This document shows, piece by piece, positions 1 through 64,000 of a DNA stretch of 64,000 nt; positions within the stretch are counted from its first letter, which is position 1; every line of letters begins with the position of its first letter. The notes under the pieces are model-generated. The model was not told the origin of the DNA. It worked only from the letters and a program-made list of their open reading frames with translations, and did not search any database. Source of the DNA: an uncultured Eubacterium sp. (GTDB taxonomy: Bacteria; Bacillota; Clostridia; Lachnospirales; Lachnospiraceae); contig CAJUAU010000004.1 in NCBI GenBank assembly GCA_910584645.1, forward strand, positions 7,333 through 71,332. The letters run 5' to 3'. The position numbers and the translations under genes were made by a program.

Positions 1-511
1 CTTCCAGAACAAAACAGGGAATTCCCGCCAGCCGGCACACATCATAAAAGGTGAAGCAGTACGCCTCTTCATTGGCCGCCTTTTTCTTTCCCACCGTTTT
101 GCCTGATGTATTGATCTGGTCACTTTCCCCGTCACAGAGCGTATCCCAGCCATTCAGTTCATAGCAGGGCCCCGGTTCTAATTGGTTAAAGATTTGAACC
201 AGGAGCGCCTCCGCTTTGGCGCGGTCCGAATCCTTTCCGATGCAGACAGAATCCACCAGTGCCTGCAGCTCCACCTCCTGCTCTGCTGTATACAGCTTAT
301 TGTGCAGCATGTCAGAGGATGTTCGCAACAGCTCCGCCAGCCCCACCGCATTGTCATACCGGATCTGATATTCCTGTTCAGCCGGCTGCTCTGGCTCTGC
401 CGCAACCGCAAAATGGCTGCCTGCAAGAACGGCACATGAACAGCACAATAACACAAGAAAACTCATCCCTAATACATTTCTTAATTTCCATTTTTGACCA
501 TTTTTCCTCAT
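1..511 (-). CDS. Secreted protein, N-terminal part only (gene runs off the left edge); the visible end resembles a transglutaminase-like Cys-protease core
   Basis: Absent from the ORF track because it has no in-window stop. Reverse-strand ATG at 509-511 is preceded by AGGAGG. My translation, MRKNGQKWKLRNVLGMSFLVLLCCSCAVLAGSHFAVAAEPEQ..., looks like a signal peptide and stays open to position 1. It ends ...EEAYCFTFYDVCRLAGIPCFVLE, similar to the Cys...GIP core of transglutaminase-like domains. Confidence 0.5.
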   Translation of the reverse strand, partial: MRKNGQKWKLRNVLGMSFLVLLCCSCAVLAGSHFAVAAEPEQPAEQEYQIRYDNAVGLAELLRTSSDMLHNKLYTAEQEVELQALVDSVCIGKDSDRAKAEALLVQIFNQLEPGPCYELNGWDTLCDGESDQINTSGKTVGKKKAANEEAYCFTFYDVCRLAGIPCFVLE

Positions 512-545
512 ATGACACTCCTCCTGGTTTATTGACCATAGCAAT

Positions 546-2777
546 TTATAATATTGTGATCTTCTTTATGGTCCATTTTTCATATGCCTTTCTTGTTTTT
601 CCGTCCTGTGTTTTGTAAGATCTATAGGCCCGGATACGAATATAATATTTTTTCCCGGATTTTAACTTAGAAAACTTATATTTCGTCTTACTCTTTTTTA
701 TGGAAATCTTCTTTGCATTTTTGAAGTTTTTCTTTGTACTGATCTGAACCTGATATCCGGAAACTTTTAAATCCCTTTTCCATGTCAGTACAAGTCCCTT
801 CTTTTTTACCTTGATTTTATATTTCTTCCCTTTTACCGTTGGAGGAACCGTGGTCTTTTTATGATCCCCGACAGCAGACGTTCCGTTTTCGGTTTTCCCG
901 GTCTGATCTCCAGAAGTTTCCCCTGGATTAATATCCGGTGCGGCAGAAGGCTTCGGTGATGGTGTATCCTCTCCTCCTGGGTTAATATCCGGTGTAACAG
1001 AAGGCTTCGGCGATGGCGTACTCTCTCCTCCTGGGTTAATATCCGGTGCGGCAGAAGGCTTCGGGGATGGTGTACCCTCTCCTCCTGGCGTGACATCTGG
1101 CGTCTGCTGTGGATCATCCTTAACAGTCAGCGCCCGGATTCTTGTAGAGACATAAGCACGGGTATCCGATGAATCATAAAAGATAGAAAAATACTCCCCC
1201 TCGTCACTCTTCTGTACCGATGGAATTTTATACAGATGGTCTCCGTTACTTGTCACCTCAAATCCCGCTGCGGTACGGGAATCGTATTTCTTTCTGCCGC
1301 TATAAGTTCCGTCCCCCTGGGGTACAAGCTGGAAGATGGCACTGGTATCTGCAGATGTCAGCGAAAGATATACATGCATCTCCACCGCCTCTCCTGCCTT
1401 TAGTTCACTGGGATAGATATTCAGGGAATTGTAGGAATCATAAACACTCTCTGAAATCTCATAATAAATCGCACATTTTTTCAGTACATCCTCCCTGTCC
1501 GTGATATCTGCGGGAAGCTTTGCTGCATCTGCCTGATTTACCCAGCACTGTTCATTCTCATCCAGGATCCAGTTTCCCGTCACTGGAACCTGGGCTGTTC
1601 TTCCGTTCTCGGCAATCACCGTCACTTCATCCGGCAGTGCATAAGCGATTTTCTTCAGATTTTCTGTAGTGGCTGTACTTGTATATATGATATACTTCTG
1701 GATTCCATCTGCTGACACATATTTCACATAAGAAGGTGTGTAGTCCACCGGATCGAAAAACTCTGTGGTGTAAGTAATCACCGCATCCTTACCGGATCCC
1801 ACATCCGTGAGTCCGGATACATCGACCCGGTAACTGCCCGTATAACGGGTTCCCGATACCGGAACCGGCTGGGCAAATACAATCAACGATCTATTTTTGC
1901 CTGCCTTTAGTTTTCCATTTGCGGTGGTACATTCATAGCTCTCTCCAGTGTCCGTACTGGTAACTTTTACCACGACACTGCTCCCATCAGCGACGGCAAT
2001 CCGATCCATGTCTACCTGTATGCTCCATGCTGAGCTTCTGCTATGAACCAGATCAGCGGGCATATACCCCGGCGCCGGATAAGCGCTGAAGGGATTTACC
2101 ATTGAATTTTTATATGCCTTTTCCTGCCCGATGGCAATGCTTCCTGCGTAGCCATACTGGACATCTGAGACAGTCCCGCCGATCAGTGCGTAGCGATGCC
2201 CTACGGTATCCCAGCCATAGGAGTAGGAATATCCCTCATTCATCCAGCTTGTTATAGCATTTCGCGGAGTAGAATATCTCGCCAGGATCGTGTGGATATA
2301 ATCCTTCGCTCCATAATCCCAGAACTCCTGTGTCATATCCTCTGGTTTACTGGAGTCTGATATGGTATGGTTAAATTCAAAATTTCGCACCAGAGCCTCA
2401 GCCTGTAATTTATTGGAATGTGAAGATACTGCCTGTAACGGTGACACACCTGTCAGCCAGCGATAGAATTCTGTCATGGCTGTCATGGTCTTATGGGTGT
2501 CTTCTGTCAGCTCTCCAGCCGCATAAGGGTTCTCCAGCGAGTACGCCGTTTCATAATAGGTAGCGGGGTCTCCATTGATATAACCTTCTCCTGCATACAT
2601 TGCCTCGCCGTATCTACGTCCCACCTCTTCTTTCGTCCGTCCCTGAAAGGACTCAAACTCTGCCGCATCATACGTCACAGTTTCTGCCGTCTCTGCCTCT
2701 GCCTTTCCCCCGCCCCAGGACATTAGGGCTACCATCAAAACAGCCAGTACCGTTCCTGCTATAACTCTTTTTTTCAT
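546..2777 (-). CDS. Secreted multidomain surface protein: signal peptide, CAP/SCP-like N-domain, central Ig-like region, Pro-rich 18-aa repeats, very basic FN3-like C-terminal domain
   Basis: 743-aa ORF. N-terminus MKKRVIAGTVLAVLMVALMSWGGGKAEA is signal-like. WDTVGHRYALIGG...YGYAGSIAIG resembles the CAP/SCP C-terminal motif. PGGExTPSPKPSxxPDIN occurs three times. The C-terminus LTWKRDLKVSGYQVQIS...YYIRIRAY is FN3-like and Lys-rich. Confidence 0.6.
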   Translation of the reverse strand: MKKRVIAGTVLAVLMVALMSWGGGKAEAETAETVTYDAAEFESFQGRTKEEVGRRYGEAMYAGEGYINGDPATYYETAYSLENPYAAGELTEDTHKTMTAMTEFYRWLTGVSPLQAVSSHSNKLQAEALVRNFEFNHTISDSSKPEDMTQEFWDYGAKDYIHTILARYSTPRNAITSWMNEGYSYSYGWDTVGHRYALIGGTVSDVQYGYAGSIAIGQEKAYKNSMVNPFSAYPAPGYMPADLVHSRSSAWSIQVDMDRIAVADGSSVVVKVTSTDTGESYECTTANGKLKAGKNRSLIVFAQPVPVSGTRYTGSYRVDVSGLTDVGSGKDAVITYTTEFFDPVDYTPSYVKYVSADGIQKYIIYTSTATTENLKKIAYALPDEVTVIAENGRTAQVPVTGNWILDENEQCWVNQADAAKLPADITDREDVLKKCAIYYEISESVYDSYNSLNIYPSELKAGEAVEMHVYLSLTSADTSAIFQLVPQGDGTYSGRKKYDSRTAAGFEVTSNGDHLYKIPSVQKSDEGEYFSIFYDSSDTRAYVSTRIRALTVKDDPQQTPDVTPGGEGTPSPKPSAAPDINPGGESTPSPKPSVTPDINPGGEDTPSPKPSAAPDINPGETSGDQTGKTENGTSAVGDHKKTTVPPTVKGKKYKIKVKKKGLVLTWKRDLKVSGYQVQISTKKNFKNAKKISIKKSKTKYKFSKLKSGKKYYIRIRAYRSYKTQDGKTRKAYEKWTIKKITIL
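922..1090. repeat. In-frame tandem repeat, 54-bp period, 3 copies plus a partial copy, encoding PGGExTPSPKPSxxPDIN
   Basis: The motif cctggRttaatatccggtg recurs at 922, 976, 1030 and 1084, spaced exactly 54 bp apart, inside the 546-2777 CDS. Confidence 0.85.
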
Positions 2778-3550
2778 ATGCCTTTTTCTCCTATAAGTTC
2801 TTCTATTGTCTCCCGGATTTTTTCCTTATCCGGCGGTTTTAATATATACCCGTCTGGTTTTGATCTGAGCACATCGTAGATGGATTTACGGTCAGCAATA
2901 CTCGTGAGAAATACGACCGGGATCCACTTCATATCATCATCCTCTTTCATCGCCTCAAAGGTACTCTTGCCATCCATTCCGTCCATCTCGTAATCGAGGA
3001 GGATCAGATCCGGATTCTCCCTTGGAATCAGTTTTAATGCCTGTTCTCCCGATTTGGCAAGACAGATGTCATAATGCTTCTCCAGCATGCTTTTCATACT
3101 GCGGAGCAGAATGGCGCTGTCGTCCACAAGCATGATTTTCTTTTTTCTCCGCTGGCTTCTGACCACTCTTTCCTCCGTCTCGCACACGCCGCCAGACTGC
3201 AGCATCTGGTGGCATTTTTCCAGGAGTTCCTTCTTTGCCACCGGACGGAACATTACATCAAACTGCTCACTTTTGTAAAATTCCCTGCACTGTTTCCACC
3301 CCTCATTCGTCGTAACACCCAGGGTTGGTATCTTAGGACATTTCTCCTGAATCCATTCAAAGATGGCATTGTCGATCTCTTCCACCCCGATCTGACATAT
3401 GATGATGAGTTCCGGCTTGACGATCTTAACCATCGCCTTCACATTTTCAAGCTGCTCTGAACAGAGCTGAACCTGAAATTCCCCTGCCAGGCATTCATTC
3501 AGGCTCCGTACGATTTCGCCCAGTTCCCCGATCAAAACTATCTTTTTCAT
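2774..3550 (-). CDS. Response regulator with a degenerate N-terminal receiver-like domain, a canonical C-terminal REC domain and no output domain
   Basis: The C-terminal half (KKIMLVDDSAILLRSM...DLILLDYEMDGMDG...PVVFLTS...ILKP) has the REC acidic pocket, phospho-Asp and conserved Lys. The N-terminal half (KIVLIGELGE...LIIICQIGVEE) is REC-shaped but lacks the Asp residues. RBS GGAGGG lies 7 nt upstream of the ATG at 3550. Confidence 0.8.
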   Translation of the reverse strand: MKKIVLIGELGEIVRSLNECLAGEFQVQLCSEQLENVKAMVKIVKPELIIICQIGVEEIDNAIFEWIQEKCPKIPTLGVTTNEGWKQCREFYKSEQFDVMFRPVAKKELLEKCHQMLQSGGVCETEERVVRSQRRKKKIMLVDDSAILLRSMKSMLEKHYDICLAKSGEQALKLIPRENPDLILLDYEMDGMDGKSTFEAMKEDDDMKWIPVVFLTSIADRKSIYDVLRSKPDGYILKPPDKEKIRETIEELIGEKGI

Positions 3551-6500
3551 GCTGATCCCTCCATTTTTTTATGATCTGCTCCAGTTCCTCTGCCCATGCC
3601 ACGGTCTGCTCTTCATCCAGATTTGTGACAGCAAGGTCAAGCGCCTCTACTGCTTTTTTCATCTCTTCTTCCGGATATGTAAAGTGATTCAGCTTCTCGA
3701 TGACCGCATCGGCTGTGTCCACATCCATTTCTTCTATAGCACTCTTTAATAAAGGCAATAGTTCCCGGATAAGCTGATAATCTGGTTCTTCTTTTTCTTC
3801 CTCCGTCTCCCCGCTCTGTGCAACAGGCGCCAGAATCTCTTTCATCCTTCTCCATTCCTGAATAAATGCGGGAGCCACATTATTTATCCATTCCGTCTTT
3901 TCATCCCTTGCAGCATATTCGAGCATCCTCGCCACCCCGGCAAGGGATACGGCGCCGATCATGGCGGCGGAATTTTTCATAGAATGTACCTGGATCCGGA
4001 AAGAAGAAACGTCCATCTCAGACAAAAATCCTTCCAGCCATGCCGCCTCTGACTCAATGCTGACGTAAAATTGATGGACCGTATCTTTTAAAATCTCCTC
4101 ATCCCTGCAGTATAGTCTGGCATATTTCCAGTCAATCCCCTCCAATTCGGGCAGAAACATCTCTCCTTTTCCTTCCTCCGTCACATCTCCTGGCATATCT
4201 TCTGTCCCCGCCCCGTAAGTTACAATTTTTTCTTCCGGTAACATTTTCATGATCATCTTTTCCAGTTTTTCCGGATTGACCGGTTTGGACAGGAAATCCT
4301 GAAACCCTTCCTTCAAATACATCTCCCGCGCTCCGGTCACAGCATTTGCCGTCAGTGCGATGACTGGCGTATCCTGACAGGGATACTCCTGCCACTCCCT
4401 CATTTTATGTAAAACTGTGATTCCATCCATCCCCGGCATCATGTGGTCGAGAAAGATCAGATCATATGCCTTTTTACTGACAAGCTCCAGACATTCCTCA
4501 CCCCCGGCCGCCTCTTCTACCTGAATCTGCGTCGCCTTCAAAAGTTTCACAAATACCCTTCTGTTTACCGCATTGTCATCGACAACCAGCACCCGCGCTT
4601 CCGGAGCAGTAAACATCACTTGATAGGAATATTCCTCTGCCTGGTCTTTGATTCTCTGCTCCAGATCCCCTACCGGCTCATAGTCCATGATCTTTTGATC
4701 CAGTGTAAAGGAAAAAACAGATCCCTTTCCATACACGCTCTCTACCTGCAGTCTGCTCCCCATATACTCCAGCAGCTGCATCGTAATATTCATGCCAAGA
4801 CCTGTTCCCTCAATCTTCCGGTTTCTTTGTTCCTCTATCCGTTCAAATTCGTGGAAGAGCTTTTCAATATCCTCCTCCCGTATGCCGATCCCTGTGTCCT
4901 CTACCCGGAATGTCAGCTTCGCCATATCCTCTTTGATGACAGCGTGTATCATCAGAGTCACGCTGCCCCTCTCGGTATATTTGACCGCATTACTCATGAG
5001 ATTTACCAGTATCTGGCGGATGCGGACATCATCTCCCCACAGTCTGGATGGGATTTCCTTATCCACGAAAAGATTCAGTTCCAGTCCTTTATCCTTTGCC
5101 CGCATCTTCATCATATTTGACACATCATAAATAAGGCTGCTAAAATCATATTCCACCGGAAGGATCTGGAGTTTACCGGACTCAATCTTGGAAATATCCA
5201 GAATATCATTGATGAGGGAAAGAAGCGTCTGGCCCGCATTCTGGATATCCAGTGCATACTCCCGGATCTGCGCCTCCCCGCTCTCTCTCAGTATCATCGC
5301 ATCCATGCCAAGAACCGCGTGGATCGGTGTCCGTATCTCATGGGACATATTGGCGAGAAACCGCCCCTTCGATTCGCTCGCCTGCAGTGCCTGCTGTTTC
5401 TCTCTCTCCATATCCATGATTTCATGAACGGTGCTGATCGTGGAAAAACCGAGGAGAAAAATAAGTCCCAGCGCCAGAATAACTCCATTAAACAGATTGA
5501 TCCTCTGAAAATAAATAATGATCTGTGCAAAGGAGGCCAGGCATACACCTGACATTCCAATGGCAACAAAATAATATTCCCGAACCATCCCTTTCCGCAG
5601 ATCCAGAAAAATCGTCACTATGATCAGCCCAATTGAAAGTATACAAAAAGCGGACACATAAATAATGGTATCCGTAAAATCACATATGCCTGTCATATGC
5701 AGTGCCGAACAGACAAAAAAGTTAAAAATAACTATGCTTTCCATCCACTGGTATGCCTTTCTGTATCTCCCCTTCTGGATCTGATCCATATAGAGAAGAT
5801 AAGGCAGCGACAAAATCATGATCATAAGAAAGGTAATATCATTGATAATAGAAAGGTTTGGAAAAATCAGCTGCCGGAATGTGGAATTGGTAATGAGCCA
5901 GACAGCAGCTACAAGAATCCCCCATCCAAGATATTCCAGCGCCACCTTTCTATGGTAGCAGAAGCGCAGTGTCACGCTTCCGATGATAGCAATGATGCTG
6001 AGTATAAGTGTAACAAAGGCAACGATAAGTTCCAATCCAAGCTGACGGAAAAAATATTTCCACACCCCCATCGGGTTTCCATAATAAACCGCATATAAAA
6101 CACCCGAATAGGAGGAGTCCGTACGCATCTCCACACGGAGCATCTTCTGTGCATCATCCGCGCCAATCTCAAGAAAAACATATGCCGCAGCACTCATCCG
6201 TCCAAAAAGCCTGTTTCCTTCTGTAGAATATTCTTTCCTAAGCTGTCCGTCGATAAAAAACTTCATATCCTGTTTTGCACTGCGAAAGCAGAGATAGCGG
6301 CCGTCCTCCATGTCTGCCGGCAGTTTTGTCTCCACAACTACCGTTTCGTTTCGCTCTGCTGCGCACTTTCCAGGCATTGTCACTGACTCCCTCGTCCCTT
6401 CAGGCGTGATCCGCTCCCACTCTCCTTTGTATTCGCTGCACTCAGAGTACTGATCCAGTCGATCAGGAGGCAGAAAAATCTCTCCCCACAGAAAATAGTT

Positions 6501-6554
6501 ACCGACAATAACAACCAACACGAAAAAAATAAAATTTATGACCTTCTGCCTCAT
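3495..6554 (-). CDS. Hybrid sensor histidine kinase (extracytoplasmic domain + ~7 TM, HisKA, HATPase_c, REC, HPt)
   Basis: H-box SHEIRTPIHAVLGM. N/G boxes NLMSNAVKYT, EDTGIGI, GTGLGM. REC VLVVDDNAVNRRV...IFLDHMMPGMDG...ALTANA. HPt-like HSMKNSAAMIGA. Multiple hydrophobic helices between residues ~190 and 400. Confidence 0.85.
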   Translation of the reverse strand: MRQKVINFIFFVLVVIVGNYFLWGEIFLPPDRLDQYSECSEYKGEWERITPEGTRESVTMPGKCAAERNETVVVETKLPADMEDGRYLCFRSAKQDMKFFIDGQLRKEYSTEGNRLFGRMSAAAYVFLEIGADDAQKMLRVEMRTDSSYSGVLYAVYYGNPMGVWKYFFRQLGLELIVAFVTLILSIIAIIGSVTLRFCYHRKVALEYLGWGILVAAVWLITNSTFRQLIFPNLSIINDITFLMIMILSLPYLLYMDQIQKGRYRKAYQWMESIVIFNFFVCSALHMTGICDFTDTIIYVSAFCILSIGLIIVTIFLDLRKGMVREYYFVAIGMSGVCLASFAQIIIYFQRINLFNGVILALGLIFLLGFSTISTVHEIMDMEREKQQALQASESKGRFLANMSHEIRTPIHAVLGMDAMILRESGEAQIREYALDIQNAGQTLLSLINDILDISKIESGKLQILPVEYDFSSLIYDVSNMMKMRAKDKGLELNLFVDKEIPSRLWGDDVRIRQILVNLMSNAVKYTERGSVTLMIHAVIKEDMAKLTFRVEDTGIGIREEDIEKLFHEFERIEEQRNRKIEGTGLGMNITMQLLEYMGSRLQVESVYGKGSVFSFTLDQKIMDYEPVGDLEQRIKDQAEEYSYQVMFTAPEARVLVVDDNAVNRRVFVKLLKATQIQVEEAAGGEECLELVSKKAYDLIFLDHMMPGMDGITVLHKMREWQEYPCQDTPVIALTANAVTGAREMYLKEGFQDFLSKPVNPEKLEKMIMKMLPEEKIVTYGAGTEDMPGDVTEEGKGEMFLPELEGIDWKYARLYCRDEEILKDTVHQFYVSIESEAAWLEGFLSEMDVSSFRIQVHSMKNSAAMIGAVSLAGVARMLEYAARDEKTEWINNVAPAFIQEWRRMKEILAPVAQSGETEEEKEEPDYQLIRELLPLLKSAIEEMDVDTADAVIEKLNHFTYPEEEMKKAVEALDLAVTNLDEEQTVAWAEELEQIIKKWRDQHEKDSFDRGTGRNRTEPE

Positions 6555-6571
6555 ATTCTACCTCATTCTTC

Positions 6572-7393
6572 TTATCTCTGGATCGACCTGGCCACTTTTT
6601 CTACAGACTTGCTCAATTTCTGATGCTGTTTCACCGCCTCCTTCGATGCCCCTTCAAACTGCACATCGGTAGGAAATACGGCTACGTAACGGACCCCATT
6701 CCACATACCCACCAGCTCATATGCCGGCAGTTCCTGATAGGATTCGTCCTCATATCTTGTGATGGAAAATAACCATCCGAGCTTAGTTTCATTGTAACAT
6801 TTCTTTGCATAAAATACCACAGAAGCATTCCTCTTGTTCTTTCCTATGGTCTTCACAGTATAATTACCCTTCCAGACCGCCGGCAGTTTCAGCGAAAAAT
6901 CCCTGGCACGGTATGTCCCCTTAGGAGTTTTCTTTATCGACTGGATGGAAGCTGCCGCTTTCAGTGAATCCCCATTCAGCTTACGATACTGTTGTTTCGC
7001 AGTCTTTGAAGCTCCCATGGTCTGGATATCCGTAGGAAACACCGCCACGTAATTCAGACCGTTCCACCTGCCCACCAGTTCATACTGTGGCAGATCTGTA
7101 TAGGAATCATCCTTATATCTCATAATGGAAAACAGCCATCCCTCACCGGTTTCCTTATGGCACTTTTTAGAAGAAAACGCCACAAAAGAACCTTGTTTTT
7201 TCTTCCCACTGCGTTCCATCATATAGTTGTTTTTCCATTCTGCTGGCAGCTTTATGGTAAAGTCGGCCGCTGCTTTTACTGTAATTGTCTTTTTTGCCGC
7301 TGCAGATATGGTCTGTTTCATGGGGAAACTGCCAAACCCTGCCACTAGGGACAGGGTAAGGACAGCCGCCAGAAACGAGCGGATACGTTTCAT
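6572..7393 (-). CDS. Secreted protein made of two tandem ~115-aa homologous domains, function unknown
   Basis: Signal-like MKRIRSFLAAVLTLSLVAG. Start moved to the ATG at 7393, which sits 4-5 nt after GGAGGT. The two halves align: FTIKLPAEWKNNY...GWLFSIMRYKDDSYTDLPQYELVGRWNGLNYVAVFPTDIQ versus FSLKLPAVWKGNY...GWLFSITRYEDESYQELPAYELVGMWNGVRYVAVFPTDVQ. Confidence 0.6.
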   Translation of the reverse strand: MKRIRSFLAAVLTLSLVAGFGSFPMKQTISAAAKKTITVKAAADFTIKLPAEWKNNYMMERSGKKKQGSFVAFSSKKCHKETGEGWLFSIMRYKDDSYTDLPQYELVGRWNGLNYVAVFPTDIQTMGASKTAKQQYRKLNGDSLKAAASIQSIKKTPKGTYRARDFSLKLPAVWKGNYTVKTIGKNKRNASVVFYAKKCYNETKLGWLFSITRYEDESYQELPAYELVGMWNGVRYVAVFPTDVQFEGASKEAVKQHQKLSKSVEKVARSIQR

Positions 7394-7408
7394 AAATACC
7401 TCCATTTC

Positions 7409-9682
7409 TTATTTTTTCACCTTAATACTTTTTTTGCTGCTCCAGCTTCCATATATCGTTTTCCCGTTTTTCTTCACACAGGCGCGTACACGGAAATAAT
7501 ATGTCTTTTTCTTTTTCAGACCCTTCACGGTCAAACTGGTACCCTTGAAGGATTTAGTTTTCTGTCTCTTCATCGAGGACTTTGTGGCATATGCCACCTG
7601 ATATCCTGTAGCGCCGGCAACTTTTTTAGAAAGTATAAGTGTTACCTTCTTTCCCTTTTTATTCGTCAGTTTCTTTATCGCAGGCCTGCCCGGCTTTTTC
7701 GCCTCCTTCTCTGACAGCTGCGGTTCCTGTGTCGATATCACCGGCTTCACCGTAGTATTCGGCGTCGGTATCACCGGCTGTGGGGTAACATCCGGCTGTA
7801 CAGTAATATCCGGCTCTGGCTTCTCTGGTACAACGACGCCTTTCGGTGTCACCTGTCCCGCATAAGTCCACAATGCTGTATTGGACAGATCAACATGTAA
7901 AACTGGACGAATCCCCAGATAGGAGGAAGCCTTTTCCAACATCACACTTGATTCTGTCTGGATTTTACCCTCTCCCCAGTCTCCCACCTGTGCCGGACAG
8001 CCTCTTCTCGTCCCTGGAGAACGCAGCCAGTAGGACATAAAACCGTCCGCTGGCTTACATGGTGTGCCTCCCTTATCTGCATAATCTGTGACCGTGATCT
8101 TTCTTGTACTGCCTTCTGCCACGTCACTGCTGAATCCGTAAACAGGATCCAGCATCTCCTCAATAGAGGGAAGATAGATCTTGTCTTTAGTATCATTCCC
8201 ACCGGGTTCTTTCGACCACTGGTTATCCGGTGTCGTAACATTCGTAGTTTTCATCGCTTCCTGTTCATCCGGCGTAAATGACATCTCCATGAATTCACCA
8301 TTCAGCCACTGTCTGACATCGCTCTTTTCCCATGTGATTTCCATGGAGCCATCATGGTAATACTGTGCCACATCAATCACTCTGTCTGCCATCAAAAATG
8401 CATCGCTGCCATCTTCATTAATGGACAAAACACGCCACTTGATGGGCTCCTGCTGAAAATATCCCTGCTCATGGCGGGGGAGAAAAAATTCATTCTTTTC
8501 ATCCACTTTTACGATATTATCTTCGCCCGCTTCTGACAGAACCGAGGGTGTGACTTTTGTATTAAAATACAGTCCGAAATAAATACAGTCCCATATATTC
8601 TTTGTCAGGTCAACTCCATTGACAACAGGATTTTTCGGATATATCTGTCCTGGCGCCATCGTAACCTGTGGCTGCAGTGTTGGCTTCTCTGTCGGACTGG
8701 CCGGCGACACAGTAGCATCCGGTGGAATCACCATCTTATCCTGCATTACCTTTCCGGCATAGCGCCAGATGCCCGTCTTCGTCAGATCCAGATGAAGCAA
8801 CGGACGAAGCCTGTTGTAGTCATTCACACGGTTCAAAAGTACATATATCTCTGTTGTCGGAATACTTCCATCCAGATAATTTACATGACTGACAAGATTT
8901 TTTGCCGCCATCGTCCTAAGCCAGTAATCCGCAGAAACATTATCATATTTAGCGGTTCCCCCGGCCTCTGCAAACTCTGTATTCTCCACCTGTCTTGTCT
9001 CTGTGGCTTCTGTATCATCTGTAAAACCATATGCCCGTGATGTAATCTCTTCCCGGGAGGGCAGATAGATACGGTCTGTCGTGGAAACTTCGTCCTGCAC
9101 GTCCTCCTCTTCTTCTTTCACATATTCCGGGGTTTTCTTATTCAAAATTGTGGCGGGAAGAATCCCCTCCTTCTCCTCATCGGTAAATACCCTGTTCAGA
9201 AATTCTTCATTCAGCCACAGACGAACATCAGAATTCTCCCAAGTAATACCATCACCGCCGACGCCACTGTGATAAGACTGGACATCGAGATTCTTATCTG
9301 CCATCAAAACAGCTTCTTTGCCATCTTCGCTGACCGACAGCACACGCCACTTGACCGGCTCATATTTGTAACACGTCTTATCCTCACGGACAAGATATTT
9401 TGTGCCGTCCGTATCCTCGTGTACCACATCATCCTCCCCCTGCTCTGGCTGATTTCCCGGCTGGGGTATGTACCTGCTCTGCCAGTAATTTCCAAAATAT
9501 ACACAGTCCCATGAAATCTTTCCTTCTTTGGCATCAATAACCGGATTCCCCAACGTCACCGCTTCTTTGGTATCCGGATCTACCGCCTGCGCGGCTCCGT
9601 CAGATATCCAAAATGATGCAAGACACAATGACATGACTAAAAACCATGCCGTCACCTTTCTGCTTTTCTGTTTCATTTTCAT
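7409..9682 (-). CDS. Secreted protein with two DUF6273-like repeats, a Pro/Thr linker and a basic FN3-like C-terminal domain
   Basis: Start moved to MKMKQKSRKVTAWFLVMSLCLASF (GGAGGAA RBS; the ORF-track start is an upstream GTG). The unit KWRVLS..DG..A.LMAD...D...Y....ITWE.SDVR.WLN.EF....FT..E occurs twice, as I recall for DUF6273. The C-terminus GATGYQVAYA...YYFRVRAC is FN3-like and Lys-rich. Confidence 0.6.
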   Translation of the reverse strand: MKMKQKSRKVTAWFLVMSLCLASFWISDGAAQAVDPDTKEAVTLGNPVIDAKEGKISWDCVYFGNYWQSRYIPQPGNQPEQGEDDVVHEDTDGTKYLVREDKTCYKYEPVKWRVLSVSEDGKEAVLMADKNLDVQSYHSGVGGDGITWENSDVRLWLNEEFLNRVFTDEEKEGILPATILNKKTPEYVKEEEEDVQDEVSTTDRIYLPSREEITSRAYGFTDDTEATETRQVENTEFAEAGGTAKYDNVSADYWLRTMAAKNLVSHVNYLDGSIPTTEIYVLLNRVNDYNRLRPLLHLDLTKTGIWRYAGKVMQDKMVIPPDATVSPASPTEKPTLQPQVTMAPGQIYPKNPVVNGVDLTKNIWDCIYFGLYFNTKVTPSVLSEAGEDNIVKVDEKNEFFLPRHEQGYFQQEPIKWRVLSINEDGSDAFLMADRVIDVAQYYHDGSMEITWEKSDVRQWLNGEFMEMSFTPDEQEAMKTTNVTTPDNQWSKEPGGNDTKDKIYLPSIEEMLDPVYGFSSDVAEGSTRKITVTDYADKGGTPCKPADGFMSYWLRSPGTRRGCPAQVGDWGEGKIQTESSVMLEKASSYLGIRPVLHVDLSNTALWTYAGQVTPKGVVVPEKPEPDITVQPDVTPQPVIPTPNTTVKPVISTQEPQLSEKEAKKPGRPAIKKLTNKKGKKVTLILSKKVAGATGYQVAYATKSSMKRQKTKSFKGTSLTVKGLKKKKTYYFRVRACVKKNGKTIYGSWSSKKSIKVKK

Positions 9683-9786
9683 ATCAATTCCTCCATTTTC
9701 TGCACATATAGTATATGCTTTTAATATATTTACAGCTCTGTGTCTCTGAAGCACAGATACGTAAATTCTTAACTGTTGGCACCGCT

Positions 9787-10869
9787 TCAGTCATAGTTTT
9801 TTAATGATACATAATAATCTGCAATATAAATCCCTATTACCTGACTGATATCAATGGCTTTCTTAAACTGTCCCACATATTTCTGATACGTCCGCCCTTT
9901 CCTCTCATACTGCCCAATGCTTCCTCCATTTACCAGCCCCTTATCTTCCACATTGGGGCTATCGACAATAACTTCACTTCCATCAAACATTTTAAGGCGA
10001 ATGACAAATCTCGTATCCGTTGTATTCAATGTATCCGTGTCAACTTTCGACACATCAGAGATCAGAGTCAGCCCCAGCGGAAGAAGATCGATCTTTTTTA
10101 TATCTGCTGTCGTTCCAGCAAAAGAATATTTCATATCCTCAGTACCCTTTACAGTGATCTTCTTTGAATTAGTATAAGAAGCAGTAAAAGAGAGACTCCA
10201 CATGCCCTCTACCAGTATCTCCGGCTTATCCTCGTATGGTCCCTCAAGCAGATCTTCAAAAAAGACAGTCACATCTTTTCCCTCCGCAATCTGCTCGTCC
10301 GTTCCAACACTGACAACAAACATTCCCACATTCTTCCTGCCATTCAGAACCTCTAGGAGTTTACATTCTCTTGTTCCCGGCACCAAACTGGAAACATTAT
10401 AGTTTGTCCCCTCGCAAAAACCAAAATAATCAAATGTCATGCCCTGCTTAAATTCCACACTGGGCGGTGCTGTAATCTTTATCACAGCATAAATATTCTG
10501 TGTGTCCATCACCACTTCTTTTAGTTCCATCATTAAATCCGGCTTGCTGACTGCCTCTTTCTTTTCACTCTCTACCCCTGCCTTTTCCAACTCTTCCTCA
10601 CCCATTCCGAAAAAATCCATAATTGTCTGTTTAAAGGTTCCGAGAAAACTGGCTTCTACTACCTCGGCACTGGAAAAACATAAATATCCTGTTATTAGAA
10701 GACAGAGGGCAGCTACAGCAACTGCCACCTTTACAAATGACTTTTTCCGGGGAGGTACAACACAATCTTCCTGAATCGTTTCAAGAATCTCGTCTACTTT
10801 CTTATGATAAGTTTCCGGAACTTGGAATTCTTTTGACAATTTTTTTATTTTCTTATCAAACTTAGCCAT
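9787..10869 (-). CDS. Putative anti-sigma factor / single-pass membrane protein (DUF4179-like)
   Basis: Overlaps the upstream ECF sigma gene by 8 nt. Short cytoplasmic N-terminus, one TM helix (VAVAVAALCLLITGYLCF) and a large extracytoplasmic domain. The call rests on position and topology, not on a motif. Confidence 0.55.
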   Translation of the reverse strand: MAKFDKKIKKLSKEFQVPETYHKKVDEILETIQEDCVVPPRKKSFVKVAVAVAALCLLITGYLCFSSAEVVEASFLGTFKQTIMDFFGMGEEELEKAGVESEKKEAVSKPDLMMELKEVVMDTQNIYAVIKITAPPSVEFKQGMTFDYFGFCEGTNYNVSSLVPGTRECKLLEVLNGRKNVGMFVVSVGTDEQIAEGKDVTVFFEDLLEGPYEDKPEILVEGMWSLSFTASYTNSKKITVKGTEDMKYSFAGTTADIKKIDLLPLGLTLISDVSKVDTDTLNTTDTRFVIRLKMFDGSEVIVDSPNVEDKGLVNGGSIGQYERKGRTYQKYVGQFKKAIDISQVIGIYIADYYVSLKNYD

Positions 10870-11338
10870 TTCTATGCCCCCTTTCCAAAGCCTCTCTGAT
10901 TTCTGCTTTCCCCCTATTCAGCCTGGACTTTACCGTACCAACTGGAATATCCAGCACATCTGATATATCCCGGATCGACAATCCTTCATAGTAAAATGAT
11001 ACAACAACCAAACGATATTCCTCTTTCATGTTCTGCAGAATATCCCACAATTCATCATAATGTGCCACCACCGGTTTCGATAAGGCCTCCACCGCTTCGT
11101 CTCCTGGCAGATATAAGCGCTTTTTCTTTATTTTCAAAGCTTCATTTTTTGTAATAGTCAGTATCCAGGGCTTAAATTTATGGAAAGCACTGATCTGTTC
11201 TATATTCTCATATGCTTTTAAGACCGCATTACTCACAGCATCTTCTGCATCCGTCTCATTTTTCAATATCGCCAATGCCATAATATACAAGTCATCCCTG
11301 TATTTATTGACATTTTCACAAAACTTTTTCGCCTCCAT
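10862..11338 (-). CDS. ECF-type RNA polymerase sigma-70 family factor
   Basis: 158 aa. Region 2-like DAEDAVSNAVLKAY...FKPWILTITKNEAL and region 4 HTH LSIRDISDVLDIPVGTVKSRLNRGK. Confidence 0.85.
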   Translation of the reverse strand: MEAKKFCENVNKYRDDLYIMALAILKNETDAEDAVSNAVLKAYENIEQISAFHKFKPWILTITKNEALKIKKKRLYLPGDEAVEALSKPVVAHYDELWDILQNMKEEYRLVVVSFYYEGLSIRDISDVLDIPVGTVKSRLNRGKAEIREALERGHRNG

Positions 11339-11656
11339 AAATATTTACCTTTCCTCTTCTAGGATTTGTTCCCACTCCTCTAATTTCCCCTCATTATTCT
11401 CCCTCTACATATAAAGATACTTTAAAACTTAAAAAGGTTCCCAGATTTTAATTTTATTATAGTCGTGTTACGACTATTTTTCAACGAAAAACTTTTTCTT
11501 TTTTATAATTATAGGAGAATTGCGATCCATGGTATTCGTTGGGGGCAAAATAACTTTTGCCCTCAACATCATTGTGAAAAATATTTCAGAATTCTTGTAT
11601 CAGATTTTGAAGAAATAACAAATATAAGTTATACGAAACAATAGAGGTGTTTTTAC

Positions 11657-11863
11657 ATGATATTTGAGAATATAAGAAACCTGCGGGAAGACTGCGATAA
11701 AAAACAGCAGGAAGTAGCAGATTACCTGCACATAAAGCAGACGACTTATTCTAAATATGAACTGGGCAAAATAAATATCCCAATAGAAATATTCATAAAA
11801 CTTGCAGATTATTATCATGTATCTGTTGATTATCTGCTGGGACGAACGGATAAAAAGGAATAG
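11657..11863 (+). CDS. XRE-family helix-turn-helix transcriptional regulator (68 aa)
   Basis: IRNLREDCDKKQQEVADYLHIKQTTYSKYELGKINIPIEIFIKLADYYHVSVDYLLGRTD is a classic Cro/C1-type HTH. AGAGGTG RBS upstream. Confidence 0.8.
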   Translation: MIFENIRNLREDCDKKQQEVADYLHIKQTTYSKYELGKINIPIEIFIKLADYYHVSVDYLLGRTDKKE

Positions 11864-11870
11864 CTGCATT

Positions 11871-12845
11871 TTATCCACAATAGTCCTGACAACGATTTTT
11901 TCTGTTGATCCAGGCAACAGAAGCATCCATTGCTGCGCGGCACGCCTTCGTCTGATCCAGTGCATTCAGCATGACAAAATCATGGATCATACCCTGAAAT
12001 CTCATTGCTGTCACATCTACCCCGGCTTCCCGCAGTTTTCTGGTATAGGCCTCCCCTTCATCCCGCAGAACATCCGCTTCACCATTTAGGATCATGGCAT
12101 CCGGAAGCCCCTCCAGCTGCCTGACATCCGCCCTGAGAGGAGATGCTGTGATGTCATTCCTGTCACAGGTTGACATCGTATACTGATCCCAGAACCACTT
12201 CATCCCTTCCCGGTAAAGATAATACCCTTCCGCAAACTGGCGGTAGGAGTCCGTACAAAAACAGGCATTTGTAACGGGATAATATAAGAGCTGTTTTTGA
12301 ATATATGGCCCCTTTCGTTCTTTTGCCATAATTGTCATGGCTATAGCCATATTTCCTCCCACACTGTCCCCAGCCACGGTAAGGGTACACGGGTTCATGC
12401 AAATGTCCATCTTTTCCAGGATGGATGAGAGCCTGCATAACACGTTATAACACTGTTCGATCGCCACTGGATAACGTGCCTCCGGTGAACGGCTGTATTC
12501 CGGAAATACCACGACAGAATCCGTCCTTGCAGCCAGTTCCCTCACCAATTTTTCATGAGTATGAAAACTTCCAAAAACCCACCCTGCGCCGTGGATATAG
12601 AAAATCACATTGGCGGGAGAAGTAATATGTTCTGGGCAAACGACATAGACCGGAATCTCCCCCCGTTTCCCCGTATTTACATCAAGCTTCCTGACATCCG
12701 CCGGATACATACACACCGGCGCATTCTGCGCCTCCTCCAGCACTTCCCGCCCCTTCCATGGCGGCATCTGATAAATCAAAGGCGGTGTACAATTCGCATT
12801 CGCGACCTCCACAGCCTCCGGTTCAAGAGACATTCTATTTTTCAT
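11871..12845 (-). CDS. Alpha/beta hydrolase, esterase/lipase of the HSL-like (abhydrolase_3) type
   Basis: Oxyanion motif HGAGWVFG, nucleophile elbow GDSVGGNMA, and C-terminal D...HDF catalytic residues. Confidence 0.8.
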   Translation of the reverse strand: MKNRMSLEPEAVEVANANCTPPLIYQMPPWKGREVLEEAQNAPVCMYPADVRKLDVNTGKRGEIPVYVVCPEHITSPANVIFYIHGAGWVFGSFHTHEKLVRELAARTDSVVVFPEYSRSPEARYPVAIEQCYNVLCRLSSILEKMDICMNPCTLTVAGDSVGGNMAIAMTIMAKERKGPYIQKQLLYYPVTNACFCTDSYRQFAEGYYLYREGMKWFWDQYTMSTCDRNDITASPLRADVRQLEGLPDAMILNGEADVLRDEGEAYTRKLREAGVDVTAMRFQGMIHDFVMLNALDQTKACRAAMDASVAWINRKNRCQDYCG

Positions 12846-12930
12846 CGTATGATTCCTTTAACAGCTTTCTTACTTCATTTTATTCCACTCCCTGCACACC
12901 GTCACAAAAAATAGCATGGTAATAGGAGCT

Positions 12931-13419
12931 CTATCTCTGAATAACCTCTTTTACCAGCTGCCACGCAATACTGCCTTCCCGGAGAAGAGACAGCGCCTCA
13001 TCAAATTTTACCCATTCAGCAGAATCAACTTCTCCCGACAAGGTAAAATCTGCTTTGTCTACAACAGCCTTATAGCCCAGCATAAGCATCTCTTTCTTGT
13101 CATAGGGGTAACTCTTTATGTATTCCGTTTTCTTTACTGTCAAGCCGATTTCTTCCGCTATCTCACGGACCACCGTGTCCTCCGCCGATTCCCCGATCTT
13201 CATGATCCCGGCAACACAGACATGTTTCGTCTCAGAAACATAATTCTGCCGCAGCAGCGCGACCTCGTCCTGCTCGTTTACAACAGCTGCGATGATACTT
13301 GTCGTAAACATATCCCACAAAGGGACATCACAGTTCACACAAAAAGGGATGAATCCTTCATCCCCAATTTGCTTTTTAATTAATTTATTCCCACAGTGTG
13401 GGCAGTATTGAAATTTCAT
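12931..13419 (-). CDS. NUDIX hydrolase with N-terminal zinc ribbon (NudC-like architecture)
   Basis: CPHCG...CVNC zinc ribbon. Nudix box GIMKIGESAEDTVVREIAEEIGL. Confidence 0.8.
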   Translation of the reverse strand: MKFQYCPHCGNKLIKKQIGDEGFIPFCVNCDVPLWDMFTTSIIAAVVNEQDEVALLRQNYVSETKHVCVAGIMKIGESAEDTVVREIAEEIGLTVKKTEYIKSYPYDKKEMLMLGYKAVVDKADFTLSGEVDSAEWVKFDEALSLLREGSIAWQLVKEVIQR

Positions 13420-13434
13420 GTCATTTCCCTCCTG

Positions 13435-13998
13435 CTAGTAGTCCCTTAGATCATTCCGTTTTTTTACAATTTCTATAAAATCACTCTTCACAATCTCATA
13501 CTTAGAAGGATCCCGCAGGATTGCAGAAGGGTGGTACGTGGCAGTCAATGCACAGTCTTTCCGGTCAATCCAGGTACCATGCTGCCTGGTAATTTTAAAA
13601 TCCGGCGAAATAATCCGCTGCGCAGCAACACGGCCAAGACATACAATGATCTTTGGCTTCAGCAGATACGTCTCATATTTCAGATATGGAAAGCATGCTT
13701 CTTTTTCCTCTCCCTTCGGATCACGGTTGCCCGGAGGATGACATTTCAAAATATTGGTAATGTATATTTCATCTCTATCCAGTCCGCAATCCTGTAACAG
13801 TCTGTCCAATATTTCCCCTGACTTCCCGACAAAGGGAATCCCCTGCTGATCTTCCTGTCCTCCAGGAGCTTCAGCAATCACCATAACATCAGCCTGGTAA
13901 TTTCCACGTCCCATAACAGGCCGATTCCTGGTCTGACTCAATGGACAGCGGGTACAGTTAGAAACGTGCTCTTCAATTTCATTCCATGTAGGTTGCAT
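13435..13998 (-). CDS. Uracil-DNA glycosylase, family 4
   Basis: CTRCPL, VMVIAEAPGGQEDQQGIPFVGKSG and the HPS motif. Start moved to MQPTWNEIEEH (AAAGGAG RBS 5 nt upstream). Confidence 0.85.
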   Translation of the reverse strand: MQPTWNEIEEHVSNCTRCPLSQTRNRPVMGRGNYQADVMVIAEAPGGQEDQQGIPFVGKSGEILDRLLQDCGLDRDEIYITNILKCHPPGNRDPKGEEKEACFPYLKYETYLLKPKIIVCLGRVAAQRIISPDFKITRQHGTWIDRKDCALTATYHPSAILRDPSKYEIVKSDFIEIVKKRNDLRDY

Positions 13999-14067
13999 AA
14001 TGGCTCCTTTGTAACATGTGTTTTTAATTTTTACTTTATTATACACATAAATAAAAGGGGTTGCAAT

Positions 14068-14322
14068 CTTAAGTTATCCTATTTAAAAGACCTTGAGCGG
14101 TTTCGGAATAACCCCAGCTATGAAATCTTTGAGAAGGTAATACACTATTTTAACCTTTCGGCAGATACTGTGATCTATCCAAATAAAAATATAACCGATA
14201 ATACATATCAGCAGATTGAACGTCTCTTAACCCGATGCGACAATGGACAGCTGGAAGTAATACTTGCCACCACCAAAGCATTGTTATCCATGGACGGAGC
14301 TTCCTCAGAACCAGAACAATAA
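14068..14322 (+). pseudogene. Possible remnant of an XRE-type HTH gene (only the C-terminal part of the HTH plus a tail)
   Basis: The frame encodes ...LERFRNNPSYEIFEKVIHYFNLSADTVIYP..., like the turn and third helix of Cro/C1 HTH proteins. No ATG/GTG/TTG start with an RBS exists downstream of the udg start. The only long ORF start (13966) lies inside and antisense to udg. Confidence 0.3.
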
Positions 14323-14389
14323 GTAATATTTTGATCATATAGACCCCCTTTTCTGATCTGGCCCGGCGGCGCTAATCTGAACCCTGTCC

Positions 14390-16390
14390 TCAGACTTTAA
14401 AGGATGCCACCGTCTGATTCAAGAGTTCACTCAGCCGGAACAACTCTTCCATCTTCTCCAGTACTGCATTGGAATTTTCATTGGAACTCTGGGCAGACTG
14501 TTCCATACCCTGCATATACACCGTGATCTCCCCCACCAGGGCAGCGATGGACCGGAGCGACGCATTGATGCCCTCCATGCTGGCGCTCATCTGCCTGGAA
14601 GCAGTCCCCAGATCACCAGAGATCCCACTGTAAAATACAGCATCCTGCTTATACATTCTCGCCAGCTCCGTCATGCTTTGATAGTCCTTCATCACCTTTT
14701 CATTCATAAATTCTAATACTTCCCTGGACCTGCCGGACAGCACCGATACGTTTTGCACCACATCCTCTGTCACCTGCCGGATCTTATCCACAGCTTCTCT
14801 GGAATTGTCCGCCAACTGCCGGATCTCATCTGCCACCACGGCAAATCCCTTCCCCGCTTCTCCGGCTCTCGCCGCCTCAATGGAGGCATTCAGCGCCAGA
14901 AGGTTCGTCTGGGAACTGATGGAAAGGATTTCCTCCGTCAGCGTATCAATGTCCCGTACCCTCTGGCTGTCCGCAATGGCTTTTTCCAGTTCGGTCTTCG
15001 TCTCACTGTAAAGAGAAACCGCTTCTTTCTCCGATCTTTCTGAATCTTCATGCTGCTTTCCAGCGCGGCTCATGATATCACTTGACTGCTCTGCCGCCTC
15101 CCCGGCTTTCTTTGCCACATCTTCAACTAAAATACCTAATTCCTGTCCTGTAACCTTTATATTTTCTGCCAGTTCATTTGCCTCGGTGGTCTGTTTCATC
15201 ACCTGCACCACGGAATTCAGTATGTCAGATATCCCCTGGGTGAGCACTGCCATCTCCGTAGACGTTCCCTCCGCAATGGTTCCTATGCTCTCTGCTTCCT
15301 CTTTCGTATTCAGAATAATGCCCCGGATCTGCTGTTTTACCTCCGACGTCGCCTTGTGGATCTGCTCTGTCTCATCCTTATATTCTTTTGGAATTCCTTT
15401 TTCACTGACTGTATTTTCTGAAAAATCTCCTGAGGCAAACTGCTTTAACATCTGCACCGGCGCCAGCATCCTGCCGATCAGCCCCGCCATAAACACCGTG
15501 ACAAGAGCGATGACCACCAGCGCCACCACGATCGCCACCACAAGCATGGCTGTCAGGGAACCTAAGACATTGGCAGTCGGTACCACCACACCCAGTTTCC
15601 AGCTGCTGCCCTCGATGACTGAGACCGCAAAATAGCATTCCCTGCCATCGTAGTCCTCTCTCTTTACCACACCATGTTCCGTGTCTCCCATTAGATCTGC
15701 CAGTCCCGGCATGATATCCGTCACTTTCACCGCGCTGTCCTCTTTGGGTTCATAATCTTTGTTTTTATGAGCCACATACTGCCCGCTGCTGTCCGCCAGA
15801 AATCCGTATACACCCTCTTCGTAATTAATGCTTCCAGTCAGATCCGTTACAGTACCCAGCGTCACATCCAGACCAATAACTGCTGCCAGTTCTCCTTCTA
15901 TGTAAACAGGTGATGCAATGGTGGTACACATCTGATTGGTGAGTACGTCCCAATAGGGGTCTGTCACAATGGTAGTCTTTTTTTCTGCGGCCTGCTGATA
16001 CCATCCGCGCTGTACCGGATCATATCCATCGGGTATTTCTGCTTCCCGGTTGGACTGGATGAACTCGCTGTCCTTCGTTCCACAGTACAGATTTAACAGC
16101 TCTTCCCTGCCCTCTGAATAGGTATCCAGCACAGACTGGATAAAACCGGTCTCCGAATTTCCCGCCGCCTCAATGCTATTGGCGGCTCCCTCTGCCAGCA
16201 TCTTTTCATTCTCAATCCAGGTATTGATCTCTTCCGCATAGCGGGCAGCATTCAGCTGCACAGCCTCCGTCTGATTCTGGATCAAATGCCTCCCCGCCAC
16301 AATGACAATTCCCACCGTTGTCAGGATGATACTTAAAGCAACAATAAATATTACACTGATCGTCAATTTTCCTTTAATCGTCTTTCTCAT
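14390..16390 (-). CDS. Methyl-accepting chemotaxis protein (Cache-like sensor, HAMP, MCP signalling domain)
   Basis: Conserved signalling hairpin [34 protein letters not shown] and two TM helices flanking a periplasmic domain. Start moved to MRKTIKGKL at 16390 (GGAGAG RBS), which removes the overlap with the kinase gene. Confidence 0.85.
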
Positions 16391-16413
16391 AGCTCTCTCC
16401 ATTTCTATTCGAT

Positions 16414-17709
16414 TCACTGGTCCTGTGGCAGGTTCAACAGGATTCTGGCAATAAACATACCACTTTCTATCGAAAACTCTGCCTCCCCATGATAATAAGA
16501 TACTACCTTTAACACACTGGATATCCCGAGGCCCCGGTCTGACACCGGCACCCCGTTTTTCAATCTTACATCCTCCCCGCAAGTATTCCTGCACTGGACC
16601 ACAATCTTTTTTCCCTTGCAGGCGACCTGAATAAGGATTTTGTTTTCTGGTAAATGGGAAGCCATACAGCCGTGGATCGCATTTTCAAATATATTGGCAA
16701 TGATCACAACCAGATCCGTATCCCGCACAGCAATATCCCCTGGTACCTGAGCCTGCATGGTCACCTCGATATCTTCCTTTTTCGCCCGCCTGGCATAGAC
16801 GGTCAGAATATTGCTGATGGTCTCATTCCCGCAGATACATTCTGGCTCCTGGTTCTCTACATCTTCCTTATACTGCTTCACATAAGCAAGCAGTTTATCG
16901 GTCTCCCCATTCCGGATATATTCTTCGATCAGAAGACAGTGATGGCGGATATCATGCCGGATCCTCGCCGTCTGTTCCTTTGACTCGTTCATCAGCTCCA
17001 GCTGGCGGTGGATAAACCGCTCATTGGTCTCCAGCAGCTCCTTCTCTACATGATAACGCCATTCCTTTCCTCTGTGCAGATAAAGCTGGAACACTGTATA
17101 CTGAATAATACCTGCCATAAAAAACAACAGTACTGTCCTGACCACATGAAACATGGAAAAATCATGCCTTCCCGGCCAGAATGCAGCAATAGCAGCGATC
17201 AGTATCGAGAGGACTACGGTGACACTGCTAAACCAGTCCATCTCCTCCCTCAGATAATCAATCCCCTCCAGAAAACTTCTTCGGACCTTAGAGGCGATCA
17301 GAAAAAGAATCACTACAGTCATTACCAGACGGATTAAAATATCTGCCCACATATCCTCTCCAAACCAGATACGTGAGGCATCAATGCCACAAAACACCGT
17401 CAGGGAAAGCAGATAAAATCCAATCGTCAGTTTATACAATGAGAGATACAGGGTATCCCGGCTCATCTTCACGCAGAAGATTCCCATTATCGGCAGCAAA
17501 AGCATACCGGAAAAACGCACAAAACTATCCTTGTCAGCCAGATACCATAAACTGAAACAGACTACCGCCGCCAGGCCAAACAGGGCATAACACCAAATCG
17601 TTTTTTTCATGGGCATCCTGGGACGATCCAGCAGCAGAAATACTGTCATCATCAGTCCCGCCCCCATAACATTACGCAGGGCTGCCACCCAGATAGAACC
17701 TCCTAACAT
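16414..17709 (-). CDS. Membrane sensor histidine kinase of the GHKL/LytTR-partner (AgrC/VirS-like) type
   Basis: ~6 TM helices, H-box-like [11 protein letters not shown]-box [12 protein letters not shown]-box DRGLGISSV. The start is ambiguous; I chose the ATG at 17709, 5 nt after GGAGGAAGAG. Confidence 0.7.
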
Positions 17710-17845
17710 CTCTTCCTCCATTCCAAAATACCAGAATAAAAAACCAGCACTTCTATGTACTGGTTTTATTTTAATAGAAATCAATTTATCTTAAAAGTAC
17801 CATGGTACAAACTGCACTTTTAGGGGAACCATTTGCAGACCGAGA

Positions 17846-18577
17846 TCATTGCCTGTCCTCACAATAATATCCAAAATAACTCTCTCTCAACGGATGGTAT
17901 GATCCTCTTGGAAGATAGATCTTATCCCCATTATCCAGCTGCAGTTCCCTCGTATTCAGGCTGTTTACATGCTCCAGATTGACAATATAGCTCATGCCTG
18001 CCTTTACAAACTCCGGACTGCCGGCAAGCATATCATAAATCTTTGCCATGGTCATCCGCACCTGAAGCTGACTCCCATCCGCCAGGTATATGCACTGGCT
18101 CTTTTTCTGCGCTTCACAAAATACAATATCCGGCACAAACACCTTATGGATCCTGCTTCCCGCCTGCAGCGACAGATATTTTTTCTGTTTCCTGCCCGCC
18201 TTATCAAATATCCTGTCAAGAACGGGAAACAATTCCTTTTCCTGAACCGGCTTAACAAAATACTGGACAGCATCCACACGAAATGCCTCCAGTGCAAAGT
18301 CCTTGGATGTGGTCACAAAAATAATCCGGCACCCGTTTCCCATCCTGCGGAGTTCTTTCACCACATCAATGCCCAGTCTATCCGGCAGATAAATGTCCAT
18401 AAATAACAGATCCGGCACATATTCTTTTTTCTGCACCTTCTGGAGCATTTCTCCCGCATCTGTAAACCTCTGAACGGAAAAATCACATGTTTTATGTTGT
18501 TTTCGGTATGCCTCTAATATATTTTCTTCTTTGTCTAATTCCACTATCTCATCATCACAAAGTGCAATACGATACAT
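17846..18577 (-). CDS. LytR/AlgR-family response regulator (REC + LytTR DNA-binding domain)
   Basis: REC: IALCDDE...DLLFMDIYLPDRLGID...IIFVTT. The C-terminal part IYLADGSQLQVRMTMAKIYDML...FVKAGMSYIVNLEHV is typical of LytTR. Confidence 0.85.
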   Translation of the reverse strand: MYRIALCDDEIVELDKEENILEAYRKQHKTCDFSVQRFTDAGEMLQKVQKKEYVPDLLFMDIYLPDRLGIDVVKELRRMGNGCRIIFVTTSKDFALEAFRVDAVQYFVKPVQEKELFPVLDRIFDKAGRKQKKYLSLQAGSRIHKVFVPDIVFCEAQKKSQCIYLADGSQLQVRMTMAKIYDMLAGSPEFVKAGMSYIVNLEHVNSLNTRELQLDNGDKIYLPRGSYHPLRESYFGYYCEDRQ

Positions 18578-18612
18578 TATCCATACCCCTCTTATTGTGT
18601 TTTACATATAAA

Positions 18613-18641
18613 TATATATCATATTTTTAAAAGAACATCAA
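18613..18641 (-). promoter_or_regulatory. Candidate sigma-A promoter of the LytTR two-component operon
   Basis: On the minus strand: TTGATG, 17 nt, TATATA, with a TGn extension. It lies 15 nt downstream of the stop of the 1,093-aa gene and ~35 nt upstream of the regulator's ATG. Confidence 0.35.
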
Positions 18642-18655
18642 GACATGATACAAAA

Positions 18656-21600
18656 TTAACAGTTGGAATCCTTTGGTACAATAAAATAATTAATCTCCCT
18701 GGAATCATCCCCAAGCATTTCAATGTTTTTAACAGTCCTGCTGTCTTTTATATTGGTAGAATCACAGGTGGTGCTTCCACAGTGCTGAACCTCAACTTTG
18801 TAAAATGCTTCCAGGCCTTTAAAACTTTCCAGCAGCCCCGCCACTTCATCAGGGATCATCTGAATGATTTCTCTCACACCAGGGTTACTGATCACCGGAC
18901 ACTGCTCACGCTCTTCCTCCGGCTCTGCCACGTAATTAAGACAAAAAGGACTTTGTCTGGCTATCTTCATAGAATTCAAAAACATGTATATATCATTACG
19001 GATACGATTAATATCTTTTTCCGTCAAAAAAGGTAAAAAATAACGATAAAATACAGTTTGTAAATATGAAAAAACCGAATATAAAACCAAATTACAATAT
19101 CTCTCTAACCTATTATCTTTTTTCTTCGAATCCACTTCTAATTTTATTTCCGTTTCTTTCAAAATATTTAACATCCGCCTTTCTATTTTTTCCATCATTA
19201 ACCTGTATATTTTATTCCGAACTTTTTCTTGAAGTTCATAGAGAAGAGGAGCCATATTCTCATAATCCGTTTCTTTTTTCGTTTGGAAATCACAAAATAT
19301 CTGATCTTCATCAACAAAAAGAGAAGAAAGCCCATATGTTGCTGGACCTGAACTGCCATTAACGGATACCCGGAAATGCTGGTTATTTTCTCCCTCCCCC
19401 CCATCTTCTCTCCATAAAATAAGTTGAGCAATTTCTATATGCGCAGAGCAACCTTTTAAAGGACATTCTTCATTTATTATATTTGCATCTGGCAATTTAA
19501 ATATAATTTCATCATTAGTCATATTTTTTCTCCCCTTGCACTCTTCACAAGAAGCCCATGTAGCATACGAAAAAATGCCCTCTTCCTCTTCGTTCTCTCC
19601 CATACGCATAAAGCCTTTTATCTGAAGCCCAGAATTATCTTTACATATTACACGATCATATATCTTATCTTTATACTCATGTATTATACAAATATTTTTA
19701 TCAGCTTCTCCTTTTTTCTTACACCTTTCATATATACAATCTGCCAGTTTCTTCTCCAACGGATTCGCATGTTGTCCGACACATATATAGTTAACATCCT
19801 CTGCAACCTCGTCCTTTTCCTCATCAGGTAAACTTATTAATACATATTCACCAATTACAGAACGTTTTGATAAATAATGCGACAACTCTGAAACGGCATC
19901 CAGATCCCATTTTGCGACACGCCGTCTCGGATTATAATCATTTACATCTTTATCATTATACTGTGATAAATAAATTCTTAGACGATTATAACGAAGCATG
20001 ATATTCCAAAACCGCCTTCGATAATAAGATTCCAATGCTACTCTGTTTTTTATTTGAGTTTCTTTATCATTTGATTGTTTTTTTATATCCGCTCCTACTT
20101 TCTCCCAGGATTTATCATCGTCTTCCTCATGCAGCTCTAAGTATTCCCACTTTTTAAATCCATGCCAGGTCGCATCAGAAGGAATGATCTTAGAATGCTT
20201 TTCGATACCAAACTGTGCTAATGCTAATTGATGATAAAATCCTTCTGTGTCATGAGAATAGTAATATGCTGTCCACAAACCGGCAACATCAAAAATGTTT
20301 CTATCAATATTTTTAATGTCTCCCTCTATTATTTGCCTTTCTTTTTCTGAAAGCTCATTTTTAACAGTTATAGCATAAATCTCTGCCCCATGTGCCGCAC
20401 CAAGCCAAAATAATGATTGGGGACTATTATTGGTAATATCTACTACTATTTCATTTGTATAGCAAAGGGTTCTAAGCATCACATGATATAGGCAAAAAGC
20501 CTTTAATGCATTGCACTGCGTGTTGTCAACCTTTAGAATATTTGGTGTCACTTGATTCTTTATTCGCTCAACATATACAGGATTGTCAGGATATACAATC
20601 ATCCCTCTATTTCCAATATATTCTTTCACAAAACGTTTTATTTCTTTTTGATATGTTTCCGACGCTCCATTAGGCTGTGTTTTATCTGTAACTTTTTTTA
20701 GTATACTATCATCCTCTGCCTGTACTTTCTCTTTTGCAGCCAGATAAGTCGCCTGATTCACTCCGATATGTATAATCTCCCCTACATTATAAAGAAGATA
20801 TCTTTCATTTTTCGCATCTTTATCGCCGTCCGGAATCACATGCCCTTGTACCAATACACCCACACGTTCTCCACAAAAGCACTGTTCCCTCTGCATCCTT
20901 TCTGTGATACTATGATAAAAATTCACGATGCACAAACCAGCTTGGTCTTCATTCAAGAACCCTTCCATTGTATAAACCACTAATGTATTATCCTGTTTCG
21001 TAGCATGATTATACTGCTTCTTTAGTTTATTATAAATGACTTTACCTATTTGTTCTTGTTTATTTCCCTCTATTTGTATCATTTCATCATAAGGAAACTG
21101 TCTATATTGTCCATCTGAAAATCCATATAATCTATTAACTGCCTTATCATATTTAAGATAATAAGTATTAGAAGACTTATCATCTTTCTCATTTTGTTTA
21201 AAACGGATTCCATAATATTCAAACAGATTTTTCCGCCATGGGTAACATCCTATGTGGTGTTGGATATCATTCAAATTAGCTATATCCTTCTCGTTCTTAA
21301 GTTCCATCTTTTTTATCTCATCTGGAAACTCTAATTTATAAAAACTCTCGCTAAAACAAATTGGTAAAATTAGCTTCTCCAAAGCAACTGCCATTCCAAA
21401 CTCATAAAATACATTTGGATTCTGAAGAGATACATCTACTATTACAAGATCTGCTATCTGGATCTGTTGGCAAATCCGGCTGCAGATGACATAATTAGAG
21501 GCTGGACTTGAGTCCGACCGGACTACCTTGATCTTGTCAACCTTCTTCATTCCAGCCATACTGCTATTTTTCTTTACACTACAGTACAATCTGTTATTTT

Positions 21601-21937
21601 TCATGTCCACGTATAAATATTTTGCCAGTGACTTAACAAATATCTCAATTCGCCATTTGTATACAACGTCAGACATATCAGAAAAATTCATGATTACAAA
21701 GGCAGAAATTGTAATTTTCTCCTTTCCTTCTTTATCTTTATTTTCATATAATTTTTTTCTTTCCCGCTGAATATTTGTTTTTTGTGAACAATATTCACCA
21801 CTCATAAAACATCGTCGGGTATGTGTACTATTCTCCGTAGAAATATAGCATGTCTGGCATACTTTTAAACCAGAACCTATATTCTCGCAATTTCCAGCAC
21901 AATTACGATTGTCATCACTCTTTTTACTTTCATCCAT
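18656..21937 (-). CDS. Large (1,093 aa) multidomain protein of unknown function: N-terminal Cys4 zinc ribbon, NDT/TIR-like Rossmannoid module, second degenerate module of the same type, further Cys-rich region; candidate signal-generating partner of the adjacent Macro effector
   Basis: Uninterrupted 3.3-kb ORF in very AT-rich DNA. Start placed at the ATG at 21937 (AAAGGGGAGA RBS) rather than the TTG at 21976. Motifs: CAGNC-x9-CQTC; FVIMNFSD...ADLVIVDVSLQNPNVFYEFGMAVALEKLILPI; later EIVVDITNNSPQSLFWLGAAHGAEIYAITV; CEECKG...ECPLKGC. No match to a protein family I can name beyond the NDT/TIR-like fold. Confidence 0.65.
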   Translation of the reverse strand: MDESKKSDDNRNCAGNCENIGSGLKVCQTCYISTENSTHTRRCFMSGEYCSQKTNIQRERKKLYENKDKEGKEKITISAFVIMNFSDMSDVVYKWRIEIFVKSLAKYLYVDMKNNRLYCSVKKNSSMAGMKKVDKIKVVRSDSSPASNYVICSRICQQIQIADLVIVDVSLQNPNVFYEFGMAVALEKLILPICFSESFYKLEFPDEIKKMELKNEKDIANLNDIQHHIGCYPWRKNLFEYYGIRFKQNEKDDKSSNTYYLKYDKAVNRLYGFSDGQYRQFPYDEMIQIEGNKQEQIGKVIYNKLKKQYNHATKQDNTLVVYTMEGFLNEDQAGLCIVNFYHSITERMQREQCFCGERVGVLVQGHVIPDGDKDAKNERYLLYNVGEIIHIGVNQATYLAAKEKVQAEDDSILKKVTDKTQPNGASETYQKEIKRFVKEYIGNRGMIVYPDNPVYVERIKNQVTPNILKVDNTQCNALKAFCLYHVMLRTLCYTNEIVVDITNNSPQSLFWLGAAHGAEIYAITVKNELSEKERQIIEGDIKNIDRNIFDVAGLWTAYYYSHDTEGFYHQLALAQFGIEKHSKIIPSDATWHGFKKWEYLELHEEDDDKSWEKVGADIKKQSNDKETQIKNRVALESYYRRRFWNIMLRYNRLRIYLSQYNDKDVNDYNPRRRVAKWDLDAVSELSHYLSKRSVIGEYVLISLPDEEKDEVAEDVNYICVGQHANPLEKKLADCIYERCKKKGEADKNICIIHEYKDKIYDRVICKDNSGLQIKGFMRMGENEEEEGIFSYATWASCEECKGRKNMTNDEIIFKLPDANIINEECPLKGCSAHIEIAQLILWREDGGEGENNQHFRVSVNGSSGPATYGLSSLFVDEDQIFCDFQTKKETDYENMAPLLYELQEKVRNKIYRLMMEKIERRMLNILKETEIKLEVDSKKKDNRLERYCNLVLYSVFSYLQTVFYRYFLPFLTEKDINRIRNDIYMFLNSMKIARQSPFCLNYVAEPEEEREQCPVISNPGVREIIQMIPDEVAGLLESFKGLEAFYKVEVQHCGSTTCDSTNIKDSRTVKNIEMLGDDSREINYFIVPKDSNC

Positions 21938-21972
21938 TTCAAATGTCTCCCCTTTGCTTACTCTATGTAAAT

Positions 21973-22860
21973 TCAATCATATATCGATACCTGGCTCTTT
22001 TGTTCAGAATAAATTACGATATTCACAGTCCCCCGGATTTCATCCGCATGTAATTGGAAAAAAGACTTTAATATTCTTACAGAATCTTTGGGGCTTAAGT
22101 CTGCCCCCGACAATCCAGTTCCCATCAGAGGCAGATATAGGTCATATCCCTGTCCCTTTTTCCGTTGAAAATCTAAAATTGATTCCGCACACTGGATCAC
22201 TTTATCTTTTGAGCTCTGTGCATTATTATTTTCATCGAACTCGGACAGGGCCACCAGAAGAAACGTAACTTTATTGCTGCCAGCAACCGGTACGACAGTT
22301 CCGATCTCATAATTATTCAAATTCCCCCGTTCTTTCTTCTCACGCAGCAATATCTCTTTGGGGATTCTACTTTCAAGATATTCACTGATTTTCCTATCCA
22401 GTTCACTTCTGTCCATCCTCTCCTCACAAAATTTCAGCAGCCATTGCCCGTGAATTGCCTCGGGAGAAACTAATAGCTTTTTATTTTCTGCAATATTCTC
22501 ATCTACAATCGTATCAAAACATGTATTCACTGGAATAACCACCGTTCTTTTTTCTCTGTTTTTCTTTGGAAACCCTAATCTCATAATATCTCCGTAACAG
22601 ATACCTATCTTATTGATCCCCTTCTCATAAACAGTAAATTCCTTTTTCAAAACACAGATCCACAACAACGCAGCCGATATGCTAAACAGAATAATGCAGA
22701 TAAAAACAATGGATTTGCCAAAAAAACCTTGAATGTTAAGATCTTCCCATGTCACAAAGGAAAGCAAAATCGTAAGACCAGAAAATAACGTGGCTGCTAC
22801 TTTGCACGCTGCCTTTAGTACCCGTCTGCTATTATATCCTGCCATCTCAATGACTTCCAT
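21973..22860 (-). CDS. 2TM + Macro-domain protein, resembling the type II Thoeris effector ThsA
   Basis: ATG at 22860 with GAGGGGGAG RBS. Two hydrophobic helices (AATLFSGLTILLSFVTW, SIVFICIILFSISAALLWICVL). C-terminal ~200 aa carry Macro-like motifs RTVVIPVNTCFDT, SPEAIHGQWL and DLYLPLMGTGLSGADL. Confidence 0.65.
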   Translation of the reverse strand: MEVIEMAGYNSRRVLKAACKVAATLFSGLTILLSFVTWEDLNIQGFFGKSIVFICIILFSISAALLWICVLKKEFTVYEKGINKIGICYGDIMRLGFPKKNREKRTVVIPVNTCFDTIVDENIAENKKLLVSPEAIHGQWLLKFCEERMDRSELDRKISEYLESRIPKEILLREKKERGNLNNYEIGTVVPVAGSNKVTFLLVALSEFDENNNAQSSKDKVIQCAESILDFQRKKGQGYDLYLPLMGTGLSGADLSPKDSVRILKSFFQLHADEIRGTVNIVIYSEQKSQVSIYD

Positions 22861-22891
22861 GAAAAACTCCCCCTCTCATATTCTTTTTTTC

Positions 22892-22920
22892 ATTATATAA
22901 TACATGGTTTCTTCCCACAA
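22892..22920 (-). promoter_or_regulatory. Candidate promoter of the two-gene island
   Basis: On the minus strand: TTGTGG, 17 nt, TATAAT, ~30 nt upstream of the ATG at 22860 and downstream of the rpe terminator. Confidence 0.3.
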
Positions 22921-23018
22921 TCCGCCATCATTCTTCTTTTTCCACTGTTTTTATTACATATTTCCTCATTTACAGATACGAAAAATAATGTTTTTTCGCC
23001 GACGGTATTCCTTCCATG

Positions 23019-23066
23019 CAAAAAAGAAGTGCATTTTTCTCTGCCACCAGAGATTCAAATGCACTC
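23019..23066 (-). terminator. Rho-independent terminator ending the priA...rpe block
   Basis: Arms agtgcattt (23028-23036) and aaatgcact (23057-23065), with an inner tctctg/cagaga helix. On the minus strand a T-run follows (plus-strand A6 at 23020-23025). It lies 26 nt after the rpe stop. Confidence 0.65.
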
Positions 23067-23091
23067 CTTTATCTTATTCCTAAAAAACCAA

Positions 23092-23751
23092 TCAGTACTG
23101 CTCCAGGATACTGCGGAAATTTTTCATATTCTCTTCCACATCCCCATGAAAAACCTTGGTGCCGGCAACGATCACATTGGCTCCGGCGTCCAGAACTTCC
23201 CTGACATTTTCCAGGTCCACCCCGCCGTCCACTTCGATATCCACATCCAGATCATGTTCCTCTATGTACTGGCGCAGACGAAGGATCTTATCAAAGGTAT
23301 CCCTCCGGATCTTCTGTCCGCCATAGCCGGGTTCCACCGTCATGACCAATACCATATATACCTTGGGAAGGATGTCCAGTATGGTGTCAATGTCTGTACG
23401 GGGCTTTATGGATACCGCTGCCTTTTTTCCATAATTATGTATCTCATCAATGGTAGCCTCCAGATCCTCGCAGGCCTCCACATGGACCGTGATCCCATCA
23501 GCTCCCGCTTCTGCAAAATCCCGGATATAACGTATGGGTTCATGGACCATCAGATGGACGTCAAAAAAAGTGTCCACACATTTACGTATTCCCTCTACAA
23601 CCGGCACGCCAAAAGAAATATTCTGTACAAACATGCCATCCATGATATCAATATGTATATAGTCTGCCCCTGCCTGGCTCACCGCAGCAAGCTCCTCCCC
23701 AAACCTGGATACATCTGCGGCAAGAATCGACGGTGATATTTTGTAAACCAT
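23092..23751 (-). CDS. rpe: Ribulose-phosphate 3-epimerase
   Basis: ISPSILAAD...HIDIMDGMFVQNISFG...HLMV...VMTVEPGYGGQ...VDGG. Confidence 0.9.
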   Translation of the reverse strand: MVYKISPSILAADVSRFGEELAAVSQAGADYIHIDIMDGMFVQNISFGVPVVEGIRKCVDTFFDVHLMVHEPIRYIRDFAEAGADGITVHVEACEDLEATIDEIHNYGKKAAVSIKPRTDIDTILDILPKVYMVLVMTVEPGYGGQKIRRDTFDKILRLRQYIEEHDLDVDIEVDGGVDLENVREVLDAGANVIVAGTKVFHGDVEENMKNFRSILEQY

Positions 23752-23771
23752 AAAAATACCTGACCTTTCAT

Positions 23772-24674
23772 TTAGTTGTATTTACGCCTTTCCCACTCCT
23801 TCAGCTCCTCGTACATCTGCACGTAGTTTTCATAGCGCACCGGACTGATCTGGTCCTGGTCCAGTGCTTCCTTGACCTTGCAGTCTGGCTCATGGGTATG
23901 GGTACATCCCATAAAACGGCAGCCGCCCTCATAAGGGGCAAACTCCGTAAAGTACTTCCTAAGTTCTTCCTTCTCCATTTCGGGAACCCGTAAAGAACTG
24001 AATCCTGGTGTGTCAAACAGATAAGTCCCCTCTCCCACACAAAAAAGTTCGGAATGCCTCGTGGTATGCTTTCCCCTTCCGATCTTTTCGCTGACCTCTC
24101 CGGTCTGGGAGGCGGCCTCTGGGAAAATCTGGTTGAGTATGCTGGATTTCCCAACCCCGGAAGGTCCCGCGAGAACGCTTGTCCTGCCCTCCAGCAGCTG
24201 GTGGATCTGATCCATGCCGATATTCTCCCTGCTGCTGACAAAAAGCACTTTGCTGGCGCACTTTTCATATGCTGCCAGCAGCTGCACTTCCTCTTCTTTC
24301 GTAACAATATCTAACTTATTAAAACAGATGGCGGTGTCGATGCCCTGCATCTCCATCATCACCAGAAAACGGTCCAGAAGATTCAGATTAGGCTGCGGCT
24401 CTGCCATGGCAAATATGATCAGTGCCTGATCGATATTTGCCACCTCCGGCCGGATAAGCCTGTTTTTTCTTGGCAGGATCTTTTGGATATTTCCCAGCCC
24501 CTTCTCCTCCGAAGTGGCCTGGATCACCACATTATCACCGACAAGGGGCTTTATCTTATCTTTTCGGAAAATCCCCTTTGCCCTGCACTCATAAAGCTTC
24601 TCTCCGGTCTCTGTCAAACAGTTCACATAGTAGAAACCGGCGATGCCTTTTATAATCTTTCCCTCTAATTCCAT
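23772..24674 (-). CDS. rsgA: Ribosome small-subunit-dependent GTPase A
   Basis: Circularly permuted GTPase: NKLD, then GPSGVGKSSILN, DTPGF, and a C-terminal zinc knuckle CRFMGCTHTHEPDC. Confidence 0.9.
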   Translation of the reverse strand: MELEGKIIKGIAGFYYVNCLTETGEKLYECRAKGIFRKDKIKPLVGDNVVIQATSEEKGLGNIQKILPRKNRLIRPEVANIDQALIIFAMAEPQPNLNLLDRFLVMMEMQGIDTAICFNKLDIVTKEEEVQLLAAYEKCASKVLFVSSRENIGMDQIHQLLEGRTSVLAGPSGVGKSSILNQIFPEAASQTGEVSEKIGRGKHTTRHSELFCVGEGTYLFDTPGFSSLRVPEMEKEELRKYFTEFAPYEGGCRFMGCTHTHEPDCKVKEALDQDQISPVRYENYVQMYEELKEWERRKYN

Positions 24675-26719
24675 CAGCCGGCAACCCTCTTCAAAGTAAC
24701 ATTATAGGTCGCCACCAGGGAACCATCACGATACACACTCAAGGTAGCGGCACCAGCATTTTCACCTTCCACCTCTAACTGGAATGGGAAATTGTGATAG
24801 CTCATTGTAGCTGTCTTTACAACTTTATCCTGGCCGTCCTGGGTAAGCACAAACTTAAATTCAGCCGACGGATCTGTCTCATACTCGAAAGGATTGTTGA
24901 TGGTGACAGACCCCTTATATACATAGGTCTGCTCTTCCCCAAGACTGAGAGTTATATCCACAGCGGTTCCTTCTTCCACCTGTTTGCCTGCAGCAACACT
25001 CTGTACACACACACGGTTTTTCTGGGTCGAGGAATAATTCTTCGTCTCATTTCCATAAACCAGCCCGGCTGCCTTAAGGGCCGCCTTTGCCTCACTCCTG
25101 GTTTTGCCGATGAGATTCGGAACTTTGGTAAATTTGGTCTCCTCACCCTTGCTGGGGTAAATCGTAATGGTAGCGCCTTTTTCAGCTTTTTTCCCAGCTG
25201 CCGGATCTGTATATGCCACTTTTCCGACCTCTTCGCTGCTATATACATCTGCCCCCTGCTTCACAGAAAATCCCTGTTCCTGGAGCGCCGTAATGGCATC
25301 GGTAATGGTTTTTCCACTGGTTTCCGGAACGCTGATCTTTTCCTCACCGGTGCTGACTACGAGGGTCACGGTACTTCCGGCAGCCACCTTGGATCCTGCT
25401 CCTGGCTCGGTCCGGATCACCTTATCTTTATCCACATCATCCGAGGCTTCTTCTTCAATCTCATATTTTATATCTTCATTGCCCAGCTCCACAATGACGC
25501 TGTCCTTCAGCTGACCTGCAAAATCAGGAAGTACATAATCCCCGGTTTCTTCTGCACCAGGTGTAGGTGAAGCCGTTACTTTTGCTTTATTATCTTCATT
25601 TTTTTCATCGCCGCCGGAACTGCCCCATAGTCCGATAAACCGTCCCAGCATATAGATCACCACCAGGCCGATGATGATCGCCACAGCAATACTTCCAAAG
25701 ACAAGGGCCTTTTCCAGTTTCGGATCCACATCAGATTTGCTCTCTTCTTCTTCCTCCGGCTCCTCTTCTGGCATCCCATAATCTTCCTTCGGGGTCATAC
25801 CTGTTCTGGAAGCATTTTTCAAAGTATTCACGTCATCCTTTGACATAAAAATGGTTCCCCCATTCTCATAAAGACTGCCGATGACACCGTAATCCCCGCT
25901 GGGATCCTGCAAAAACATCTTGAGGTCTGCAATAAGATCTGCAGCACTGATATAGCGGAGTTCCGTCTTTTTCTGCATACATTTATTTACAATATTACTA
26001 AGACCTCTTGGAATTGTCGCATCCATTGCTGCCAGAGGTGTAGCATCATCCTGGATATGAGAGAGGGCGATCGCCACCGCGCTCTCTCCGGTAAATGGAA
26101 GGGTCCCGCTGATCATCTCATACATAGTGACGCCAAGAGAATAGATATCACTTTTTTCATCACTGTATCCCCCTCTTGCCTGCTCTGGAGAAATGTAATG
26201 AACCGATCCCATAGCGTTAGCAGTGATCGTATTGGAACTTGCCGCCTTGGCAATTCCGAAATCACTGAGCTTCGCAGTGCCATCGCGGGCGATCAGTATA
26301 TTCTGGGGCTTGATATCTCTATGAATAATATTATGCCTGTGGGCAGCATCCAGACCATTGGCGATCTGCAGGGATATCCCAACTGCCTCCTTTACGGTAA
26401 GTTTCCCTTTTTCTTCAATATATTTTTTTAATGTTATACCATCAATCAGCTCCATGACAATATAATACATGCCATTTTCTTCTCCTACATCATAGATGCT
26501 GACAATATTCGGATGTGATATGCAGGCCACTGCCTGAGCTTCTCCGCGGAATTTCGTAACAAATTTGGTATCTTCACTATATTCCTGTTTTAGGATCTTT
26601 ATGGCAACAAACCGGTTGAGACGATGGCATTTGGCGCGAAAGACATCTGCCATTCCGCCAGAGCCAACTTTCTCCACAATCTCGTATCTGTCGCCGATTA
26701 TGGTTCCTACACTTACCAA
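24674..26719 (-). CDS. prkC: Ser/Thr protein kinase with PASTA repeats (PrkC/PknB type)
   Basis: GSGGMADVF, HRDIKPQNIL, DFG, one TM helix, then repeated PASTA-like units (VPNLIGKTRSEAKAALKAAGL, etc.). Confidence 0.9.
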   Translation of the reverse strand: MVSVGTIIGDRYEIVEKVGSGGMADVFRAKCHRLNRFVAIKILKQEYSEDTKFVTKFRGEAQAVACISHPNIVSIYDVGEENGMYYIVMELIDGITLKKYIEEKGKLTVKEAVGISLQIANGLDAAHRHNIIHRDIKPQNILIARDGTAKLSDFGIAKAASSNTITANAMGSVHYISPEQARGGYSDEKSDIYSLGVTMYEMISGTLPFTGESAVAIALSHIQDDATPLAAMDATIPRGLSNIVNKCMQKKTELRYISAADLIADLKMFLQDPSGDYGVIGSLYENGGTIFMSKDDVNTLKNASRTGMTPKEDYGMPEEEPEEEEESKSDVDPKLEKALVFGSIAVAIIIGLVVIYMLGRFIGLWGSSGGDEKNEDNKAKVTASPTPGAEETGDYVLPDFAGQLKDSVIVELGNEDIKYEIEEEASDDVDKDKVIRTEPGAGSKVAAGSTVTLVVSTGEEKISVPETSGKTITDAITALQEQGFSVKQGADVYSSEEVGKVAYTDPAAGKKAEKGATITIYPSKGEETKFTKVPNLIGKTRSEAKAALKAAGLVYGNETKNYSSTQKNRVCVQSVAAGKQVEEGTAVDITLSLGEEQTYVYKGSVTINNPFEYETDPSAEFKFVLTQDGQDKVVKTATMSYHNFPFQLEVEGENAGAATLSVYRDGSLVATYNVTLKRVAG

Positions 26720-26767
26720 AACAATTCCTCCATTCTCTATTCTAAGCGTTCACAAATGGACACCGTT

Positions 26768-27490
26768 CTATACCTGGATCAAAACGACGCTGATATTGTC
26801 TTTTCCTCCGGCTTCATTTGCCGCCTCTACCAGCTGTTTTCCTGCTTCTCCCATATCTTCTCTATTGCTCCTGATGATCCTCTCGATCTTTTCATCTTCA
26901 AGCATATTGGACAATCCATCTGAACACAACAAAAGCACGTCCCCCTCGTCCACTTCGATTTCAAAGCAATCTGCCTTCACTTCGCTGTTTGTACCAAGAG
27001 CCCGCGTTATAATATTTTTATTGGGATGTGTACGCATATCCTCCTTGTGGAGTTTTCCTGACTGGACCATCTCTTCCACAAGAGAATGGTCGATCGTGAC
27101 CTGTCTGAACGTATCTTTGTACACATACAGCCTTGAATCACCTACGTTTACAATATAGGCGGTATCTCCCAACACCACAGCCGCAACTATCGTCGTCCCC
27201 ATTCCATTCAGTGCCTTTTCACTGAGGGAAGCCTGGAAAACCTTTTCGTTGGCAGCTGCCACCGCCTGTTCAAAGATTCCGATCGGTGTCACTTTTGTAC
27301 TTTGTTCAATCTGTGAGACAACTTCCTCTACACACATCCGTGAAGCGGTGTCTCCCGCATTGTGGCCTCCCATACCGTCAGCCACAATAAACAGATTCGG
27401 GAAACTTCCAACAGCATTCTCTTGACAAAACACATAATCCTGGTTGGTGTTTCTGGTGCGTCCCTTATCTGTTATAGAAAATGTTTGCAC
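26768..27490 (-). CDS. stp: PP2C-family Ser/Thr phosphatase (Stp/PrpC)
   Basis: RTRNTNQD, ADGMGGHNAG, LLLCSDGL, GGKDNISVV. Confidence 0.9.
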   Translation of the reverse strand: MQTFSITDKGRTRNTNQDYVFCQENAVGSFPNLFIVADGMGGHNAGDTASRMCVEEVVSQIEQSTKVTPIGIFEQAVAAANEKVFQASLSEKALNGMGTTIVAAVVLGDTAYIVNVGDSRLYVYKDTFRQVTIDHSLVEEMVQSGKLHKEDMRTHPNKNIITRALGTNSEVKADCFEIEVDEGDVLLLCSDGLSNMLEDEKIERIIRSNREDMGEAGKQLVEAANEAGGKDNISVVLIQV

Positions 27491-27502
27491 AGTTTGACCT
27501 CC

Positions 27503-28561
27503 TTAGTCAGAGTTAGTCTGTTCCATAAAGTTATTACGCAACTGACCACAGGCAGCATCGATATCACTCCCCATCTCTCTTCTTATAGTAACATTTATTC
27601 GATTTTTTTCAAGTATTATTTTAAAATCTCTTATGTTTTCTTCTCTGGAACGTCTGGTTTTCCGCTCTTTTACCTCATTCAAAGGAATGAGATTGATATG
27701 GCAGTTCATGCCGCGGCAGCGCCTGGCAAGCTCGAGAGCATGCTCTCTGCCGTCATTTACCCCGTCGATCATGCTGTACTCAAAAGTAATACGCCGTCCT
27801 GTATAATTAATATATTCGCGGCACACAGAAAAAATTTCCTCAATGGAATATTTATTCGCCACTGGCATCGTCTGACGCCGGATCTCGTCATTAGGCGCAT
27901 GGAGACTGACAGCCAGGGTGATCTGCAGTTTCTCTTTCATCAGATGCCGGATCTGGTCCACCAGGCCGCAGGTGGAGATAGTGATTCCCCGCTGGCTGAG
28001 ATGGAGTCCTTTCTCTGCGGATGCGAGCCGGATAAACCGGAGCAGATTGTCATAATTATCGAGGGGTTCCCCCATTCCCATCACAATGACATTGGATACC
28101 CTCTGTCCCGTTTCATTCTGGATCTCATAGATCTGGGAGAGCATCTCCCCGGCGGTCAGGTTCCTTGTCAGCCCTGTGAGGGTGGAGGCACAAAAGCTGC
28201 AGCCCATCCGGCATCCCACCTGGGATGAGATACACACGCTGTTTCCATGATGGTACTTCATCCATACACTCTCCACCAGATTTCCATCTGACAGTGAAAA
28301 GAGATATTTGGCGGTATCCTGATCCCTGGAAATCTGTTTTTTCCTGATCTGCACCCCAGAGATCTCATGCTGCCGCGCCAGATTCTCCAGAAATTTCCTG
28401 GGAAGGTTGCTGATGCCGGCAAAATCCGGAACCTGCCTGCCATGGATCCACTCAAAGAGCTGCTTTCCGCGGAACGGCTTCTCTCCATACTGTTCCGCCA
28501 GACAGATCATTTCCTGTTCTGTATAGCTTCTTAAGTCAAATTGTTTCATTTCCTTTTCCAA
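27503..28561 (-). CDS. rlmN: 23S rRNA/tRNA (adenine-C2)-methyltransferase, radical SAM
   Basis: Radical-SAM cluster CRMGCSFCAS, VMGMGEPL, and the C-terminal catalytic Cys in DIDAACGQL. Confidence 0.9.
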   Translation of the reverse strand: MEKEMKQFDLRSYTEQEMICLAEQYGEKPFRGKQLFEWIHGRQVPDFAGISNLPRKFLENLARQHEISGVQIRKKQISRDQDTAKYLFSLSDGNLVESVWMKYHHGNSVCISSQVGCRMGCSFCASTLTGLTRNLTAGEMLSQIYEIQNETGQRVSNVIVMGMGEPLDNYDNLLRFIRLASAEKGLHLSQRGITISTCGLVDQIRHLMKEKLQITLAVSLHAPNDEIRRQTMPVANKYSIEEIFSVCREYINYTGRRITFEYSMIDGVNDGREHALELARRCRGMNCHINLIPLNEVKERKTRRSREENIRDFKIILEKNRINVTIRREMGSDIDAACGQLRNNFMEQTNSD

Positions 28562-28580
28562 TCCAAAACATTCGTGTTCT

Positions 28581-29924
28581 TTACTTCATAAACTTTGCCA
28601 CAAAGAATCCATTTCCCTCGTGGATCCCCGGCAGGATCTGCAGCATTCCCCGTGCTGTCATTTTATTTCTCAGCTCCTCTGGAAGATCTTCATCCAAAGA
28701 CAACAGCTGTAACGACAGCTCCTCTGCGATCCAGCGGGCATTTTCTTCGTTCTCCGCAGGATTTATGGTACAGGTGCTGTAGATCAGCGTCCCTCCAGGT
28801 CTGAGAGCCCTCACAGCCCCCCGCAGGATCTCCCGCTGCAGCTTTTGCAGCCCTGGCGCATTCTGTACCGCCGTGTAACGGATTTCTGGTTTTCTGCCGA
28901 TCACACCGATCCCGGAACAGGGAACGTCCGCAATCACCACATCGGCCCTTTCTTCCCATTCCGGATCCGCCGCCCTGCCGTCCCAGAGCTTGATCTCTAT
29001 GTTCTCCGCCTTTAACCGCTGTACATTTTCCCGAATGCGCTGCAGCTTATATTCTGAGACATCCCTGGCGCTGACCACACCAGTCCCTTCCAGCAGGTCC
29101 GCCGCATGCAGCGCTTTTCCACCAGGGCTGCTGCACACGTCTATCACGGAATCCCCCGGACGGATGCCGGAAACCATCACCGGGAGCAGGGAACTTTCGT
29201 CCTGGATCATAAAATGCCCTTCTGCAAAGCCAGGCAGCTCTTCCACCCGTTCCACCCCGGACAATCGGAAAGCATGGCTGGCATAGGGGCAGGGAACCGT
29301 CTGAATTCCCGCTTTCATAAGATTGTCCAGAACCTGGCTGGTACTGGCATTTGAAGTCTGGACCCGGATCGTCAACGGATTTTCTGTCTCAAAGGAGGAC
29401 AGAATCTTTTCCGTGGTCTTTTTTCCATAAGCTTCTATCAGCAGCCCGGCCAGCTCCTCCGGCACAGAATACATAAATGCCAGCTTTTCTGTCTCTCTTC
29501 GGCACTTTTTCAAAATCCCCCGGCAAAGTTCCTCTTTATCTGCCCGTGCTACATTGCGGAGCACTCCATTGACAAAACCTGCCAGGCCCTGGAAATTCTT
29601 CTTCTTTGCCAGCTTTACCATTTCATTGCAGGTGGCTGACGCCGGGACAGAATCCATATACCAGAGTTCATAAATGCCCATGCGCAGTATCGAGCGGATC
29701 ACGGGTTTCAGCTGTGCCGCCGGAGTTTTAGAAAAAAAATCGATGACACGGTCCAACGCTGCCGCCCGTTCTATCGTCCCATAAGAAGTTCTTCGTATAA
29801 AACCTTTTTCCTGCCCACTCCATTTTCTGGAAGGCCCCTGTTCTGCCACACGGTGAAACCAGTCGTCGCTATGGCCTTTTTCTTCCAGTGTTCCATAAAC
29901 AATATCAAAGACTGCTCTTCTCAC
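28581..29924 (-). CDS. rsmB: 16S rRNA (cytosine967-C5)-methyltransferase
   Basis: NusB-like N-terminus. SAM-MTase motifs DVCSSPGGK, DVPCSGIGV, TLIYSTCT. 4-nt overlap with fmt. Confidence 0.85.
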   Translation of the reverse strand: MRRAVFDIVYGTLEEKGHSDDWFHRVAEQGPSRKWSGQEKGFIRRTSYGTIERAAALDRVIDFFSKTPAAQLKPVIRSILRMGIYELWYMDSVPASATCNEMVKLAKKKNFQGLAGFVNGVLRNVARADKEELCRGILKKCRRETEKLAFMYSVPEELAGLLIEAYGKKTTEKILSSFETENPLTIRVQTSNASTSQVLDNLMKAGIQTVPCPYASHAFRLSGVERVEELPGFAEGHFMIQDESSLLPVMVSGIRPGDSVIDVCSSPGGKALHAADLLEGTGVVSARDVSEYKLQRIRENVQRLKAENIEIKLWDGRAADPEWEERADVVIADVPCSGIGVIGRKPEIRYTAVQNAPGLQKLQREILRGAVRALRPGGTLIYSTCTINPAENEENARWIAEELSLQLLSLDEDLPEELRNKMTARGMLQILPGIHEGNGFFVAKFMK

Positions 29925-30850
29925 AAGGTCTCTCCATTCTGTATCTTCATCCCCCGCAGGAAATCACCGGCTGACATCCGCTTTTTCCCTTCCAGCTGGA
30001 TCTCCAGGAGCCGGAGAAGTCCGTCACCGGTCTGGATGCTGAAACTGTCCTTCCCCACCTCTGCCACGGTTCCCGGCGCCAGATCTGTATTTCCAGGTAC
30101 CGCCTCTGCCCGCCAGATCTTTAACATCTTTCCACGGAATTCCGTGTAGGCGCTGGGCCAGGAATTCAGTCCTCTGACGTACCGTTCCAGTTTTTCTGCC
30201 TTCCAGGAAAAGTCCAGCCTGCCAAGTTCCTTCGTGAGCATTTTAGCATAGGTGCTATCCTCATCCTTCTGAGTAACAGGCTCCAGCGTACCCTTCTCTG
30301 CCCGCTCCAGTGTCTCCAGCAAAAGGGGGCCTCCCATCTCAGAAAGCTTTTCAAACAAGCTCTCTCCCGTCTCCTCTGCCGTCAGCGGGATCTCCTTTTT
30401 CAGCAGCATGTCCCCGGTATCAAGGCCTTCGTCCATCTGCATCGTCGTGATGCCGGTGGCAGCATCCCCCTCCAGAATGGCCCACTGGATCGGAGCTGCC
30501 CCCCGCCATCTCGGTAACAGAGAAGCATGGACATTGATGCAGCCATAAGCTGGCATTTCCAGTATTTCTTTGGAGAGGATCTGGCCAAATGCCACAACCA
30601 CGATCACATCACAGGAAATCCCCCGCAGGGTCTCTACAAATTCAGGATCTTTTACCTTTGTAGGCGTGTACACTGGAATATCATGTTCCAGCGCCACCTT
30701 TTTGACCGGGGTAAAACTCAGGCTGCCGCTGCGCCCTCTCGCCTTATCTGGCTGGGTCACCACGGCCGTGACCCGGTGCTGTCCTGAATTGGTCAGCGCC
30801 TTCAGGACCGGAACAGCAAAATCCGGCGTCCCCATAAATATAACATCCAT
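29921..30850 (-). CDS. fmt: Methionyl-tRNA formyltransferase
   Basis: FMGTPDFAVP, VVVAFGQIL, NVHASLLPRWRGAAPI. Confidence 0.9.
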   Translation of the reverse strand: MDVIFMGTPDFAVPVLKALTNSGQHRVTAVVTQPDKARGRSGSLSFTPVKKVALEHDIPVYTPTKVKDPEFVETLRGISCDVIVVVAFGQILSKEILEMPAYGCINVHASLLPRWRGAAPIQWAILEGDAATGITTMQMDEGLDTGDMLLKKEIPLTAEETGESLFEKLSEMGGPLLLETLERAEKGTLEPVTQKDEDSTYAKMLTKELGRLDFSWKAEKLERYVRGLNSWPSAYTEFRGKMLKIWRAEAVPGNTDLAPGTVAEVGKDSFSIQTGDGLLRLLEIQLEGKKRMSAGDFLRGMKIQNGETL

Positions 30851-30861
30851 CTGTGTCCTCC

Positions 30862-31341
30862 TTATTCCTCTGCTTCACCGACGTCTACCAGTTCCCCTTC
30901 TACTTTATCCACATAGAGCTGGCCGTCCAGATGCTCGATCTCATGGATCAGCGCCCTTGCCAGCAGTTCCTCTCCCTCGATCTCGAATTCCAGCATATTT
31001 TTATCAAAGGCACGCACCCGAACCACATTGGGCCTCGTGACAATCCCTGCCTTCCCAGGAACACTGAGGCATCCCTCACTGCCCCGCTGCTCTCCCTCGG
31101 TATGAATGATCTCAGGATTTACAAGGACAATAGGGCTGTCCTGCTCTGCCGTCACATCAATCACCGCGATGCGTTTCAGGATGCCAACCTGGGGCGCAGC
31201 CAGCCCCACTCCGTCCGCCTCATACATGGTCTCCAGCATATCATCGATCAATTCCCTGGTCTTTTCCGTGATCTCTCTTACCTCTTTTGCTTTCTTATAC
31301 AGAATCTCATCGCCTATTTCGCGTATATTTCTTAGCGCCAT
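30862..31341 (-). CDS. def: Peptide deformylase
   Basis: GVGLAAPQVG, EGCLS, HEIEHLDG. Start moved to MALRNIREIGD (GGAGG RBS). Confidence 0.9.
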   Translation of the reverse strand: MALRNIREIGDEILYKKAKEVREITEKTRELIDDMLETMYEADGVGLAAPQVGILKRIAVIDVTAEQDSPIVLVNPEIIHTEGEQRGSEGCLSVPGKAGIVTRPNVVRVRAFDKNMLEFEIEGEELLARALIHEIEHLDGQLYVDKVEGELVDVGEAEE

Positions 31342-31373
31342 GATTTTTCCTCCATTCATTCTGAATACACCCA

Positions 31374-33605
31374 TCAATCCACTTCATACTGGATATAACA
31401 GGCATATTTCTTTTTCTCAGACTCCTGGTCCACCCAGGCTTTTACGGTCTCGGTCTGCGCAAGCTCCCCGGTTTTTACATAAAAAGTAAAACCATATTGG
31501 TCCTTTCTTTTCTTTCCCCCATCGCCGGCAGGACCCACTACCGAAGCCAGACTGCCGAACTTTTTCCTGGCAGCATCCGCCAGCTCCTTAACACATGCCA
31601 TCCCCGTTTCCCGGTCCTCTGAAAAGATACGTACCGTGAGCATGGAAAAATAGGGAGGATAGCTTAACATACTACGGTACGCCAGTTCATTTTCATAAAA
31701 AACCTCTGCATCCTGGGCAGCCACACTCTGGATCACATAGTGGTCCGGGCGGTAGGTCTGAATAACCACTTCTCCCCGTTTCTGCCCTCTTCCCGCTCTT
31801 CCGCTGGCCTGCATAAGCAGCTGAAAGGTTCTCTCACTGCTGCGGTAATCGTTTTCAAACATGCTCATGTCTGCCGCCAGTGCCGCCACCAGAGTTACAT
31901 TGGGAAAGTCATGCCCCTTCACGATCATCTGGGTTCCAATGAGAATATCCGCCTTTCCTTCCCGGAATCCGGACAAAACAGATTCGTGTCCATGCTTCCC
32001 GGAAGTGGTGTCTGCATCCATCCGCAGAACCTTCGCCATTGGAAACTGACGCTGGAGCATCTCTTCCACCTTCTGGGTTCCCAGACCAAATGCTGCGATA
32101 TACGGAGATCCACATTCCGGGCACCTCTCCGGCATCCTCACAGCGTGTCCGCAGTAGTGGCAGACCAGTGTATCCACCTCACCCAGATGGTTTTTATGTG
32201 CCGTCATGGATACATCACAATGAGGACATTGTAACACATTTCCGCAATTTCTACAAGAAACAAAGCCCGCATACCCTCTCCGGTTGATAAAAAGCATGAT
32301 CTGTTCTTTTTTCTCCAGACGGTCCAGGATCTTCTGCCGGAGGATGCGGCTGAACACCGAACGGTTTTTTTCCCTTAACTCCTGTCTGAGGTCTACCACA
32401 TGGATATCCGGCAGAAGGGCATCCCCGGCACGCCTGGTCAGCCGGTACTCTTTATATCTGCCTTCCTTTGCCATCAGATAACTTTTTACCGAGGGCGTCG
32501 CCGAACCAAAGATCACACTGGCTCCTGTCTGGCTGGCGCGGAACAGTGCCACTTCATCGCTGTGATAGCGGGGAACTCCCTCACTGATGTAGCTGTTTTC
32601 ATGCTCCTCGTCCAGGATAATGGCTCCCAGCCTTTCAAAAGGGGTAAACAATGCCGATCTGGGGCCGATCATAATGTCCAGTTCTCCCATCCTGGCCCTC
32701 TCATACTGATCGTAGCGCTCCCCCTCTGAGAGCCTGGAGTGGATGACGGAAACCCTCTCGCCAAACGCCTGGCGGAAACGGGATACCGTCTGGAAAGTCA
32801 GGGCGATCTCCGGGATCAATACGATTGCCTGCTTTCCCTCCGCCAGTACGGTCTCTAAAAAACGAATAAACACCTCCGTTTTTCCGCTTCCAGTAATACC
32901 ATACAAAAGATACGGCCTCCGCAGACCACTTTGGTACTCTTCGGCAAAATCCTCCACGATCTCTCTCTGCTCTTCATTCAGCACCCTGGGAACATCCGGC
33001 TCCTGCCTGGAAGATTCCAGATCCACCGGATTCCGGTACTTTTTCTCCCTGGCCACGGTAAGGATCCCTTCCTTAACCAGACTGTCGATCACCGGCTTTT
33101 TTACCTGGTACTGACGGTCTGCCTTCCTCCTTGTCATCGTGCCTCCCTCGGCAAGAAGCCCCCGGATCAGCCGTACTTTCGCCACATAATGCTTCCGCTC
33201 GTATTCGTGGAGGATATCCATGACGGATCTTTCATCCATAGCAAAATTAAGCCAGTGTTCTTCCACTGACTTAATCTTTTTCCGGACAGGCAGAACGGTC
33301 TTTAGCGCTTCATTCATCGTGGAGCCATACCGGTCCCTGATAAATCCGGCAAGGGCCAGTAACTGTCCCTCCACCGGCACCTGCTTCTGCTCCACTTTCA
33401 GGATATCTTTGATCCGGTTCACATCAAAGGCCGGCTGTTCCGTCAGATTCACCACAAAACCATGAAGCATCCGGTTCCCCCGCCCAAAGGGTACCTGGAC
33501 AGGTGTCCCAATCACCACCAATTCCTCCATCCATTCCGGGACATGATACTGGTAGGTCTTATCCAGCGCCTCCACACTGATATCTACGATTATATCTGCG
33601 TACAC
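31374..33605 (-). CDS. priA: Primosomal protein N' (replication restart helicase)
   Basis: Walker A GITGSGKT, DEEH box, Cys-rich zinc module CRNCG..CPHCD...CHYCG...CPECG. Confidence 0.9.
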   Translation of the reverse strand: MYADIIVDISVEALDKTYQYHVPEWMEELVVIGTPVQVPFGRGNRMLHGFVVNLTEQPAFDVNRIKDILKVEQKQVPVEGQLLALAGFIRDRYGSTMNEALKTVLPVRKKIKSVEEHWLNFAMDERSVMDILHEYERKHYVAKVRLIRGLLAEGGTMTRRKADRQYQVKKPVIDSLVKEGILTVAREKKYRNPVDLESSRQEPDVPRVLNEEQREIVEDFAEEYQSGLRRPYLLYGITGSGKTEVFIRFLETVLAEGKQAIVLIPEIALTFQTVSRFRQAFGERVSVIHSRLSEGERYDQYERARMGELDIMIGPRSALFTPFERLGAIILDEEHENSYISEGVPRYHSDEVALFRASQTGASVIFGSATPSVKSYLMAKEGRYKEYRLTRRAGDALLPDIHVVDLRQELREKNRSVFSRILRQKILDRLEKKEQIMLFINRRGYAGFVSCRNCGNVLQCPHCDVSMTAHKNHLGEVDTLVCHYCGHAVRMPERCPECGSPYIAAFGLGTQKVEEMLQRQFPMAKVLRMDADTTSGKHGHESVLSGFREGKADILIGTQMIVKGHDFPNVTLVAALAADMSMFENDYRSSERTFQLLMQASGRAGRGQKRGEVVIQTYRPDHYVIQSVAAQDAEVFYENELAYRSMLSYPPYFSMLTVRIFSEDRETGMACVKELADAARKKFGSLASVVGPAGDGGKKRKDQYGFTFYVKTGELAQTETVKAWVDQESEKKKYACYIQYEVD

Positions 33606-35020
33606 TACATCACTACCTTTTTCACCACTTCATCCATGTGCATCCCGCGGGATCCCTTTACTAACACCCAGTCCCCCGGCTGTGCCAGCTGTCTGACAAA
33701 TTCCGCCGCTTCTTCGTTGCTGCTGCATATTCTGGTTGGAATATCCGAACCGCTCTCCACCTGGCGGCAGATAAAGGCGGCTCCTTCCCCCACCGTTATG
33801 ACATAGGAAAGTTTTTTCCCCTTCCCCGCCTCCTGGATAATATGATCACCGATGCCGCGGTGCAGGCTCTCCTTCTGCTCTCCCAGCTCCAGTACGTCCC
33901 CAAGGACCACGATCTTCCTGCCCTCTGTGCCATAATCAAAAAGGGCATCAATATTGCTGTTTATAGAGTCCGGGCTGGCATTATAAGTATCGTCGATCAA
34001 ATGGTAACCGTGGCAGTCCAGACGTTCTCCCCGCATGGAAAAGGGGCGGTATTGTCTCAGTGCCTCCAGCGCCTGATCCAGCCCTACGCCAAACTGCTCT
34101 CCCAGAGCCAGCGCCACCACTGCATTGTTAACATTATGTCCTCCCATCACCGAAAGCTCCACTCTGCAGTCCTCTCTCCCATGATACCGAAAAGACTGCC
34201 CACTCTCTGTGACCTGGATATCTGAGGCCTGGATCCGGCACCCCGGTTCCGTACCATAATAAATGACCTCGCAGCCGCCAGCGCATAATTCATAAGGAAT
34301 ATTTTCCCCGGTCAGCTCAGGAAGATCCCCATTTCCACATATATAACACATTCCGCCATGGGAACTTCCCACATATTTGACAATATGCCCCTTTTCAAAG
34401 GCGATGGCCTCTCTGCTGCCCAGATTGCCGATATGGGATACACCAATATTGGTCACCACTGCGGTCTGGGGCCTGGCAATCTCTACCAGCCTCGCCATCT
34501 CCCCGGGCATACTCATCCCCATCTCAAAGACAGCGATCTCCGTATCTTTTTCGATGTGGAACATCATCTGCGCCACGCCGATCTGGCTGTTGAGGTTTCC
34601 AATGGTCTTCAACAGATTGTATTTTGTGGCAAGCACAGCGCTTACCATTTCTTTCGTAGTTGTTTTCCCAACACTTCCTGTTATGCCTATGACTGGAATA
34701 TCAAACTGCTGGCGGTACCATCCTGCCAGTTTCTGAAAAGCTGCCAGGGTATCCTCCACCCAGATTATGACAGCTCCAGACAGACCTCCTGCCCCGTCAG
34801 CCGCTTCCCGCTTAGAGGTAAGGGCTGCTGCCCCTGCCTGAAGCACTTGTGGGATAAACCGGTGGGCATCGATCCGCTCCCCGATAATGGGAACAAACAA
34901 TGTCCCCTCTCCCGCCAGCCTCGAATCCGTTACCACATCGGTAACAACCCTCTGTGGATCACCGCAGATAAGTTCTCCGCCAGTAGCACAAACCACGTCA
35001 TTGATACAAAATGATAACAT
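33605..35020 (-). CDS. murF: UDP-N-acetylmuramoyl-tripeptide--D-alanyl-D-alanine ligase
   Basis: Mur ligase P-loop GITGSVGKTTTKEM, DDTYNASP, and length and layout typical of MurF. Confidence 0.85.
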   Translation of the reverse strand: MLSFCINDVVCATGGELICGDPQRVVTDVVTDSRLAGEGTLFVPIIGERIDAHRFIPQVLQAGAAALTSKREAADGAGGLSGAVIIWVEDTLAAFQKLAGWYRQQFDIPVIGITGSVGKTTTKEMVSAVLATKYNLLKTIGNLNSQIGVAQMMFHIEKDTEIAVFEMGMSMPGEMARLVEIARPQTAVVTNIGVSHIGNLGSREAIAFEKGHIVKYVGSSHGGMCYICGNGDLPELTGENIPYELCAGGCEVIYYGTEPGCRIQASDIQVTESGQSFRYHGREDCRVELSVMGGHNVNNAVVALALGEQFGVGLDQALEALRQYRPFSMRGERLDCHGYHLIDDTYNASPDSINSNIDALFDYGTEGRKIVVLGDVLELGEQKESLHRGIGDHIIQEAGKGKKLSYVITVGEGAAFICRQVESGSDIPTRICSSNEEAAEFVRQLAQPGDWVLVKGSRGMHMDEVVKKVVM

Positions 35021-35030
35021 ACTTTCCCCT

Positions 35031-35792
35031 TTATTTTGCTGCGATCACATCTGCCATGTCAAACCGGCCATTCTTCTTTCCCGTCAGGAATTTCGCCGCC
35101 GCCACAGCCCCCTTGGCAAACACAGCTTTGCTGTAAGCCGTATGGGAGAAGGTGATCACCTCATCCTCTCCAGCAAAGATCACATCGTGTTCTCCCACAA
35201 TGGTGCCGCCGCGGACAGAACTGATCCCCAGTTCTTTTTTCCCCCGTTTCTCCCTCCTCTGGGAACGGTCATAGATATATTCGTACTGACCGTCCATCGC
35301 CTCATTTACAGAGTCCGCCAGGGCAAGTGCAGTCCCCGAAGGGGCATCTAATTTTTGGTTATGATGTTTTTCCACGATCTCGATATCAAAGCCCTCTGGT
35401 GCAAACACCTTCGCCGCTTTCCTAATGAGATGGAGCAGCGTATTGACACCGAGAGACATGTTGGCTGCTTTAAGTACTGCTATTTTCTCCGCTGCCCCTT
35501 CGATCTTTTCCAGCTGGGACTCATCATAACCGGTGGTGCAAAGCACTGCCGGAAGTCCTTTATCCTCACAATAAGAGAGCAGATCATCCAGAATCTTAGG
35601 CGTAGAAAAATCGATGAGGGCGTCTGCCTCCACGTCACAGTCGAGAATGGAGGAAAATACCGGATAATCATTTCTCCCCTCATCCGCAATATCGATCCCC
35701 GCCACGATCCGGGCTTCTTCATCCTTCGCCACAAGGTCCGAGATCATTTTTCCCATGGCACCATTGCAGCCGCTCATTATTATCCTTGTCAT
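35031..35792 (-). CDS. dapB: 4-hydroxy-tetrahydrodipicolinate reductase
   Basis: SGCNGAMGK nucleotide-binding N-terminus and EKHHNQKLDAPSGTA. Start moved to MTRIIMSG. Confidence 0.85.
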   Translation of the reverse strand: MTRIIMSGCNGAMGKMISDLVAKDEEARIVAGIDIADEGRNDYPVFSSILDCDVEADALIDFSTPKILDDLLSYCEDKGLPAVLCTTGYDESQLEKIEGAAEKIAVLKAANMSLGVNTLLHLIRKAAKVFAPEGFDIEIVEKHHNQKLDAPSGTALALADSVNEAMDGQYEYIYDRSQRREKRGKKELGISSVRGGTIVGEHDVIFAGEDEVITFSHTAYSKAVFAKGAVAAAKFLTGKKNGRFDMADVIAAK

Positions 35793-35840
35793 GTCGTACA
35801 TCCTTTCCAAAAGAATTTTATAAAATCGTTACATTAATGT

Positions 35841-36734
35841 TCATATGATCCCTGCTTTTTTCATCTCTTCAGCCAGTCTTGCTGCATTCTTCTCCTCCAT
35901 CTCCGTCAGAGGCGCCCTCAGAGATCCCACTTCCATTCCCATCAGGTTCATTGCCTTTTTCACCGGAATGGGGTTTACCTCACAGAACAGAGCACCGATC
36001 AGATCAAAATAGGACAACTGCATTTCCATACTTTTTTTAGCATCCCCTGCCAGAAAATCCGCCACCATTTCATGGGTCTGCCGGGGAAGAATATTGGACA
36101 GCACAGAGATAACTCCCTTTCCTCCCAGGGACACCACAGGTACGATCTGATCGTCATTGCCGGAATAGAGATCTACCTCCACCCCTTCTTTTTTTGCCAG
36201 GGCAAGTACATTTGCCACTTCTGAGATATCACCGGTAGCATCCTTTACGCCGACAATGTTTTTGACATCGCGGCACAAACCGACTACAGTCTCTGGTAAG
36301 ATCTTCACGCCAGTTCTTCCTGGTATATTGTAAAGAAGAATCGGTATGTTTACGGATTCCGCCACCTGGGTAAAGTGGGCTTTCAACCCGTTCTGCGTAC
36401 ACTTATTGTAATATGGCGTCACAAGAAGCAGTCCATCTGCTCCCGCTTTCTCCGCCTCCTGGGAAAGATATACAGCTGTTGCTGTACAATTTGAACCGGT
36501 TCCTGCGATCACAGGGATCCTCTTATCTGCCACTTCGCAGCAGAACCGGATACATTCGATATGTTCCTCATGGCTCAGTGTGGATGCCTCACCGGTGGTT
36601 CCACAGATAATAATGGCATCGGTCTGATTTTTAATCTGAAATTCAATGATTTCTCTCATCTTATCATAATTTACCGAACCATCGGCATTCATCGGAGTAA
36701 TCAGTGCTACTCCTGCTCCTGTAAAAATTGACAT
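35841..36734 (-). CDS. dapA: 4-hydroxy-tetrahydrodipicolinate synthase
   Basis: GVALITPM, CGTTGE, YNIPGRTG, VGVKDATG (Schiff-base Lys). Confidence 0.9.
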   Translation of the reverse strand: MSIFTGAGVALITPMNADGSVNYDKMREIIEFQIKNQTDAIIICGTTGEASTLSHEEHIECIRFCCEVADKRIPVIAGTGSNCTATAVYLSQEAEKAGADGLLLVTPYYNKCTQNGLKAHFTQVAESVNIPILLYNIPGRTGVKILPETVVGLCRDVKNIVGVKDATGDISEVANVLALAKKEGVEVDLYSGNDDQIVPVVSLGGKGVISVLSNILPRQTHEMVADFLAGDAKKSMEMQLSYFDLIGALFCEVNPIPVKKAMNLMGMEVGSLRAPLTEMEEKNAARLAEEMKKAGII

Positions 36735-36759
36735 ACTTTTTTCCTCCTAACATTTTCAC

Positions 36760-36985
36760 GAAAAAGAAGCGACATTCCCGATCAATGGAAATGCCGCAAA
36801 AATTCAATCACATTCTGTAGCACTCCATCTTAAAAGATGACAGTCATATACTTCTTCAGCATATGCCCAGGCAGACAGTCTCAGGTATCTGTCTCCTTCG
36901 GCAGACTTTCCTTTCATTTACCATCATCTATGTAACCTGACACATCCGGAAAACTACTGATAAAGTCCGCGCCTCTACTCTTTCT
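36760..36985 (-). promoter_or_regulatory. Lysine (L-box) riboswitch with terminator, in the dapA leader
   Basis: The minus-strand RNA reads AGAGGCGCGGACUUUAUCAGUAG...GGAAAGUCUGCCGAAGGAG...CUGCCUGGGCAUAUG...AUGACUGUCAUC. These match the conserved L-box segments as I recall them from B. subtilis lysC (AGAGGUGCGAACUUCAAGAGUA, GUCGCCGAAG, GGCUGUCA). The 3' end GCGGCAUUUCC...GGGAAUGUCGC plus UUCUUUUU is a terminator 25 nt before the dapA RBS. Confidence 0.75.
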
Positions 36986-37036
36986 TATTCACTTGTTATT
37001 TATCATATCACTAATGGAGATACCCGTCAATACCAA

Positions 37037-37519
37037 TTATCGTATTTCTGATACTTCATCCACATATGCCCGGATCTGATCTGGAAGCTTGGCTCCGGTA
37101 ATGATCAATTTTTTGTAATCTCCCTGAATGCGGATGAGATCCTCCACATCATTTTCGGTGATTATATTTAGATCGATCAGTCCCAGCAGCTCATCCAGGA
37201 TGATCACATCACTCTCTCCTGTCTCCAGCACTTTTTTTGAAAAATTAAAACCGTTTAATATGTTATGTTTTTCTTCCCGTTTCGCATCCTCTGGCAGATC
37301 GCAGTAACTGCTCTCACTTTTATCAAAGCGGAATATCTTCATATCCGGTTCCAGGCGCTCCAGTACCTGAAATTCGTCAGCCACCTTCCCTTTAAGAAAC
37401 TGGATCATGGTAATTCTCTGTCCTTCCTGTAATTCTCTGAGTGCCTGACCAACCGCTGCCGATGTCTTCCCCTTTCCGTCTCCGTAAAAGACCTGGACAA
37501 TTCCTGTTTTCATCGTCAT
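37037..37519 (-). CDS. cobO: Cob(I)yrinic acid a,c-diamide (corrinoid) adenosyltransferase, CobO/BtuR family
   Basis: VQVFYGDGKGKTSAAVGQALR, ITMIQFLKG, DVIILDELLG. Start moved to MTMKTGIV (GAGAGGTG RBS). Confidence 0.7.
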   Translation of the reverse strand: MTMKTGIVQVFYGDGKGKTSAAVGQALRELQEGQRITMIQFLKGKVADEFQVLERLEPDMKIFRFDKSESSYCDLPEDAKREEKHNILNGFNFSKKVLETGESDVIILDELLGLIDLNIITENDVEDLIRIQGDYKKLIITGAKLPDQIRAYVDEVSEIR

Positions 37520-37674
37520 TAACACCTCTCTTTCTTGGGTTTCTGTATGAAAATGCAAAAACTCAAGCTCTCTTTTGTTCATACTGCCACAAAAATGACA
37601 ATAATTCTAAGACTATGAAAATTAATTTACCACAAAAATGATGTCCATGCAAGTAAAAGATGAATTGTGGGATA

Positions 37675-38376
37675 TTATTCCCTGTTTTCTTCTGTTTCAT
37701 CCTCTTCTTCTGTCTTTTCTTCCGAGGCTGCAACCACCGCCGACATCTCATCTATATGTTCCAGCTTGCTGACTGATATCTCATATGCCACTCTGGTCTC
37801 AAAGGTTTCTTCATCCAGCTTTTTCTGGTATTCGCGGCTCTGGATCCGTCCCCAGATCTGAATGTGCTCTCCCACCTGGAAGCCGTCTGCAAATCTTGCG
37901 TTTCTTCCCCAGCAGATACACGGGATATAGTCAGATTTTCCATAGGGGCGGTTTACTGCCAGCAAAAGATCCGCAATCTCTCTTCCCAGCGGTGTTTTTC
38001 TATATACAGGCTGTTTGCAGATATATCCATCCAGAAATATATAATTAGGCTTGTCGCTGCCAAGTTCTGTATCATCAACCCTTAAATCTCTTACAAAAAG
38101 CGAGAGAACAAGACGATTTCTATTTTCTTCATGGCGGTTATAGGAACGGAACTGTCCGCATGCCTCAAAGAATTTCCCCCGGTAATCCTTTGACACATCT
38201 ACCAGACGCTCGGAAACCATTAACGGGATCGTATCAAATACGTTGCTGAGCCTCCTTACAGAAAGATGTACCATATAGAATCCCTCACCGTACACTTCAT
38301 GGCTGAAAGTGAACTCGCTGATCACCTCACCATACACATTTACCTGATTGTTTCCTAAAACCTTATCTGTCATCAT
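37675..38376 (-). CDS. OB-fold single-stranded-DNA-binding-like protein with acidic tail
   Basis: Two OB-like halves (NQVNVYGEVISE...; NYIFLDGYICKQPVYRKTPLGREIADLLLAV...IPCICWGRNA...GEHIQIWGRIQSREY). The acidic C-terminus EEKTEEEDETEENRE is as in SSB tails. Confidence 0.5.
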   Translation of the reverse strand: MMTDKVLGNNQVNVYGEVISEFTFSHEVYGEGFYMVHLSVRRLSNVFDTIPLMVSERLVDVSKDYRGKFFEACGQFRSYNRHEENRNRLVLSLFVRDLRVDDTELGSDKPNYIFLDGYICKQPVYRKTPLGREIADLLLAVNRPYGKSDYIPCICWGRNARFADGFQVGEHIQIWGRIQSREYQKKLDEETFETRVAYEISVSKLEHIDEMSAVVAASEEKTEEEDETEENRE

Positions 38377-38563
38377 ATATGACCCCCTTTGTTTATTTTA
38401 TCCGTCCTGTGGACAGACCTTTTTTCTTTACTAAATAATGATATGCAGAAAACTTTCTTTTTAGAACTAAAAGATTAAATTTGCTTAAAAAAAATTTCTA
38501 TGATATAATTCTAAAGTTATTGAGTCTAAAAATCAACACCCATATGGAAAGGAAGACGATAAA

Positions 38564-40402
38564 ATGCTAACTGCAAGAGATGATGTAAGAAATATAGCGA
38601 TCATTGCCCATGTTGACCACGGAAAAACCACCATTGTAGATGAACTTCTGAAGCAAAGCGGCGTATTCCGCGCCAACCAGGAAGTTGCCGAACGTGTCAT
38701 GGATTCCAATGACATTGAGCGGGAACGTGGCATCACAATTTTATCAAAAAACACAGCAATTCATTATAATGATATTAAAATAAATATTATCGACACCCCG
38801 GGACATGCTGATTTTGGCGGCGAAGTAGAACGGGTACTGAAAATGGTAAACGGCGTTGTTCTCGTTGTGGATGCCTTTGAAGGCGCCATGCCCCAGACCA
38901 AATTTGTCTTAAAAAAAGCTCTGGAACTCTCCCTTCCCGTCGTAGTCTGTGTCAACAAGATCGATCGTCCGGAAGCCAGACCCGCAGAAGTAGTGGATGA
39001 AATCCTCGAACTGTTTATCGACCTGGATGCCGATGAAGAACAATTAGACTGCCCCTTCATCTTTGCTTCAGCAAAGGAAGGCACTGCCTCTGCTTCCATG
39101 GAAGAGACCGGAAGTGACATGAAGCCGCTGTTTGATGCTATTGTAGATTACATTCCTGCCCCGTCCGGAGATCCTGAGGCGGACACCCAGGTACTGATCA
39201 GCACCATCGACTACAACGAGTATGTGGGACGCATTGGAGTAGGAAAGGTGGATAATGGTTCCGTCAAAGTTAATCAGGAAGTAGTCATTGTAAATGCACA
39301 TGATCCGGAAAAGAACAGTAAAGTAAAAATAAGCAAACTATATGAATTTGAGGGACTGAACCGGGTAGAGGTGGAAGAAGCACATATCGGCTCCATCGTA
39401 GCCATTTCGGGAATCACTGACATTCACATCGGGGACACTCTCTGTTCTCCGGAAAATCCCAAAGCAATTCCCTTTCAGAGAATCTCGGAACCCACCATTT
39501 CTATGGATTTTATCGTCAACGACAGCCCCCTTGCCGGTCAGGAGGGCAAATATGTGACCTCCCGTCATCTCCGTGACCGCCTTTATAAAATGCTGAATAC
39601 CGACGTCAGCCTCCGGGTGGAGGATACCGAAACTACCGAAGCCTACAAAGTCTCTGGCCGTGGAGAGCTCCATCTATCTGTATTGATCGAAAATATGCGC
39701 AGAGAGGGGTATGAATTTGCAGTCAGCAAACCGGAAGTTTTATATAAAACCGATGAAAATGGGAAGAAACTGGAACCGATGGAGCGTGCCTATGTAGATG
39801 TACCAGATGAATTTACAGGAACGGTCATTGACAAACTGAGCCAGCGCAAGGGAGAACTTCAGGGAATGAGCCCTCTGAATGCAGGTACTACCCGGCTGGA
39901 ATTTCTGATCCCTGCCAGGGGACTGATCGGCTACCGCGGCGAATTTATGACAGATACTAAGGGAAATGGTGTACTCAATACCGAATTTTATGGTTACGGT
40001 CCTTACAAAGGAGATATTGCTTACCGCAAACAGGGTTCCCTGATCGCCTATGAGTCCGGCGAGACCATCACTTATGGTCTCTTTAATGCCCAGGAACGAG
40101 GCACCCTCTTCGTAGGTCCTGGTGAAAAGGTGTACGGCGGAATGGTAGTAGGACAAAATGGGAAAACTGATGACATCGAAGTCAATGTATGTAAGAAAAA
40201 GCAGCTGACTAACACCAGAGCTTCCGGATCCGACGACGCACTCCGGCTCTCCCCGAAAAAGGAATTGAGTCTGGAGGAAGCCATTGAATTTATTGACACC
40301 GACGAGCTGCTGGAGATCACACCGGAAAACCTCCGGATCCGCAAGAAAATTCTGGACGGCACAGAACGCTACCGCGCCAAGAGAAATTCCAAAGGAAATT
40401 AA
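38564..40402 (+). CDS. typA: Translational GTPase TypA/BipA
   Basis: [30 protein letters not shown]. 612 aa with an EF-G-like domain order. Confidence 0.9.
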
Positions 40403-40416
40403 CAAGGAGGATTGGA

Positions 40417-41325
40417 ATGGAACTTCAACCGATAAGTCCATTTGTACAGCATATTTTCAGAAAATATGAGGCAATGCGTCCCTGTTTTATGAGCGAAGGG
40501 CACTTCCTGAATCAGTTTTTATGGGAAAATTATTATCAGACCCGATTTGCCACAGATGATATCGCACTCTACCTGTTCTTCCAAAGAAAGGGGGAACGGG
40601 GCGCTTTCTGCCCTCTATGTTCTGTAGATGACCTTCCGGAAGCTTTTCGCCGGATGGAACAACAGTTCCACGAAATCTGGAACTGCCGTATGAATGTCTA
40701 TCTGATCGACACCCTCACAAAAGATGTGTGGCAGAGCGCCGGTCTCCTCTCCCACTATACGCTGGAATCCGACCGGGACAGCGCCGATTATATTTACGAT
40801 GCGGATAAATTAAAGACTCTTAGCGGCCGGGCTCTCCATAAGAAAAAAAATCTTGTCAATGCTTTTCAGAGAGAGTACGAGGGACAATTTACTTATGAAA
40901 CCCTCTGCTGCAGTAACATCGAAGAAGTAAAGGATTTTCATGAAAAATGGCTGGATGAGCGCAGGATCTATGACAAATATAATTGTATTGATAATGAAGA
41001 GGAAGGCGTGTACCGGCTTCTTGGCAACTGCCAGAGCATTGACTGCCACATGGGTGGAATCCGTATGAATGGCAAACTGGCTGCCTACACCATCGGTAGT
41101 TATTGTCCGTCGATCCAGTGTGCATTTATCCATATCGAAAAGGCGGACAGCGAGATTAAGGGACTCTACAATTACATCAACCAGCAGTTCCTGATCCATG
41201 AATTTCCGGAGGCCCGCTATGTGAACCGGGAAGATGATCTCGGCCAGGAAAATCTCCGCCAGGCAAAACTGTCCTATAAACCCATACGTCTTGAAGAAAA
41301 ATTTTATCTTCGTGAAAAGAGCTGA
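40417..41325 (+). CDS. DUF2156-like protein (related to the C-terminal domain of phosphatidylglycerol lysyltransferase)
   Basis: 302 aa. LSGRALHKKKNLVNAFQREY and the overall length recall DUF2156. Assigned from memory only. Confidence 0.45.
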   Translation: MELQPISPFVQHIFRKYEAMRPCFMSEGHFLNQFLWENYYQTRFATDDIALYLFFQRKGERGAFCPLCSVDDLPEAFRRMEQQFHEIWNCRMNVYLIDTLTKDVWQSAGLLSHYTLESDRDSADYIYDADKLKTLSGRALHKKKNLVNAFQREYEGQFTYETLCCSNIEEVKDFHEKWLDERRIYDKYNCIDNEEEGVYRLLGNCQSIDCHMGGIRMNGKLAAYTIGSYCPSIQCAFIHIEKADSEIKGLYNYINQQFLIHEFPEARYVNREDDLGQENLRQAKLSYKPIRLEEKFYLREKS

Positions 41326-42135
41326 TCAGCGCCAAAAAGCAAGATACTCATGACCTTTTCGCTGGTCCTCAGGGGGAAGCTTCCTATAATCACCATAGAT
41401 CCCCCTGAGTTTTTTATCATATTCCCGTGGAACCCGGCAGGAGATCCCCTCAAAATCCATGATGATCCTGTCCTCATAATAACTCTTTGAATTCTTTTCT
41501 TTTGTCCCGTATATTGTCGGATAACAAAATATATTTCTGGAAGAATCATAGTCATAGGTCTGCATAAGGGCTTCTGCCTCCCCAATGATCTTTCCCAGCT
41601 GAAATCTTTTGAAATGGTGCCAGTAACATTGACGGATCTGTTTCCAAGGGTTCAGATAGGGTTTGTACCTCCCAAATATCTTCCGGGATTCTTTGATCTT
41701 ATCCCAGTACTTAGCATATATTTCTCTCCGCTGCTCTTCGCTGTCCCCGGCTCCATCCACCGGAAAAACGTCCACCCAGAGCGCCTGGGCATAACTCTCT
41801 CTTCTGCCCTTTTTCTGTGTTACCGTATCCCGGTGCACCACCTGAATATAGGGGATGGCTGCATTTCCCTTCATTCCTGTCCGAAGTTCATAACGGGAAT
41901 TTTCTGTTTCCCTATCAAATACCTGCTTAAACACATTGTAATCCGGCCTCGGCATGGAGATATCGATATCATCATCCCAGGGAATAAACCCGCCATGGCG
42001 GACCGCTCCGATCAACGTCCCATAATCTAAAATATAACGCAGCTTATGCTTTTCACAGACCTTTACGATCTGGCGAAACATATCTAATTCGATCTCCTTA
42101 CATTCCTCCAGGGATATCGGCTCTAATCCACGCAT
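41326..42135 (-). CDS. licD: LicD-family phosphotransferase (phosphocholine/ribitol-phosphate transfer to surface glycopolymers)
   Basis: LRYILDYGTLIGAVRHGGFIPWDDDIDISM is the LicD nucleotidyltransferase-fold signature. Confidence 0.75.
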   Translation of the reverse strand: MRGLEPISLEECKEIELDMFRQIVKVCEKHKLRYILDYGTLIGAVRHGGFIPWDDDIDISMPRPDYNVFKQVFDRETENSRYELRTGMKGNAAIPYIQVVHRDTVTQKKGRRESYAQALWVDVFPVDGAGDSEEQRREIYAKYWDKIKESRKIFGRYKPYLNPWKQIRQCYWHHFKRFQLGKIIGEAEALMQTYDYDSSRNIFCYPTIYGTKEKNSKSYYEDRIIMDFEGISCRVPREYDKKLRGIYGDYRKLPPEDQRKGHEYLAFWR

Positions 42136-42142
42136 CTTCTCC

Positions 42143-43603
42143 TCACCTTCTGTTCCGCATCATTTTGATAAAATTCTTAAAAATGTCTATTAAATAGCGG
42201 AACTGACTCACTCCAAAAACCACAGATAATATGATATAGCTGGCTGCTCCTGATGCAACCTGTAAAACAATACTTAGGAGATCCGGTACAGGCAGCCTTC
42301 CCACCCCGTATACACATATTCCCATGGCAGCAGCCAACAAAATCGAGGGAATGAAATCAACCAGCTGTTCCCGGTAGGTATATCCCAGATATTTACGGTT
42401 TGGAGTAGAATTCACCAGTGCCGCAAAAAAGGTAACAAACATCGCCGTCACTGCAATTGCCATAACTCCCTGGTACATCACAGCGACGATCATCACGATG
42501 CCAAATACTTTTTTAACAATCTCCATGATCAAATAGGTTCTTCCCTTCCCCATTGCCTTCACCGCCTGAACATTCGCTGTCTGTACCGGCTCCAGGGCAA
42601 ACTGGATACAGGCGATCTGCATATAGGGAACACAAGGCAGCCATTTCTCCGTAAACATCAGCCGCACGATCGGTTCTGACATCACCAGCAGACCGATCAT
42701 CAGAGGCCACATAATATAGGAACTCACCCGTATGGACAGACGCACCATTTCCTTTAGTTTACTGGTATCATCCTGTTTTAGCGTCATGGCTGGAAACAGC
42801 ACCGAACTCACAGATGAATTAATATTTGTCACGATCAGGTTTGGCAGTTTTCCTCCCTGGTTATAAAAGGCGAGATCCTTTTCTGTATACACCTTCCCAA
42901 TGATCAGGCTGCGAATCTGTTTATAAGATGTGTGGATCAGTTCGGAGGCCAGCATCTTCCATCCGAAACTGAACAGATACTTCATCCGCCCCAGAGAAAA
43001 TCTCCATACAGGACGCCACCGTACGGTAAACCAGAGTACCACCGTATCCACCGTCGAATTGAACAGGTACTGTGCAACCAGAGCCCAGGCACCAAAACCT
43101 GTATATGCCATCACAATCCCCACAGCCGCTGATCCCACAGTACCGATCAATGTGGAGAAAAAAAACCGCTTAAACAGCATTTTCTTCTGAACATAGGCAT
43201 GCTGTACCGAATTCACTCCGGCCAGTGGCAATTTAAGAGCCATCACCCGGAGTACCGGCGTCAGAATTTCTTTATTATAAAATCCAGCTACTGCCGGAGC
43301 ACCAAAAAATACGATAATATAAAGCACCCAGGACATCACAATACTAAAATAAAAAACAGAGGAAAAATCTACATCATCCGCGTCCTTCTTCTGAACAAGA
43401 GCCGCCCCGAAACCGCTGGATACAAACACATTTGCTATATCTATAAATATGGTGATCAGTGCAATGACCCCATAATCGGATGGAAGCAGCAGCCTGGCCA
43501 AAATGATCGAGACAAGAAAGGATACGGCCTGAGCCCCAATCCTCTCACCAAATTTCCAGACCAGCCCGGAAAATACTTTTCTTTGTAATCCACCTTCACT
43601 CAT
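42143..43603 (-). CDS. Polysaccharide/teichoic-acid flippase, MOP superfamily (Wzx-like)
   Basis: 486 aa, ~12-14 TM helices. The N-terminal WKFGERIGAQAVSFLVSIILARLLLPSDYG is typical of polysaccharide biosynthesis (PST) exporters. Confidence 0.75.
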   Translation of the reverse strand: MSEGGLQRKVFSGLVWKFGERIGAQAVSFLVSIILARLLLPSDYGVIALITIFIDIANVFVSSGFGAALVQKKDADDVDFSSVFYFSIVMSWVLYIIVFFGAPAVAGFYNKEILTPVLRVMALKLPLAGVNSVQHAYVQKKMLFKRFFFSTLIGTVGSAAVGIVMAYTGFGAWALVAQYLFNSTVDTVVLWFTVRWRPVWRFSLGRMKYLFSFGWKMLASELIHTSYKQIRSLIIGKVYTEKDLAFYNQGGKLPNLIVTNINSSVSSVLFPAMTLKQDDTSKLKEMVRLSIRVSSYIMWPLMIGLLVMSEPIVRLMFTEKWLPCVPYMQIACIQFALEPVQTANVQAVKAMGKGRTYLIMEIVKKVFGIVMIVAVMYQGVMAIAVTAMFVTFFAALVNSTPNRKYLGYTYREQLVDFIPSILLAAAMGICVYGVGRLPVPDLLSIVLQVASGAASYIILSVVFGVSQFRYLIDIFKNFIKMMRNRR

Positions 43604-43608
43604 TCTCT

Positions 43609-44493
43609 TTAATCCTCTTCATTTTTTGATAAAAGTTCTTTTTCAAACTCATTACAGGAATTTATCTTAACCGCTAATTTCAGCCAACTGCCAATAACCT
43701 CTGGATCGGTTTCACTTCGTACTCTGTCTTCCAGCGATTCAGGAACTTTTCCCATCTCTTCCAGTATATCAAGTAAGGCTTCCGCTTTTCCTTCCGCCTT
43801 TCCTTCCGCCTTTCCTTCTTCCCGCCACATCCGCTCAAACTCCCATGACTTCATATAGCGAACACCTACTTCCTTTTTATGCTTAATCCTGGTTACATAA
43901 TCGTGCAATTCTTTTAATTCTTCAGATACCGCATTTGCCTCTGAACTCTCCACTATGTATTTTAAAAGCTCAGCCAGTTTTTTAGTTCCGCCGATTTCTC
44001 CTTTGGTGTATAAAAATATTGACACAGCCCCATCTTCATATTTTATATCCGGTTCTTCCAAGACAACATTTTTCACCGTGTAGCATATACGATTCTGACC
44101 AAAGGGATCATGGGATAGAATAAAAATTGTCCAAAGTTCTGGCAGCCTGTCATACTCCTCCCCAGTATCTAAAAGCCTGCCATCTAATAAAGCCCGGTAA
44201 TATCTGTTCCTTTTTGGCAATAACTTTTTATCGGTGTGCTGATCTGGTTCAATATCATATAAGCATTTCCCCTTTTCATCAACATACAGATCCATACGAA
44301 TACCATGCTGCACAGTATCCACTCCCTGAATGGTATTTTGTGGATGAATTTGAATTTCTTCCACTTCTCTTTTGCAGATTGACTTGATCAGCAAGCGGCA
44401 GAACCACTCGCCCTGTTCTCCGGAAACTGCCTCAAAAAACAGAAAATCATCCAATAAATTTAGTTCTTCCATCGTCTTTTTTTGTTGCTTCAT
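43609..44493 (-). CDS. Rpn-family recombination-promoting nuclease / putative transposase (PD-(D/E)XK)
   Basis: N-terminal LNLLDDFLFFEA...DLYVDEKGKCLYDIEPDQ fits the Rpn/transposase_31 pattern. Start moved to MKQQKK (GGGAGG RBS). Confidence 0.65.
   Translation of the reverse strand: MKQQKKTMEELNLLDDFLFFEAVSGEQGEWFCRLLIKSICKREVEEIQIHPQNTIQGVDTVQHGIRMDLYVDEKGKCLYDIEPDQHTDKKLLPKRNRYYRALLDGRLLDTGEEYDRLPELWTIFILSHDPFGQNRICYTVKNVVLEEPDIKYEDGAVSIFLYTKGEIGGTKKLAELLKYIVESSEANAVSEELKELHDYVTRIKHKKEVGVRYMKSWEFERMWREEGKAEGKAEGKAEALLDILEEMGKVPESLEDRVRSETDPEVIGSWLKLAVKINSCNEFEKELLSKNEED
43780..43818. repeat. 12-bp in-frame microsatellite, 3 copies, encoding (EGKA)3 in the Rpn-like gene
   Basis: tccgcYtttcct occurs three times on the plus strand and is translated as EGKAEGKAEGKAE. 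Confidence 0.8.
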
Positions 44494-44609
44494 ATAGTAT
44501 CCTCCCTTATTATAATTCTTTTTCCCCCACATGTAAAGTCTTTTAACCGATAAATATATATTTATTAGCCTGGAAATTTTGATTTGCAGAAAAGTGACTG
44601 TGCACCCGC

Positions 44610-44655
44610 AAAAAAAGAAATCACATCAATCCGAAGAATTCAGATTGATGCGATT
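44610..44655 (-). terminator. Rho-independent terminator after the YoaK-like gene
   Basis: Arms atcacatcaatc and gattgatgcgat (one G-U pair) around an 11-12-nt loop. On the minus strand UUUCUUUUUUU follows. Confidence 0.55.
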
Positions 44656-44701
44656 GTAGCATACTTTTATAAAGGAGTCAACCCCAAGCGTCACGCTTCG
44701 C

Positions 44702-45361
44702 TTATCTTTGTCTTTTGCCATACATCATAACAAAAGCAATACACAAAATTCCGGAGCACATCAAAATTGATTTTTCCTGCAGCCACAGGATCACGATGCT
44801 TCCCATAACGGCCCCCAGCATAAAGCAGCCGATGATCCCATAGTAGAGCAGGCTCTTTCTCAGCCGGGAACGGTCTTTTTTAAAAATATATTCACAAAGA
44901 TTCTGTGTCCCGCTTCTCAGATTCCCAATGCACATTGTCGTGGCGATGCCATTGTCATGTATTTTCCGGAAACTCTCTACCTGTATGCCGCAGGCAAGGG
45001 ATATAACGCTGTTCGCCAGCAGATTATAGTGGAAGGGAATAAATGCCACGGCAAGGAGCAGGACTGCCTCGATCAGCAGGGAACATTGTCTCCAGTGCAG
45101 GCTGCCCTGCCAGCCATCCGTCCGATAACGCAAAATATCCGATACAATGATCCCTATCGTAAAAGCCGCCACCGGACAAAGATATTGAAATGCCCCGGAT
45201 AAATCCCCCCGGGAAAGATGAACTCCCAGCAAAAGCATATTTCCCGTCTGGGCATTGGCAAATACATGATCCCGGCAGAGATAAGAATAGGCATCCATAA
45301 AACCACCGGAAACAGCCAGTATCATGCCAACCCGCAGAGTCTCTGACATCTGACGGCTCAT
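44702..45361 (-). CDS. YoaK/DUF1275-family membrane protein
   Basis: GGFMDAYSYLCRDHVFANAQTGNMLLLG motif and ~6 TM helices. AAGGAGGG RBS. Confidence 0.65.
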   Translation of the reverse strand: MSRQMSETLRVGMILAVSGGFMDAYSYLCRDHVFANAQTGNMLLLGVHLSRGDLSGAFQYLCPVAAFTIGIIVSDILRYRTDGWQGSLHWRQCSLLIEAVLLLAVAFIPFHYNLLANSVISLACGIQVESFRKIHDNGIATTMCIGNLRSGTQNLCEYIFKKDRSRLRKSLLYYGIIGCFMLGAVMGSIVILWLQEKSILMCSGILCIAFVMMYGKRQR

Positions 45362-45479
45362 ATCCGTTCCCTCCTTACGTATACTTTGCTCCTTCGCGTC
45401 ATCCAGCTAATGCATCGAGAAAAATCCGAGGCAGGACCCCGGACTTTTTTCTGAACCAGCCTGGCATCGCCGCGTCGAG

Positions 45480-45920
45480 CTAGCTCATATAAATATCTGC
45501 AATACGCCCGGCGCTCTCCGGGGAGTTTGCTTTGAGATACATTAAATACTGAAGTGCACTTCCTTCATAGGAATGAATATCACCAAACAATCCAACTTCA
45601 TAACAGTTTCGTATTACATTTATGATGCAGTTTTCTGTATGATCCTCTTTACAGTCCTTGCATTCTTTCAAAATATGTGCGATAGCAGTTTCCAGTTTAT
45701 GTGGATCATATACCTTAAAATCGGTAGTAGGAATCCTGCTAATACCCTCCGCAACTTCCTTTTTCGGCTCTTTTTGATAGTCTTTGATACACTTTTTGGC
45801 ATAACCGATGGTACATGCTTCCTCCTGGCACTGGTCGCAAAATTCTCCCTCCATACAGCAGTCCAGCAGATCTTCCCAAACCAGATCCGCATTCATTCCT
45901 TTTTTGTGTTCCTCTGACAT
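45480..45920 (-). CDS. Hypothetical Cys-rich cytoplasmic protein (146 aa)
   Basis: The ORF has typical codon usage. Cys clusters CCMEGEFCDQCQEEAC and ECKDCKEDHTENC. I recognise no family. Confidence 0.4.
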   Translation of the reverse strand: MSEEHKKGMNADLVWEDLLDCCMEGEFCDQCQEEACTIGYAKKCIKDYQKEPKKEVAEGISRIPTTDFKVYDPHKLETAIAHILKECKDCKEDHTENCIINVIRNCYEVGLFGDIHSYEGSALQYLMYLKANSPESAGRIADIYMS

Positions 45921-46060
45921 ACTAATCCTCCAATCCGAATTTTTTTCCAGTATATCATATGAACGATTGTTTTTCTATATCACAAATTACAAAATATGTA
46001 TAAACATTTTATAAAAGATGAGCTGGCACATGACGAAACAGGGGAAAGTTACGCCGAAGG

Positions 46061-48238
46061 CTACCCCTGCATCTCCAGCTGTGCCTTGACAAGCCGGCAG
46101 TAGATCCCTCCCTTCTGGATCAGCTCCTCGTGGGATCCTACTTCTGCCACCTGGTGGCCGTCGATCACGATCAGACGGTCCGCATTCTGCAGCGTTGACA
46201 GCCGGTGGGCGATAGCAAAGGTCGTCCGCCCCTCCGTAAGACGCTCCAGAGCCTTCTGGATCATAAATTCACTCTCCGTATCAAGACTCGCTGTGGCCTC
46301 ATCCAGGATGAGAAGCCTTGGTTCATTCAGGATGGCACGGGCTATGGCAATACGCTGCCGCTCCCCGCCGGAGAGACTGTAACCTTTTTCTCCCACATAA
46401 GTATTATAACCGTCCGGCGTCTTGCAGATAAAGTCATGGGCATTTGCCAGTTTCGCCGCCCGGACTACCTCTTCATAACTGGCATCCGGCCTGGAAAAAC
46501 GGATGTTATTCAGGATCGTTCCAGAGAACAGAAAGGTCTCCTGCAGCACCACACCGATCTGGGAGTGGAACCGGTCTGACTTGATCTCTTTGATATCGTG
46601 GCCGTCCACCAGAAGATTTCCATCATCCACCTCATAGAGACGCATGATCAGGTTGATCAGCGTGGATTTTCCAGTTCCTGAAGCACCGACGATACCAATC
46701 ATCTCTCCCTTGTGGATCTTTAAGTTCAGGTCCTCCAGCACTGGCTGATAGGACTTGTAACCAAAAGTGGCGTGGCGGAATTCGATCTCGCCTTCCACTT
46801 TCAGTTCCACTGGATCTTCCACATCTTCGATAAAGGGTTCCTGCGCCATCACATCATTGATACGCTCAATACTGCTGATGAGGTTCATCAGATCCCTTGG
46901 CATACTGGTCATCCAGTTCAGATACTGATACAGCAGCTGGGTGTAGGTTATAAACTGCAGCAGTTCCCCGGTGGTCATCTCACCCTGCAGCACATCCATA
47001 CCGCCAAAATAGATCACCAGAAACACACCGGCTCCCATCAGAAAATTTACTCCTGGAAAAAATACCGCCCAGAACACTTCATTTCTCGTCTGCACATGGC
47101 AGAATTCTTCGGCGAGATGATTAAACTTACTCTTCTCCGCCTCTTCTTTTCCATAAGACTTTACCACCCGCATTCCTGATATGACGTCCTGAAGGTTGCT
47201 GTTGACATCATCACTTTTTTTCCACTGCAGATGAAAACGGCGGTGGATATTTTTACGAAAAAGATAAGTGATCACTACCGCAAAAGGGATAAATACAAAA
47301 CTAAAAAGCGACAGTTTTACACTGAGTGCCAGCATAAAAATAATATCACAGGCAAAGATAAAACATACCGTAAACATATTACAGAAAGTCCGCTCCATAA
47401 AATCACGGATCTTTCCTGTATCGAATACGATCCGGTTCATCAGCTCTCCCGGACGTCTGTCATTGATAAAGCTCAGGGAGAGGATCTGGATCTTGGCAAA
47501 AAGTTTTTCCCGCAGATCCTTGGCAATCTTTGCCCCCAAAACCGTACAGTAATAGCTTTTCAGTATATTGATCACCACGATGCCCACGCTCAGGAAAAAC
47601 ATAATGCCCAGGCAGGTAAATGCCACGCCCATACCTCCGCTTCCATCGGTAAGCACATCATCCACCAGATGTTTCTGTACTTCCGGATTTAGAAGTGTCA
47701 CCACTGCCGCCAGGATCATCAGAGTGATGATACCTACAAAATTCTTCTTGTAGGGGGCTGACATCTTCAGAAAACTCCTCCAGAAACCGCCCTCCTTAGA
47801 ACAGTGGGGGCAATATCTGGTGCCCGGTATCGCCCGCCCGCAGTCAGGGCAGATCTTTTCATATTCATTGCTGATAACTTCTTCCTCCCTGCCCGAGATC
47901 AGAATATTGATCCCACGGGCCACATAGGCATACCGGGACAAATGTTTGGCAGAATACTGTACGATGTACCGCTGCACCCCATTGTGTTCCAGCACCAGAA
48001 GCCCACAGCCGATCTTCGCCTCCGCCCGGGCATTCCGGCACTCCGAGAGGCGGATTTTTTCTTTTAGCTCCCCTTTCTGGATCACCCAGAGATGCTTTGT
48101 GCTGACTGCCACATAAGAATCTGGCAGCCATCTGTTGTTCTCTGCCACATCAAAGGGAACGGTATAATATATTCGTTCTCCCTGCTCCAGCTGGATACAG
48201 GAAGCTGCCGATTCTGGCAGATTAAATTGTAATATCAT
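46061..48238 (-). CDS. ABC exporter half-transporter (N-terminal PH-like/zinc-ribbon extension + 6 TM + NBD)
   Basis: Walker A GASGTGKSTL, signature LSGGERQR, Walker B LLILDEATA. N-terminal ~160 aa end in CPDCGRAIPGTRYCPHC. Start moved to the ATG at 48238 (GGAGGA RBS). Confidence 0.85.
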   Translation of the reverse strand: MILQFNLPESAASCIQLEQGERIYYTVPFDVAENNRWLPDSYVAVSTKHLWVIQKGELKEKIRLSECRNARAEAKIGCGLLVLEHNGVQRYIVQYSAKHLSRYAYVARGINILISGREEEVISNEYEKICPDCGRAIPGTRYCPHCSKEGGFWRSFLKMSAPYKKNFVGIITLMILAAVVTLLNPEVQKHLVDDVLTDGSGGMGVAFTCLGIMFFLSVGIVVINILKSYYCTVLGAKIAKDLREKLFAKIQILSLSFINDRRPGELMNRIVFDTGKIRDFMERTFCNMFTVCFIFACDIIFMLALSVKLSLFSFVFIPFAVVITYLFRKNIHRRFHLQWKKSDDVNSNLQDVISGMRVVKSYGKEEAEKSKFNHLAEEFCHVQTRNEVFWAVFFPGVNFLMGAGVFLVIYFGGMDVLQGEMTTGELLQFITYTQLLYQYLNWMTSMPRDLMNLISSIERINDVMAQEPFIEDVEDPVELKVEGEIEFRHATFGYKSYQPVLEDLNLKIHKGEMIGIVGASGTGKSTLINLIMRLYEVDDGNLLVDGHDIKEIKSDRFHSQIGVVLQETFLFSGTILNNIRFSRPDASYEEVVRAAKLANAHDFICKTPDGYNTYVGEKGYSLSGGERQRIAIARAILNEPRLLILDEATASLDTESEFMIQKALERLTEGRTTFAIAHRLSTLQNADRLIVIDGHQVAEVGSHEELIQKGGIYCRLVKAQLEMQG

Positions 48239-48254
48239 TACATCCTCCATTCAG

Positions 48255-48396
48255 GAGCGTATGCGACGAGACGACGAGAAATTCGCGAAAGCGATTTCTC
48301 GTCTGTCATCAATACTATTTGTGAGCGCTCCAAAGAACCAAAGGTTCTTCTCACAAATAGTTGTGTGAAAAATTAGCTATCGAGCTTATTTTTCAC
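48255..48396. repeat. 142-bp triple-hairpin element flanked by a 15-bp direct repeat (MITE/REP-like insertion)
   Basis: The direct repeat acatcctccattcag occurs at 48240-48254 and 48397-48411. Between the copies are three consecutive near-perfect hairpins at 48273-48303 (GAAA loop), 48315-48360 and 48362-48399. Confidence 0.6.
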
Positions 48397-48422
48397 ACAT
48401 CCTCCATTCAGAAACATAGCAT

Positions 48423-48965
48423 TTACAGGAACAGATCCAGCTTCCGCTGTTCTTTCTGAGACAGCTGGAATACATCCGGTATCTCAAACCGGTTTTCATC
48501 CAGATCCGTGATCAGCAGCCTGCTGTCCGTCAGGCGCACCACGGCATTCCCCCCCATATTGATCGTAAACCGGCACTCTCCACGGTCCGTCATCACATGA
48601 AAATATGCGTAGCCGTACTCGTCTTTGATGTCCATGATCTTCTGGATCACCGGCGTAAAATAATGAAGGTTCAATTGCTGCTCCAGCATCTTCCTGGTAT
48701 CTTTCGATACCTGTTTCATATCCGCGATCACTCCAATCTCCTTGGAGCGTTCCTCCACCGTCCGGATGGAAATAAACTGATCCGGCTCAGTAAAGGGGAA
48801 CAGGCGGATCACCTGCACCCGGTCCCATTTTTTCCCGTCGTATTCCAGACTCACAAACCCGCCTTCTGTCCTCTGAAACACTGCATTCTCCTTCGTCAGA
48901 TAATGGAGTGCTGTCATCTCTTCTACTTCTTTTTCCATCTGCTCTATTTTAAATTCATCTGCCAT
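48423..48965 (-). CDS. DUF1854-like protein encoded between two ABC half-transporter genes
   Basis: 180 aa and soluble. A small gene sandwiched between two ABC exporter genes matches what I recall for DUF1854. Family assigned from memory. Confidence 0.5.
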   Translation of the reverse strand: MADEFKIEQMEKEVEEMTALHYLTKENAVFQRTEGGFVSLEYDGKKWDRVQVIRLFPFTEPDQFISIRTVEERSKEIGVIADMKQVSKDTRKMLEQQLNLHYFTPVIQKIMDIKDEYGYAYFHVMTDRGECRFTINMGGNAVVRLTDSRLLITDLDENRFEIPDVFQLSQKEQRKLDLFL

Positions 48966-48966
48966 A

Positions 48967-51300
48967 TTACATCTCTCCTTTCAGTGCCAGGGATTTGGTC
49001 TGAAGCTCCATCAGCTTAAAATATATGCCTCCCAGAGCTTCCAATTCACGATGCGTCCCCTCTTCCACGATCTTTCCGTTGTCAATGACTACCAAACGGT
49101 CTGCATCCCGCAGCGTTGACAGCCGGTGGGCGATGGACAATGTAGTCCGCCCCTTCACCAGATAATCCAGGGATTTCTGGATGGCTTTCTCCGTCTCCGT
49201 ATCTACACTTGCGGTCGCTTCATCCAGGATCAGTATCTTGGGATTCGCCAGGATCGCCCGGGCGATGGAGATACGCTGCTTTTCTCCGCCGGAAAGATCC
49301 TTTCCAGAAGCTCCGATCACCGTATCATAGCCGTCCGGCATATTGGAGATAAATTCATGGGCGCTGGCCAGCATCGCCGCCTGAATGATATCTGCTCTTG
49401 TGGCATCAGGATTGGCATAGGCAATATTATCTGCCACCGTTCCCATAAAAATATACGTGTCCTGGGATACCATCGCCACATTTCTCCGAAGATCATGGAA
49501 AGCGATCTCTTTGACGTCCACACCGTCCAGGGAAATACTCCCCTCATTGGTATCATACAGCCGGGAGATAAGATTTACCAGTGTCGTTTTGCCGGCACCG
49601 GAACGTCCCACGATTCCCAGCATCTCTCCTTCTTTCACATGAAGGCAGATATCTTTAAGTACTGGATTATTGATATCGTATCCAAAAGTCACATGATCCA
49701 GCGTGATCTCCCCTCTCGGCTCAGCCATATGTACAGGGTTTTCGATCTCCTGGATCTCCGGCACGGCATCCATAATTTCAAACATACGCTGGGCCGCATT
49801 GATGCTGTTGGACCACATATGGAATACTCTTGAGAAAAAGTTCATCGGCCCATTCAGCTGTCCCACATACCCCACAAAAGTGATCAGTACACCCAGCTCC
49901 ACACTTCCGGTATTCAAAAGGAGGATCACCCCCAGGATCCATACCCAGATGTTGGAAACTTCCTGTACCAGATTATAAAGTATCGTAAACCGGTTATTAT
50001 ATTTAACGATACGGACCTCCGCATCCCTCAGATGATCATTGGGCCCCTCAAAGCGGGCATTTTCCTGCTCCTGCTGCCCAAAGGCCTTTACCACCCTGGC
50101 TCCCGTCAGGTTATCATTGACACGGCTGTTGACCGTCCGCTCCGCGCGGTGGCGTCTGCCAAACAGACTCCACAATTTTGGCTTGAGTTTCACACTCATG
50201 ATCACCAGAAGCGGTAAAAGAACACATGCCACCAGCGCCATCTGCCAGTTCAACCGGAACATTACCGTAAAGGAGGCGATGATCGTAAATCCATGTACAA
50301 ATATGTAAGGAAATCCATCCAGGAAAAAATCCGTTACACGGTCTGCGTCACTGAGCACCCTGGTCATCAGGCTTCCTGTCTGCTTACTGGTAAAAAAACC
50401 TATGGAAAGATTTCCCATAGAAGAAAATACGTCCTGCTTCATATCCCGGATCGTAGAAGCAACAACCTGTGCCATCAGGGCTCCCTGTACCAGCGCTACC
50501 CCCTGCTGCACCAGCTTCGACAGCACCATCACTGCTACCAGAAGCAGCAGAGCCAGCCCATACTCCCCGGCTATGCCAAACTGCTTTAAAAAGCCATTAT
50601 CCATCTTCAATACCTTATCATACAAAATAGTACCATTGAGATAAGGCCAGACCAGATTCAGTCCCGCCGCCGCAAAATAGCAGAAAAACAATGTGATAAA
50701 TTTCCATTTGTAACGGAAAAAGTACCCCATGGTCCGGGTAAAAATAGACCTTTTATTCATACATTTCGGGCAGATCTTCCGCTTGGGATCCGGATACATG
50801 GTACCGCAAACCGGACAATATTCTGTCTGTTCTTCCTGCACCTCTGCCGAAGCCTCCACCTCGTCTGCCGCGCCGGGATATTTTTTCAGCTTGCGGTAAC
50901 TCTTTAGAAAAAGATTCATCTGCTCCAGATAGAGATTGGTCAGCGCCCCGATGCGAAGGGGAACCTCCCCGCGGAATATTGTCACCAGATTAGTAGCCAC
51001 CTGTCTCTCGATCCGCATATGGGAAGTTTCTTCCAGAGGCAGAAGCCGGTAAGCATACTCCAGCGTATCCTCGCCGTAATCCATATCTTTTGTCCTTGTA
51101 CCCCGGAAATAACGAACCCGCTTCCCAATGGGCCCGCTGGTCACAATCCCCAGCCTGTCTGCCGTCAAAAACAGATATCCGCTGATATATTCGCAGTTGT
51201 CCGACAAATCCATGGGACATACATCCAAAATATCATCTGCACCAATCCCCTCCGGCTTCAGCATCTGAAGCACCCGGGATGGTAATCGGTTTTCTTTCAT
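48967..51300 (-). CDS. ABC exporter half-transporter (N-terminal extension with zinc ribbon + 6 TM + NBD)
   Basis: Walker A GRSGAGKTTL, LSGGEKQR, ILILDEATA. N-terminal ~200 aa end in CPVCGTMYPDPKRKICPKC. Start moved from the TTG at 51327 to the ATG at 51300 (GGAGGAA RBS). Confidence 0.85.
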   Translation of the reverse strand: MKENRLPSRVLQMLKPEGIGADDILDVCPMDLSDNCEYISGYLFLTADRLGIVTSGPIGKRVRYFRGTRTKDMDYGEDTLEYAYRLLPLEETSHMRIERQVATNLVTIFRGEVPLRIGALTNLYLEQMNLFLKSYRKLKKYPGAADEVEASAEVQEEQTEYCPVCGTMYPDPKRKICPKCMNKRSIFTRTMGYFFRYKWKFITLFFCYFAAAGLNLVWPYLNGTILYDKVLKMDNGFLKQFGIAGEYGLALLLLVAVMVLSKLVQQGVALVQGALMAQVVASTIRDMKQDVFSSMGNLSIGFFTSKQTGSLMTRVLSDADRVTDFFLDGFPYIFVHGFTIIASFTVMFRLNWQMALVACVLLPLLVIMSVKLKPKLWSLFGRRHRAERTVNSRVNDNLTGARVVKAFGQQEQENARFEGPNDHLRDAEVRIVKYNNRFTILYNLVQEVSNIWVWILGVILLLNTGSVELGVLITFVGYVGQLNGPMNFFSRVFHMWSNSINAAQRMFEIMDAVPEIQEIENPVHMAEPRGEITLDHVTFGYDINNPVLKDICLHVKEGEMLGIVGRSGAGKTTLVNLISRLYDTNEGSISLDGVDVKEIAFHDLRRNVAMVSQDTYIFMGTVADNIAYANPDATRADIIQAAMLASAHEFISNMPDGYDTVIGASGKDLSGGEKQRISIARAILANPKILILDEATASVDTETEKAIQKSLDYLVKGRTTLSIAHRLSTLRDADRLVVIDNGKIVEEGTHRELEALGGIYFKLMELQTKSLALKGEM

Positions 51301-51436
51301 AACTTCCTCCATTTCATCATAAACCAAGCTATATTCTGATTATATCATAATCCTCCTGTGCACAGAAAGGAATGTACTTTCTTGCATAATAGTTGCAATA
51401 TCCTGCCCCAGGCCCGGCAGCCCAATAGATCAGAAC

Positions 51437-53242
51437 TCACACATATTTACTCGCCTGCGCCTGCCACATCTGAGCATATTTTCCATCCCTGGCAACGAGG
51501 GAATCGTGGGTTCCCGCCTCGATGATCCTGCCTTTTTCCAGCATAAGGATCCGGTCTGCATGTCTTGTAGTGGAAAGGCGGTGGGAAATAAATATGACAC
51601 TTTTGTTCTCCGACGCCTTTGCCATAGAAATGTTCAGCTGGTATTCCGCAATTGGATCCAGCGCACTGGAAGGCTCATCCAGGATGATCCAGTCACAATC
51701 CTTATAGAACACCCGCGCCACTGCCAGCTTCTGGCTCTCCCCGCCGGAAAGGTCCGTGCCCTCCTCATCAAATTCTCTGGTCAGTCCTGTATCCACACCA
51801 TTTTTCATGGACCGGAGCCGTGGATAAAATCCACTCTGACGCAGGGCGGGCACTACATCTGCCTGGGCAGGCACCTCATCCATCACCACATTCTCAGCAA
51901 CCGTGGCGGCATAGATCTGATAATCCTGAAATACAGTCCCCATCCGGCTGCGGTACTGTGCCAGGTCATAGTTTCGTATATCCACACCATTCAGAAGAAT
52001 TCTTCCCTCTGTGGGATCGTATAGACGCATCAGAAGCTTGATCAGTGTAGTCTTTCCGGCACCATTGTATCCCACGAGGGCAATCTTTTCCCTGGGCGCG
52101 ATAGAAAAGGAAACCCGATGGATGATATCCCCATCTTTCTCATTATAAGCAAAGGACACGTCTTCAAACCGGATCTCTCCGATCTCTTCCGGCACAGGCA
52201 GATCCTTCTCACTCACTACTTTAGCCTCATAGGCTAGAAAATTCCGGATCTTTTCTACATAAAGGGCCGTTTCCACCGCCGTGGGAGGAAGATCTGACAA
52301 AATCCTGAGTCCATTTCTCAAACTTCCTGCGGAATTGTACAGCACTACCAGACCGCTAAAGGAAAGTGCCTTTCTGACCGCTGCCTGGAATACCAGATAT
52401 CCCAGATAAATACCATCAAAAATGAAATCACTGAACACATACCCCGTCAGAAAGTCCAACAGCCACAGTTTCTTACACTCCTCTTTCTTACACTGATAAA
52501 TCTTCTTGTTCGTCTCCTCAAAATCCTTGTGCATCCTTCCCGAAACTTTCCGGTTGAGCCGGAGCTCTTTGGCATAAGCACTGAGATAAAAAACACGGTG
52601 TACATACTGCCTCTTTTTATTCAGCGGATTGATCTTAAGATTCAGCCGGAACCGGATCTTATTGGCGATGCTGTGGATCAGAAAACTTCCCACAAAAGAC
52701 ACCAGCACAAACAGGACCGAGACAGAATCTTTCAGAAGAAAATATGTACCATAACTAAAAAATATCACAAGTCCGGAAACCAGCATACCGATGAGATTCA
52801 CTGTACGGTCAATGGAATTTTTTGATTCTGACACCGCCAGCACAAATTCATTATAATATTCCGGATCGTCATAACAGGCGATATCCAGGCTCCCCGCCTT
52901 TTCATATAGCAGGAATTTCAGCTTCTTTTCGATCTTTGGCATACAGATCTCTGCCACCACGGAGTTGAAAACAGCAGAATACAAACCAGAAAACGCCAGG
53001 AGGCCGAACAGGAACAACATAAAATACAGTACCTCCCGAAATGGTTTCCCAAACTCCGCCGCCTCCAGTACAAATCCAATGCCCAGTGTATGTTCCACAA
53101 AGATCAGACCATTATGCCGGATCTTTTCAAATATCAACATAATGCCATAAAGCGGCGATGCCTGAAAGACCAGTCTGGTCATAAACCATGTATTGGCAAA
53201 AGTCTTTTTTACCGAAAGATTCATTTTTTTATCCGATCGCAT
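51437..53242 (-). CDS. ABC exporter half-transporter (TMD-NBD), second gene of a heterodimer pair
   Basis: GYNGAGKTTL, LSGGESQK, WIILDEPSS. Start moved to MRSDKK (GGAGGTG RBS), giving a 14-nt overlap with the upstream gene. Confidence 0.85.
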   Translation of the reverse strand: MRSDKKMNLSVKKTFANTWFMTRLVFQASPLYGIMLIFEKIRHNGLIFVEHTLGIGFVLEAAEFGKPFREVLYFMLFLFGLLAFSGLYSAVFNSVVAEICMPKIEKKLKFLLYEKAGSLDIACYDDPEYYNEFVLAVSESKNSIDRTVNLIGMLVSGLVIFFSYGTYFLLKDSVSVLFVLVSFVGSFLIHSIANKIRFRLNLKINPLNKKRQYVHRVFYLSAYAKELRLNRKVSGRMHKDFEETNKKIYQCKKEECKKLWLLDFLTGYVFSDFIFDGIYLGYLVFQAAVRKALSFSGLVVLYNSAGSLRNGLRILSDLPPTAVETALYVEKIRNFLAYEAKVVSEKDLPVPEEIGEIRFEDVSFAYNEKDGDIIHRVSFSIAPREKIALVGYNGAGKTTLIKLLMRLYDPTEGRILLNGVDIRNYDLAQYRSRMGTVFQDYQIYAATVAENVVMDEVPAQADVVPALRQSGFYPRLRSMKNGVDTGLTREFDEEGTDLSGGESQKLAVARVFYKDCDWIILDEPSSALDPIAEYQLNISMAKASENKSVIFISHRLSTTRHADRILMLEKGRIIEAGTHDSLVARDGKYAQMWQAQASKYV

Positions 53243-55082
53243 CCCATTCCACCTCCAAATCTGATTCCTCCGGCTGATAATTCTTCGCCTGCATCTGGTA
53301 CATCCGGGCATATTTCCCATTCTGCCCCATCAGCTCCTCATGGGTTCCCTGCTCGATCAGGCGTCCCTCTTCCAGCATATATACCATATCCGCATCCTTT
53401 ACCGAGGACAGACGGTGAGAGATAAAAAACATGATATGATCCCGGCTCTCTTCCAGGATCGCCTGAAACAGATCGTATTCGGCGATGGGGTCCAGGGCGC
53501 TGGAAGGTTCGTCAAACACCTTGACTGGCGCCGGGTTGGCAAAAGCTCTCGCCACGACGATCTTCTGGTACTCACCACCAGAGAGTACTGCCCCCTCCTC
53601 CTCAAACTCTTTTGTCAGCATCGTGTGGATGCCCTGGGGAAGGCTCATCACCTTCTCATAAACCCCTGCCCGCTTCAATGCCTCCACTGTCACAGTCTCC
53701 GGATCCTCCACCTGACGTTCCATCAGGATATTATCCATGACACTGTAGGCAAAGATCTTATAATCCTGGAATGCCGCCGCAAATAAATTCCGATATGCCT
53801 CCAGATCATACTCCCTGATATCCCTGCCATTCACAAGGATCTCCCCCGCATCCGGGTCATAGAGACGGAACAACAATTTTAGGATCGTGGTTTTGCCAGC
53901 TCCATTGTGTCCTACCAGCGCCACAGATTCATTTTTTCCAATCTTGAATGAAAGATCGTGGATCACCTCTTTTCCTCCCCGGTAGGAAAAAGATACGTGA
54001 CAGAATTCGATACTTTTAATCTCCCGATCCGGCAGATCTCCCTTGGCATCCTCCGGAATCTTCTCTTCGTAGGACATAAAAGTTCGTATATTGTATACAA
54101 ACATCCCATTCTGGCTGCAGGACATCATGGAGTTGCCAATGCGCACAAGGATCCAGGACGCGGTCACCATCATACTGGACAGGATCGACAGATCCGCCAG
54201 GCTCAGCCGGTGTACCACCATTGTCTGATAGGCTCCATACAACAAAAGGCCCTCAAAAATAATGATATAAGACAGATAGAACTGCAGAAACGCGCTGGGG
54301 ATTAGTCTGCTTATGTAAGATTTCACCACCTGGATCCGGTGTGCCACTGCTTCCTCATAGGTGCGCTTCAGTACCTGGAATATATTAGAAAGCCGCATCT
54401 CCTTTGCATATTCCCCCAGATACATCACCCGGTTTACATACTCTGTCTTCCGGTTATCCGGCGTCACCTCGCGGTATATCGCAAAATTCAGCTTATTCAT
54501 TATCGTTCCAAATACAAAAGATCCCACGATGGGTGACAATACAAACAGCAGCATTTTCGGATCCATCCGGTACATCAATACATAAGTGGAGATCCCTGCA
54601 ATGGCAGCACAGATAATGTTAGTCATCTCCCAGACAATCTTCGTCATCTTCTCACATGCCTGGTCCACCGCCATGGTATAGCGGTTGTAAAACTCTGTAT
54701 CCTCAAAACACTCCAGCTCTACATTTTCCGCCTTGTGGTAAAATACGGAATACATCCTCTGATACAATTCCACCTCTTTGAGGGGTCTCACCACCCGGTA
54801 CACATATCTGTCATAAAGTACGAGCACACACATAAGCACTGACACCATACCGATATAAAAATACACTGTGGAAACAGCCCCGCCTCCTGTCACTGCCTGA
54901 ATGATATAACGGATAAAATAGGCACTGTAAAACACCCAGATAAAATAACCGATAGCATTGCTGAAAAATGCATGGATCACATAACTTTTACTCATGGACC
55001 ACACAAACCCCAGAGCATAAAAATTATTTTTTAATGTTTCCCAAAACCCAAGTCTTTTGTCTTTCTCTGATTTCTTACTCAT
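53229..55082 (-). CDS. ABC exporter half-transporter (TMD-NBD), first gene of a heterodimer pair
   Basis: GHNGAGKTTI, LSGGEYQK, KVFDEPSS. Start moved to MSKKSEKDK (GAGGAGAG RBS). Confidence 0.85.
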   Translation of the reverse strand: MSKKSEKDKRLGFWETLKNNFYALGFVWSMSKSYVIHAFFSNAIGYFIWVFYSAYFIRYIIQAVTGGGAVSTVYFYIGMVSVLMCVLVLYDRYVYRVVRPLKEVELYQRMYSVFYHKAENVELECFEDTEFYNRYTMAVDQACEKMTKIVWEMTNIICAAIAGISTYVLMYRMDPKMLLFVLSPIVGSFVFGTIMNKLNFAIYREVTPDNRKTEYVNRVMYLGEYAKEMRLSNIFQVLKRTYEEAVAHRIQVVKSYISRLIPSAFLQFYLSYIIIFEGLLLYGAYQTMVVHRLSLADLSILSSMMVTASWILVRIGNSMMSCSQNGMFVYNIRTFMSYEEKIPEDAKGDLPDREIKSIEFCHVSFSYRGGKEVIHDLSFKIGKNESVALVGHNGAGKTTILKLLFRLYDPDAGEILVNGRDIREYDLEAYRNLFAAAFQDYKIFAYSVMDNILMERQVEDPETVTVEALKRAGVYEKVMSLPQGIHTMLTKEFEEEGAVLSGGEYQKIVVARAFANPAPVKVFDEPSSALDPIAEYDLFQAILEESRDHIMFFISHRLSSVKDADMVYMLEEGRLIEQGTHEELMGQNGKYARMYQMQAKNYQPEESDLEVEWDAIG

Positions 55083-55151
55083 TGTTCTCTCCTCTCTCTG
55101 CAAATGATGTCTGTACAACAAGCATATTATTTGACTTTACCTTGCATAAAT

Positions 55152-55189
55152 AGAAAAACGGGATTTCTGATATTCCTCAGAAATCCCGT
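55152..55189 (-). terminator. Rho-independent terminator/attenuator in the leader of the ABC pair
   Basis: Minus-strand RNA ACGGGAUUUCUGA-GGAAUA-UCAGAAAUCCCGU followed by UUUUUCU: a 13-bp perfect stem, ~70 nt upstream of the ABC start codon. Confidence 0.7.
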
Positions 55190-55244
55190 CATTACGTCCA
55201 AGCTCTTCTATTTTTTTACAAAGCAAAGAAAAATTCTCTCCTCA

Positions 55245-55343
55245 CTAAGCCCTGGTAACAGGAGGCTGGACGATAAGATTTCTGATAAAAGCTGTGCCAT
55301 TTGGTAAATGAGCATGATTTGTTGTTCTTATTGTTCTGATCAT
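55245..55343 (-). CDS. 32-codon leader ORF (MIRTIRTTNHAHLPNGTAFIRNLIVQPPVTRA), putative regulatory leader peptide
   Basis: Not in the ORF track because it is too short. The ATG at 55341-55343 is preceded by AAAGGAGGTG at ideal spacing; TAG stop at 55245-55247. Codons 20-25 are complementary to the 5' side of the downstream terminator. Confidence 0.45.
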   Translation of the reverse strand: MIRTIRTTNHAHLPNGTAFIRNLIVQPPVTRA

Positions 55344-55388
55344 ATCGTCCACCTCCTTTCTAATTTTTATTTTGTTATCGTGGTTATT

Positions 55389-55417
55389 ATCCTATCATAG
55401 TTATAAATTTATTGCAA
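55389..55417 (-). promoter_or_regulatory. Candidate promoter for the leader ORF and ABC pair
   Basis: On the minus strand: TTGCAA, 17 nt, TAGGAT with a TGn extension, between the stop of the upstream membrane-protein gene (55434) and the leader RBS. Confidence 0.35.
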
Positions 55418-55433
55418 GTATTTTTTCGCAATA

Positions 55434-56888
55434 TTAAAAAGTATCTTTATTCCATCTTACCCATATTCTCTTTTCTCCCTCGTAATATCCCAGATGATCG
55501 CCACATATTTCATAGGAATTTTTCCTGTCATTTTCACATTCCGCCAGACATTCCCTCTCTCCCGTAAGAAGGTTCTCCCGCATGATCTGGCTCCTGTCCT
55601 GGTATACCACATAGTCGGAAGAATTCAGTATCATCCAGACCTTCCCCCAGTCTTTCCAGTCTTCTATGGCCTCTTTTTCACAGTCAATCTGGTAGGAGAT
55701 CCCCGTTATATGAACGATATTGGATACTCCCATAAAGGAGGTCGCATATACGTTTATGGTCCCAAATATCCTTGTTCCCTGCTGATACTCATTGACTGAC
55801 ATATGATACCGGTCCAGCAGCCCTTCTTCCTCCAGTCTGTCTTTTACCAGCCTGGCCCACCGGGTAGCGTGCTCATCTTCCTCGTGGGGATATATGTCAT
55901 ACTTATCGCAGCCGGAGTGCTGCGGAATCCTTGGATTTGCCGAAAAGCCCCTGTATCCATGATCAAAGAGAATGGTATTTCCCAGGCGGAATACCCCCTG
56001 GGCATCCGCTTCACAGGCTTTCGGTTCTCCTGTTTCAAAATCCCCTTCTACCAGATAGTGATCCACATAGAGTCCCTCCGTCGTTCCCGTTTCGATCCCG
56101 CTCCCGATATACAGCACTCCTTCCCGGCACACAAGAGACTCCGTATCAGTTTTCATTTTTTTTCTTGATATGATCCGGGATTTATAGTCCAGCTTAATAA
56201 TCTCACTCTCCCACTCCCCATTCCTGCCACATACATAAAAATATTCATCTCCCAGGGCGATCTGTTCTGGCCAGAGTTCCATATCCTTCTTGGTGAGAGT
56301 GAATAGTTTCTTTCCCCTGTCGCACATAACAACCTTTTCAGACGATGTAATATATGCCTCATAATTGCCGTGATCTGCGATCACCTGACTGTCATATACA
56401 TACACGGATGTACCTTCATAAGGAAAAGGGCCAAAAAGGGCATACAGATACGCTCCACCAAAGCAAAGAAAACCAGAGATCCCTGCCAGCAGGATCCCAT
56501 ATAACAGTTTCTTTCTTTTGATCTGGCAGTACCGGATCTGTATGACAGCGATCATAAGGAATTCAAATACAAGCCAGGGCAGCACAACATACCCCGACAC
56601 GACGGGATCTTCCCTGGCCGGATAATTGCTGTATATATAGTCATAACTCTGAATCATCATCCACACTCCGAATGCTGCCGCCAAAAAGGAGATCCCGTCC
56701 AGCAGCAGCATACGTCTGCCCCCATGGGTAAATAAATAATTCATCCACACCTGCACCAGCTGAAGAAAAATGGGGACCAGAATCACATAATCATTAAGAT
56801 CCACAAATATGACATCCAGCACAAAGCAGACCGGCAGTATGGCAAGATTTATAAACACTAGAAATCCAAAAGGGTATTTTTTATCCAT
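55434..56888 (-). CDS. Hypothetical membrane protein (~5 N-terminal TM helices + ~330-aa soluble domain)
   Basis: 484-aa ORF with a hydrophobic N-terminal third (FLVFINLAILPVCFVL, LLLDGISFLAAAFGVWMMI, ...). The C-terminal domain has no motif I recognise. Confidence 0.5.
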   Translation of the reverse strand: MDKKYPFGFLVFINLAILPVCFVLDVIFVDLNDYVILVPIFLQLVQVWMNYLFTHGGRRMLLLDGISFLAAAFGVWMMIQSYDYIYSNYPAREDPVVSGYVVLPWLVFEFLMIAVIQIRYCQIKRKKLLYGILLAGISGFLCFGGAYLYALFGPFPYEGTSVYVYDSQVIADHGNYEAYITSSEKVVMCDRGKKLFTLTKKDMELWPEQIALGDEYFYVCGRNGEWESEIIKLDYKSRIISRKKMKTDTESLVCREGVLYIGSGIETGTTEGLYVDHYLVEGDFETGEPKACEADAQGVFRLGNTILFDHGYRGFSANPRIPQHSGCDKYDIYPHEEDEHATRWARLVKDRLEEEGLLDRYHMSVNEYQQGTRIFGTINVYATSFMGVSNIVHITGISYQIDCEKEAIEDWKDWGKVWMILNSSDYVVYQDRSQIMRENLLTGERECLAECENDRKNSYEICGDHLGYYEGEKRIWVRWNKDTF

Positions 56889-56899
56889 TGTTTTTATGT

Positions 56900-58288
56900 T
56901 TAGAAAGTAAATTTATCCTCGAAATAAGTTTTCAGATCTGTGATCTTAATCCTTTCCTGTTCCATCGTATCACGGTCGCGCACGGTCACCATTCCGTCCT
57001 CTTCCGAATCAAAATCATAGGTAATACAGAAGGGGGTTCCGATCTCATCCTGACGGCGGTAGCGTTTGCCGATATTTCCACGGTCATCATACTCACAGTT
57101 GTAGTATTTACTCAGCTCTTCAAATACTTTTTCAGCTCCCTCCCCCAGCTTTTTGGACAGCGGCAGCACACCGATCTTCACTGGCGCCAGAGCCGGATGG
57201 AAGTGCATGACCGTACGCACATCGCCGCCCTCCAGTTCTTCCTCATCATAGGCGCTGCAGAGAAAAGCAAGGGTAACACGGTCGGCGCCCAGGGAGGGCT
57301 CAATGACATAAGGTATGTATTTATCCTTGCGCTCGTCATCAAAATAACTCATATCCTCACCGGAGGTATTCTGGTGCTGGGTCAGGTCATAATCTGTACG
57401 GTCTGCGATGCCCCAGAGCTCACCCCATCCGAAGGGGAATAAAAATTCGATATCACTGGTGGCTTTGCTGTAGAAGGAAAGCTCCTCTTTATCATGGTCA
57501 CGGACCCGCATTTCCTCCTCTTTGATACCCAGATCCTGCAGCCATTTGATACAAAATTCTTTCCAGTAGGAGAACCACTCCAGGTCAGTATCCGGTACGC
57601 AGAAGAACTCCAGCTCCATCTGCTCAAATTCGCGGGTACGGAAAGTAAAATTCCCCGGTGTGATCTCATTCCGGAATGACTTTCCGATCTGGCCGATGCC
57701 GAAAGGCACTTTTTTTCTGGAAGTCCTCTGCACATTTTTGAAATTTACAAAGATTCCCTGCGCCGTCTCCGGGCGGAGATATACCGTATTTTTGGCATCT
57801 TCTGTGACGCCCTGGAAGGTCTTAAACATCAGGTTGAATTGCCGGATCTCCGTAAAATTATGCTTGCCGCAGGTGGGACAAGACACTTCCTTATCCTGGA
57901 TAAACTGTTCCATCTTTGCATTGTCCCAGCCATCCACAGACCCATCCAGCTCAATGCCATTTTCCTCTGCAAAATTTTCAATCAGCTGATCTGCGCGAAA
58001 TCTCTCATGGCATTCTTTACAGTCCATCAGCGGATCCGAAAAACCGCCCAGATGGCCGGAAGCCACCCATGTCTGTGGATTCATCAGAATTGCGCAGTCC
58101 ACACCGACATTATATTTATTCTCCTGGATAAACTTCTGCCACCATGCCTTTTTTACGTTGTTTTTCAGCTCCACTCCAAGGTTTCCGTAATCCCATGTAT
58201 TCGCCAGTCCGCCATAGATCTCCGAACCCGGATAGATGAAACCACGTCCTTTGGCAAGTGCCACAATTTTTTCCATTGTCTTTTTCAT
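56900..58288 (-). CDS. glyQS: Glycine--tRNA ligase (class II, homodimeric GlyQS type)
   Basis: [51 protein letters not shown]. Confidence 0.9.
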
Positions 58289-58372
58289 AATCGTCGTCCT
58301 TTCCTACTTATTATCGTATATGTATGCTATTTTACTATTGTTTGGTTTTGATTTCAACATTTTTTAAAAAAA

Positions 58373-58621
58373 TTAATGGCGCCGCCCTTTGATTTTTTTC
58401 CTCAAAAAACAAACCACTGTATAGACAAGGCAAAAAATCCCGGTACCCAGACCTGCCAGCAGCAAAACCATACCGATGCCCGTGTCACGCTCGTACTGCG
58501 CCACCATTTCCGGTGTGGGATCCTGATAGGGGAGACCCGCTTTCACGACCGTAAAATAAAGTCCTGCTATCACCAGAATCCCCCCCAATACCGCTATTAC
58601 CTGAATTATTTTTTTCTTCAT
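58373..58621 (-). CDS. Small two-TM membrane protein (82 aa), hypothetical
   Basis: KKIIQVIAVLGGILVIAGLYF and IGMVLLLAGLGTGIFCLVYTVVCF are hydrophobic helices. I recognise no family. Confidence 0.4.
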   Translation of the reverse strand: MKKKIIQVIAVLGGILVIAGLYFTVVKAGLPYQDPTPEMVAQYERDTGIGMVLLLAGLGTGIFCLVYTVVCFLRKKIKGRRH

Positions 58622-58700
58622 AAGAATCCCCTTCCTGCTTCTTAGCCCAATGGCGCTTGGAGCTGGCGCGACGATTCCTGCCAGCCTGACAGTGCCTGTA

Positions 58701-59438
58701 TCAATCCTCTATCCCCAATATCCGTTTCGCATGGGCCACTCTCTCCGGCGACGGAGGGCTGATCCCCTCCAAGGAATAGGGGATCCCCAAATTCTCCCAC
58801 TTGAAAATGCCAAGGGTATGATAGGGAAGAACCTCTACCCTCTCCACGGTCTTTAATTCCCGGATAAATGCCGCCAACGCATGAAGGTACTCGTCCCTGT
58901 CATTCCGTTCCGGCACCAGCACATGACGGATCCACATGGGCTGTCCCAGATCAGACATGAGCCTTGCCATCTCTTTTATATTTTCACCGGACTGCCCCGT
59001 CAGGATCCGGTGCCCTTCTTCATCAATATGCTTGATATCCAGCATGACAAGATCCGTGATCTGCGTCAGTTCTTTCCATTTTGAAAAAAAAGGTTCCTCT
59101 CTCGTAAATGGATTCCCGCTGGTATCCAGTGTGGTATGAATGTCCCTTTTCTTAGCTTCGGAAAACAGCTCCAGTAAAAAATCGATCTGCAGCAGAGGCT
59201 CTCCCCCACTGACGGTAATACCGCCCTCACTTCCCCAGTAAGAGCGGTACCGCAAAGCCATCTGAATCAATTCAGAAGCCGTATATTCCCTGCCGGCACG
59301 GAGATCCCAGGTGTCCGGATTGTGGCAGAACTGGCAGCGCATGTGGCAGCCGCTCAGAAATATGACATACCGGACGCCCGGTCCGTCGGCAGAACCAAAG
59401 CTTTCCAGAGAATGGACCATTCCGATTCTCTCACTCAA
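58701..59438 (-). CDS. pflA: Pyruvate formate-lyase activating enzyme (radical SAM)
   Basis: DGPGVRYVIFLSGCHMRCQFCHNPDTW, GGITVSGGEPL. Confidence 0.9.
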   Translation of the reverse strand: MSERIGMVHSLESFGSADGPGVRYVIFLSGCHMRCQFCHNPDTWDLRAGREYTASELIQMALRYRSYWGSEGGITVSGGEPLLQIDFLLELFSEAKKRDIHTTLDTSGNPFTREEPFFSKWKELTQITDLVMLDIKHIDEEGHRILTGQSGENIKEMARLMSDLGQPMWIRHVLVPERNDRDEYLHALAAFIRELKTVERVEVLPYHTLGIFKWENLGIPYSLEGISPPSPERVAHAKRILGIED

Positions 59439-59442
59439 TCTA

Positions 59443-61695
59443 TTACATCCTTTCGTGGCAGGTTCTGGAAATCACATCCAGCTGCTGCTCCCTGGTAAGG
59501 TCAATGAATTTCACGGCATAGCCGGATACACGGATCGTAAAGTTCGCGTACTCTTCCTTTTCCGGATGTTCCATGGCATCCATCAGTTTCTCCCTGCCAA
59601 AAACATTGACATTCAGGTGATGGGCACCCTGGTCAAAATAACCATCCAGCACCTGAACGAGATTTTTCACCCGCTCCTCCTCTGTGTTCCCCAGAGCTCC
59701 GGGATTGATGGTCTGGGTGTTGGAGATACCGTCCAGCGCCTCTTCATAAGGAAGTTTCGCCACGGAGTTCAGCGAGGCCAGCAGGCCATTCTGCTCTGCA
59801 CCATAGGATGGATTGGCCCCCGGCGCCAGCGGCTCTCCCGCCTTTCTTCCGTCAGGAAGGGAACCTGTGGCCTTGCCATATACCACATTGGAAGTAATGG
59901 TGAGGATCGAAGTCGTGGGTTCTGAATCCCGGTAGGTATGGCAGTTGCGGATCTTGCCCATAAAAGTACGCAGAAGCCAGACTGCCACCTCGTCTGCCCT
60001 GGGATCATCATTTCCGTACTTTGGAAAATCTCCCTCTGTCTCATAATCTATAGCCAGCCCGTCCTCGTCCCGGATCACCTTCACCTTGGCATACTTAATG
60101 GCACAAAGGGAATCTACCACATGGGAGAAGCCGGCGATGCCAGTAGCAAAAGTACGACGCACATCTGTGTCGATCAGTGCCATCTGGGATGCCTCATAAT
60201 AGTATTTATCGTGCATGTAATGAATCATATTCAGAGTTTCCACATAGGTCTGTGCCAGCCACGTCATCATCTCCTCATATTTTCCCATCACTTCCTCATA
60301 ATCCAGGTATTCTGAGGTGATGGGACGGTATTTGGGTCCCACCTGGGTCTTATTTTTCTCATCAATACCGCCGTTGATGGCATACAGAAGACACTTGGCA
60401 AGATTGGCTCTTGCCCCGAAAAACTGGATTTCTTTCCCCGTCTCCGTCGCTGATACACAGCAGCACACCGCATAATCATCGCCCCATACCGGACGCATCA
60501 CATCATCGTTTTCATACTGTACCGAGCTGGTCTTAATGGAAATATAAGACGCATATTTCTTAAAGGCCTCCGGCAGATGAGAGGAATAGAGTACCGTCAG
60601 GTTGGGCTCCGGGGAGGGGCCCATATTTTCCAGGGTGTGGAGGAAACGGAAGCAGGTCTTAGTCACCTGGGAGCGCCCATCCATGCCGATGCCGCCCACA
60701 TCCAGGGTGGCCCATACCGGATCACCGGAAAACAGCTGGTTATAGGATTCAATGCGGGCAAATTTGACCATGCGGAATTTCATGGTCATATGATCCACCA
60801 GCTCCTGTGCTTCCTTCTCCGTCAAAATACCCTTTGCCAGGTCTCTCTCTATATAAATATCCAGGAAAGTAGAGACACGTCCCACACTCATAGCCGCGCC
60901 ATTCTGCGTCTTGATGGCAGCCAGGTAGGCAAAATACAGCCACTGAAAAGCTTCCCTGGCATTTTTCGCCGGTTCCGAGATATCACAGCCATAGATCTCT
61001 GCCATCGCTTTCATTCCCTTCAGGGATTTGATCTGCTCCGCCAGTTCTTCCCGGATACGGTAATCCTTGCTCCTCATGCTGCGCCGTTCGCTGCCGGCAA
61101 AATCTTTTTCCTTTTCTTCGATCAGTGCATCGATGCCATACAGTGCTACACGCCGGTAATCCCCCACGATCCGCCCTCTTCCGTAGGTATCCGGTAGTCC
61201 GGTGAGGATCTTGCTGTGGCGCATCCGTTTCATCTCCGGGGTGTAGACCTCAAATACCGCGTCGCTGTGTGTTTTGTGATAAGCAGTAAAGATCTCGTGA
61301 AGTTTTTCATTGGGCTGATAGCCATACATCGTACAGGACTGCTCTGCCATACGGATCCCGCCGTAAGGCATAAAAGCCCGTTTGAGCGGCTTATCTGTCT
61401 GCAGGCCCACGATCTTCTCCAGGTCTTTCAGCTCCTGGCTGATATATCCAGGGCCGTGGGAAGTCAGTGAGGATACCACATCTGTATCCATATCCAGTAC
61501 ACCGCCCTTCTGGCGCTCCTCCTTCTGAAGTTCCTGCAGCCTGCCCCACAATTGATCTGTGGCTTCTGTCGGTCCCTCCAAAAACGATTCGTCGCCATCG
61601 TAGGGTTTATAGTTATTCTGGATGAAGTCACGCACATCGATGCCTTCCTTCCAAAGTCTTCCCGAAAATCCTTCCCACTGCTTAAAGTCTCTCAT
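59443..61695 (-). CDS. pflB: Formate C-acetyltransferase (pyruvate formate-lyase)
   Basis: Active-site CC in YAVCCCVSA and glycyl-radical motif TIRVSGYAV. Start moved to [10 protein letters not shown] (GGAGGAAAAA RBS). Confidence 0.9.
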
Positions 61696-61710
61696 TTTTT
61701 CCTCCATTCG

Positions 61711-62136
61711 TTAACCTATCATAAATTTTATCTCGGCCTCACATGCTGTCTTTCCATCCACTGTGGCCACAGCCCTGCCGACTCCCATCGGCCCTTTGCA
61801 TTTGATGATCTCGGTCTCCAGCCGCAGCCTGTCTCCCGGTACCACCTGCCTTCTGAACTTCGCTTTATCAATTCCGCCGAAAAATGCCAGCTTTCCTTTA
61901 TTCTCCTCCAGGCTCAGGACAGCAACTGCCCCCACCTGGGCCAGCGCTTCAACGATCAGAACTCCCGGCATCACTGGTTTCTGTGGAAAATGTCCCTGAA
62001 AAAAGGGCTCGTTTACAGTCACGTTTTTATAACCTACCGCCTTTACGCCCGGCTCCATTTCCTCAATACAATCCACCAGTAAAAAGGGATAACGGTGTGG
62101 AATAATTTCTTTGATACCATTTACATCTAATAACAT
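61711..62136 (-). CDS. fabZ: 3-hydroxyacyl-ACP dehydratase
   Basis: [34 protein letters not shown]. Start moved from the TTG at 62151 to the ATG at 62136 (AAGGAGG RBS). Confidence 0.9.
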
Positions 62137-62199
62137 GTCTGCCTCCTTCAATATATATCATAATTTTTTATCAAATACAAGTAATATATAACTGCCACA

Positions 62200-62227
62200 A
62201 AATGGCAAAAGGCACAAAACGTGCCTC
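62200..62227 (-). terminator. Possible terminator between fabF and fabZ
   Basis: Minus-strand AGGCAC-GUUUU-GUGCCU followed by UUUGCCAUUUU. The stem is short (6 bp), so the call is weak. Confidence 0.35.
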
Positions 62228-62283
62228 TTCCCTTTTCTTTTGCCCAATGGTGCCACCGGGCAAAAATTTTATTTTATAAAAAG

Positions 62284-63522
62284 TTAATCTTCATAAGCTT
62301 TGAAAATAAGTGTCGCATTGTGACCGCCAAAACCAAGGGAATTGGACATCGCAATCTTAACCTCTGTCTCAATGCCTTCTCCCTTCACACAGTCCAGATC
62401 ACATTCCGGATCCTGGTTAACCAGCCCTGCATTCACATGTACATAATTTTCCATGATGGATTTCACGCAGGCAATGGTCTCCACACCGCCTGCCGCCCCC
62501 AAAAGATGGCCTACCATGGATTTGGTGGAGCTGACTTTACACTGATAAGCCGCCTCACCCATAGCCAGCTTAATCGCTCTTGTCTCAAAGAGATCGTTCA
62601 TGTGGGTGCTGGTTCCATGAGCATTAATATAGTCCACATCTTCCGGCTTGATTCCTGCATCTTTGATGGCAAATTCCATGGCCTTCGCCGCACCGCTTCC
62701 ATCTTCCGCCGGGGAAGTAATATGATAGGCGTCATTGGTGGCGCCATATCCAGTCACCTCTGCATAAATCTTAGCACCTCGCTTTTTCGCATGCTCCAGC
62801 TCCTCCAAAACGACGATGCCTGCACCTTCTCCCATCACAAATCCGCTGCGGTCCACATCAAAAGGAATCGATGCCTTAGCCGGATCTGTCGAAAGGGACA
62901 GAGCTGTCATACTGGTAAATCCAGCTACCCCAAGCTCCGTGATCGCCGCCTCGGAACCTCCGGCAACCATCACATCCGCTTCACCGTACTGGATTGAACG
63001 GAATCCTTCACCGATACAATGTGTTCCTGTGGCACAGGCTGTCACGATATTGATATTCTTTCCTTTTAAACCAAACTGGATCGCAACATTTCCTGCGGCA
63101 ATGTTGGAGATCAGCATCGGGATCATCAGTGGAGATACCCTGTTTGGCCCCTTATCTAACAGCTTCTTATACTCTCTCTGGGTGCACTGGAGACTTCCGA
63201 TCCCACAGCCCACACTGGTTCCAACCAGAAAAGGATCTTCTTGTTCCATATCCAGCCCGCTGTCTTCCAGGGCCTGTTTTGCCGCTGCCACTGCAAACTG
63301 GGCAAAGCGCTCCATTCGTCTCGCTGATTTGGGATCCATATATTCCTTAGGGTCAAAGTCCTTTACCTCAGCTGCCAGCTTTGCCTTATAATCGGTGGTG
63401 TCGATCTGAGTCATCGGACCGATGCCTACCACGCCTTTCTTTACGTTGTCCCAGAATTCATCGACCGTATTTCCAATCGGTGTGATCGCTCCCATTCCAG
63501 TTATGACTACTCGTCTGCTCAT
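62284..63522 (-). CDS. fabF: Beta-ketoacyl-ACP synthase II
   Basis: RVVITGMG, active-site Cys in TACATGTH, HGTSTHMND, GHLLGAAG. Confidence 0.9.
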   Translation of the reverse strand: MSRRVVITGMGAITPIGNTVDEFWDNVKKGVVGIGPMTQIDTTDYKAKLAAEVKDFDPKEYMDPKSARRMERFAQFAVAAAKQALEDSGLDMEQEDPFLVGTSVGCGIGSLQCTQREYKKLLDKGPNRVSPLMIPMLISNIAAGNVAIQFGLKGKNINIVTACATGTHCIGEGFRSIQYGEADVMVAGGSEAAITELGVAGFTSMTALSLSTDPAKASIPFDVDRSGFVMGEGAGIVVLEELEHAKKRGAKIYAEVTGYGATNDAYHITSPAEDGSGAAKAMEFAIKDAGIKPEDVDYINAHGTSTHMNDLFETRAIKLAMGEAAYQCKVSSTKSMVGHLLGAAGGVETIACVKSIMENYVHVNAGLVNQDPECDLDCVKGEGIETEVKIAMSNSLGFGGHNATLIFKAYED

Positions 63523-63558
63523 TGAATTTAATCCTCCTAAATCATTATGCTTCCATTT

Positions 63559-64000
63559 TTACATCGCAATACCGCCATCTACACAGAGTACCTGGCCGGT
63601 TATGTATTTTGCCTTATCCGAAGCAAGAAATACCACTGCCTCTGCAATATCCTCTACCTGTCCAAATTTTCCAAGAGGTATGGTGGCCACAGCCGCTTCC
63701 TTCACTGAATCAGATAACACCTCTGTCATCTCCGTCTCCACAAATCCCGGCGCAACTGCATTTACTGTAATATTTCTGGAGGCCAGTTCCTTCGCTGTCG
63801 CCTTGGTCAGACCGATCACTCCGGCTTTCGATGCCGAATAATTTGCCTGTCCCATATTTCCTGTCACGCCGGAGACAGAAGCAATATTTATGATCCTGCC
63901 GCTTCTCTGCTTCATCATCGGACGGGTCACAAATTTTACACCATGGAATGTTCCTGCCAGATTGGTCTGGATCACACTCTGAAACTCCTGCTCTGACATT
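63559..64000 (-). CDS. fabG: 3-oxoacyl-ACP reductase, C-terminal part only (gene runs off the right edge)
   Basis: SDR motifs NIASVSG and YSASKAG (YxxxK), then [15 protein letters not shown]. The frame is open to position 64000. Confidence 0.85.

Follow-up and report, generated by a model that had tools for sequence, protein, structure and literature searches.

A full-length type II Thoeris effector paired with a giant protein bearing a predicted NDT/DNPH1-like domain

Two co-directional minus-strand genes make up the 4.2-kb segment with the lowest GC content in the window (the whole 64-kb stretch of DNA analysed here), and the first of them encodes a bona fide full-length type II Thoeris effector, ThsA, with two transmembrane (TM) helices and a ThsA Macro domain. 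Both sequence and predicted fold place residues 76-200 of the giant protein encoded by the second gene in the DNPH1/nucleoside 2-deoxyribosyltransferase (NDT) superfamily, also named DrHyd. The giant protein takes the position held by ThsB beside related ThsAs. On balance, the two genes may well work together in abortive infection as a Thoeris-like two-component module, with the giant protein sensing phage and making an ADP-ribose-type signal from NAD+.

The low-GC gene pair and its ThsA effector

The GC content of the gene pair is 35.7%, against 47.1% for the remainder of the window, placing it ~3 SD under the mean. An earlier sequence-only reading had described an AT-rich block from hand counts of single rows, which proved exact (26.7% at 19081, 28.3% at 20401 and 60.0% GC at 24061), and had correctly placed the two open reading frames (22860 to 21973, 295 aa; 21937 to 18656, 1,093 aa), the 35-nt gap between them and a GGAG-type ribosome binding site (RBS) for each. 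The features of the locus and of ThsA are:

21973..22860, minus strand: thsA-like gene, 295 aa, ATG start; type II Thoeris effector with two TM helices and a Macro domain
22648..22812, minus strand: two N-terminal TM helices of ThsA, aa ~17-71 (Kyte-Doolittle windows aa 17-35 and 41-59)
22009..22608, minus strand: ThsA Macro domain, aa 85-284 (Pfam and PDB matches)
22867..22873, minus strand: RBS of thsA, GGGGGAG, read from the sequence 6 nt 5' of the ATG
22892..22920, minus strand: candidate promoter of thsA, TTGTGG-17 nt-TATAAT, a putative assignment read from the sequence
18656..21937, minus strand: giant partner gene, 1,093 aa counted from the ATG, occupying the ThsB position
21947..21952, minus strand: RBS of the giant gene, GGGGAG, inside the 35-nt gap, 9 nt 5' of the ATG

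The longest open reading frame of the giant gene begins upstream of the ATG, with a TTG at 21976. No terminator-like site was found between the two genes, which, together with the short gap, suggests that they are co-transcribed. The candidate thsA promoter is absent from the consensus-scan list because its -35 element fits only 3/6 positions, and promoter-like sites overall were not more frequent in that scan than in shuffles. In the source genome the pair stands alone, flanked by rpe on one side and a two-component system on the other and outside any defence island; the surrounding genes are housekeeping ones (rpe, two-component system, MCP, UDG and NUDIX). Neither the island nor the 10 kb around it on the source contig holds a small TIR/ThsB gene, as had been claimed for the island.

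The Macro/ThsA identity proposed for the 295-aa protein is borne out by matches to Pfam ThsA_Macro (PF20016, E 2.5e-37, aa 85-284), the PADLOC ThsA model (PDLC00408, E 1.1e-98, aa 4-294) and the ThsA structures 8r66/9uuz in the PDB (E ~4e-10). The motifs quoted for the pair (VVIPVNTCFDT, LPLMGTGLSG and NPNVFYEFG) are all found in the sequence, as are the two N-terminal hydrophobic helices, the runs of which are VAATLFSGLTILLSFVTW and SIVFICIILFSISAALLWICVL (by eye aa 21-38 and 50-71). ThsA is intact and full-length, with 99% conservation over >100 contigs, and conserved homologues number in the hundreds for both ThsA and the giant protein. In type II Thoeris, ThsA ("ThsC" in the 2025 nomenclature) is a 2TM-Macro effector which acts with the TIR protein ThsB and the signal His-ADPR, while ADPR itself has been described in the literature to aggregate the ThsA Macro domain. 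Equivalents of the ThsA_amylo His-ADPR pocket residues contacting adenine and ribose are retained (D91, Q139, S206 and Y284), while N133 is changed to His137 and R240 to Gly252. The latter arginine, which contacts the histidine carboxylate of His-ADPR, is variable in the giant-linked ThsAs and present in 4/4 TIR-linked ThsAs, and because its equivalent here is Gly the ligand of this ThsA may differ from His-ADPR.

Domain architecture of the giant protein

None of the 354 homologues of the giant protein is named, and the protein itself matched no PADLOC defence, NCBIfam or TIR model. The sequence-only reading could not match the gene combination to a described system, and none was found here either, the 2025 Thoeris census being anchored on TIR Pfams only. 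The AF2 model of the giant protein (pLDDT 76, pTM 0.83) and the sequence profiles delimit the following regions:

21788..21898, minus strand: Cys-rich N-terminal segment, aa ~14-50, carrying the motif RRCFMxGEYCSQ and three conserved Cys (C30, C43, C50)
21338..21712, minus strand: NDT/DNPH1-like (DrHyd) domain, predicted active, aa 76-200 (sequence profiles and predicted fold)
21401..21403, minus strand: codon of Glu179 (NVFYEFG), the predicted catalytic nucleophile, aligning with the YELG Glu of Rcl/DNPH1
20627..21337, minus strand: middle region, aa 201-437, helical linker and alpha/beta domain (model secondary structure)
20252..20626, minus strand: second, degenerate NDT-like domain, aa ~438-562, with FWLG where YE[FL]G is expected and Leu512 replacing Glu
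18659..20104, minus strand: C-terminal orphan module, aa 612-1093, putative sensor

The N-glycosidase head, predicted earlier as NDT/TIR-like, matched DNPH1/Rcl and NDT structures alone in Foldseek (probability 0.94-1.00; target-length-normalised TM-score 0.45-0.59) and aligned with Rcl/DNPH1 at 95.6% hhalign probability. The giant family profile retrieved Rcl (E 1e-7) and the NDT 2a0k (E 0.004) from the PDB, and the head matched Pfam PF05014 with an E-value of 0.017. Glu179 is invariant among 72 homologues and found in 55/56 aligned representatives (50% identity clusters). The head thus shares the fold, profile and Y-E-[LF]-G catalytic Glu of DNPH1/Rcl and the NDTs (PF05014, "DrHyd" of Aravind and co-workers), but those are ~150-aa homodimeric enzymes, whereas this head is embedded in a multidomain protein found in a defence rather than a salvage context. 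Two members of the catalytic triad of Rcl, its Tyr (Y13) and Asp (D69), are furthermore not conserved, with Phe80 and Ile occurring instead (residue count on the hhalign alignment). Phe80 aligns, with low local hhalign confidence, with the Tyr giving 2'-deoxy specificity in NDT/DNPH1, a position at which NADase TIRs carry Phe or Ala (PMC11204291). Heads of the NxNVFYExG family are elsewhere fused to TPR-S, MAP3K_TRAF_bd, SLATT and Macro modules.

The Cys-rich segment, which forms short beta-strands in the AF2 model and the RRCFMxGEYCSQ motif of which is common to the giant protein and its distant ~700-aa relatives, is probably a small zinc-binding element. The middle region gave no Pfam, PDB or Foldseek match by which a family could be assigned. 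The second NDT-like copy is detected by family profile A3 over aa 430-600 (hhalign, 108 columns, E 2.3e-4, probability 45%), and in 58/58 large representatives the equivalent place shows weak second matches and a motif of the form [FY]W[LMI]G, which gives this copy, predicted to be catalytically dead, moderate support as a domain. In their AF2 sub-model (pLDDT 75, pTM 0.83), the C-terminal ~480 residues comprise a helical bundle, a terminal beta-sheet and a beta-rich part in which a Cys/His site is conserved. Searches of the PDB and BFVD gave no structural match, the best E-values being 0.09 and 0.23, respectively. This module is patchily distributed, 1.84 billion proteins yielding just 158 representative clusters, and the NDT-like head accompanies it in 56/58 large representatives; the other two look N-terminally truncated.

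Linkage to ThsA and comparison with known systems

In eight of the 12 distinct, independent loci, a small sample biased by the tools to long contigs, a ThsA gene is found no more than three genes away from a giant homologue. Its position relative to the giant gene differs, being upstream in L001, L082, L086 and L257, divergent in L083 and downstream in L003, L169 and L258. When 248 loci were searched with an HMM built from the close ThsAs, matches were confined to the nine loci with a full-length giant, and no locus with only a head-domain relative gave a score. At least three deep lineages, sharing 21-54% identity with one another, are represented among the giant-linked ThsAs and interleave with TIR-linked ThsAs, while the giants of the linked loci remain 44-64% identical to that of the window. 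That adjacency persists through gene-order changes and repeated ThsA lineage swaps argues that the pairing is under selection. The co-occurrence expected by the sequence-only reading therefore recurs outside the source genome but is not obligate, since 4/12 giant loci lack ThsA (L088, L004, L170 and the L260 type). The catalytic Glu is intact in these, including the variant P0052, which is very widespread, and the L260 type is very common; the giant protein can thus presumably act alone.

Directly downstream of each of four ThsA homologues with 39-44% identity lie small ThsB_TIR genes (PF08937), one or two per ThsA, whereas no adjacent ThsB_TIR-type gene was found beside the ThsAs of giant-bearing loci. 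In L258, one ThsA is shared by the giant and a gene of DUF4062, a TIR-like NADase family ("Swarozyc"; bioRxiv 10.64898/2026.05.01.722283), an arrangement that resembles Thoeris loci with several ThsB genes; the other seven ThsA-bearing loci contain no TIR-type gene. The defence context anticipated for the pair holds for the full-length homologues, which adjoin integrases, toxin-antitoxin, IS element, restriction-modification, Shedu, PDC-S15, SspF-like and TIR/DUF4062-STAND genes in loci that are defence islands or mobile elements. It does not extend to the distant relatives of ~700 aa that share the tandem-domain core, which occur beside housekeeping genes without ThsA.

The pair thus shares with type II Thoeris the effector family at full length (PADLOC E 1e-98) with most ligand contacts kept, the compact operon in mobile or low-GC DNA, and one effector with one or more upstream partners, the ThsB of related ThsAs sitting exactly at the position of the giant. 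It differs in that it includes no TIR protein and in the Gly that replaces the Arg contact to the His-ADPR histidine moiety. The giant protein is six times larger than ThsB and carries a predicted dead second domain copy and an orphan module, and hhalign comparison with type II ThsB (E 0.14 and 0.66) detected no similarity in sequence. Shi et al. 2024 describe ThsB subfamilies 7-9 (PMC11204291), TIRs that occur exclusively with TM-Macro ThsA and whose Tyr-Glu active site resembles that of NDT/DNPH1. These similarly combine this partner with an active site described as NDT-like and proposed base exchange on NAD+. They are, however, ~170-190 aa in length, match TIR Pfams and retain the active-site Tyr, while the giant matches NDT/DNPH1 and has Phe at the aligned position. 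A nucleotide/NAD+-processing head on a large sensor body is also seen in DrHyd/TIR-headed sensor proteins (TPR-S, STAND/Avs-like) and DUF4062 "Swarozyc", to which the module fusions of the NxNVFYExG head and the DUF4062 gene in the L258 ThsA operon provide further likeness. Unlike these, the giant has neither an NTPase nor TPR repeats and its body is an orphan fold, and those proteins are described as NAD+-depleting effectors rather than partners of a separate Macro effector.

Proposed mechanism and alternative explanations

In the proposed two-component module, the orphan C-terminal residues and the second, predicted dead NDT-like copy would keep the enzyme inactive until a cue from phage is perceived. 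The active head would then attack the N-glycosidic bond of NAD+ via a Glu-ribosyl intermediate, and either release ADP-ribose or move it onto an acceptor base. The synthesis of His-ADPR has been proposed to proceed by such NDT-style base exchange, most TM-Macro ThsBs having an NDT-like active site (PMC11204291), and DrHyd domains are regarded as TIR equivalents in NAD+ chemistry (PMC9503650). The product would bind the Macro pocket of ThsA, which may oligomerise in the membrane and kill or arrest the cell before phage maturation. Of the signal generator and Macro effector suggested by the sequence-only reading, the effector identity and the NDT-like head stand, while we infer the signal generation itself.

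The main rival, considered because of the four loci without ThsA, is that the giant protein defends alone, with the C-terminal module sensing phage and the head depleting NAD+ or nucleotides, and ThsA either an optional add-on reading the ADP-ribose by-product or a mere defence-island neighbour. The intact catalytic Glu in those loci is consistent with this, as are the short relatives found solo near housekeeping genes, the fusion of the head family to sensor-type modules (TPR-S and MAP3K_TRAF_bd), usual for effector domains, and the description of DrHyd domains as TIR-equivalent NADase effectors (PMC9503650, PMC8195603). In L088, moreover, an FRG gene that is the stand-alone PADLOC candidate PDC-S15 overlaps the stop codon of the giant gene. 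ThsA would nevertheless be useless without a signal source, yet seven of the eight ThsA-bearing loci have no other candidate for one, and both the conserved adjacency and the suggested co-transcription speak for a functional pair. Self-contained defence is thus rather unlikely as the full account, although the two readings overlap and would both be true if ADPR made by the giant activates ThsA.

It is improbable that the head is a DNPH1-like hydrolase destroying phage-specific modified deoxynucleotides, or 2'-deoxynucleotides generally, with NAD+ uninvolved and the Macro protein sensing something else. While its closest solved relatives, DNPH1/Rcl, hydrolyse dNMPs and 5-hydroxymethyl-dUMP, the replacement of the triad Tyr/Asp, the retained adenine and ADP-ribose contacts of the partner Macro domain and the NAD+-linked nature of the alternative neighbours (FRG, DUF4062 and TIR) argue against this. 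Still less probable is that thsA is a decaying remnant of type II Thoeris after ThsB loss, with the giant an unrelated chance neighbour: the island lacks a TIR gene and decay does occur, as the frameshifted giant homologue in L004 indicates, but the conserved, intact state of ThsA is at odds with it, and the pairing recurs in varied orders with ThsAs only 24% identical to that of the window, for which one historical accident is insufficient. Least probable is that neither gene has a role in immunity, the giant being an enzyme of nucleotide salvage or regulation and the Macro protein serving ADP-ribose metabolism, as the housekeeping neighbours of the pair and of the short relatives might suggest, since the pair is an anomalous low-GC islet, its distribution is patchy, its homologues adjoin mobile-element and defence genes, and anti-phage function of the ThsA family has been demonstrated experimentally (bioRxiv 10.1101/2024.01.03.573942).

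The two-component module remains the preferred reading, and the pairing of ThsA with the giant protein in this gut bacterium suggests that the type II Thoeris immune pathway may be driven by a non-TIR enzyme.

A low-GC gene pair and its ThsA-type effector

The two genes under study are co-directional open reading frames on the minus strand, as the sequence-only reading had proposed:

21973..22860, minus strand: small protein of 295 aa, a ThsA homologue
18656..21937, minus strand: giant partner protein of 1,093 aa, counted from its ATG

The 35-nt separation and the GGAG-type ribosome-binding site described before each gene are both present. The AT-rich island noted at this location was likewise recovered, with a GC content of 35.7% for the pair versus 47.1% in the remaining window, and the reading's three hand counts of GC were exact on recount. 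The pair represents the lowest-GC 4.2-kb stretch of the 64 kb. On a 218-kb MAG contig (GCA_948672065.1), it is wedged between rpe, which forms the end of the conserved cluster priA-def-fmt-rsmB-rlmN-stp-pknB-rsgA-rpe, and a LytTR two-component system with a chemotaxis receptor, and no TIR gene occurs within 10 kb of the pair on the source contig. Outside the pair the window is ordinary chromosome, and a promoter and terminator scan yielded sites no commoner than in shuffles.

The window further contains a full-length lysine riboswitch at 36810-36985 on the minus strand (RF00168, 118.5 bits), the sole Rfam family above gathering score. A second, smaller low-GC stretch (10500-12000; 35-41% GC) carries genes annotated on the source contig as an ECF-type sigma factor, a DUF4179 protein and a small HTH gene. 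A minus-strand gene run at 546-9754, whose large genes code for a 781-aa DUF6273 protein and a 277-aa protein without a Pfam match, together with a 1,019-aa hybrid histidine kinase, a response regulator and a 743-aa fn3-containing protein, apparently has no relation to the giant/ThsA pair.

Two hydrophobic, transmembrane-type helices at the N-terminus and a ThsA-type Macro domain at the C-terminus identify the small protein as a type II Thoeris effector. It matches Pfam ThsA_Macro (PF20016; E 2.5e-37) and, end to end over aa 4-294, the PADLOC ThsA model PDLC00408 (E 1.1e-98), as well as the solved ThsA Macro domains 8r66 (E 6e-10) and 9uuz in the PDB. In ThsA_amylo, His-ADPR is contacted by D100, N133, Q135, S194, R240 and Y277, with R240 holding the histidine carboxylate (bioRxiv 10.1101/2024.01.03.573942). 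When these positions are transferred to the small protein by sequence alignment only, D91, Q139, S206 and Y284 are kept as pocket equivalents, N133 is replaced by His, a substitution shared by all the gut ThsAs examined, and R240 by Gly252. Among 12 sequences, the R240 position is occupied by Gly, Gln or Asn in five of the eight giant-linked ThsAs, which lie within three genes of a giant homologue, and by Arg in all four TIR-linked ThsAs. The variability of this position, in a sample as small as 12, hints that the ligand of the giant-linked ThsAs may not be His-ADPR.

The giant protein and its NDT/DNPH1-like head

The giant has 354 homologues, all unnamed, in a collection of 5.8 billion proteins. 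The few records with an organism name derive from Lachnospiraceae, Roseburia or Blautia MAGs. The family occurs mainly in Lachnospiraceae of the gut, bacteria in which experimental work on phage defence has been scarce. PADLOC and NCBIfam models gave no match to the giant at E <= 1, while a weak match to PF05014 alone (E 0.017) was obtained with the single sequence in Pfam. In the PDB, DNPH1 was matched marginally both by the single sequence (E 0.66) and by the full-length profile (E 0.018). The match of the head (aa 76-200) to DNPH1 and NDT became significant only once the profile was widened to the domain family (A3), with which Rcl was matched at E 1e-7, DNPH1 at ~1e-6 and the NDT 2a0k at E 0.004; the head family and Rcl/DNPH1 were aligned by hhalign over 119 columns with a probability of 95.6%. 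A usable AlphaFold2 model of the giant was built from 72 homologues (pLDDT 76, pTM 0.83), and 46 of its top 50 Foldseek matches in the PDB were DNPH1/Rcl or NDT, all over aa 76-200 (probability 0.82-1.00, with 42 at 0.94-1.00; TM-score normalised to target length 0.45-0.59). The model places aa 76-200 in the NDT/DNPH1 (DrHyd) superfamily, with a predicted flavodoxin-like fold superposable on DNPH1/NDT. DrHyd was reportedly defined by Burroughs et al. in 2015 (NAR). The profile and fold searches thus bear out the earlier annotation of both proteins, namely a Macro-type ThsA-like effector and a giant with an NDT-like N-terminal module.

Glu179 of the giant aligns with the catalytic Glu of the YELG motif (Y-E-[LF]-G). 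It does not vary among the 72 homologues, and of 56 aligned representatives from clustering at 50% identity, 55 have it. In NDT and DNPH1 the catalytic Glu is hydrogen-bonded by a Tyr. The active-site Tyr (beta1) and Asp that give these enzymes their 2'-deoxyribose specificity were not found in the head in a low-confidence alignment: by residue count on the hhalign alignment, where local confidence is low, the invariant Phe80 is aligned with Tyr13 of Rcl and an Ile with Asp69. The Rcl and DNPH1 sequences used for this alignment agree with the Rcl/DNPH1 fragments in the PDB profile output. The Tyr has been tied to 2'-deoxy specificity, and a Phe or Ala is found there in NADase TIRs (Shi et al., PMC11204291).

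Scans of GTDB genomes (L007-L081), IMG/VR (L089-L168) and JGI metagenomes (L173-L248) indicate that the head belongs to a broad family with the motif FVxMPF...RAD...ADLVIADxT..NPNVFYELG.AHAL.KPVILI...PFD. This family is phylogenetically broad, with an invariant NxNVFYExG and a beta1 Phe, and PF05014 captures 31 of 70 members, weakly. Its members stand alone (~120-400 aa) or are fused to TPR-S, MAP3K_TRAF_bd, SLATT_1, Macro, Mrr_cat or NUDIX domains, which is a typical conflict-system architecture. Approximately 80 head-family matches are located on contigs classed as viral. On the IMG/VR viral contigs only head relatives, and no full-length giant homologue, were found, and the giant is not phage-borne in this collection.

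No relationship to TIR domains was observed. TIR models of Pfam and PADLOC gave no match to the proteins of the island at E <= 1, the best TIR-type PDB match of the head-family profile was CAP12 (E 0.2), and no TIR occurred among the top 50 Foldseek matches of the giant in the PDB. An interpretation of the giant as a 'divergent ThsB' finds no sequence support, as comparison of the head or head-family profile with type II ThsB TIRs by hhalign showed no similarity (E 0.14 and 0.66).

A second region, aa ~438-562, matches the wide head-family profile over 108 columns (hhalign; E 2.3e-4, probability 45%); with the narrow profile the internal duplication is weak (E 0.005, probability 7%). It contains FWLG where the head family has YELG, and a [FY]W[LMI]G motif occurs at this position in all 58 large representatives. 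There is moderate support for this region being a degenerate second NDT-like copy, predicted to be catalytically dead. The C-terminal module (aa 612-1093) yielded a confident AlphaFold2 sub-model (pLDDT 75, pTM 0.83), and Foldseek found no structural neighbour of the C-terminal half in the PDB (best E 0.09) or BFVD (best E 0.23). In a set of 1.84 billion proteins, its profile matched no more than 158 representative clusters. The NDT-like head is carried by 56 of the 58 matches of at least 850 aa, and the other two are apparently truncated at the N-terminus; fusion of the module to another enzymatic head, such as a TIR, was found in none of these large representatives.

Linkage of the giant and ThsA

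Full-length giant homologues number three in GTDB species genomes and two in JGI metagenomes. As most members are found in ENA/Logan gut assemblies, linkage could be assessed in just 12 distinct loci with a full-length homologue and usable flanks, in which ThsA is placed as follows:

Upstream of the giant, same strand: L001, L082, L086 and L257
Divergent from the giant: L083
Downstream of the giant: L003 and L169
Downstream of the giant, as third gene: L258
Absent near the giant: L088, L004, L170 and L260

Across 248 loci, matches to an HMM built from close ThsAs were confined to nine loci, all with a full-length giant, and none occurred in a locus with a head-domain relative only. Four ThsA homologues, 39-44% identical to that of the window and located in restriction-modification or mobile contexts, are each followed immediately downstream by one or two small ThsB_TIR genes, and the giant therefore occupies the position of ThsB. 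The giant-linked ThsAs share 21-54% identity and are interleaved with TIR-linked ThsAs: the ThsA of L258 is 53% identical to one TIR-linked ThsA, to which that of the window shows 45% identity, compared with 24% to the ThsA of L086. The giants of the linked loci are all 44-64% identical to that of the window. Divergent, interleaved ThsAs beside conserved giants indicate repeated partner re-assortment, as is produced by selection on functional pairing. Neighbours in other loci include integrases, RelE/HicB, IS66/IS110/IS21 elements, TniQ, Shedu (SduA_C), an SspF-like protein, PDC-S15 (FRG), a TIR-ended ATPase and a DUF4062-nSTAND1 protein. The finding is real, and a functional pairing of the two genes in defence is supported by their genomic setting.

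Several loci differ in gene content. In L258:1257-7808 (ENA ERZ27297724 k141_752637), a four-gene same-strand cluster flanked by IS66/IS21 fragments codes for a giant homologue (47% identity), a DUF4062+NBR1-Ig protein (359 aa), an NBR1-Ig protein (389 aa) and ThsA_Macro (296 aa). DUF4062 has recently been described as a TIR-like NADase family, 'Swarozyc' (bioRxiv 10.64898/2026.05.01.722283), and L258 thus resembles Thoeris loci with several ThsBs; it may represent a Thoeris-like locus with multiple sensors, in which two distinct non-canonical heads are combined. In a glycosyltransferase/capsule locus, the stop codon of one giant homologue falls within the start of no separate unit but is overlapped by an FRG-domain gene, L088:9437-10282 (PF08867; PADLOC PDC-S15, E 2e-47). 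FRG has been assigned to the ADP-ribosyltransferase superfamily (PMC9503650), making it another NAD+-linked neighbour; it was rejected as a dedicated alternative partner, being itself the stand-alone PADLOC candidate PDC-S15. In L004:7806-11414 (Clostridiales MAG JAJBVE010000036.1), the giant homologue occupies two ORFs, with the break at 8447/8451; this may reflect a frameshift or assembly error, and the copy may be decaying.

No ThsA accompanies the giant variant P0052 (48% identity) in L260:5001-13060 (Logan ERR16044881_2701). Of the variants found, this one is the most widespread, its protein being indexed in 197 blocks of the collection. After it come a methyltransferase-like protein of 301 aa, with a weak PADLOC match to mad2, and two STAND-type proteins, a 963-aa ATPase with a TIR-like C-terminal end and a 1,057-aa DUF4062-nSTAND1 protein, with capsule/epimerase genes adjoining. 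Shorter relatives of ~700-750 aa are encoded at:

L005:6843-8957, Pirellulales MAG
L006:7935-10127, Methanothrix MAG (archaeal)
L171:5890-8127, unassigned metagenome contig
L217:5929-8103, unassigned metagenome contig

All four comprise a Cys motif, an active NDT-like head and a degenerate FWLG second domain, with most of the C-terminal module missing. L005, L006 and L217 neighbour housekeeping genes (6PGD, phosphoglucomutase, esterase), and no ThsA was found near these three. These features suggest that the ~700-aa relatives represent an older, autonomous core of the giant family.

These observations bear on the main rival explanation, in which the head itself is an NAD+- or nucleotide-depleting effector, with ThsA added optionally as a further layer that responds to ADPR as a by-product. 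It is favoured by the four of 12 loci that lack ThsA and retain the catalytic Glu, among them the very widespread L260 variant, and by the active-plus-dead tandem core found beside housekeeping genes in Planctomycetes and Methanothrix. It is therefore very probable that members of the giant family can function independently. As an account of the pair, set beside the ThsA linkage, this explanation is nevertheless considered rather unlikely.

Possible mode of action and relation to Thoeris

The pair is somewhat more probably than not a Thoeris-like module, in which the giant senses phage and makes an ADP-ribose-type signal from NAD+, and ThsA kills or arrests the cell. The giant would act as both sensor and signal source, with the orphan C-terminal module and the dead domain restraining the active head until a phage cue is received. 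The head would then cleave NAD+ via a Glu-ribosyl intermediate and either release ADP-ribose or pass it to an acceptor base, and binding of the product in the Macro pocket of ThsA may lead to membrane oligomerisation and abortive infection. NDTs are base-exchange enzymes by definition. An NDT-like active site, with base exchange as the proposed mode of action, is present in most of the ThsBs that belong to TM-Macro systems, and the Macro domain of ThsA is aggregated by both ADPR and imidazole-ADPR (PMC11204291). For NAD+ chemistry, DrHyd domains are treated as equivalents of TIR (PMC9503650). Together these points make such chemistry plausible for the head.

A more specific proposal is put forward tentatively: a DrHyd/NDT-fold enzyme, rather than a TIR, may be the infection-triggered signal synthase of a Thoeris-type pathway, forming an ADP-ribose conjugate by NDT-style base exchange on NAD+ and gated by an intramolecular pseudo-dimer with the dead copy and an orphan-fold phage sensor. 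The conjugate may differ from His-ADPR, since the Arg that binds the His carboxylate is lost from ThsA here.

The pair has its effector in common with type II Thoeris and is likened to it in its working, with a putative biochemical role for the giant, whereas the defining adjacent TIR ThsB (PF08937/PF13676 type) is absent. It is classified as a Thoeris-like system with a giant DrHyd/NDT-type protein as upstream component. The latest Thoeris census, anchored on six TIR Pfam models and covering 29 effector types, describes no non-TIR partner (bioRxiv 10.64898/2025.12.03.692087). A TIR-anchored census may well miss the giant, as its sole family-level matches are to NDT/DNPH1 and not TIR. No paper or model describing the protein family of the giant was found in a literature and model search.

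Thoeris is both defined and searched for via its TIR protein, and the pair raises the question of whether Thoeris signalling may be driven by a non-TIR enzyme. Should the giant represent the first non-TIR 'ThsB', the TIR-based definition would miss part of the family. If the giant feeds ThsA, bacterial NAD+-derived immune signalling would not be restricted to TIR domains, and base exchange through a Glu-ribosyl intermediate would set the NDT-like site of most type II ThsBs in an evolutionary and mechanistic frame. Effector-anchored searches would likewise be shown to find systems that sensor-anchored ones miss, and a new, structurally orphan phage-sensing module of ~480 residues would be open to study.

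What the first reader, a model, noticed from the sequence alone, without database searches (positions are those of the whole stretch)
18656..21937. Giant orphan protein: Cys4 zinc ribbon + FVIMNF...NPNVFYEFG NDT/TIR-like module, a second degenerate copy, and ~600 aa with no recognisable family
**Seen in the sequence** (residues numbered from the ATG at 21937).
- C13-x3-C17-x9-C27-x2-C30 looks like a zinc ribbon.
- Residues ~78-200 read ISAFVIMNFSD ... KIKVVRSD ... ADLVIVDVSLQNPNVFYEFGMAVALEKLILPI.
- About 320 residues later, EIVVDITNNSPQSLFWLGAAHGAEIYAITV repeats the strand, loop, helix and strand logic but lacks the Glu.
- A further cluster, CEECKG...ECPLKGC, lies near residue ~800.

**Established knowledge.** The pattern hydrophobic strand - MxF, then ADlvIxDxS..NPNV.YE.G.A, is characteristic of the nucleoside 2-deoxyribosyltransferase-like branch of the TIR/NDT/SLOG Rossmannoid folds. 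In that branch the Glu is the catalytic nucleophile for N-glycosidic bond cleavage.

**Inference.** One active and one inactive (possibly regulatory or sensor) module in a >1,000-aa scaffold suggests a combined phage sensor and NADase or nucleotide-signal synthase. I could not place the rest of the protein in any family.
Basis: partly seen in the sequence, partly recalled or inferred. Interest (0 to 1): 0.75.

Follow-up and report, generated by a model that had tools for sequence, protein, structure and literature searches.

The report
Giant NDT-type Thoeris sensor protein
This 1,093-residue unnamed protein of gut Lachnospiraceae is not an orphan: it is the constant partner of a membrane-killing Thoeris (ThsA, Macro-domain) anti-phage effector, and probably replaces the usual small TIR protein as the infection sensor that makes the alarm molecule.

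Summary
The ORF (18656-21937, minus strand) is real, and its NDT-like motif is real and conserved: E179, D163, D168, N173 and N175 are invariant in 118 homologues. The protein is not an orphan. There are 354 close homologues and 1,011 representatives in all. The gene 36 nt upstream (21973-22860) encodes a two-TM + Macro ThsA, the effector of type II Thoeris. That ThsA is the only conserved neighbour of the giant gene: it is adjacent in 15 of 17 informative loci, upstream, downstream or divergent, with unrelated flanks. ThsA proteins of the same clade elsewhere sit beside canonical ThsB/TIR genes, so the giant occupies the ThsB slot. Its catalytic module matches DNPH1/NDT (hhalign 96%, Foldseek probability 0.98), not canonical ThsB TIR. 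A second, Glu-less copy (W511) is probable. The other ~650 residues match no known fold. The proposed N-terminal Cys4 ribbon is optional; the conserved cysteines are C43/C50/C152/C156 and C797/C800/C825/H833. Best reading: a two-gene, type II Thoeris-like system with an oversized NDT-superfamily sensor-synthase. This is a new variant of a known kind. No activity has been tested.

The parts
18656..21937 (-). Giant gene, 1,093 aa: proposed ThsB-slot sensor and signal synthase
   Evidence: ORF and translation. 354 homologues. AF2 model with pLDDT 82 and pTM 0.88.
21973..22860 (-). Partner gene thsA, 295 aa: two N-terminal TM helices plus a Macro domain (type II Thoeris effector)
   Evidence: PF20016 ThsA_Macro at 2.5e-37. 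PADLOC ThsA1 at 1.1e-98. PDB 8R66/9UUZ 'Thoeris protein ThsA' at 4-6e-10. Hydrophobic peaks at residues ~18 and ~51.
22009..22608 (-). Macro domain of ThsA (residues 85-284)
   Evidence: Pfam match covers 85-284. The equivalents of Q135, S194 and Y277 are conserved; N133 aligns to His and R240 to Gly.
22651..22809 (-). Two predicted transmembrane helices of ThsA (residues ~18-70)
   Evidence: Kyte-Doolittle peaks of 1.81 and 2.86. Sequence AATLFSGLTILLSFV / IVFICIILFSISAALLWICVL.
21848..21901 (-).
   Evidence: Present in 52%, 19%, 59% and 96% of 118 homologues respectively. Small beta-ribbon with pLDDT 58-77.
21338..21811 (-). Active NDT-superfamily module (residues 43-200): CF-SG--C cap, beta1 AFVIMNF, KIKVVRSD, C152/C156 helix, ADLVIVDVS, NPNVFYEFG, ILPI
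   Evidence: PDB profile search finds DNPH1 at 4.6e-8. hhalign probability 96%. Foldseek probability 0.98. Pfam PF05014 is below its cut-off, at 15.7 bits against 28.8.
21401..21403 (-). Codon of E179, the predicted catalytic glutamate
   Evidence: Invariant in 118/118 sequences. Aligned to the catalytic Glu of DNPH1/Rcl, GYELG.
21788..21811 (-). C43-x6-C50 pair (CFMSGEYC), proposed to form a four-Cys site with C152/C156
   Evidence: Co-occurrence across proteins: 172 have both pairs, 0 have the N-terminal pair alone, 45 have neither. Sequence verified. The metal site itself is inferred.
21470..21484 (-). C152-x3-C156 pair in the helix before the ADLVIVD strand
   Evidence: Both invariant in 118/118 sequences. 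Co-occurs with the C43/C50 pair.
20627..21154 (-). Segment S1 (residues 262-437): alpha/beta region specific to the ~940-1150-aa members
   Evidence: Shared with P0216, P0228, P0217 and P0208 but not with the ~700-aa relatives. No fold match.
20195..20626 (-). Second, degenerate NDT-like module (residues 438-581), with W511 in place of the catalytic Glu
   Evidence: hhalign of domain profile A4 against this segment: 112 colinear columns, E 4.8e-4, probability 32%. D500, W511, G513, H516, R546, D550 and W555 are invariant. Shared with the ~700-aa relatives.
19268..20086 (-). Segment S3 (residues 618-890): alpha/beta domain with a Cys/His insert and the invariant GSSGPAT loop; part of the conserved core
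   Evidence: Shared with P0252 (probability 97.7%) and P0264 (90%). Only weak SIS-domain fold hits, probability <=0.15.
19439..19549 (-). Probable metal site C797, C800, C825, H833
   Evidence: Present in 94%, 92%, 95% and 98% of 118 sequences; C830 in only 11%. Sequence verified. Metal binding is inferred.
19337..19357 (-). GSSGPAT loop (residues 861-867), a possible phosphate-binding loop
   Evidence: G861, G864 and T867 are invariant; S863 and P865 are in 117/118. Function untested.
18659..19267 (-). Segment S4 (residues 891-1093): helical bundle plus a three-stranded sheet, specific to the long members
   Evidence: Secondary structure. Absent from the ~700-aa relatives.
18600..22950 (.). 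Low-GC two-gene islet between rpe and a LytTR response-regulator gene
   Evidence: GC 0.34-0.37 against ~0.46-0.48 in the flanks. The flanking genes are housekeeping or two-component genes.

Best explanation
The giant gene and the thsA gene upstream of it form a self-contained, horizontally mobile two-gene anti-phage system of the type II Thoeris kind. The giant protein takes the place of the small TIR protein ThsB.

**Proposed mechanism**
1. The ~900-residue scaffold detects a phage-derived cue and releases the N-terminal module. The scaffold comprises a Glu-less second copy of the catalytic fold, an alpha/beta domain with a metal site and a GSSGPAT loop, and a helical bundle.
2. The N-terminal NDT-superfamily module uses E179 to cleave the nicotinamide-ribose bond of NAD+. 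It transfers ADP-ribose to an acceptor by base exchange or conjugation, as the type II ThsB enzymes do when they make His-ADPR.
3. The ADPR-derived product binds the Macro domain of ThsA.
4. ThsA oligomerises through its two TM helices, damages the membrane and aborts the infection.

**Shown here**
- The gene pairing.
- The identity of the effector.
- The fold and the conserved catalytic constellation of the N-module.
- That the same ThsA clade otherwise pairs with canonical ThsB.

**Inferred**
- NAD+ as the substrate.
- The identity of the product.
- The sensing role of the scaffold.
- The defence phenotype.
For: 1. **The partner is a type II ThsA.**
   - PADLOC ThsA1 at 1.1e-98, PF20016 at 2.5e-37, and the solved ThsA Macro domain 8R66 at 6e-10.
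   - It has two TM helices.
   - The two genes are 36 nt apart, and each has its own ribosome-binding site.
2. **Pairing is conserved despite rearrangement.**
   - ThsA is adjacent in 11 genome loci, upstream in some and downstream or divergent in others, at 24-95% identity.
   - It is the only conserved neighbour of the giant gene.
   - It is also adjacent to the divergent relatives P0228 and P0225 and to the giant gene in L148.
   - In the one genome locus without ThsA (L009) the giant gene is split at the catalytic motif.
3. **The giant sits in the ThsB slot.**
   - In 80 metagenomic loci with ThsA of this clade, the adjacent gene is PF08937 ThsB_TIR (47 + 5 loci) or TIR_2 (18 + 5 loci).
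   - The rest include a TIR-TPR protein and a TIR+NDT fusion.
   - In 6 loci the neighbour is a 389-aa protein whose domain matches the giant's N-module clade at probability 97%, E 7.5e-11.
4. **The catalytic module is supported by several methods.**
   - DNPH1/NDT by sequence profile (4.6e-8), by hhalign (96%) and by Foldseek (0.98; viral library 0.97).
   - E179, D163, D168, N173 and N175 are invariant.
   - Clade members also touch the NADase families CAP12/PycTIR and TIR_2.
5. **There is published precedent.**
   - ThsB subfamilies exclusive to TM-macro ThsA have an NDT/DNPH1-like active site (PMC11204291).
   - A ThsB of that class makes His-ADPR from NAD+ (10.1101/2024.01.03.573942).
6. 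**It looks horizontally acquired.** The islet has low GC, and its flanks are unrelated between loci.
Against: - **No similarity to known ThsB.** No ThsB model in PADLOC hits the protein. The domain profile shows no similarity to the canonical PF08937 partner (probability 0.2%). Homology to ThsB therefore exists only at superfamily level.
- **Substrate is not established.** The nearest solved enzymes, DNPH1 and NDT, act on 2'-deoxy substrates, so use of NAD+ is an inference. The residue equivalent to their active-site Tyr (perhaps F80) could not be aligned.
- **Pairing is not universal.** P0216 sits next to an FRG/PDC-S15 gene. P0217 and P0264 have no ThsA in the DNA available.
- **The ligand may differ.** The window's ThsA has Gly at the position of R240, the contact to the histidine carboxylate of His-ADPR. 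It has His at the position of N133. The ligand may not be His-ADPR.
- **No evidence for sensing.** Nothing tested here shows that the scaffold senses anything.
- **No experiments.** No activity or phenotype data exist.
Confidence: 0.7

Rival explanations
1. The giant protein is itself the killing effector. It would be an infection-activated NADase or nucleotide N-glycosidase that depletes NAD+ or (d)NMPs, like PycTIR/Cap12 or NDT-type toxins. ThsA would then be a second, parallel effector or an amplifier rather than the receiver of its signal.
For: Small relatives of the N-module hit the CBASS 'Effector TIR' model (2.8e-9) and PycTIR, and PF10137. Some family members lack a ThsA neighbour.
Against: ThsA of this kind is a ligand-gated effector that needs a signal producer (10.1101/2024.01.03.573942; PMC11204291). 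No other candidate producer is conserved in these loci. The same ThsA clade pairs with ThsB elsewhere.
Confidence: 0.12
2. The N-module is a true deoxynucleotide N-glycosidase of the DNPH1/MilB type. It would attack modified or unmodified phage deoxynucleotides directly (hydroxymethyl-dUMP/dCMP-type substrates), and the Macro partner would respond to a different cue.
For: The best structural and sequence matches are DNPH1 (5-hydroxymethyl-dUMP N-hydrolase), CMP N-glycosidase and a phage CMP/hmCMP hydrolase.
Against: Macro domains bind ADP-ribose derivatives. Type II ThsB enzymes with an NDT-like active site use NAD+ (PMC11204291). The obligate pairing with ThsA would be left unexplained.
Confidence: 0.08
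3. The adjacency is a coincidence of defence-island clustering, or the gene is a housekeeping nucleoside-salvage enzyme with a large structural extension.
For: Pfam's only hit is the salvage-enzyme family PF05014, below its cut-off.
Against: ThsA is the sole conserved neighbour in loci whose flanks are otherwise unrelated, and its position varies. The islet has low GC. The distribution is patchy. The one unpaired genome copy is split.
Confidence: 0.03

Closest known systems
Type II Thoeris (ThsA TM-Macro + ThsB TIR; the B. amyloliquefaciens system that signals with His-ADPR, and the E. coli EcThsA/EcThsB1/EcThsB2 system)
   Same: - The effector has the same architecture, two TM helices plus a ThsA-type Macro domain, and belongs to the same clade.
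- It is a two-gene operon.
- The partner carries a Rossmannoid N-glycosidase domain with an invariant catalytic Glu.
- Published type II ThsB subfamilies already have an NDT/DNPH1-like active site (PMC11204291).
   Different: - The partner is 1,093 aa rather than ~170-320 aa.
- Its catalytic domain is not detected by any TIR or ThsB model. It has no detectable profile similarity to PF08937 ThsB.
- It carries a second, Glu-less copy of the fold.
- It has ~650 further residues of unknown fold.
- The window's ThsA lacks the Arg that contacts the histidine carboxylate of His-ADPR.
DNPH1/Rcl and nucleoside 2'-deoxyribosyltransferases (PF05014 superfamily)
   Same: - They are the best sequence-profile and structural matches.
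- The segment helix - AD-hhh-D/E - loop - YE-G-A-ALgK - strand is colinear.
- E179 falls on the catalytic nucleophile.
   Different: - The match is below Pfam's gathering score.
- The module is embedded in a giant multidomain protein.
- It has an N-terminal Cys pair and a helix Cys pair not found in those enzymes.
- The beta1 Tyr could not be placed.
- The biological context is immunity, not salvage.
CAP12/Pycsar TIR-like NADase effectors (PF10137; PycTIR)
   Same: They share the NV--E-G motif around the Glu. Small relatives of the N-module hit these models at 1e-4 to 3e-9.
   Different: - The hits are sub-threshold and absent for the giant protein itself.
- Those proteins are effectors activated by cyclic nucleotides.
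- Here the context points to a signal producer.
The 389-aa ThsB-slot protein found here next to ThsA (for example L123 4500-5663)
   Same: It has the same NDT-like clade of catalytic domain (hhalign probability 97%, E 7.5e-11) and the same genomic slot beside ThsA TM-Macro.
   Different: It is one third of the size. It was not checked for the second module, the GSSGPAT domain or the helical bundle. It is itself uncharacterised.

Membership tests
Type II Thoeris system | Effector ThsA with N-terminal TM helices and a C-terminal ThsA-type Macro domain | tested here: met
   PF20016 at 2.5e-37, PADLOC ThsA1 at 1.1e-98, PDB 8R66 at 6e-10; two hydrophobic helices.
Type II Thoeris system | A ThsB gene directly adjacent to thsA, conserved as a pair | tested here: met
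   The giant gene is adjacent to ThsA in the window and in 11 genome loci, and in L083, L086 and L148. ThsA is the only conserved neighbour.
Type II Thoeris system | ThsB carries a TIR domain recognised by TIR/ThsB models (PF08937, PF13676, PADLOC ThsB) | tested here: not met
   No Pfam TIR or PADLOC ThsB hit. hhalign of the domain profile against a canonical PF08937 partner gives probability 0.2%. The domain belongs to the related NDT branch instead.
Type II Thoeris system | Conserved catalytic glutamate in the signal-producing domain | tested here: met
   E179 is present in 118/118 sequences and aligns to the catalytic Glu of DNPH1.
Type II Thoeris system | Infection-triggered production of an ADPR-derived signal that activates ThsA; phage defence phenotype | not testable with these tools
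   Needs biochemistry and phage assays.
NDT/DNPH1 superfamily (PF05014) | Rossmannoid fold with the Glu nucleophile in the D...YE-G-A motif after the central strand | tested here: met
   Foldseek gives DNPH1 probability 0.98 and TM 0.53-0.56 on the target. PDB profile search gives 4.6e-8. hhalign gives 96%.
NDT/DNPH1 superfamily (PF05014) | Score above Pfam's curated gathering threshold | tested here: not met
   15.7 bits against a cut-off of 28.8 for the whole protein, and 17.9 bits for the isolated module.
NDT/DNPH1 superfamily (PF05014) | Active-site Tyr on beta1 hydrogen-bonded to the Glu (determinant of 2'-deoxy specificity) | tested here: inconclusive
   Profile alignments do not extend to beta1. 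Beta1 reads AFVIMNF with an invariant F80 and no Tyr.
CAP12/PycTIR TIR-like NADases (PF10137) | Significant match to the family model | tested here: not met
   No hit for the giant protein. 6 of 28 clade members hit below the cut-off, and PycTIR in the PDB scores E 0.84.
   C13 52%, C17 19%, C27 59%, C30 96%. Some homologues lack the whole segment.

The most novel reading that the evidence does not exclude
This is a distinct Thoeris type in which the immune signal is made by an NDT-family enzyme rather than a TIR-family one. The active module would be held in check by an intramolecular pseudo-dimer with its own Glu-less copy, inside a ~1,100-residue sensor of novel fold. The product would be an ADPR conjugate other than His-ADPR. 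Two observations fit this: the His that replaces N133 in 11 of 13 partner Macro domains, and the loss of the R240 contact in this one.
Probability: 0.3. Interest if true: 0.75.

Novelty: new variant of a known kind. Interest (0 to 1): 0.55.

Why it matters
Thoeris is defined by TIR-domain sensors, and current detection tools and screens look for TIR Pfam models. In this family the ThsB slot is filled by a protein that those models do not see, so the PADLOC models tested here recognise only the ThsA half of the system. The family is common in human-gut Lachnospiraceae: near-identical copies lie on 62 contigs, and there are hundreds of homologues.

If the protein is a signal synthase, three things follow:
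- Immune nucleotide signalling extends from TIR into the NDT branch of the superfamily.
- A large, confidently modelled sensor scaffold of unknown fold becomes available for asking how Thoeris sensors recognise phage.
- A natural active/pseudo-enzyme tandem becomes available for studying autoinhibition.

It also marks 'orphan' ThsA genes as a place to look for further non-TIR partners.

Tried and rejected
1. **Zinc ribbon.** The N-terminal Cys4 ribbon was rejected as a conserved feature.
2. **Internal repeat, first test.** hhalign of the giant's own N-module against the rest of the protein gave only 19-23 columns at E 0.015-0.03, which is not significant. The broader clade profile was needed.
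3. **Library searches on the whole protein.**
   - NCBIfam and PADLOC found nothing.
   - Pfam found only a sub-threshold PF05014 hit.
4. **Fold of the other ~830 residues.**
   - Foldseek against the PDB with the full model and with a separate model of residues 262-1093 found nothing below E 0.1 for the region beyond the N-module. Foldseek against the viral library with the full model likewise found nothing for it.
   - SIS-domain hits have probability <=0.15 and are not credible.
5. **L016 C-terminus.** The idea that the L016 353-aa protein shares the giant's C-terminal module was rejected (probability <=0.4%).
6. **Mobile elements.** The family has no match in the phage or plasmid collections.
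7. **PD-T4-6 hit.** The PASTA kinase at 24674-26719 matches PADLOC PD-T4-6. I judged this a generic kinase match inside the housekeeping prpC-prkC-rsgA-rpe operon.
8. **Failed scan.** A ThsA alignment of 12 diverse partners was too divergent for the locus scan. A 7-sequence alignment worked.
9. **Active-site Tyr.** It could not be placed because the profile alignments stop short of beta1.
10. **L053 fusion.** The L053 fusion of an NDT-like module with a Macro-like C-terminus rests only on a pairwise BLASTP E of 0.001 and remains unverified.


Full report
**1. The observation**

The minus-strand ORF 18656..21937 is real. It encodes 1,093 residues from the ATG at 21937, which is preceded by AAAGGGGAG.

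The protein is not an orphan.
- A search of the 5.8-billion-protein collection returned 354 homologues. The 120 listed are 43-84% identical over nearly full length. The few that carry names are Roseburia, Blautia and Lachnospiraceae 'hypothetical proteins'.
- An exhaustive profile search of 1.84 billion representatives found 1,011 proteins at E<=1e-3 and 159 at E<=1e-30.
- No source gives the protein a name, although near-identical copies lie on 62 contigs.

**2. Conservation**

In a 118-sequence alignment the NDT-like constellation is invariant: F80, D163, D168, N173, N175, E179, G181 and K188. So are the key residues of the second module: D500, W511, G513, H516, R546, D550 and W555.

The proposed N-terminal Cys4 ribbon is not conserved. 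C13 is present in 52%, C17 in 19%, C27 in 59% and C30 in 96% of sequences. Several homologues begin after it.

The cysteines that are conserved are C43 and C50 (CF-SG--C) and C152 and C156, which lie in the helix before the ADLVIVD strand. Across 234 proteins of the wider clade, the N-terminal pair never occurs without the helix pair: 172 have both, 0 have the N-terminal pair alone and 45 have neither. Of the 17 helix-only cases, at least some (for example P0025 and P0106) are proteins whose called start lies after C43. This fits one four-Cys site, but relatedness confounds the count and metal binding is inferred.

In the C-terminal cluster, C797, C800, C825 and H833 are each in 92-98% of sequences. 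C830 is in 11%.

**3.

The gene 36 nt upstream (21973..22860, same strand) encodes a 295-residue protein with two N-terminal hydrophobic helices and a ThsA-type Macro domain.
- It matches PF20016 at 2.5e-37 and PADLOC ThsA1 at 1.1e-98.
- It matches the solved 'Thoeris protein ThsA' structures 9UUZ and 8R66 at 4-6e-10.
- The hydrophobic helices are shown.

This is the effector architecture of type II Thoeris. There, a ThsB-made ADPR conjugate (His-ADPR) binds the Macro domain and the TM helices then damage the membrane (10.1101/2024.01.03.573942; PMC11204291).

The two genes form a low-GC islet (0.34-0.37 against about 0.46-0.48). It lies between rpe, the last gene of a housekeeping prpC-prkC-rsgA-rpe operon, and a LytTR/GHKL two-component pair.

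**4. Is the pairing real?**

- tblastn on loci from one genome per species found a ThsA homologue directly next to the giant gene in 11 loci. It lies upstream in four, downstream in six and divergent in one. Its identity ranges from 24 to 95%.
- All-against-all clustering of neighbouring ORFs showed that ThsA is the only conserved neighbour. Flanking genes differ everywhere except in a near-identical Roseburia contig.
- The divergent full-length relatives P0228 and P0225 also sit next to PF20016 genes, in yet other contexts.
- In the single genome locus without ThsA (L009), the giant gene is split exactly at the catalytic motif.

There are exceptions.
- P0216 is followed by an FRG-domain protein that matches the candidate defence family PDC-S15 at 7e-46.
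- P0217 and the 742-aa P0264 have no ThsA in the DNA available.

**5. Which slot does the giant occupy?**

I fetched 80 metagenomic loci carrying ThsA proteins of this clade at 31-47% identity. Only one has a giant-family neighbour. In the others the adjacent same-strand gene falls into these groups:

| Adjacent gene | Loci |
|---|---|
| ~185-aa PF08937 ThsB_TIR protein | 47 |
| 207-aa PF08937 protein | 5 |
| 264-aa TIR_2 protein | 18 |
| 316-aa TIR_2 protein | 5 |
| TIR-TPR protein | 1 |
| TIR+NDT fusion | 1 |
| 389-aa protein | 6 |

The domain of the 389-aa protein matches the giant's N-module clade at hhalign probability 97%, E 7.5e-11. The giant therefore sits where ThsB sits.

**6. What the N-module is**

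- Pfam gives only a sub-threshold PF05014 hit for the whole protein (E 0.017).
- The same module occurs in small proteins of many phyla, with the pattern FVLMPF ... RVDE ... AD-IIADMSGQNPNVFYEVGYAHA-K ... IPFD.
- A 28-sequence domain alignment of giants, divergent relatives and these small proteins hits DNPH1/Rcl at 4.6e-8 in the PDB sequence set. It hits an NDT at 1.3e-4 and CMP N-glycosidase at 0.039. PycTIR scores only 0.84, and no ThsB appears.
- Of the 28 members, 23 match PF05014, 6 match PF10137 (CAP12/Pycsar TIR) and 4 match TIR_2.
- hhalign against human DNPH1 gives probability 96%, E 2e-9, with E179 on the catalytic Glu. The DNPH1 sequence was recalled from memory, but it is consistent with the PDB alignments.
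- The AlphaFold model has mean pLDDT 82 and pTM 0.88. Its best Foldseek matches are DNPH1/Rcl/NDT, at probability up to 0.98 and TM about 0.55 on the target.
- In the viral library the best match is a phage CMP/hmCMP hydrolase at probability 0.97.
- There is no detectable profile similarity to the canonical PF08937 ThsB (probability 0.2%), and no PADLOC ThsB model hits.

The module is thus an NDT-branch member of the TIR/NDT superfamily, not a recognisable ThsB TIR. This fits the report that ThsB subfamilies exclusive to TM-macro ThsA have an NDT/DNPH1-like active site (PMC11204291). Whether F80 sits at the position of their active-site Tyr could not be settled, because the alignments do not reach beta1.

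**7. The rest of the protein**

The 'second degenerate copy' is probable.
- Against the giant's own N-module, the match is short and not significant.
- Against the broader domain profile, residues ~438-563 align colinearly over 112 columns through all four motif blocks:
  - RGMIVYP with FVIMPF
  - the helix plus EIVVDIT with AD-IIADxS
  - QSLFWLGAAHG with NVFYELGxAHA
  - RNIFDVAGLW with IPFD...I-Y
- The pairwise E is 4.8e-4 and the probability 32%. Trp511 replaces the Glu.
- A separate model of residues 262-1093 (pLDDT 79, pTM 0.87) again draws weak DNPH1/PDT hits at probability 0.2-0.3. Nothing scores below E 0.1. The SIS-domain hits have probability <=0.15.

Segment comparison shows which parts form the core.
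- The ~700-aa relatives share the N-module, the second module and the alpha/beta domain that carries the Cys/His insert and the invariant GSSGPAT loop (residues 618-890).
- Residues 262-437 and the C-terminal helical bundle (891-1093) are specific to the 940-1150-aa members.

The family is absent from the phage and plasmid collections.

**8. The partner's ligand pocket**

I aligned the partner ThsA proteins to 8R66 using the numbering of 10.1101/2024.01.03.573942.
- The window's ThsA keeps the Q135, S194 and Y277 equivalents. Across the 13 partners these positions are Gln in 6 (Lys or Arg otherwise), Ser or Thr in 11, and Tyr in 6.
- N133 is His in 11 of 13 partners.
- R240, the contact to the histidine carboxylate, is Arg in 7 of 13 but Gly in the window's ThsA.

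The signal is probably an ADPR derivative. Whether it is His-ADPR is open.

**9. Interpretation**

The best-supported reading is a two-gene, type II Thoeris-like defence module in which an oversized NDT-superfamily protein is both sensor and signal synthase.
- Shown: the pairing, the slot, the fold and the catalytic constellation.
- Inferred: the substrate, the product, the sensing role of the scaffold and the phenotype.

The Yirmiya et al. screen for TIR systems seeded on six TIR Pfam families and did not include PF05014. The text searches found no description of an NDT-type or giant ThsB. I could not check that paper's supplementary tables or DefenseFinder, so prior listing cannot be excluded.

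I rate this a new variant of a known kind, of moderate interest.

Noticed in passing
L053 7875-9173 (Myxococcales MAG SECP01000010.1): A 432-aa protein fuses an NDT-like module of the same clade to a C-terminal region. That region has weak, colinear matches to the ThsA-Macro motifs (IGYRSGDL / IMPLFGTG; pairwise BLASTP E 0.001). Pfam finds nothing. It may be a Rosetta-stone fusion of producer and receiver.
   Followed up: partly
L009 7824-11417 (Clostridiales MAG JAJBVE010000036.1): The giant gene is split into two ORFs exactly at the catalytic motif (...DLIIVDVSS / MFYELGMAVALGK), and no ThsA lies within 8 kb. This is either a decaying copy after loss of the partner or an assembly error.
   Followed up: partly
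L081/L082 3987-4784: The divergent full-length relative P0216 is followed by an FRG-domain protein (PF08867), not by ThsA. That protein matches the PADLOC candidate defence family PDC-S15 at 7e-46. It may be an alternative effector.
   Followed up: partly
L092 1715-2749: In one locus the gene next to ThsA encodes a 344-aa protein with a TIR_2 domain (4e-11) followed by an NDT-like domain (PF05014, 4.5e-5). Both branches of the superfamily are present in one ThsB-slot protein.
   Followed up: no
L123 4500-5663 and five other loci: A 389-aa uncharacterised ThsB-slot protein has the motif CDVFIADIT...PNPNVAFELGYA. Its domain belongs to the giant's N-module clade (hhalign 97%). Its C-terminal ~220 residues are unassigned.
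   Followed up: partly
L018, L021, L022, L023, L038 and many others (Proteobacteria and other phyla): A widespread ~283-aa family joins the same NDT-like module to a conserved beta-rich C-terminal domain that ends ...CDEFPF. It hits the CBASS 'Effector TIR' model at 2.8e-9. Its genomic context was not examined.
   Followed up: no
window 24674-26719: The PASTA Ser/Thr kinase (prkC-like) matches PADLOC PD-T4-6 at 2.6e-155. It lies in the housekeeping prpC-prkC-rsgA-rpe operon, so automated defence annotation could produce a false positive here.
   Followed up: partly
window 36810-36985 (-): A lysine riboswitch (RF00168, 118.5 bits). GC skew rises to about zero at 38-42 kb, against about -0.2 elsewhere in the window. 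The cause was not examined.
   Followed up: no
L087 423-962: The relative P0217 has no ThsA neighbour. A DUF4231 gene lies 2.7 kb upstream on the same strand; from memory this is a SLATT-type 2TM effector family.
   Followed up: no
Partner ThsA proteins (window 21973-22860; L001-L015, L083): In 11 of 13 giant-associated ThsA Macro domains, a His replaces the ribose-contacting N133 of the B. amyloliquefaciens protein (motif HG[QK]W). It may mark a different ligand.
   Followed up: partly
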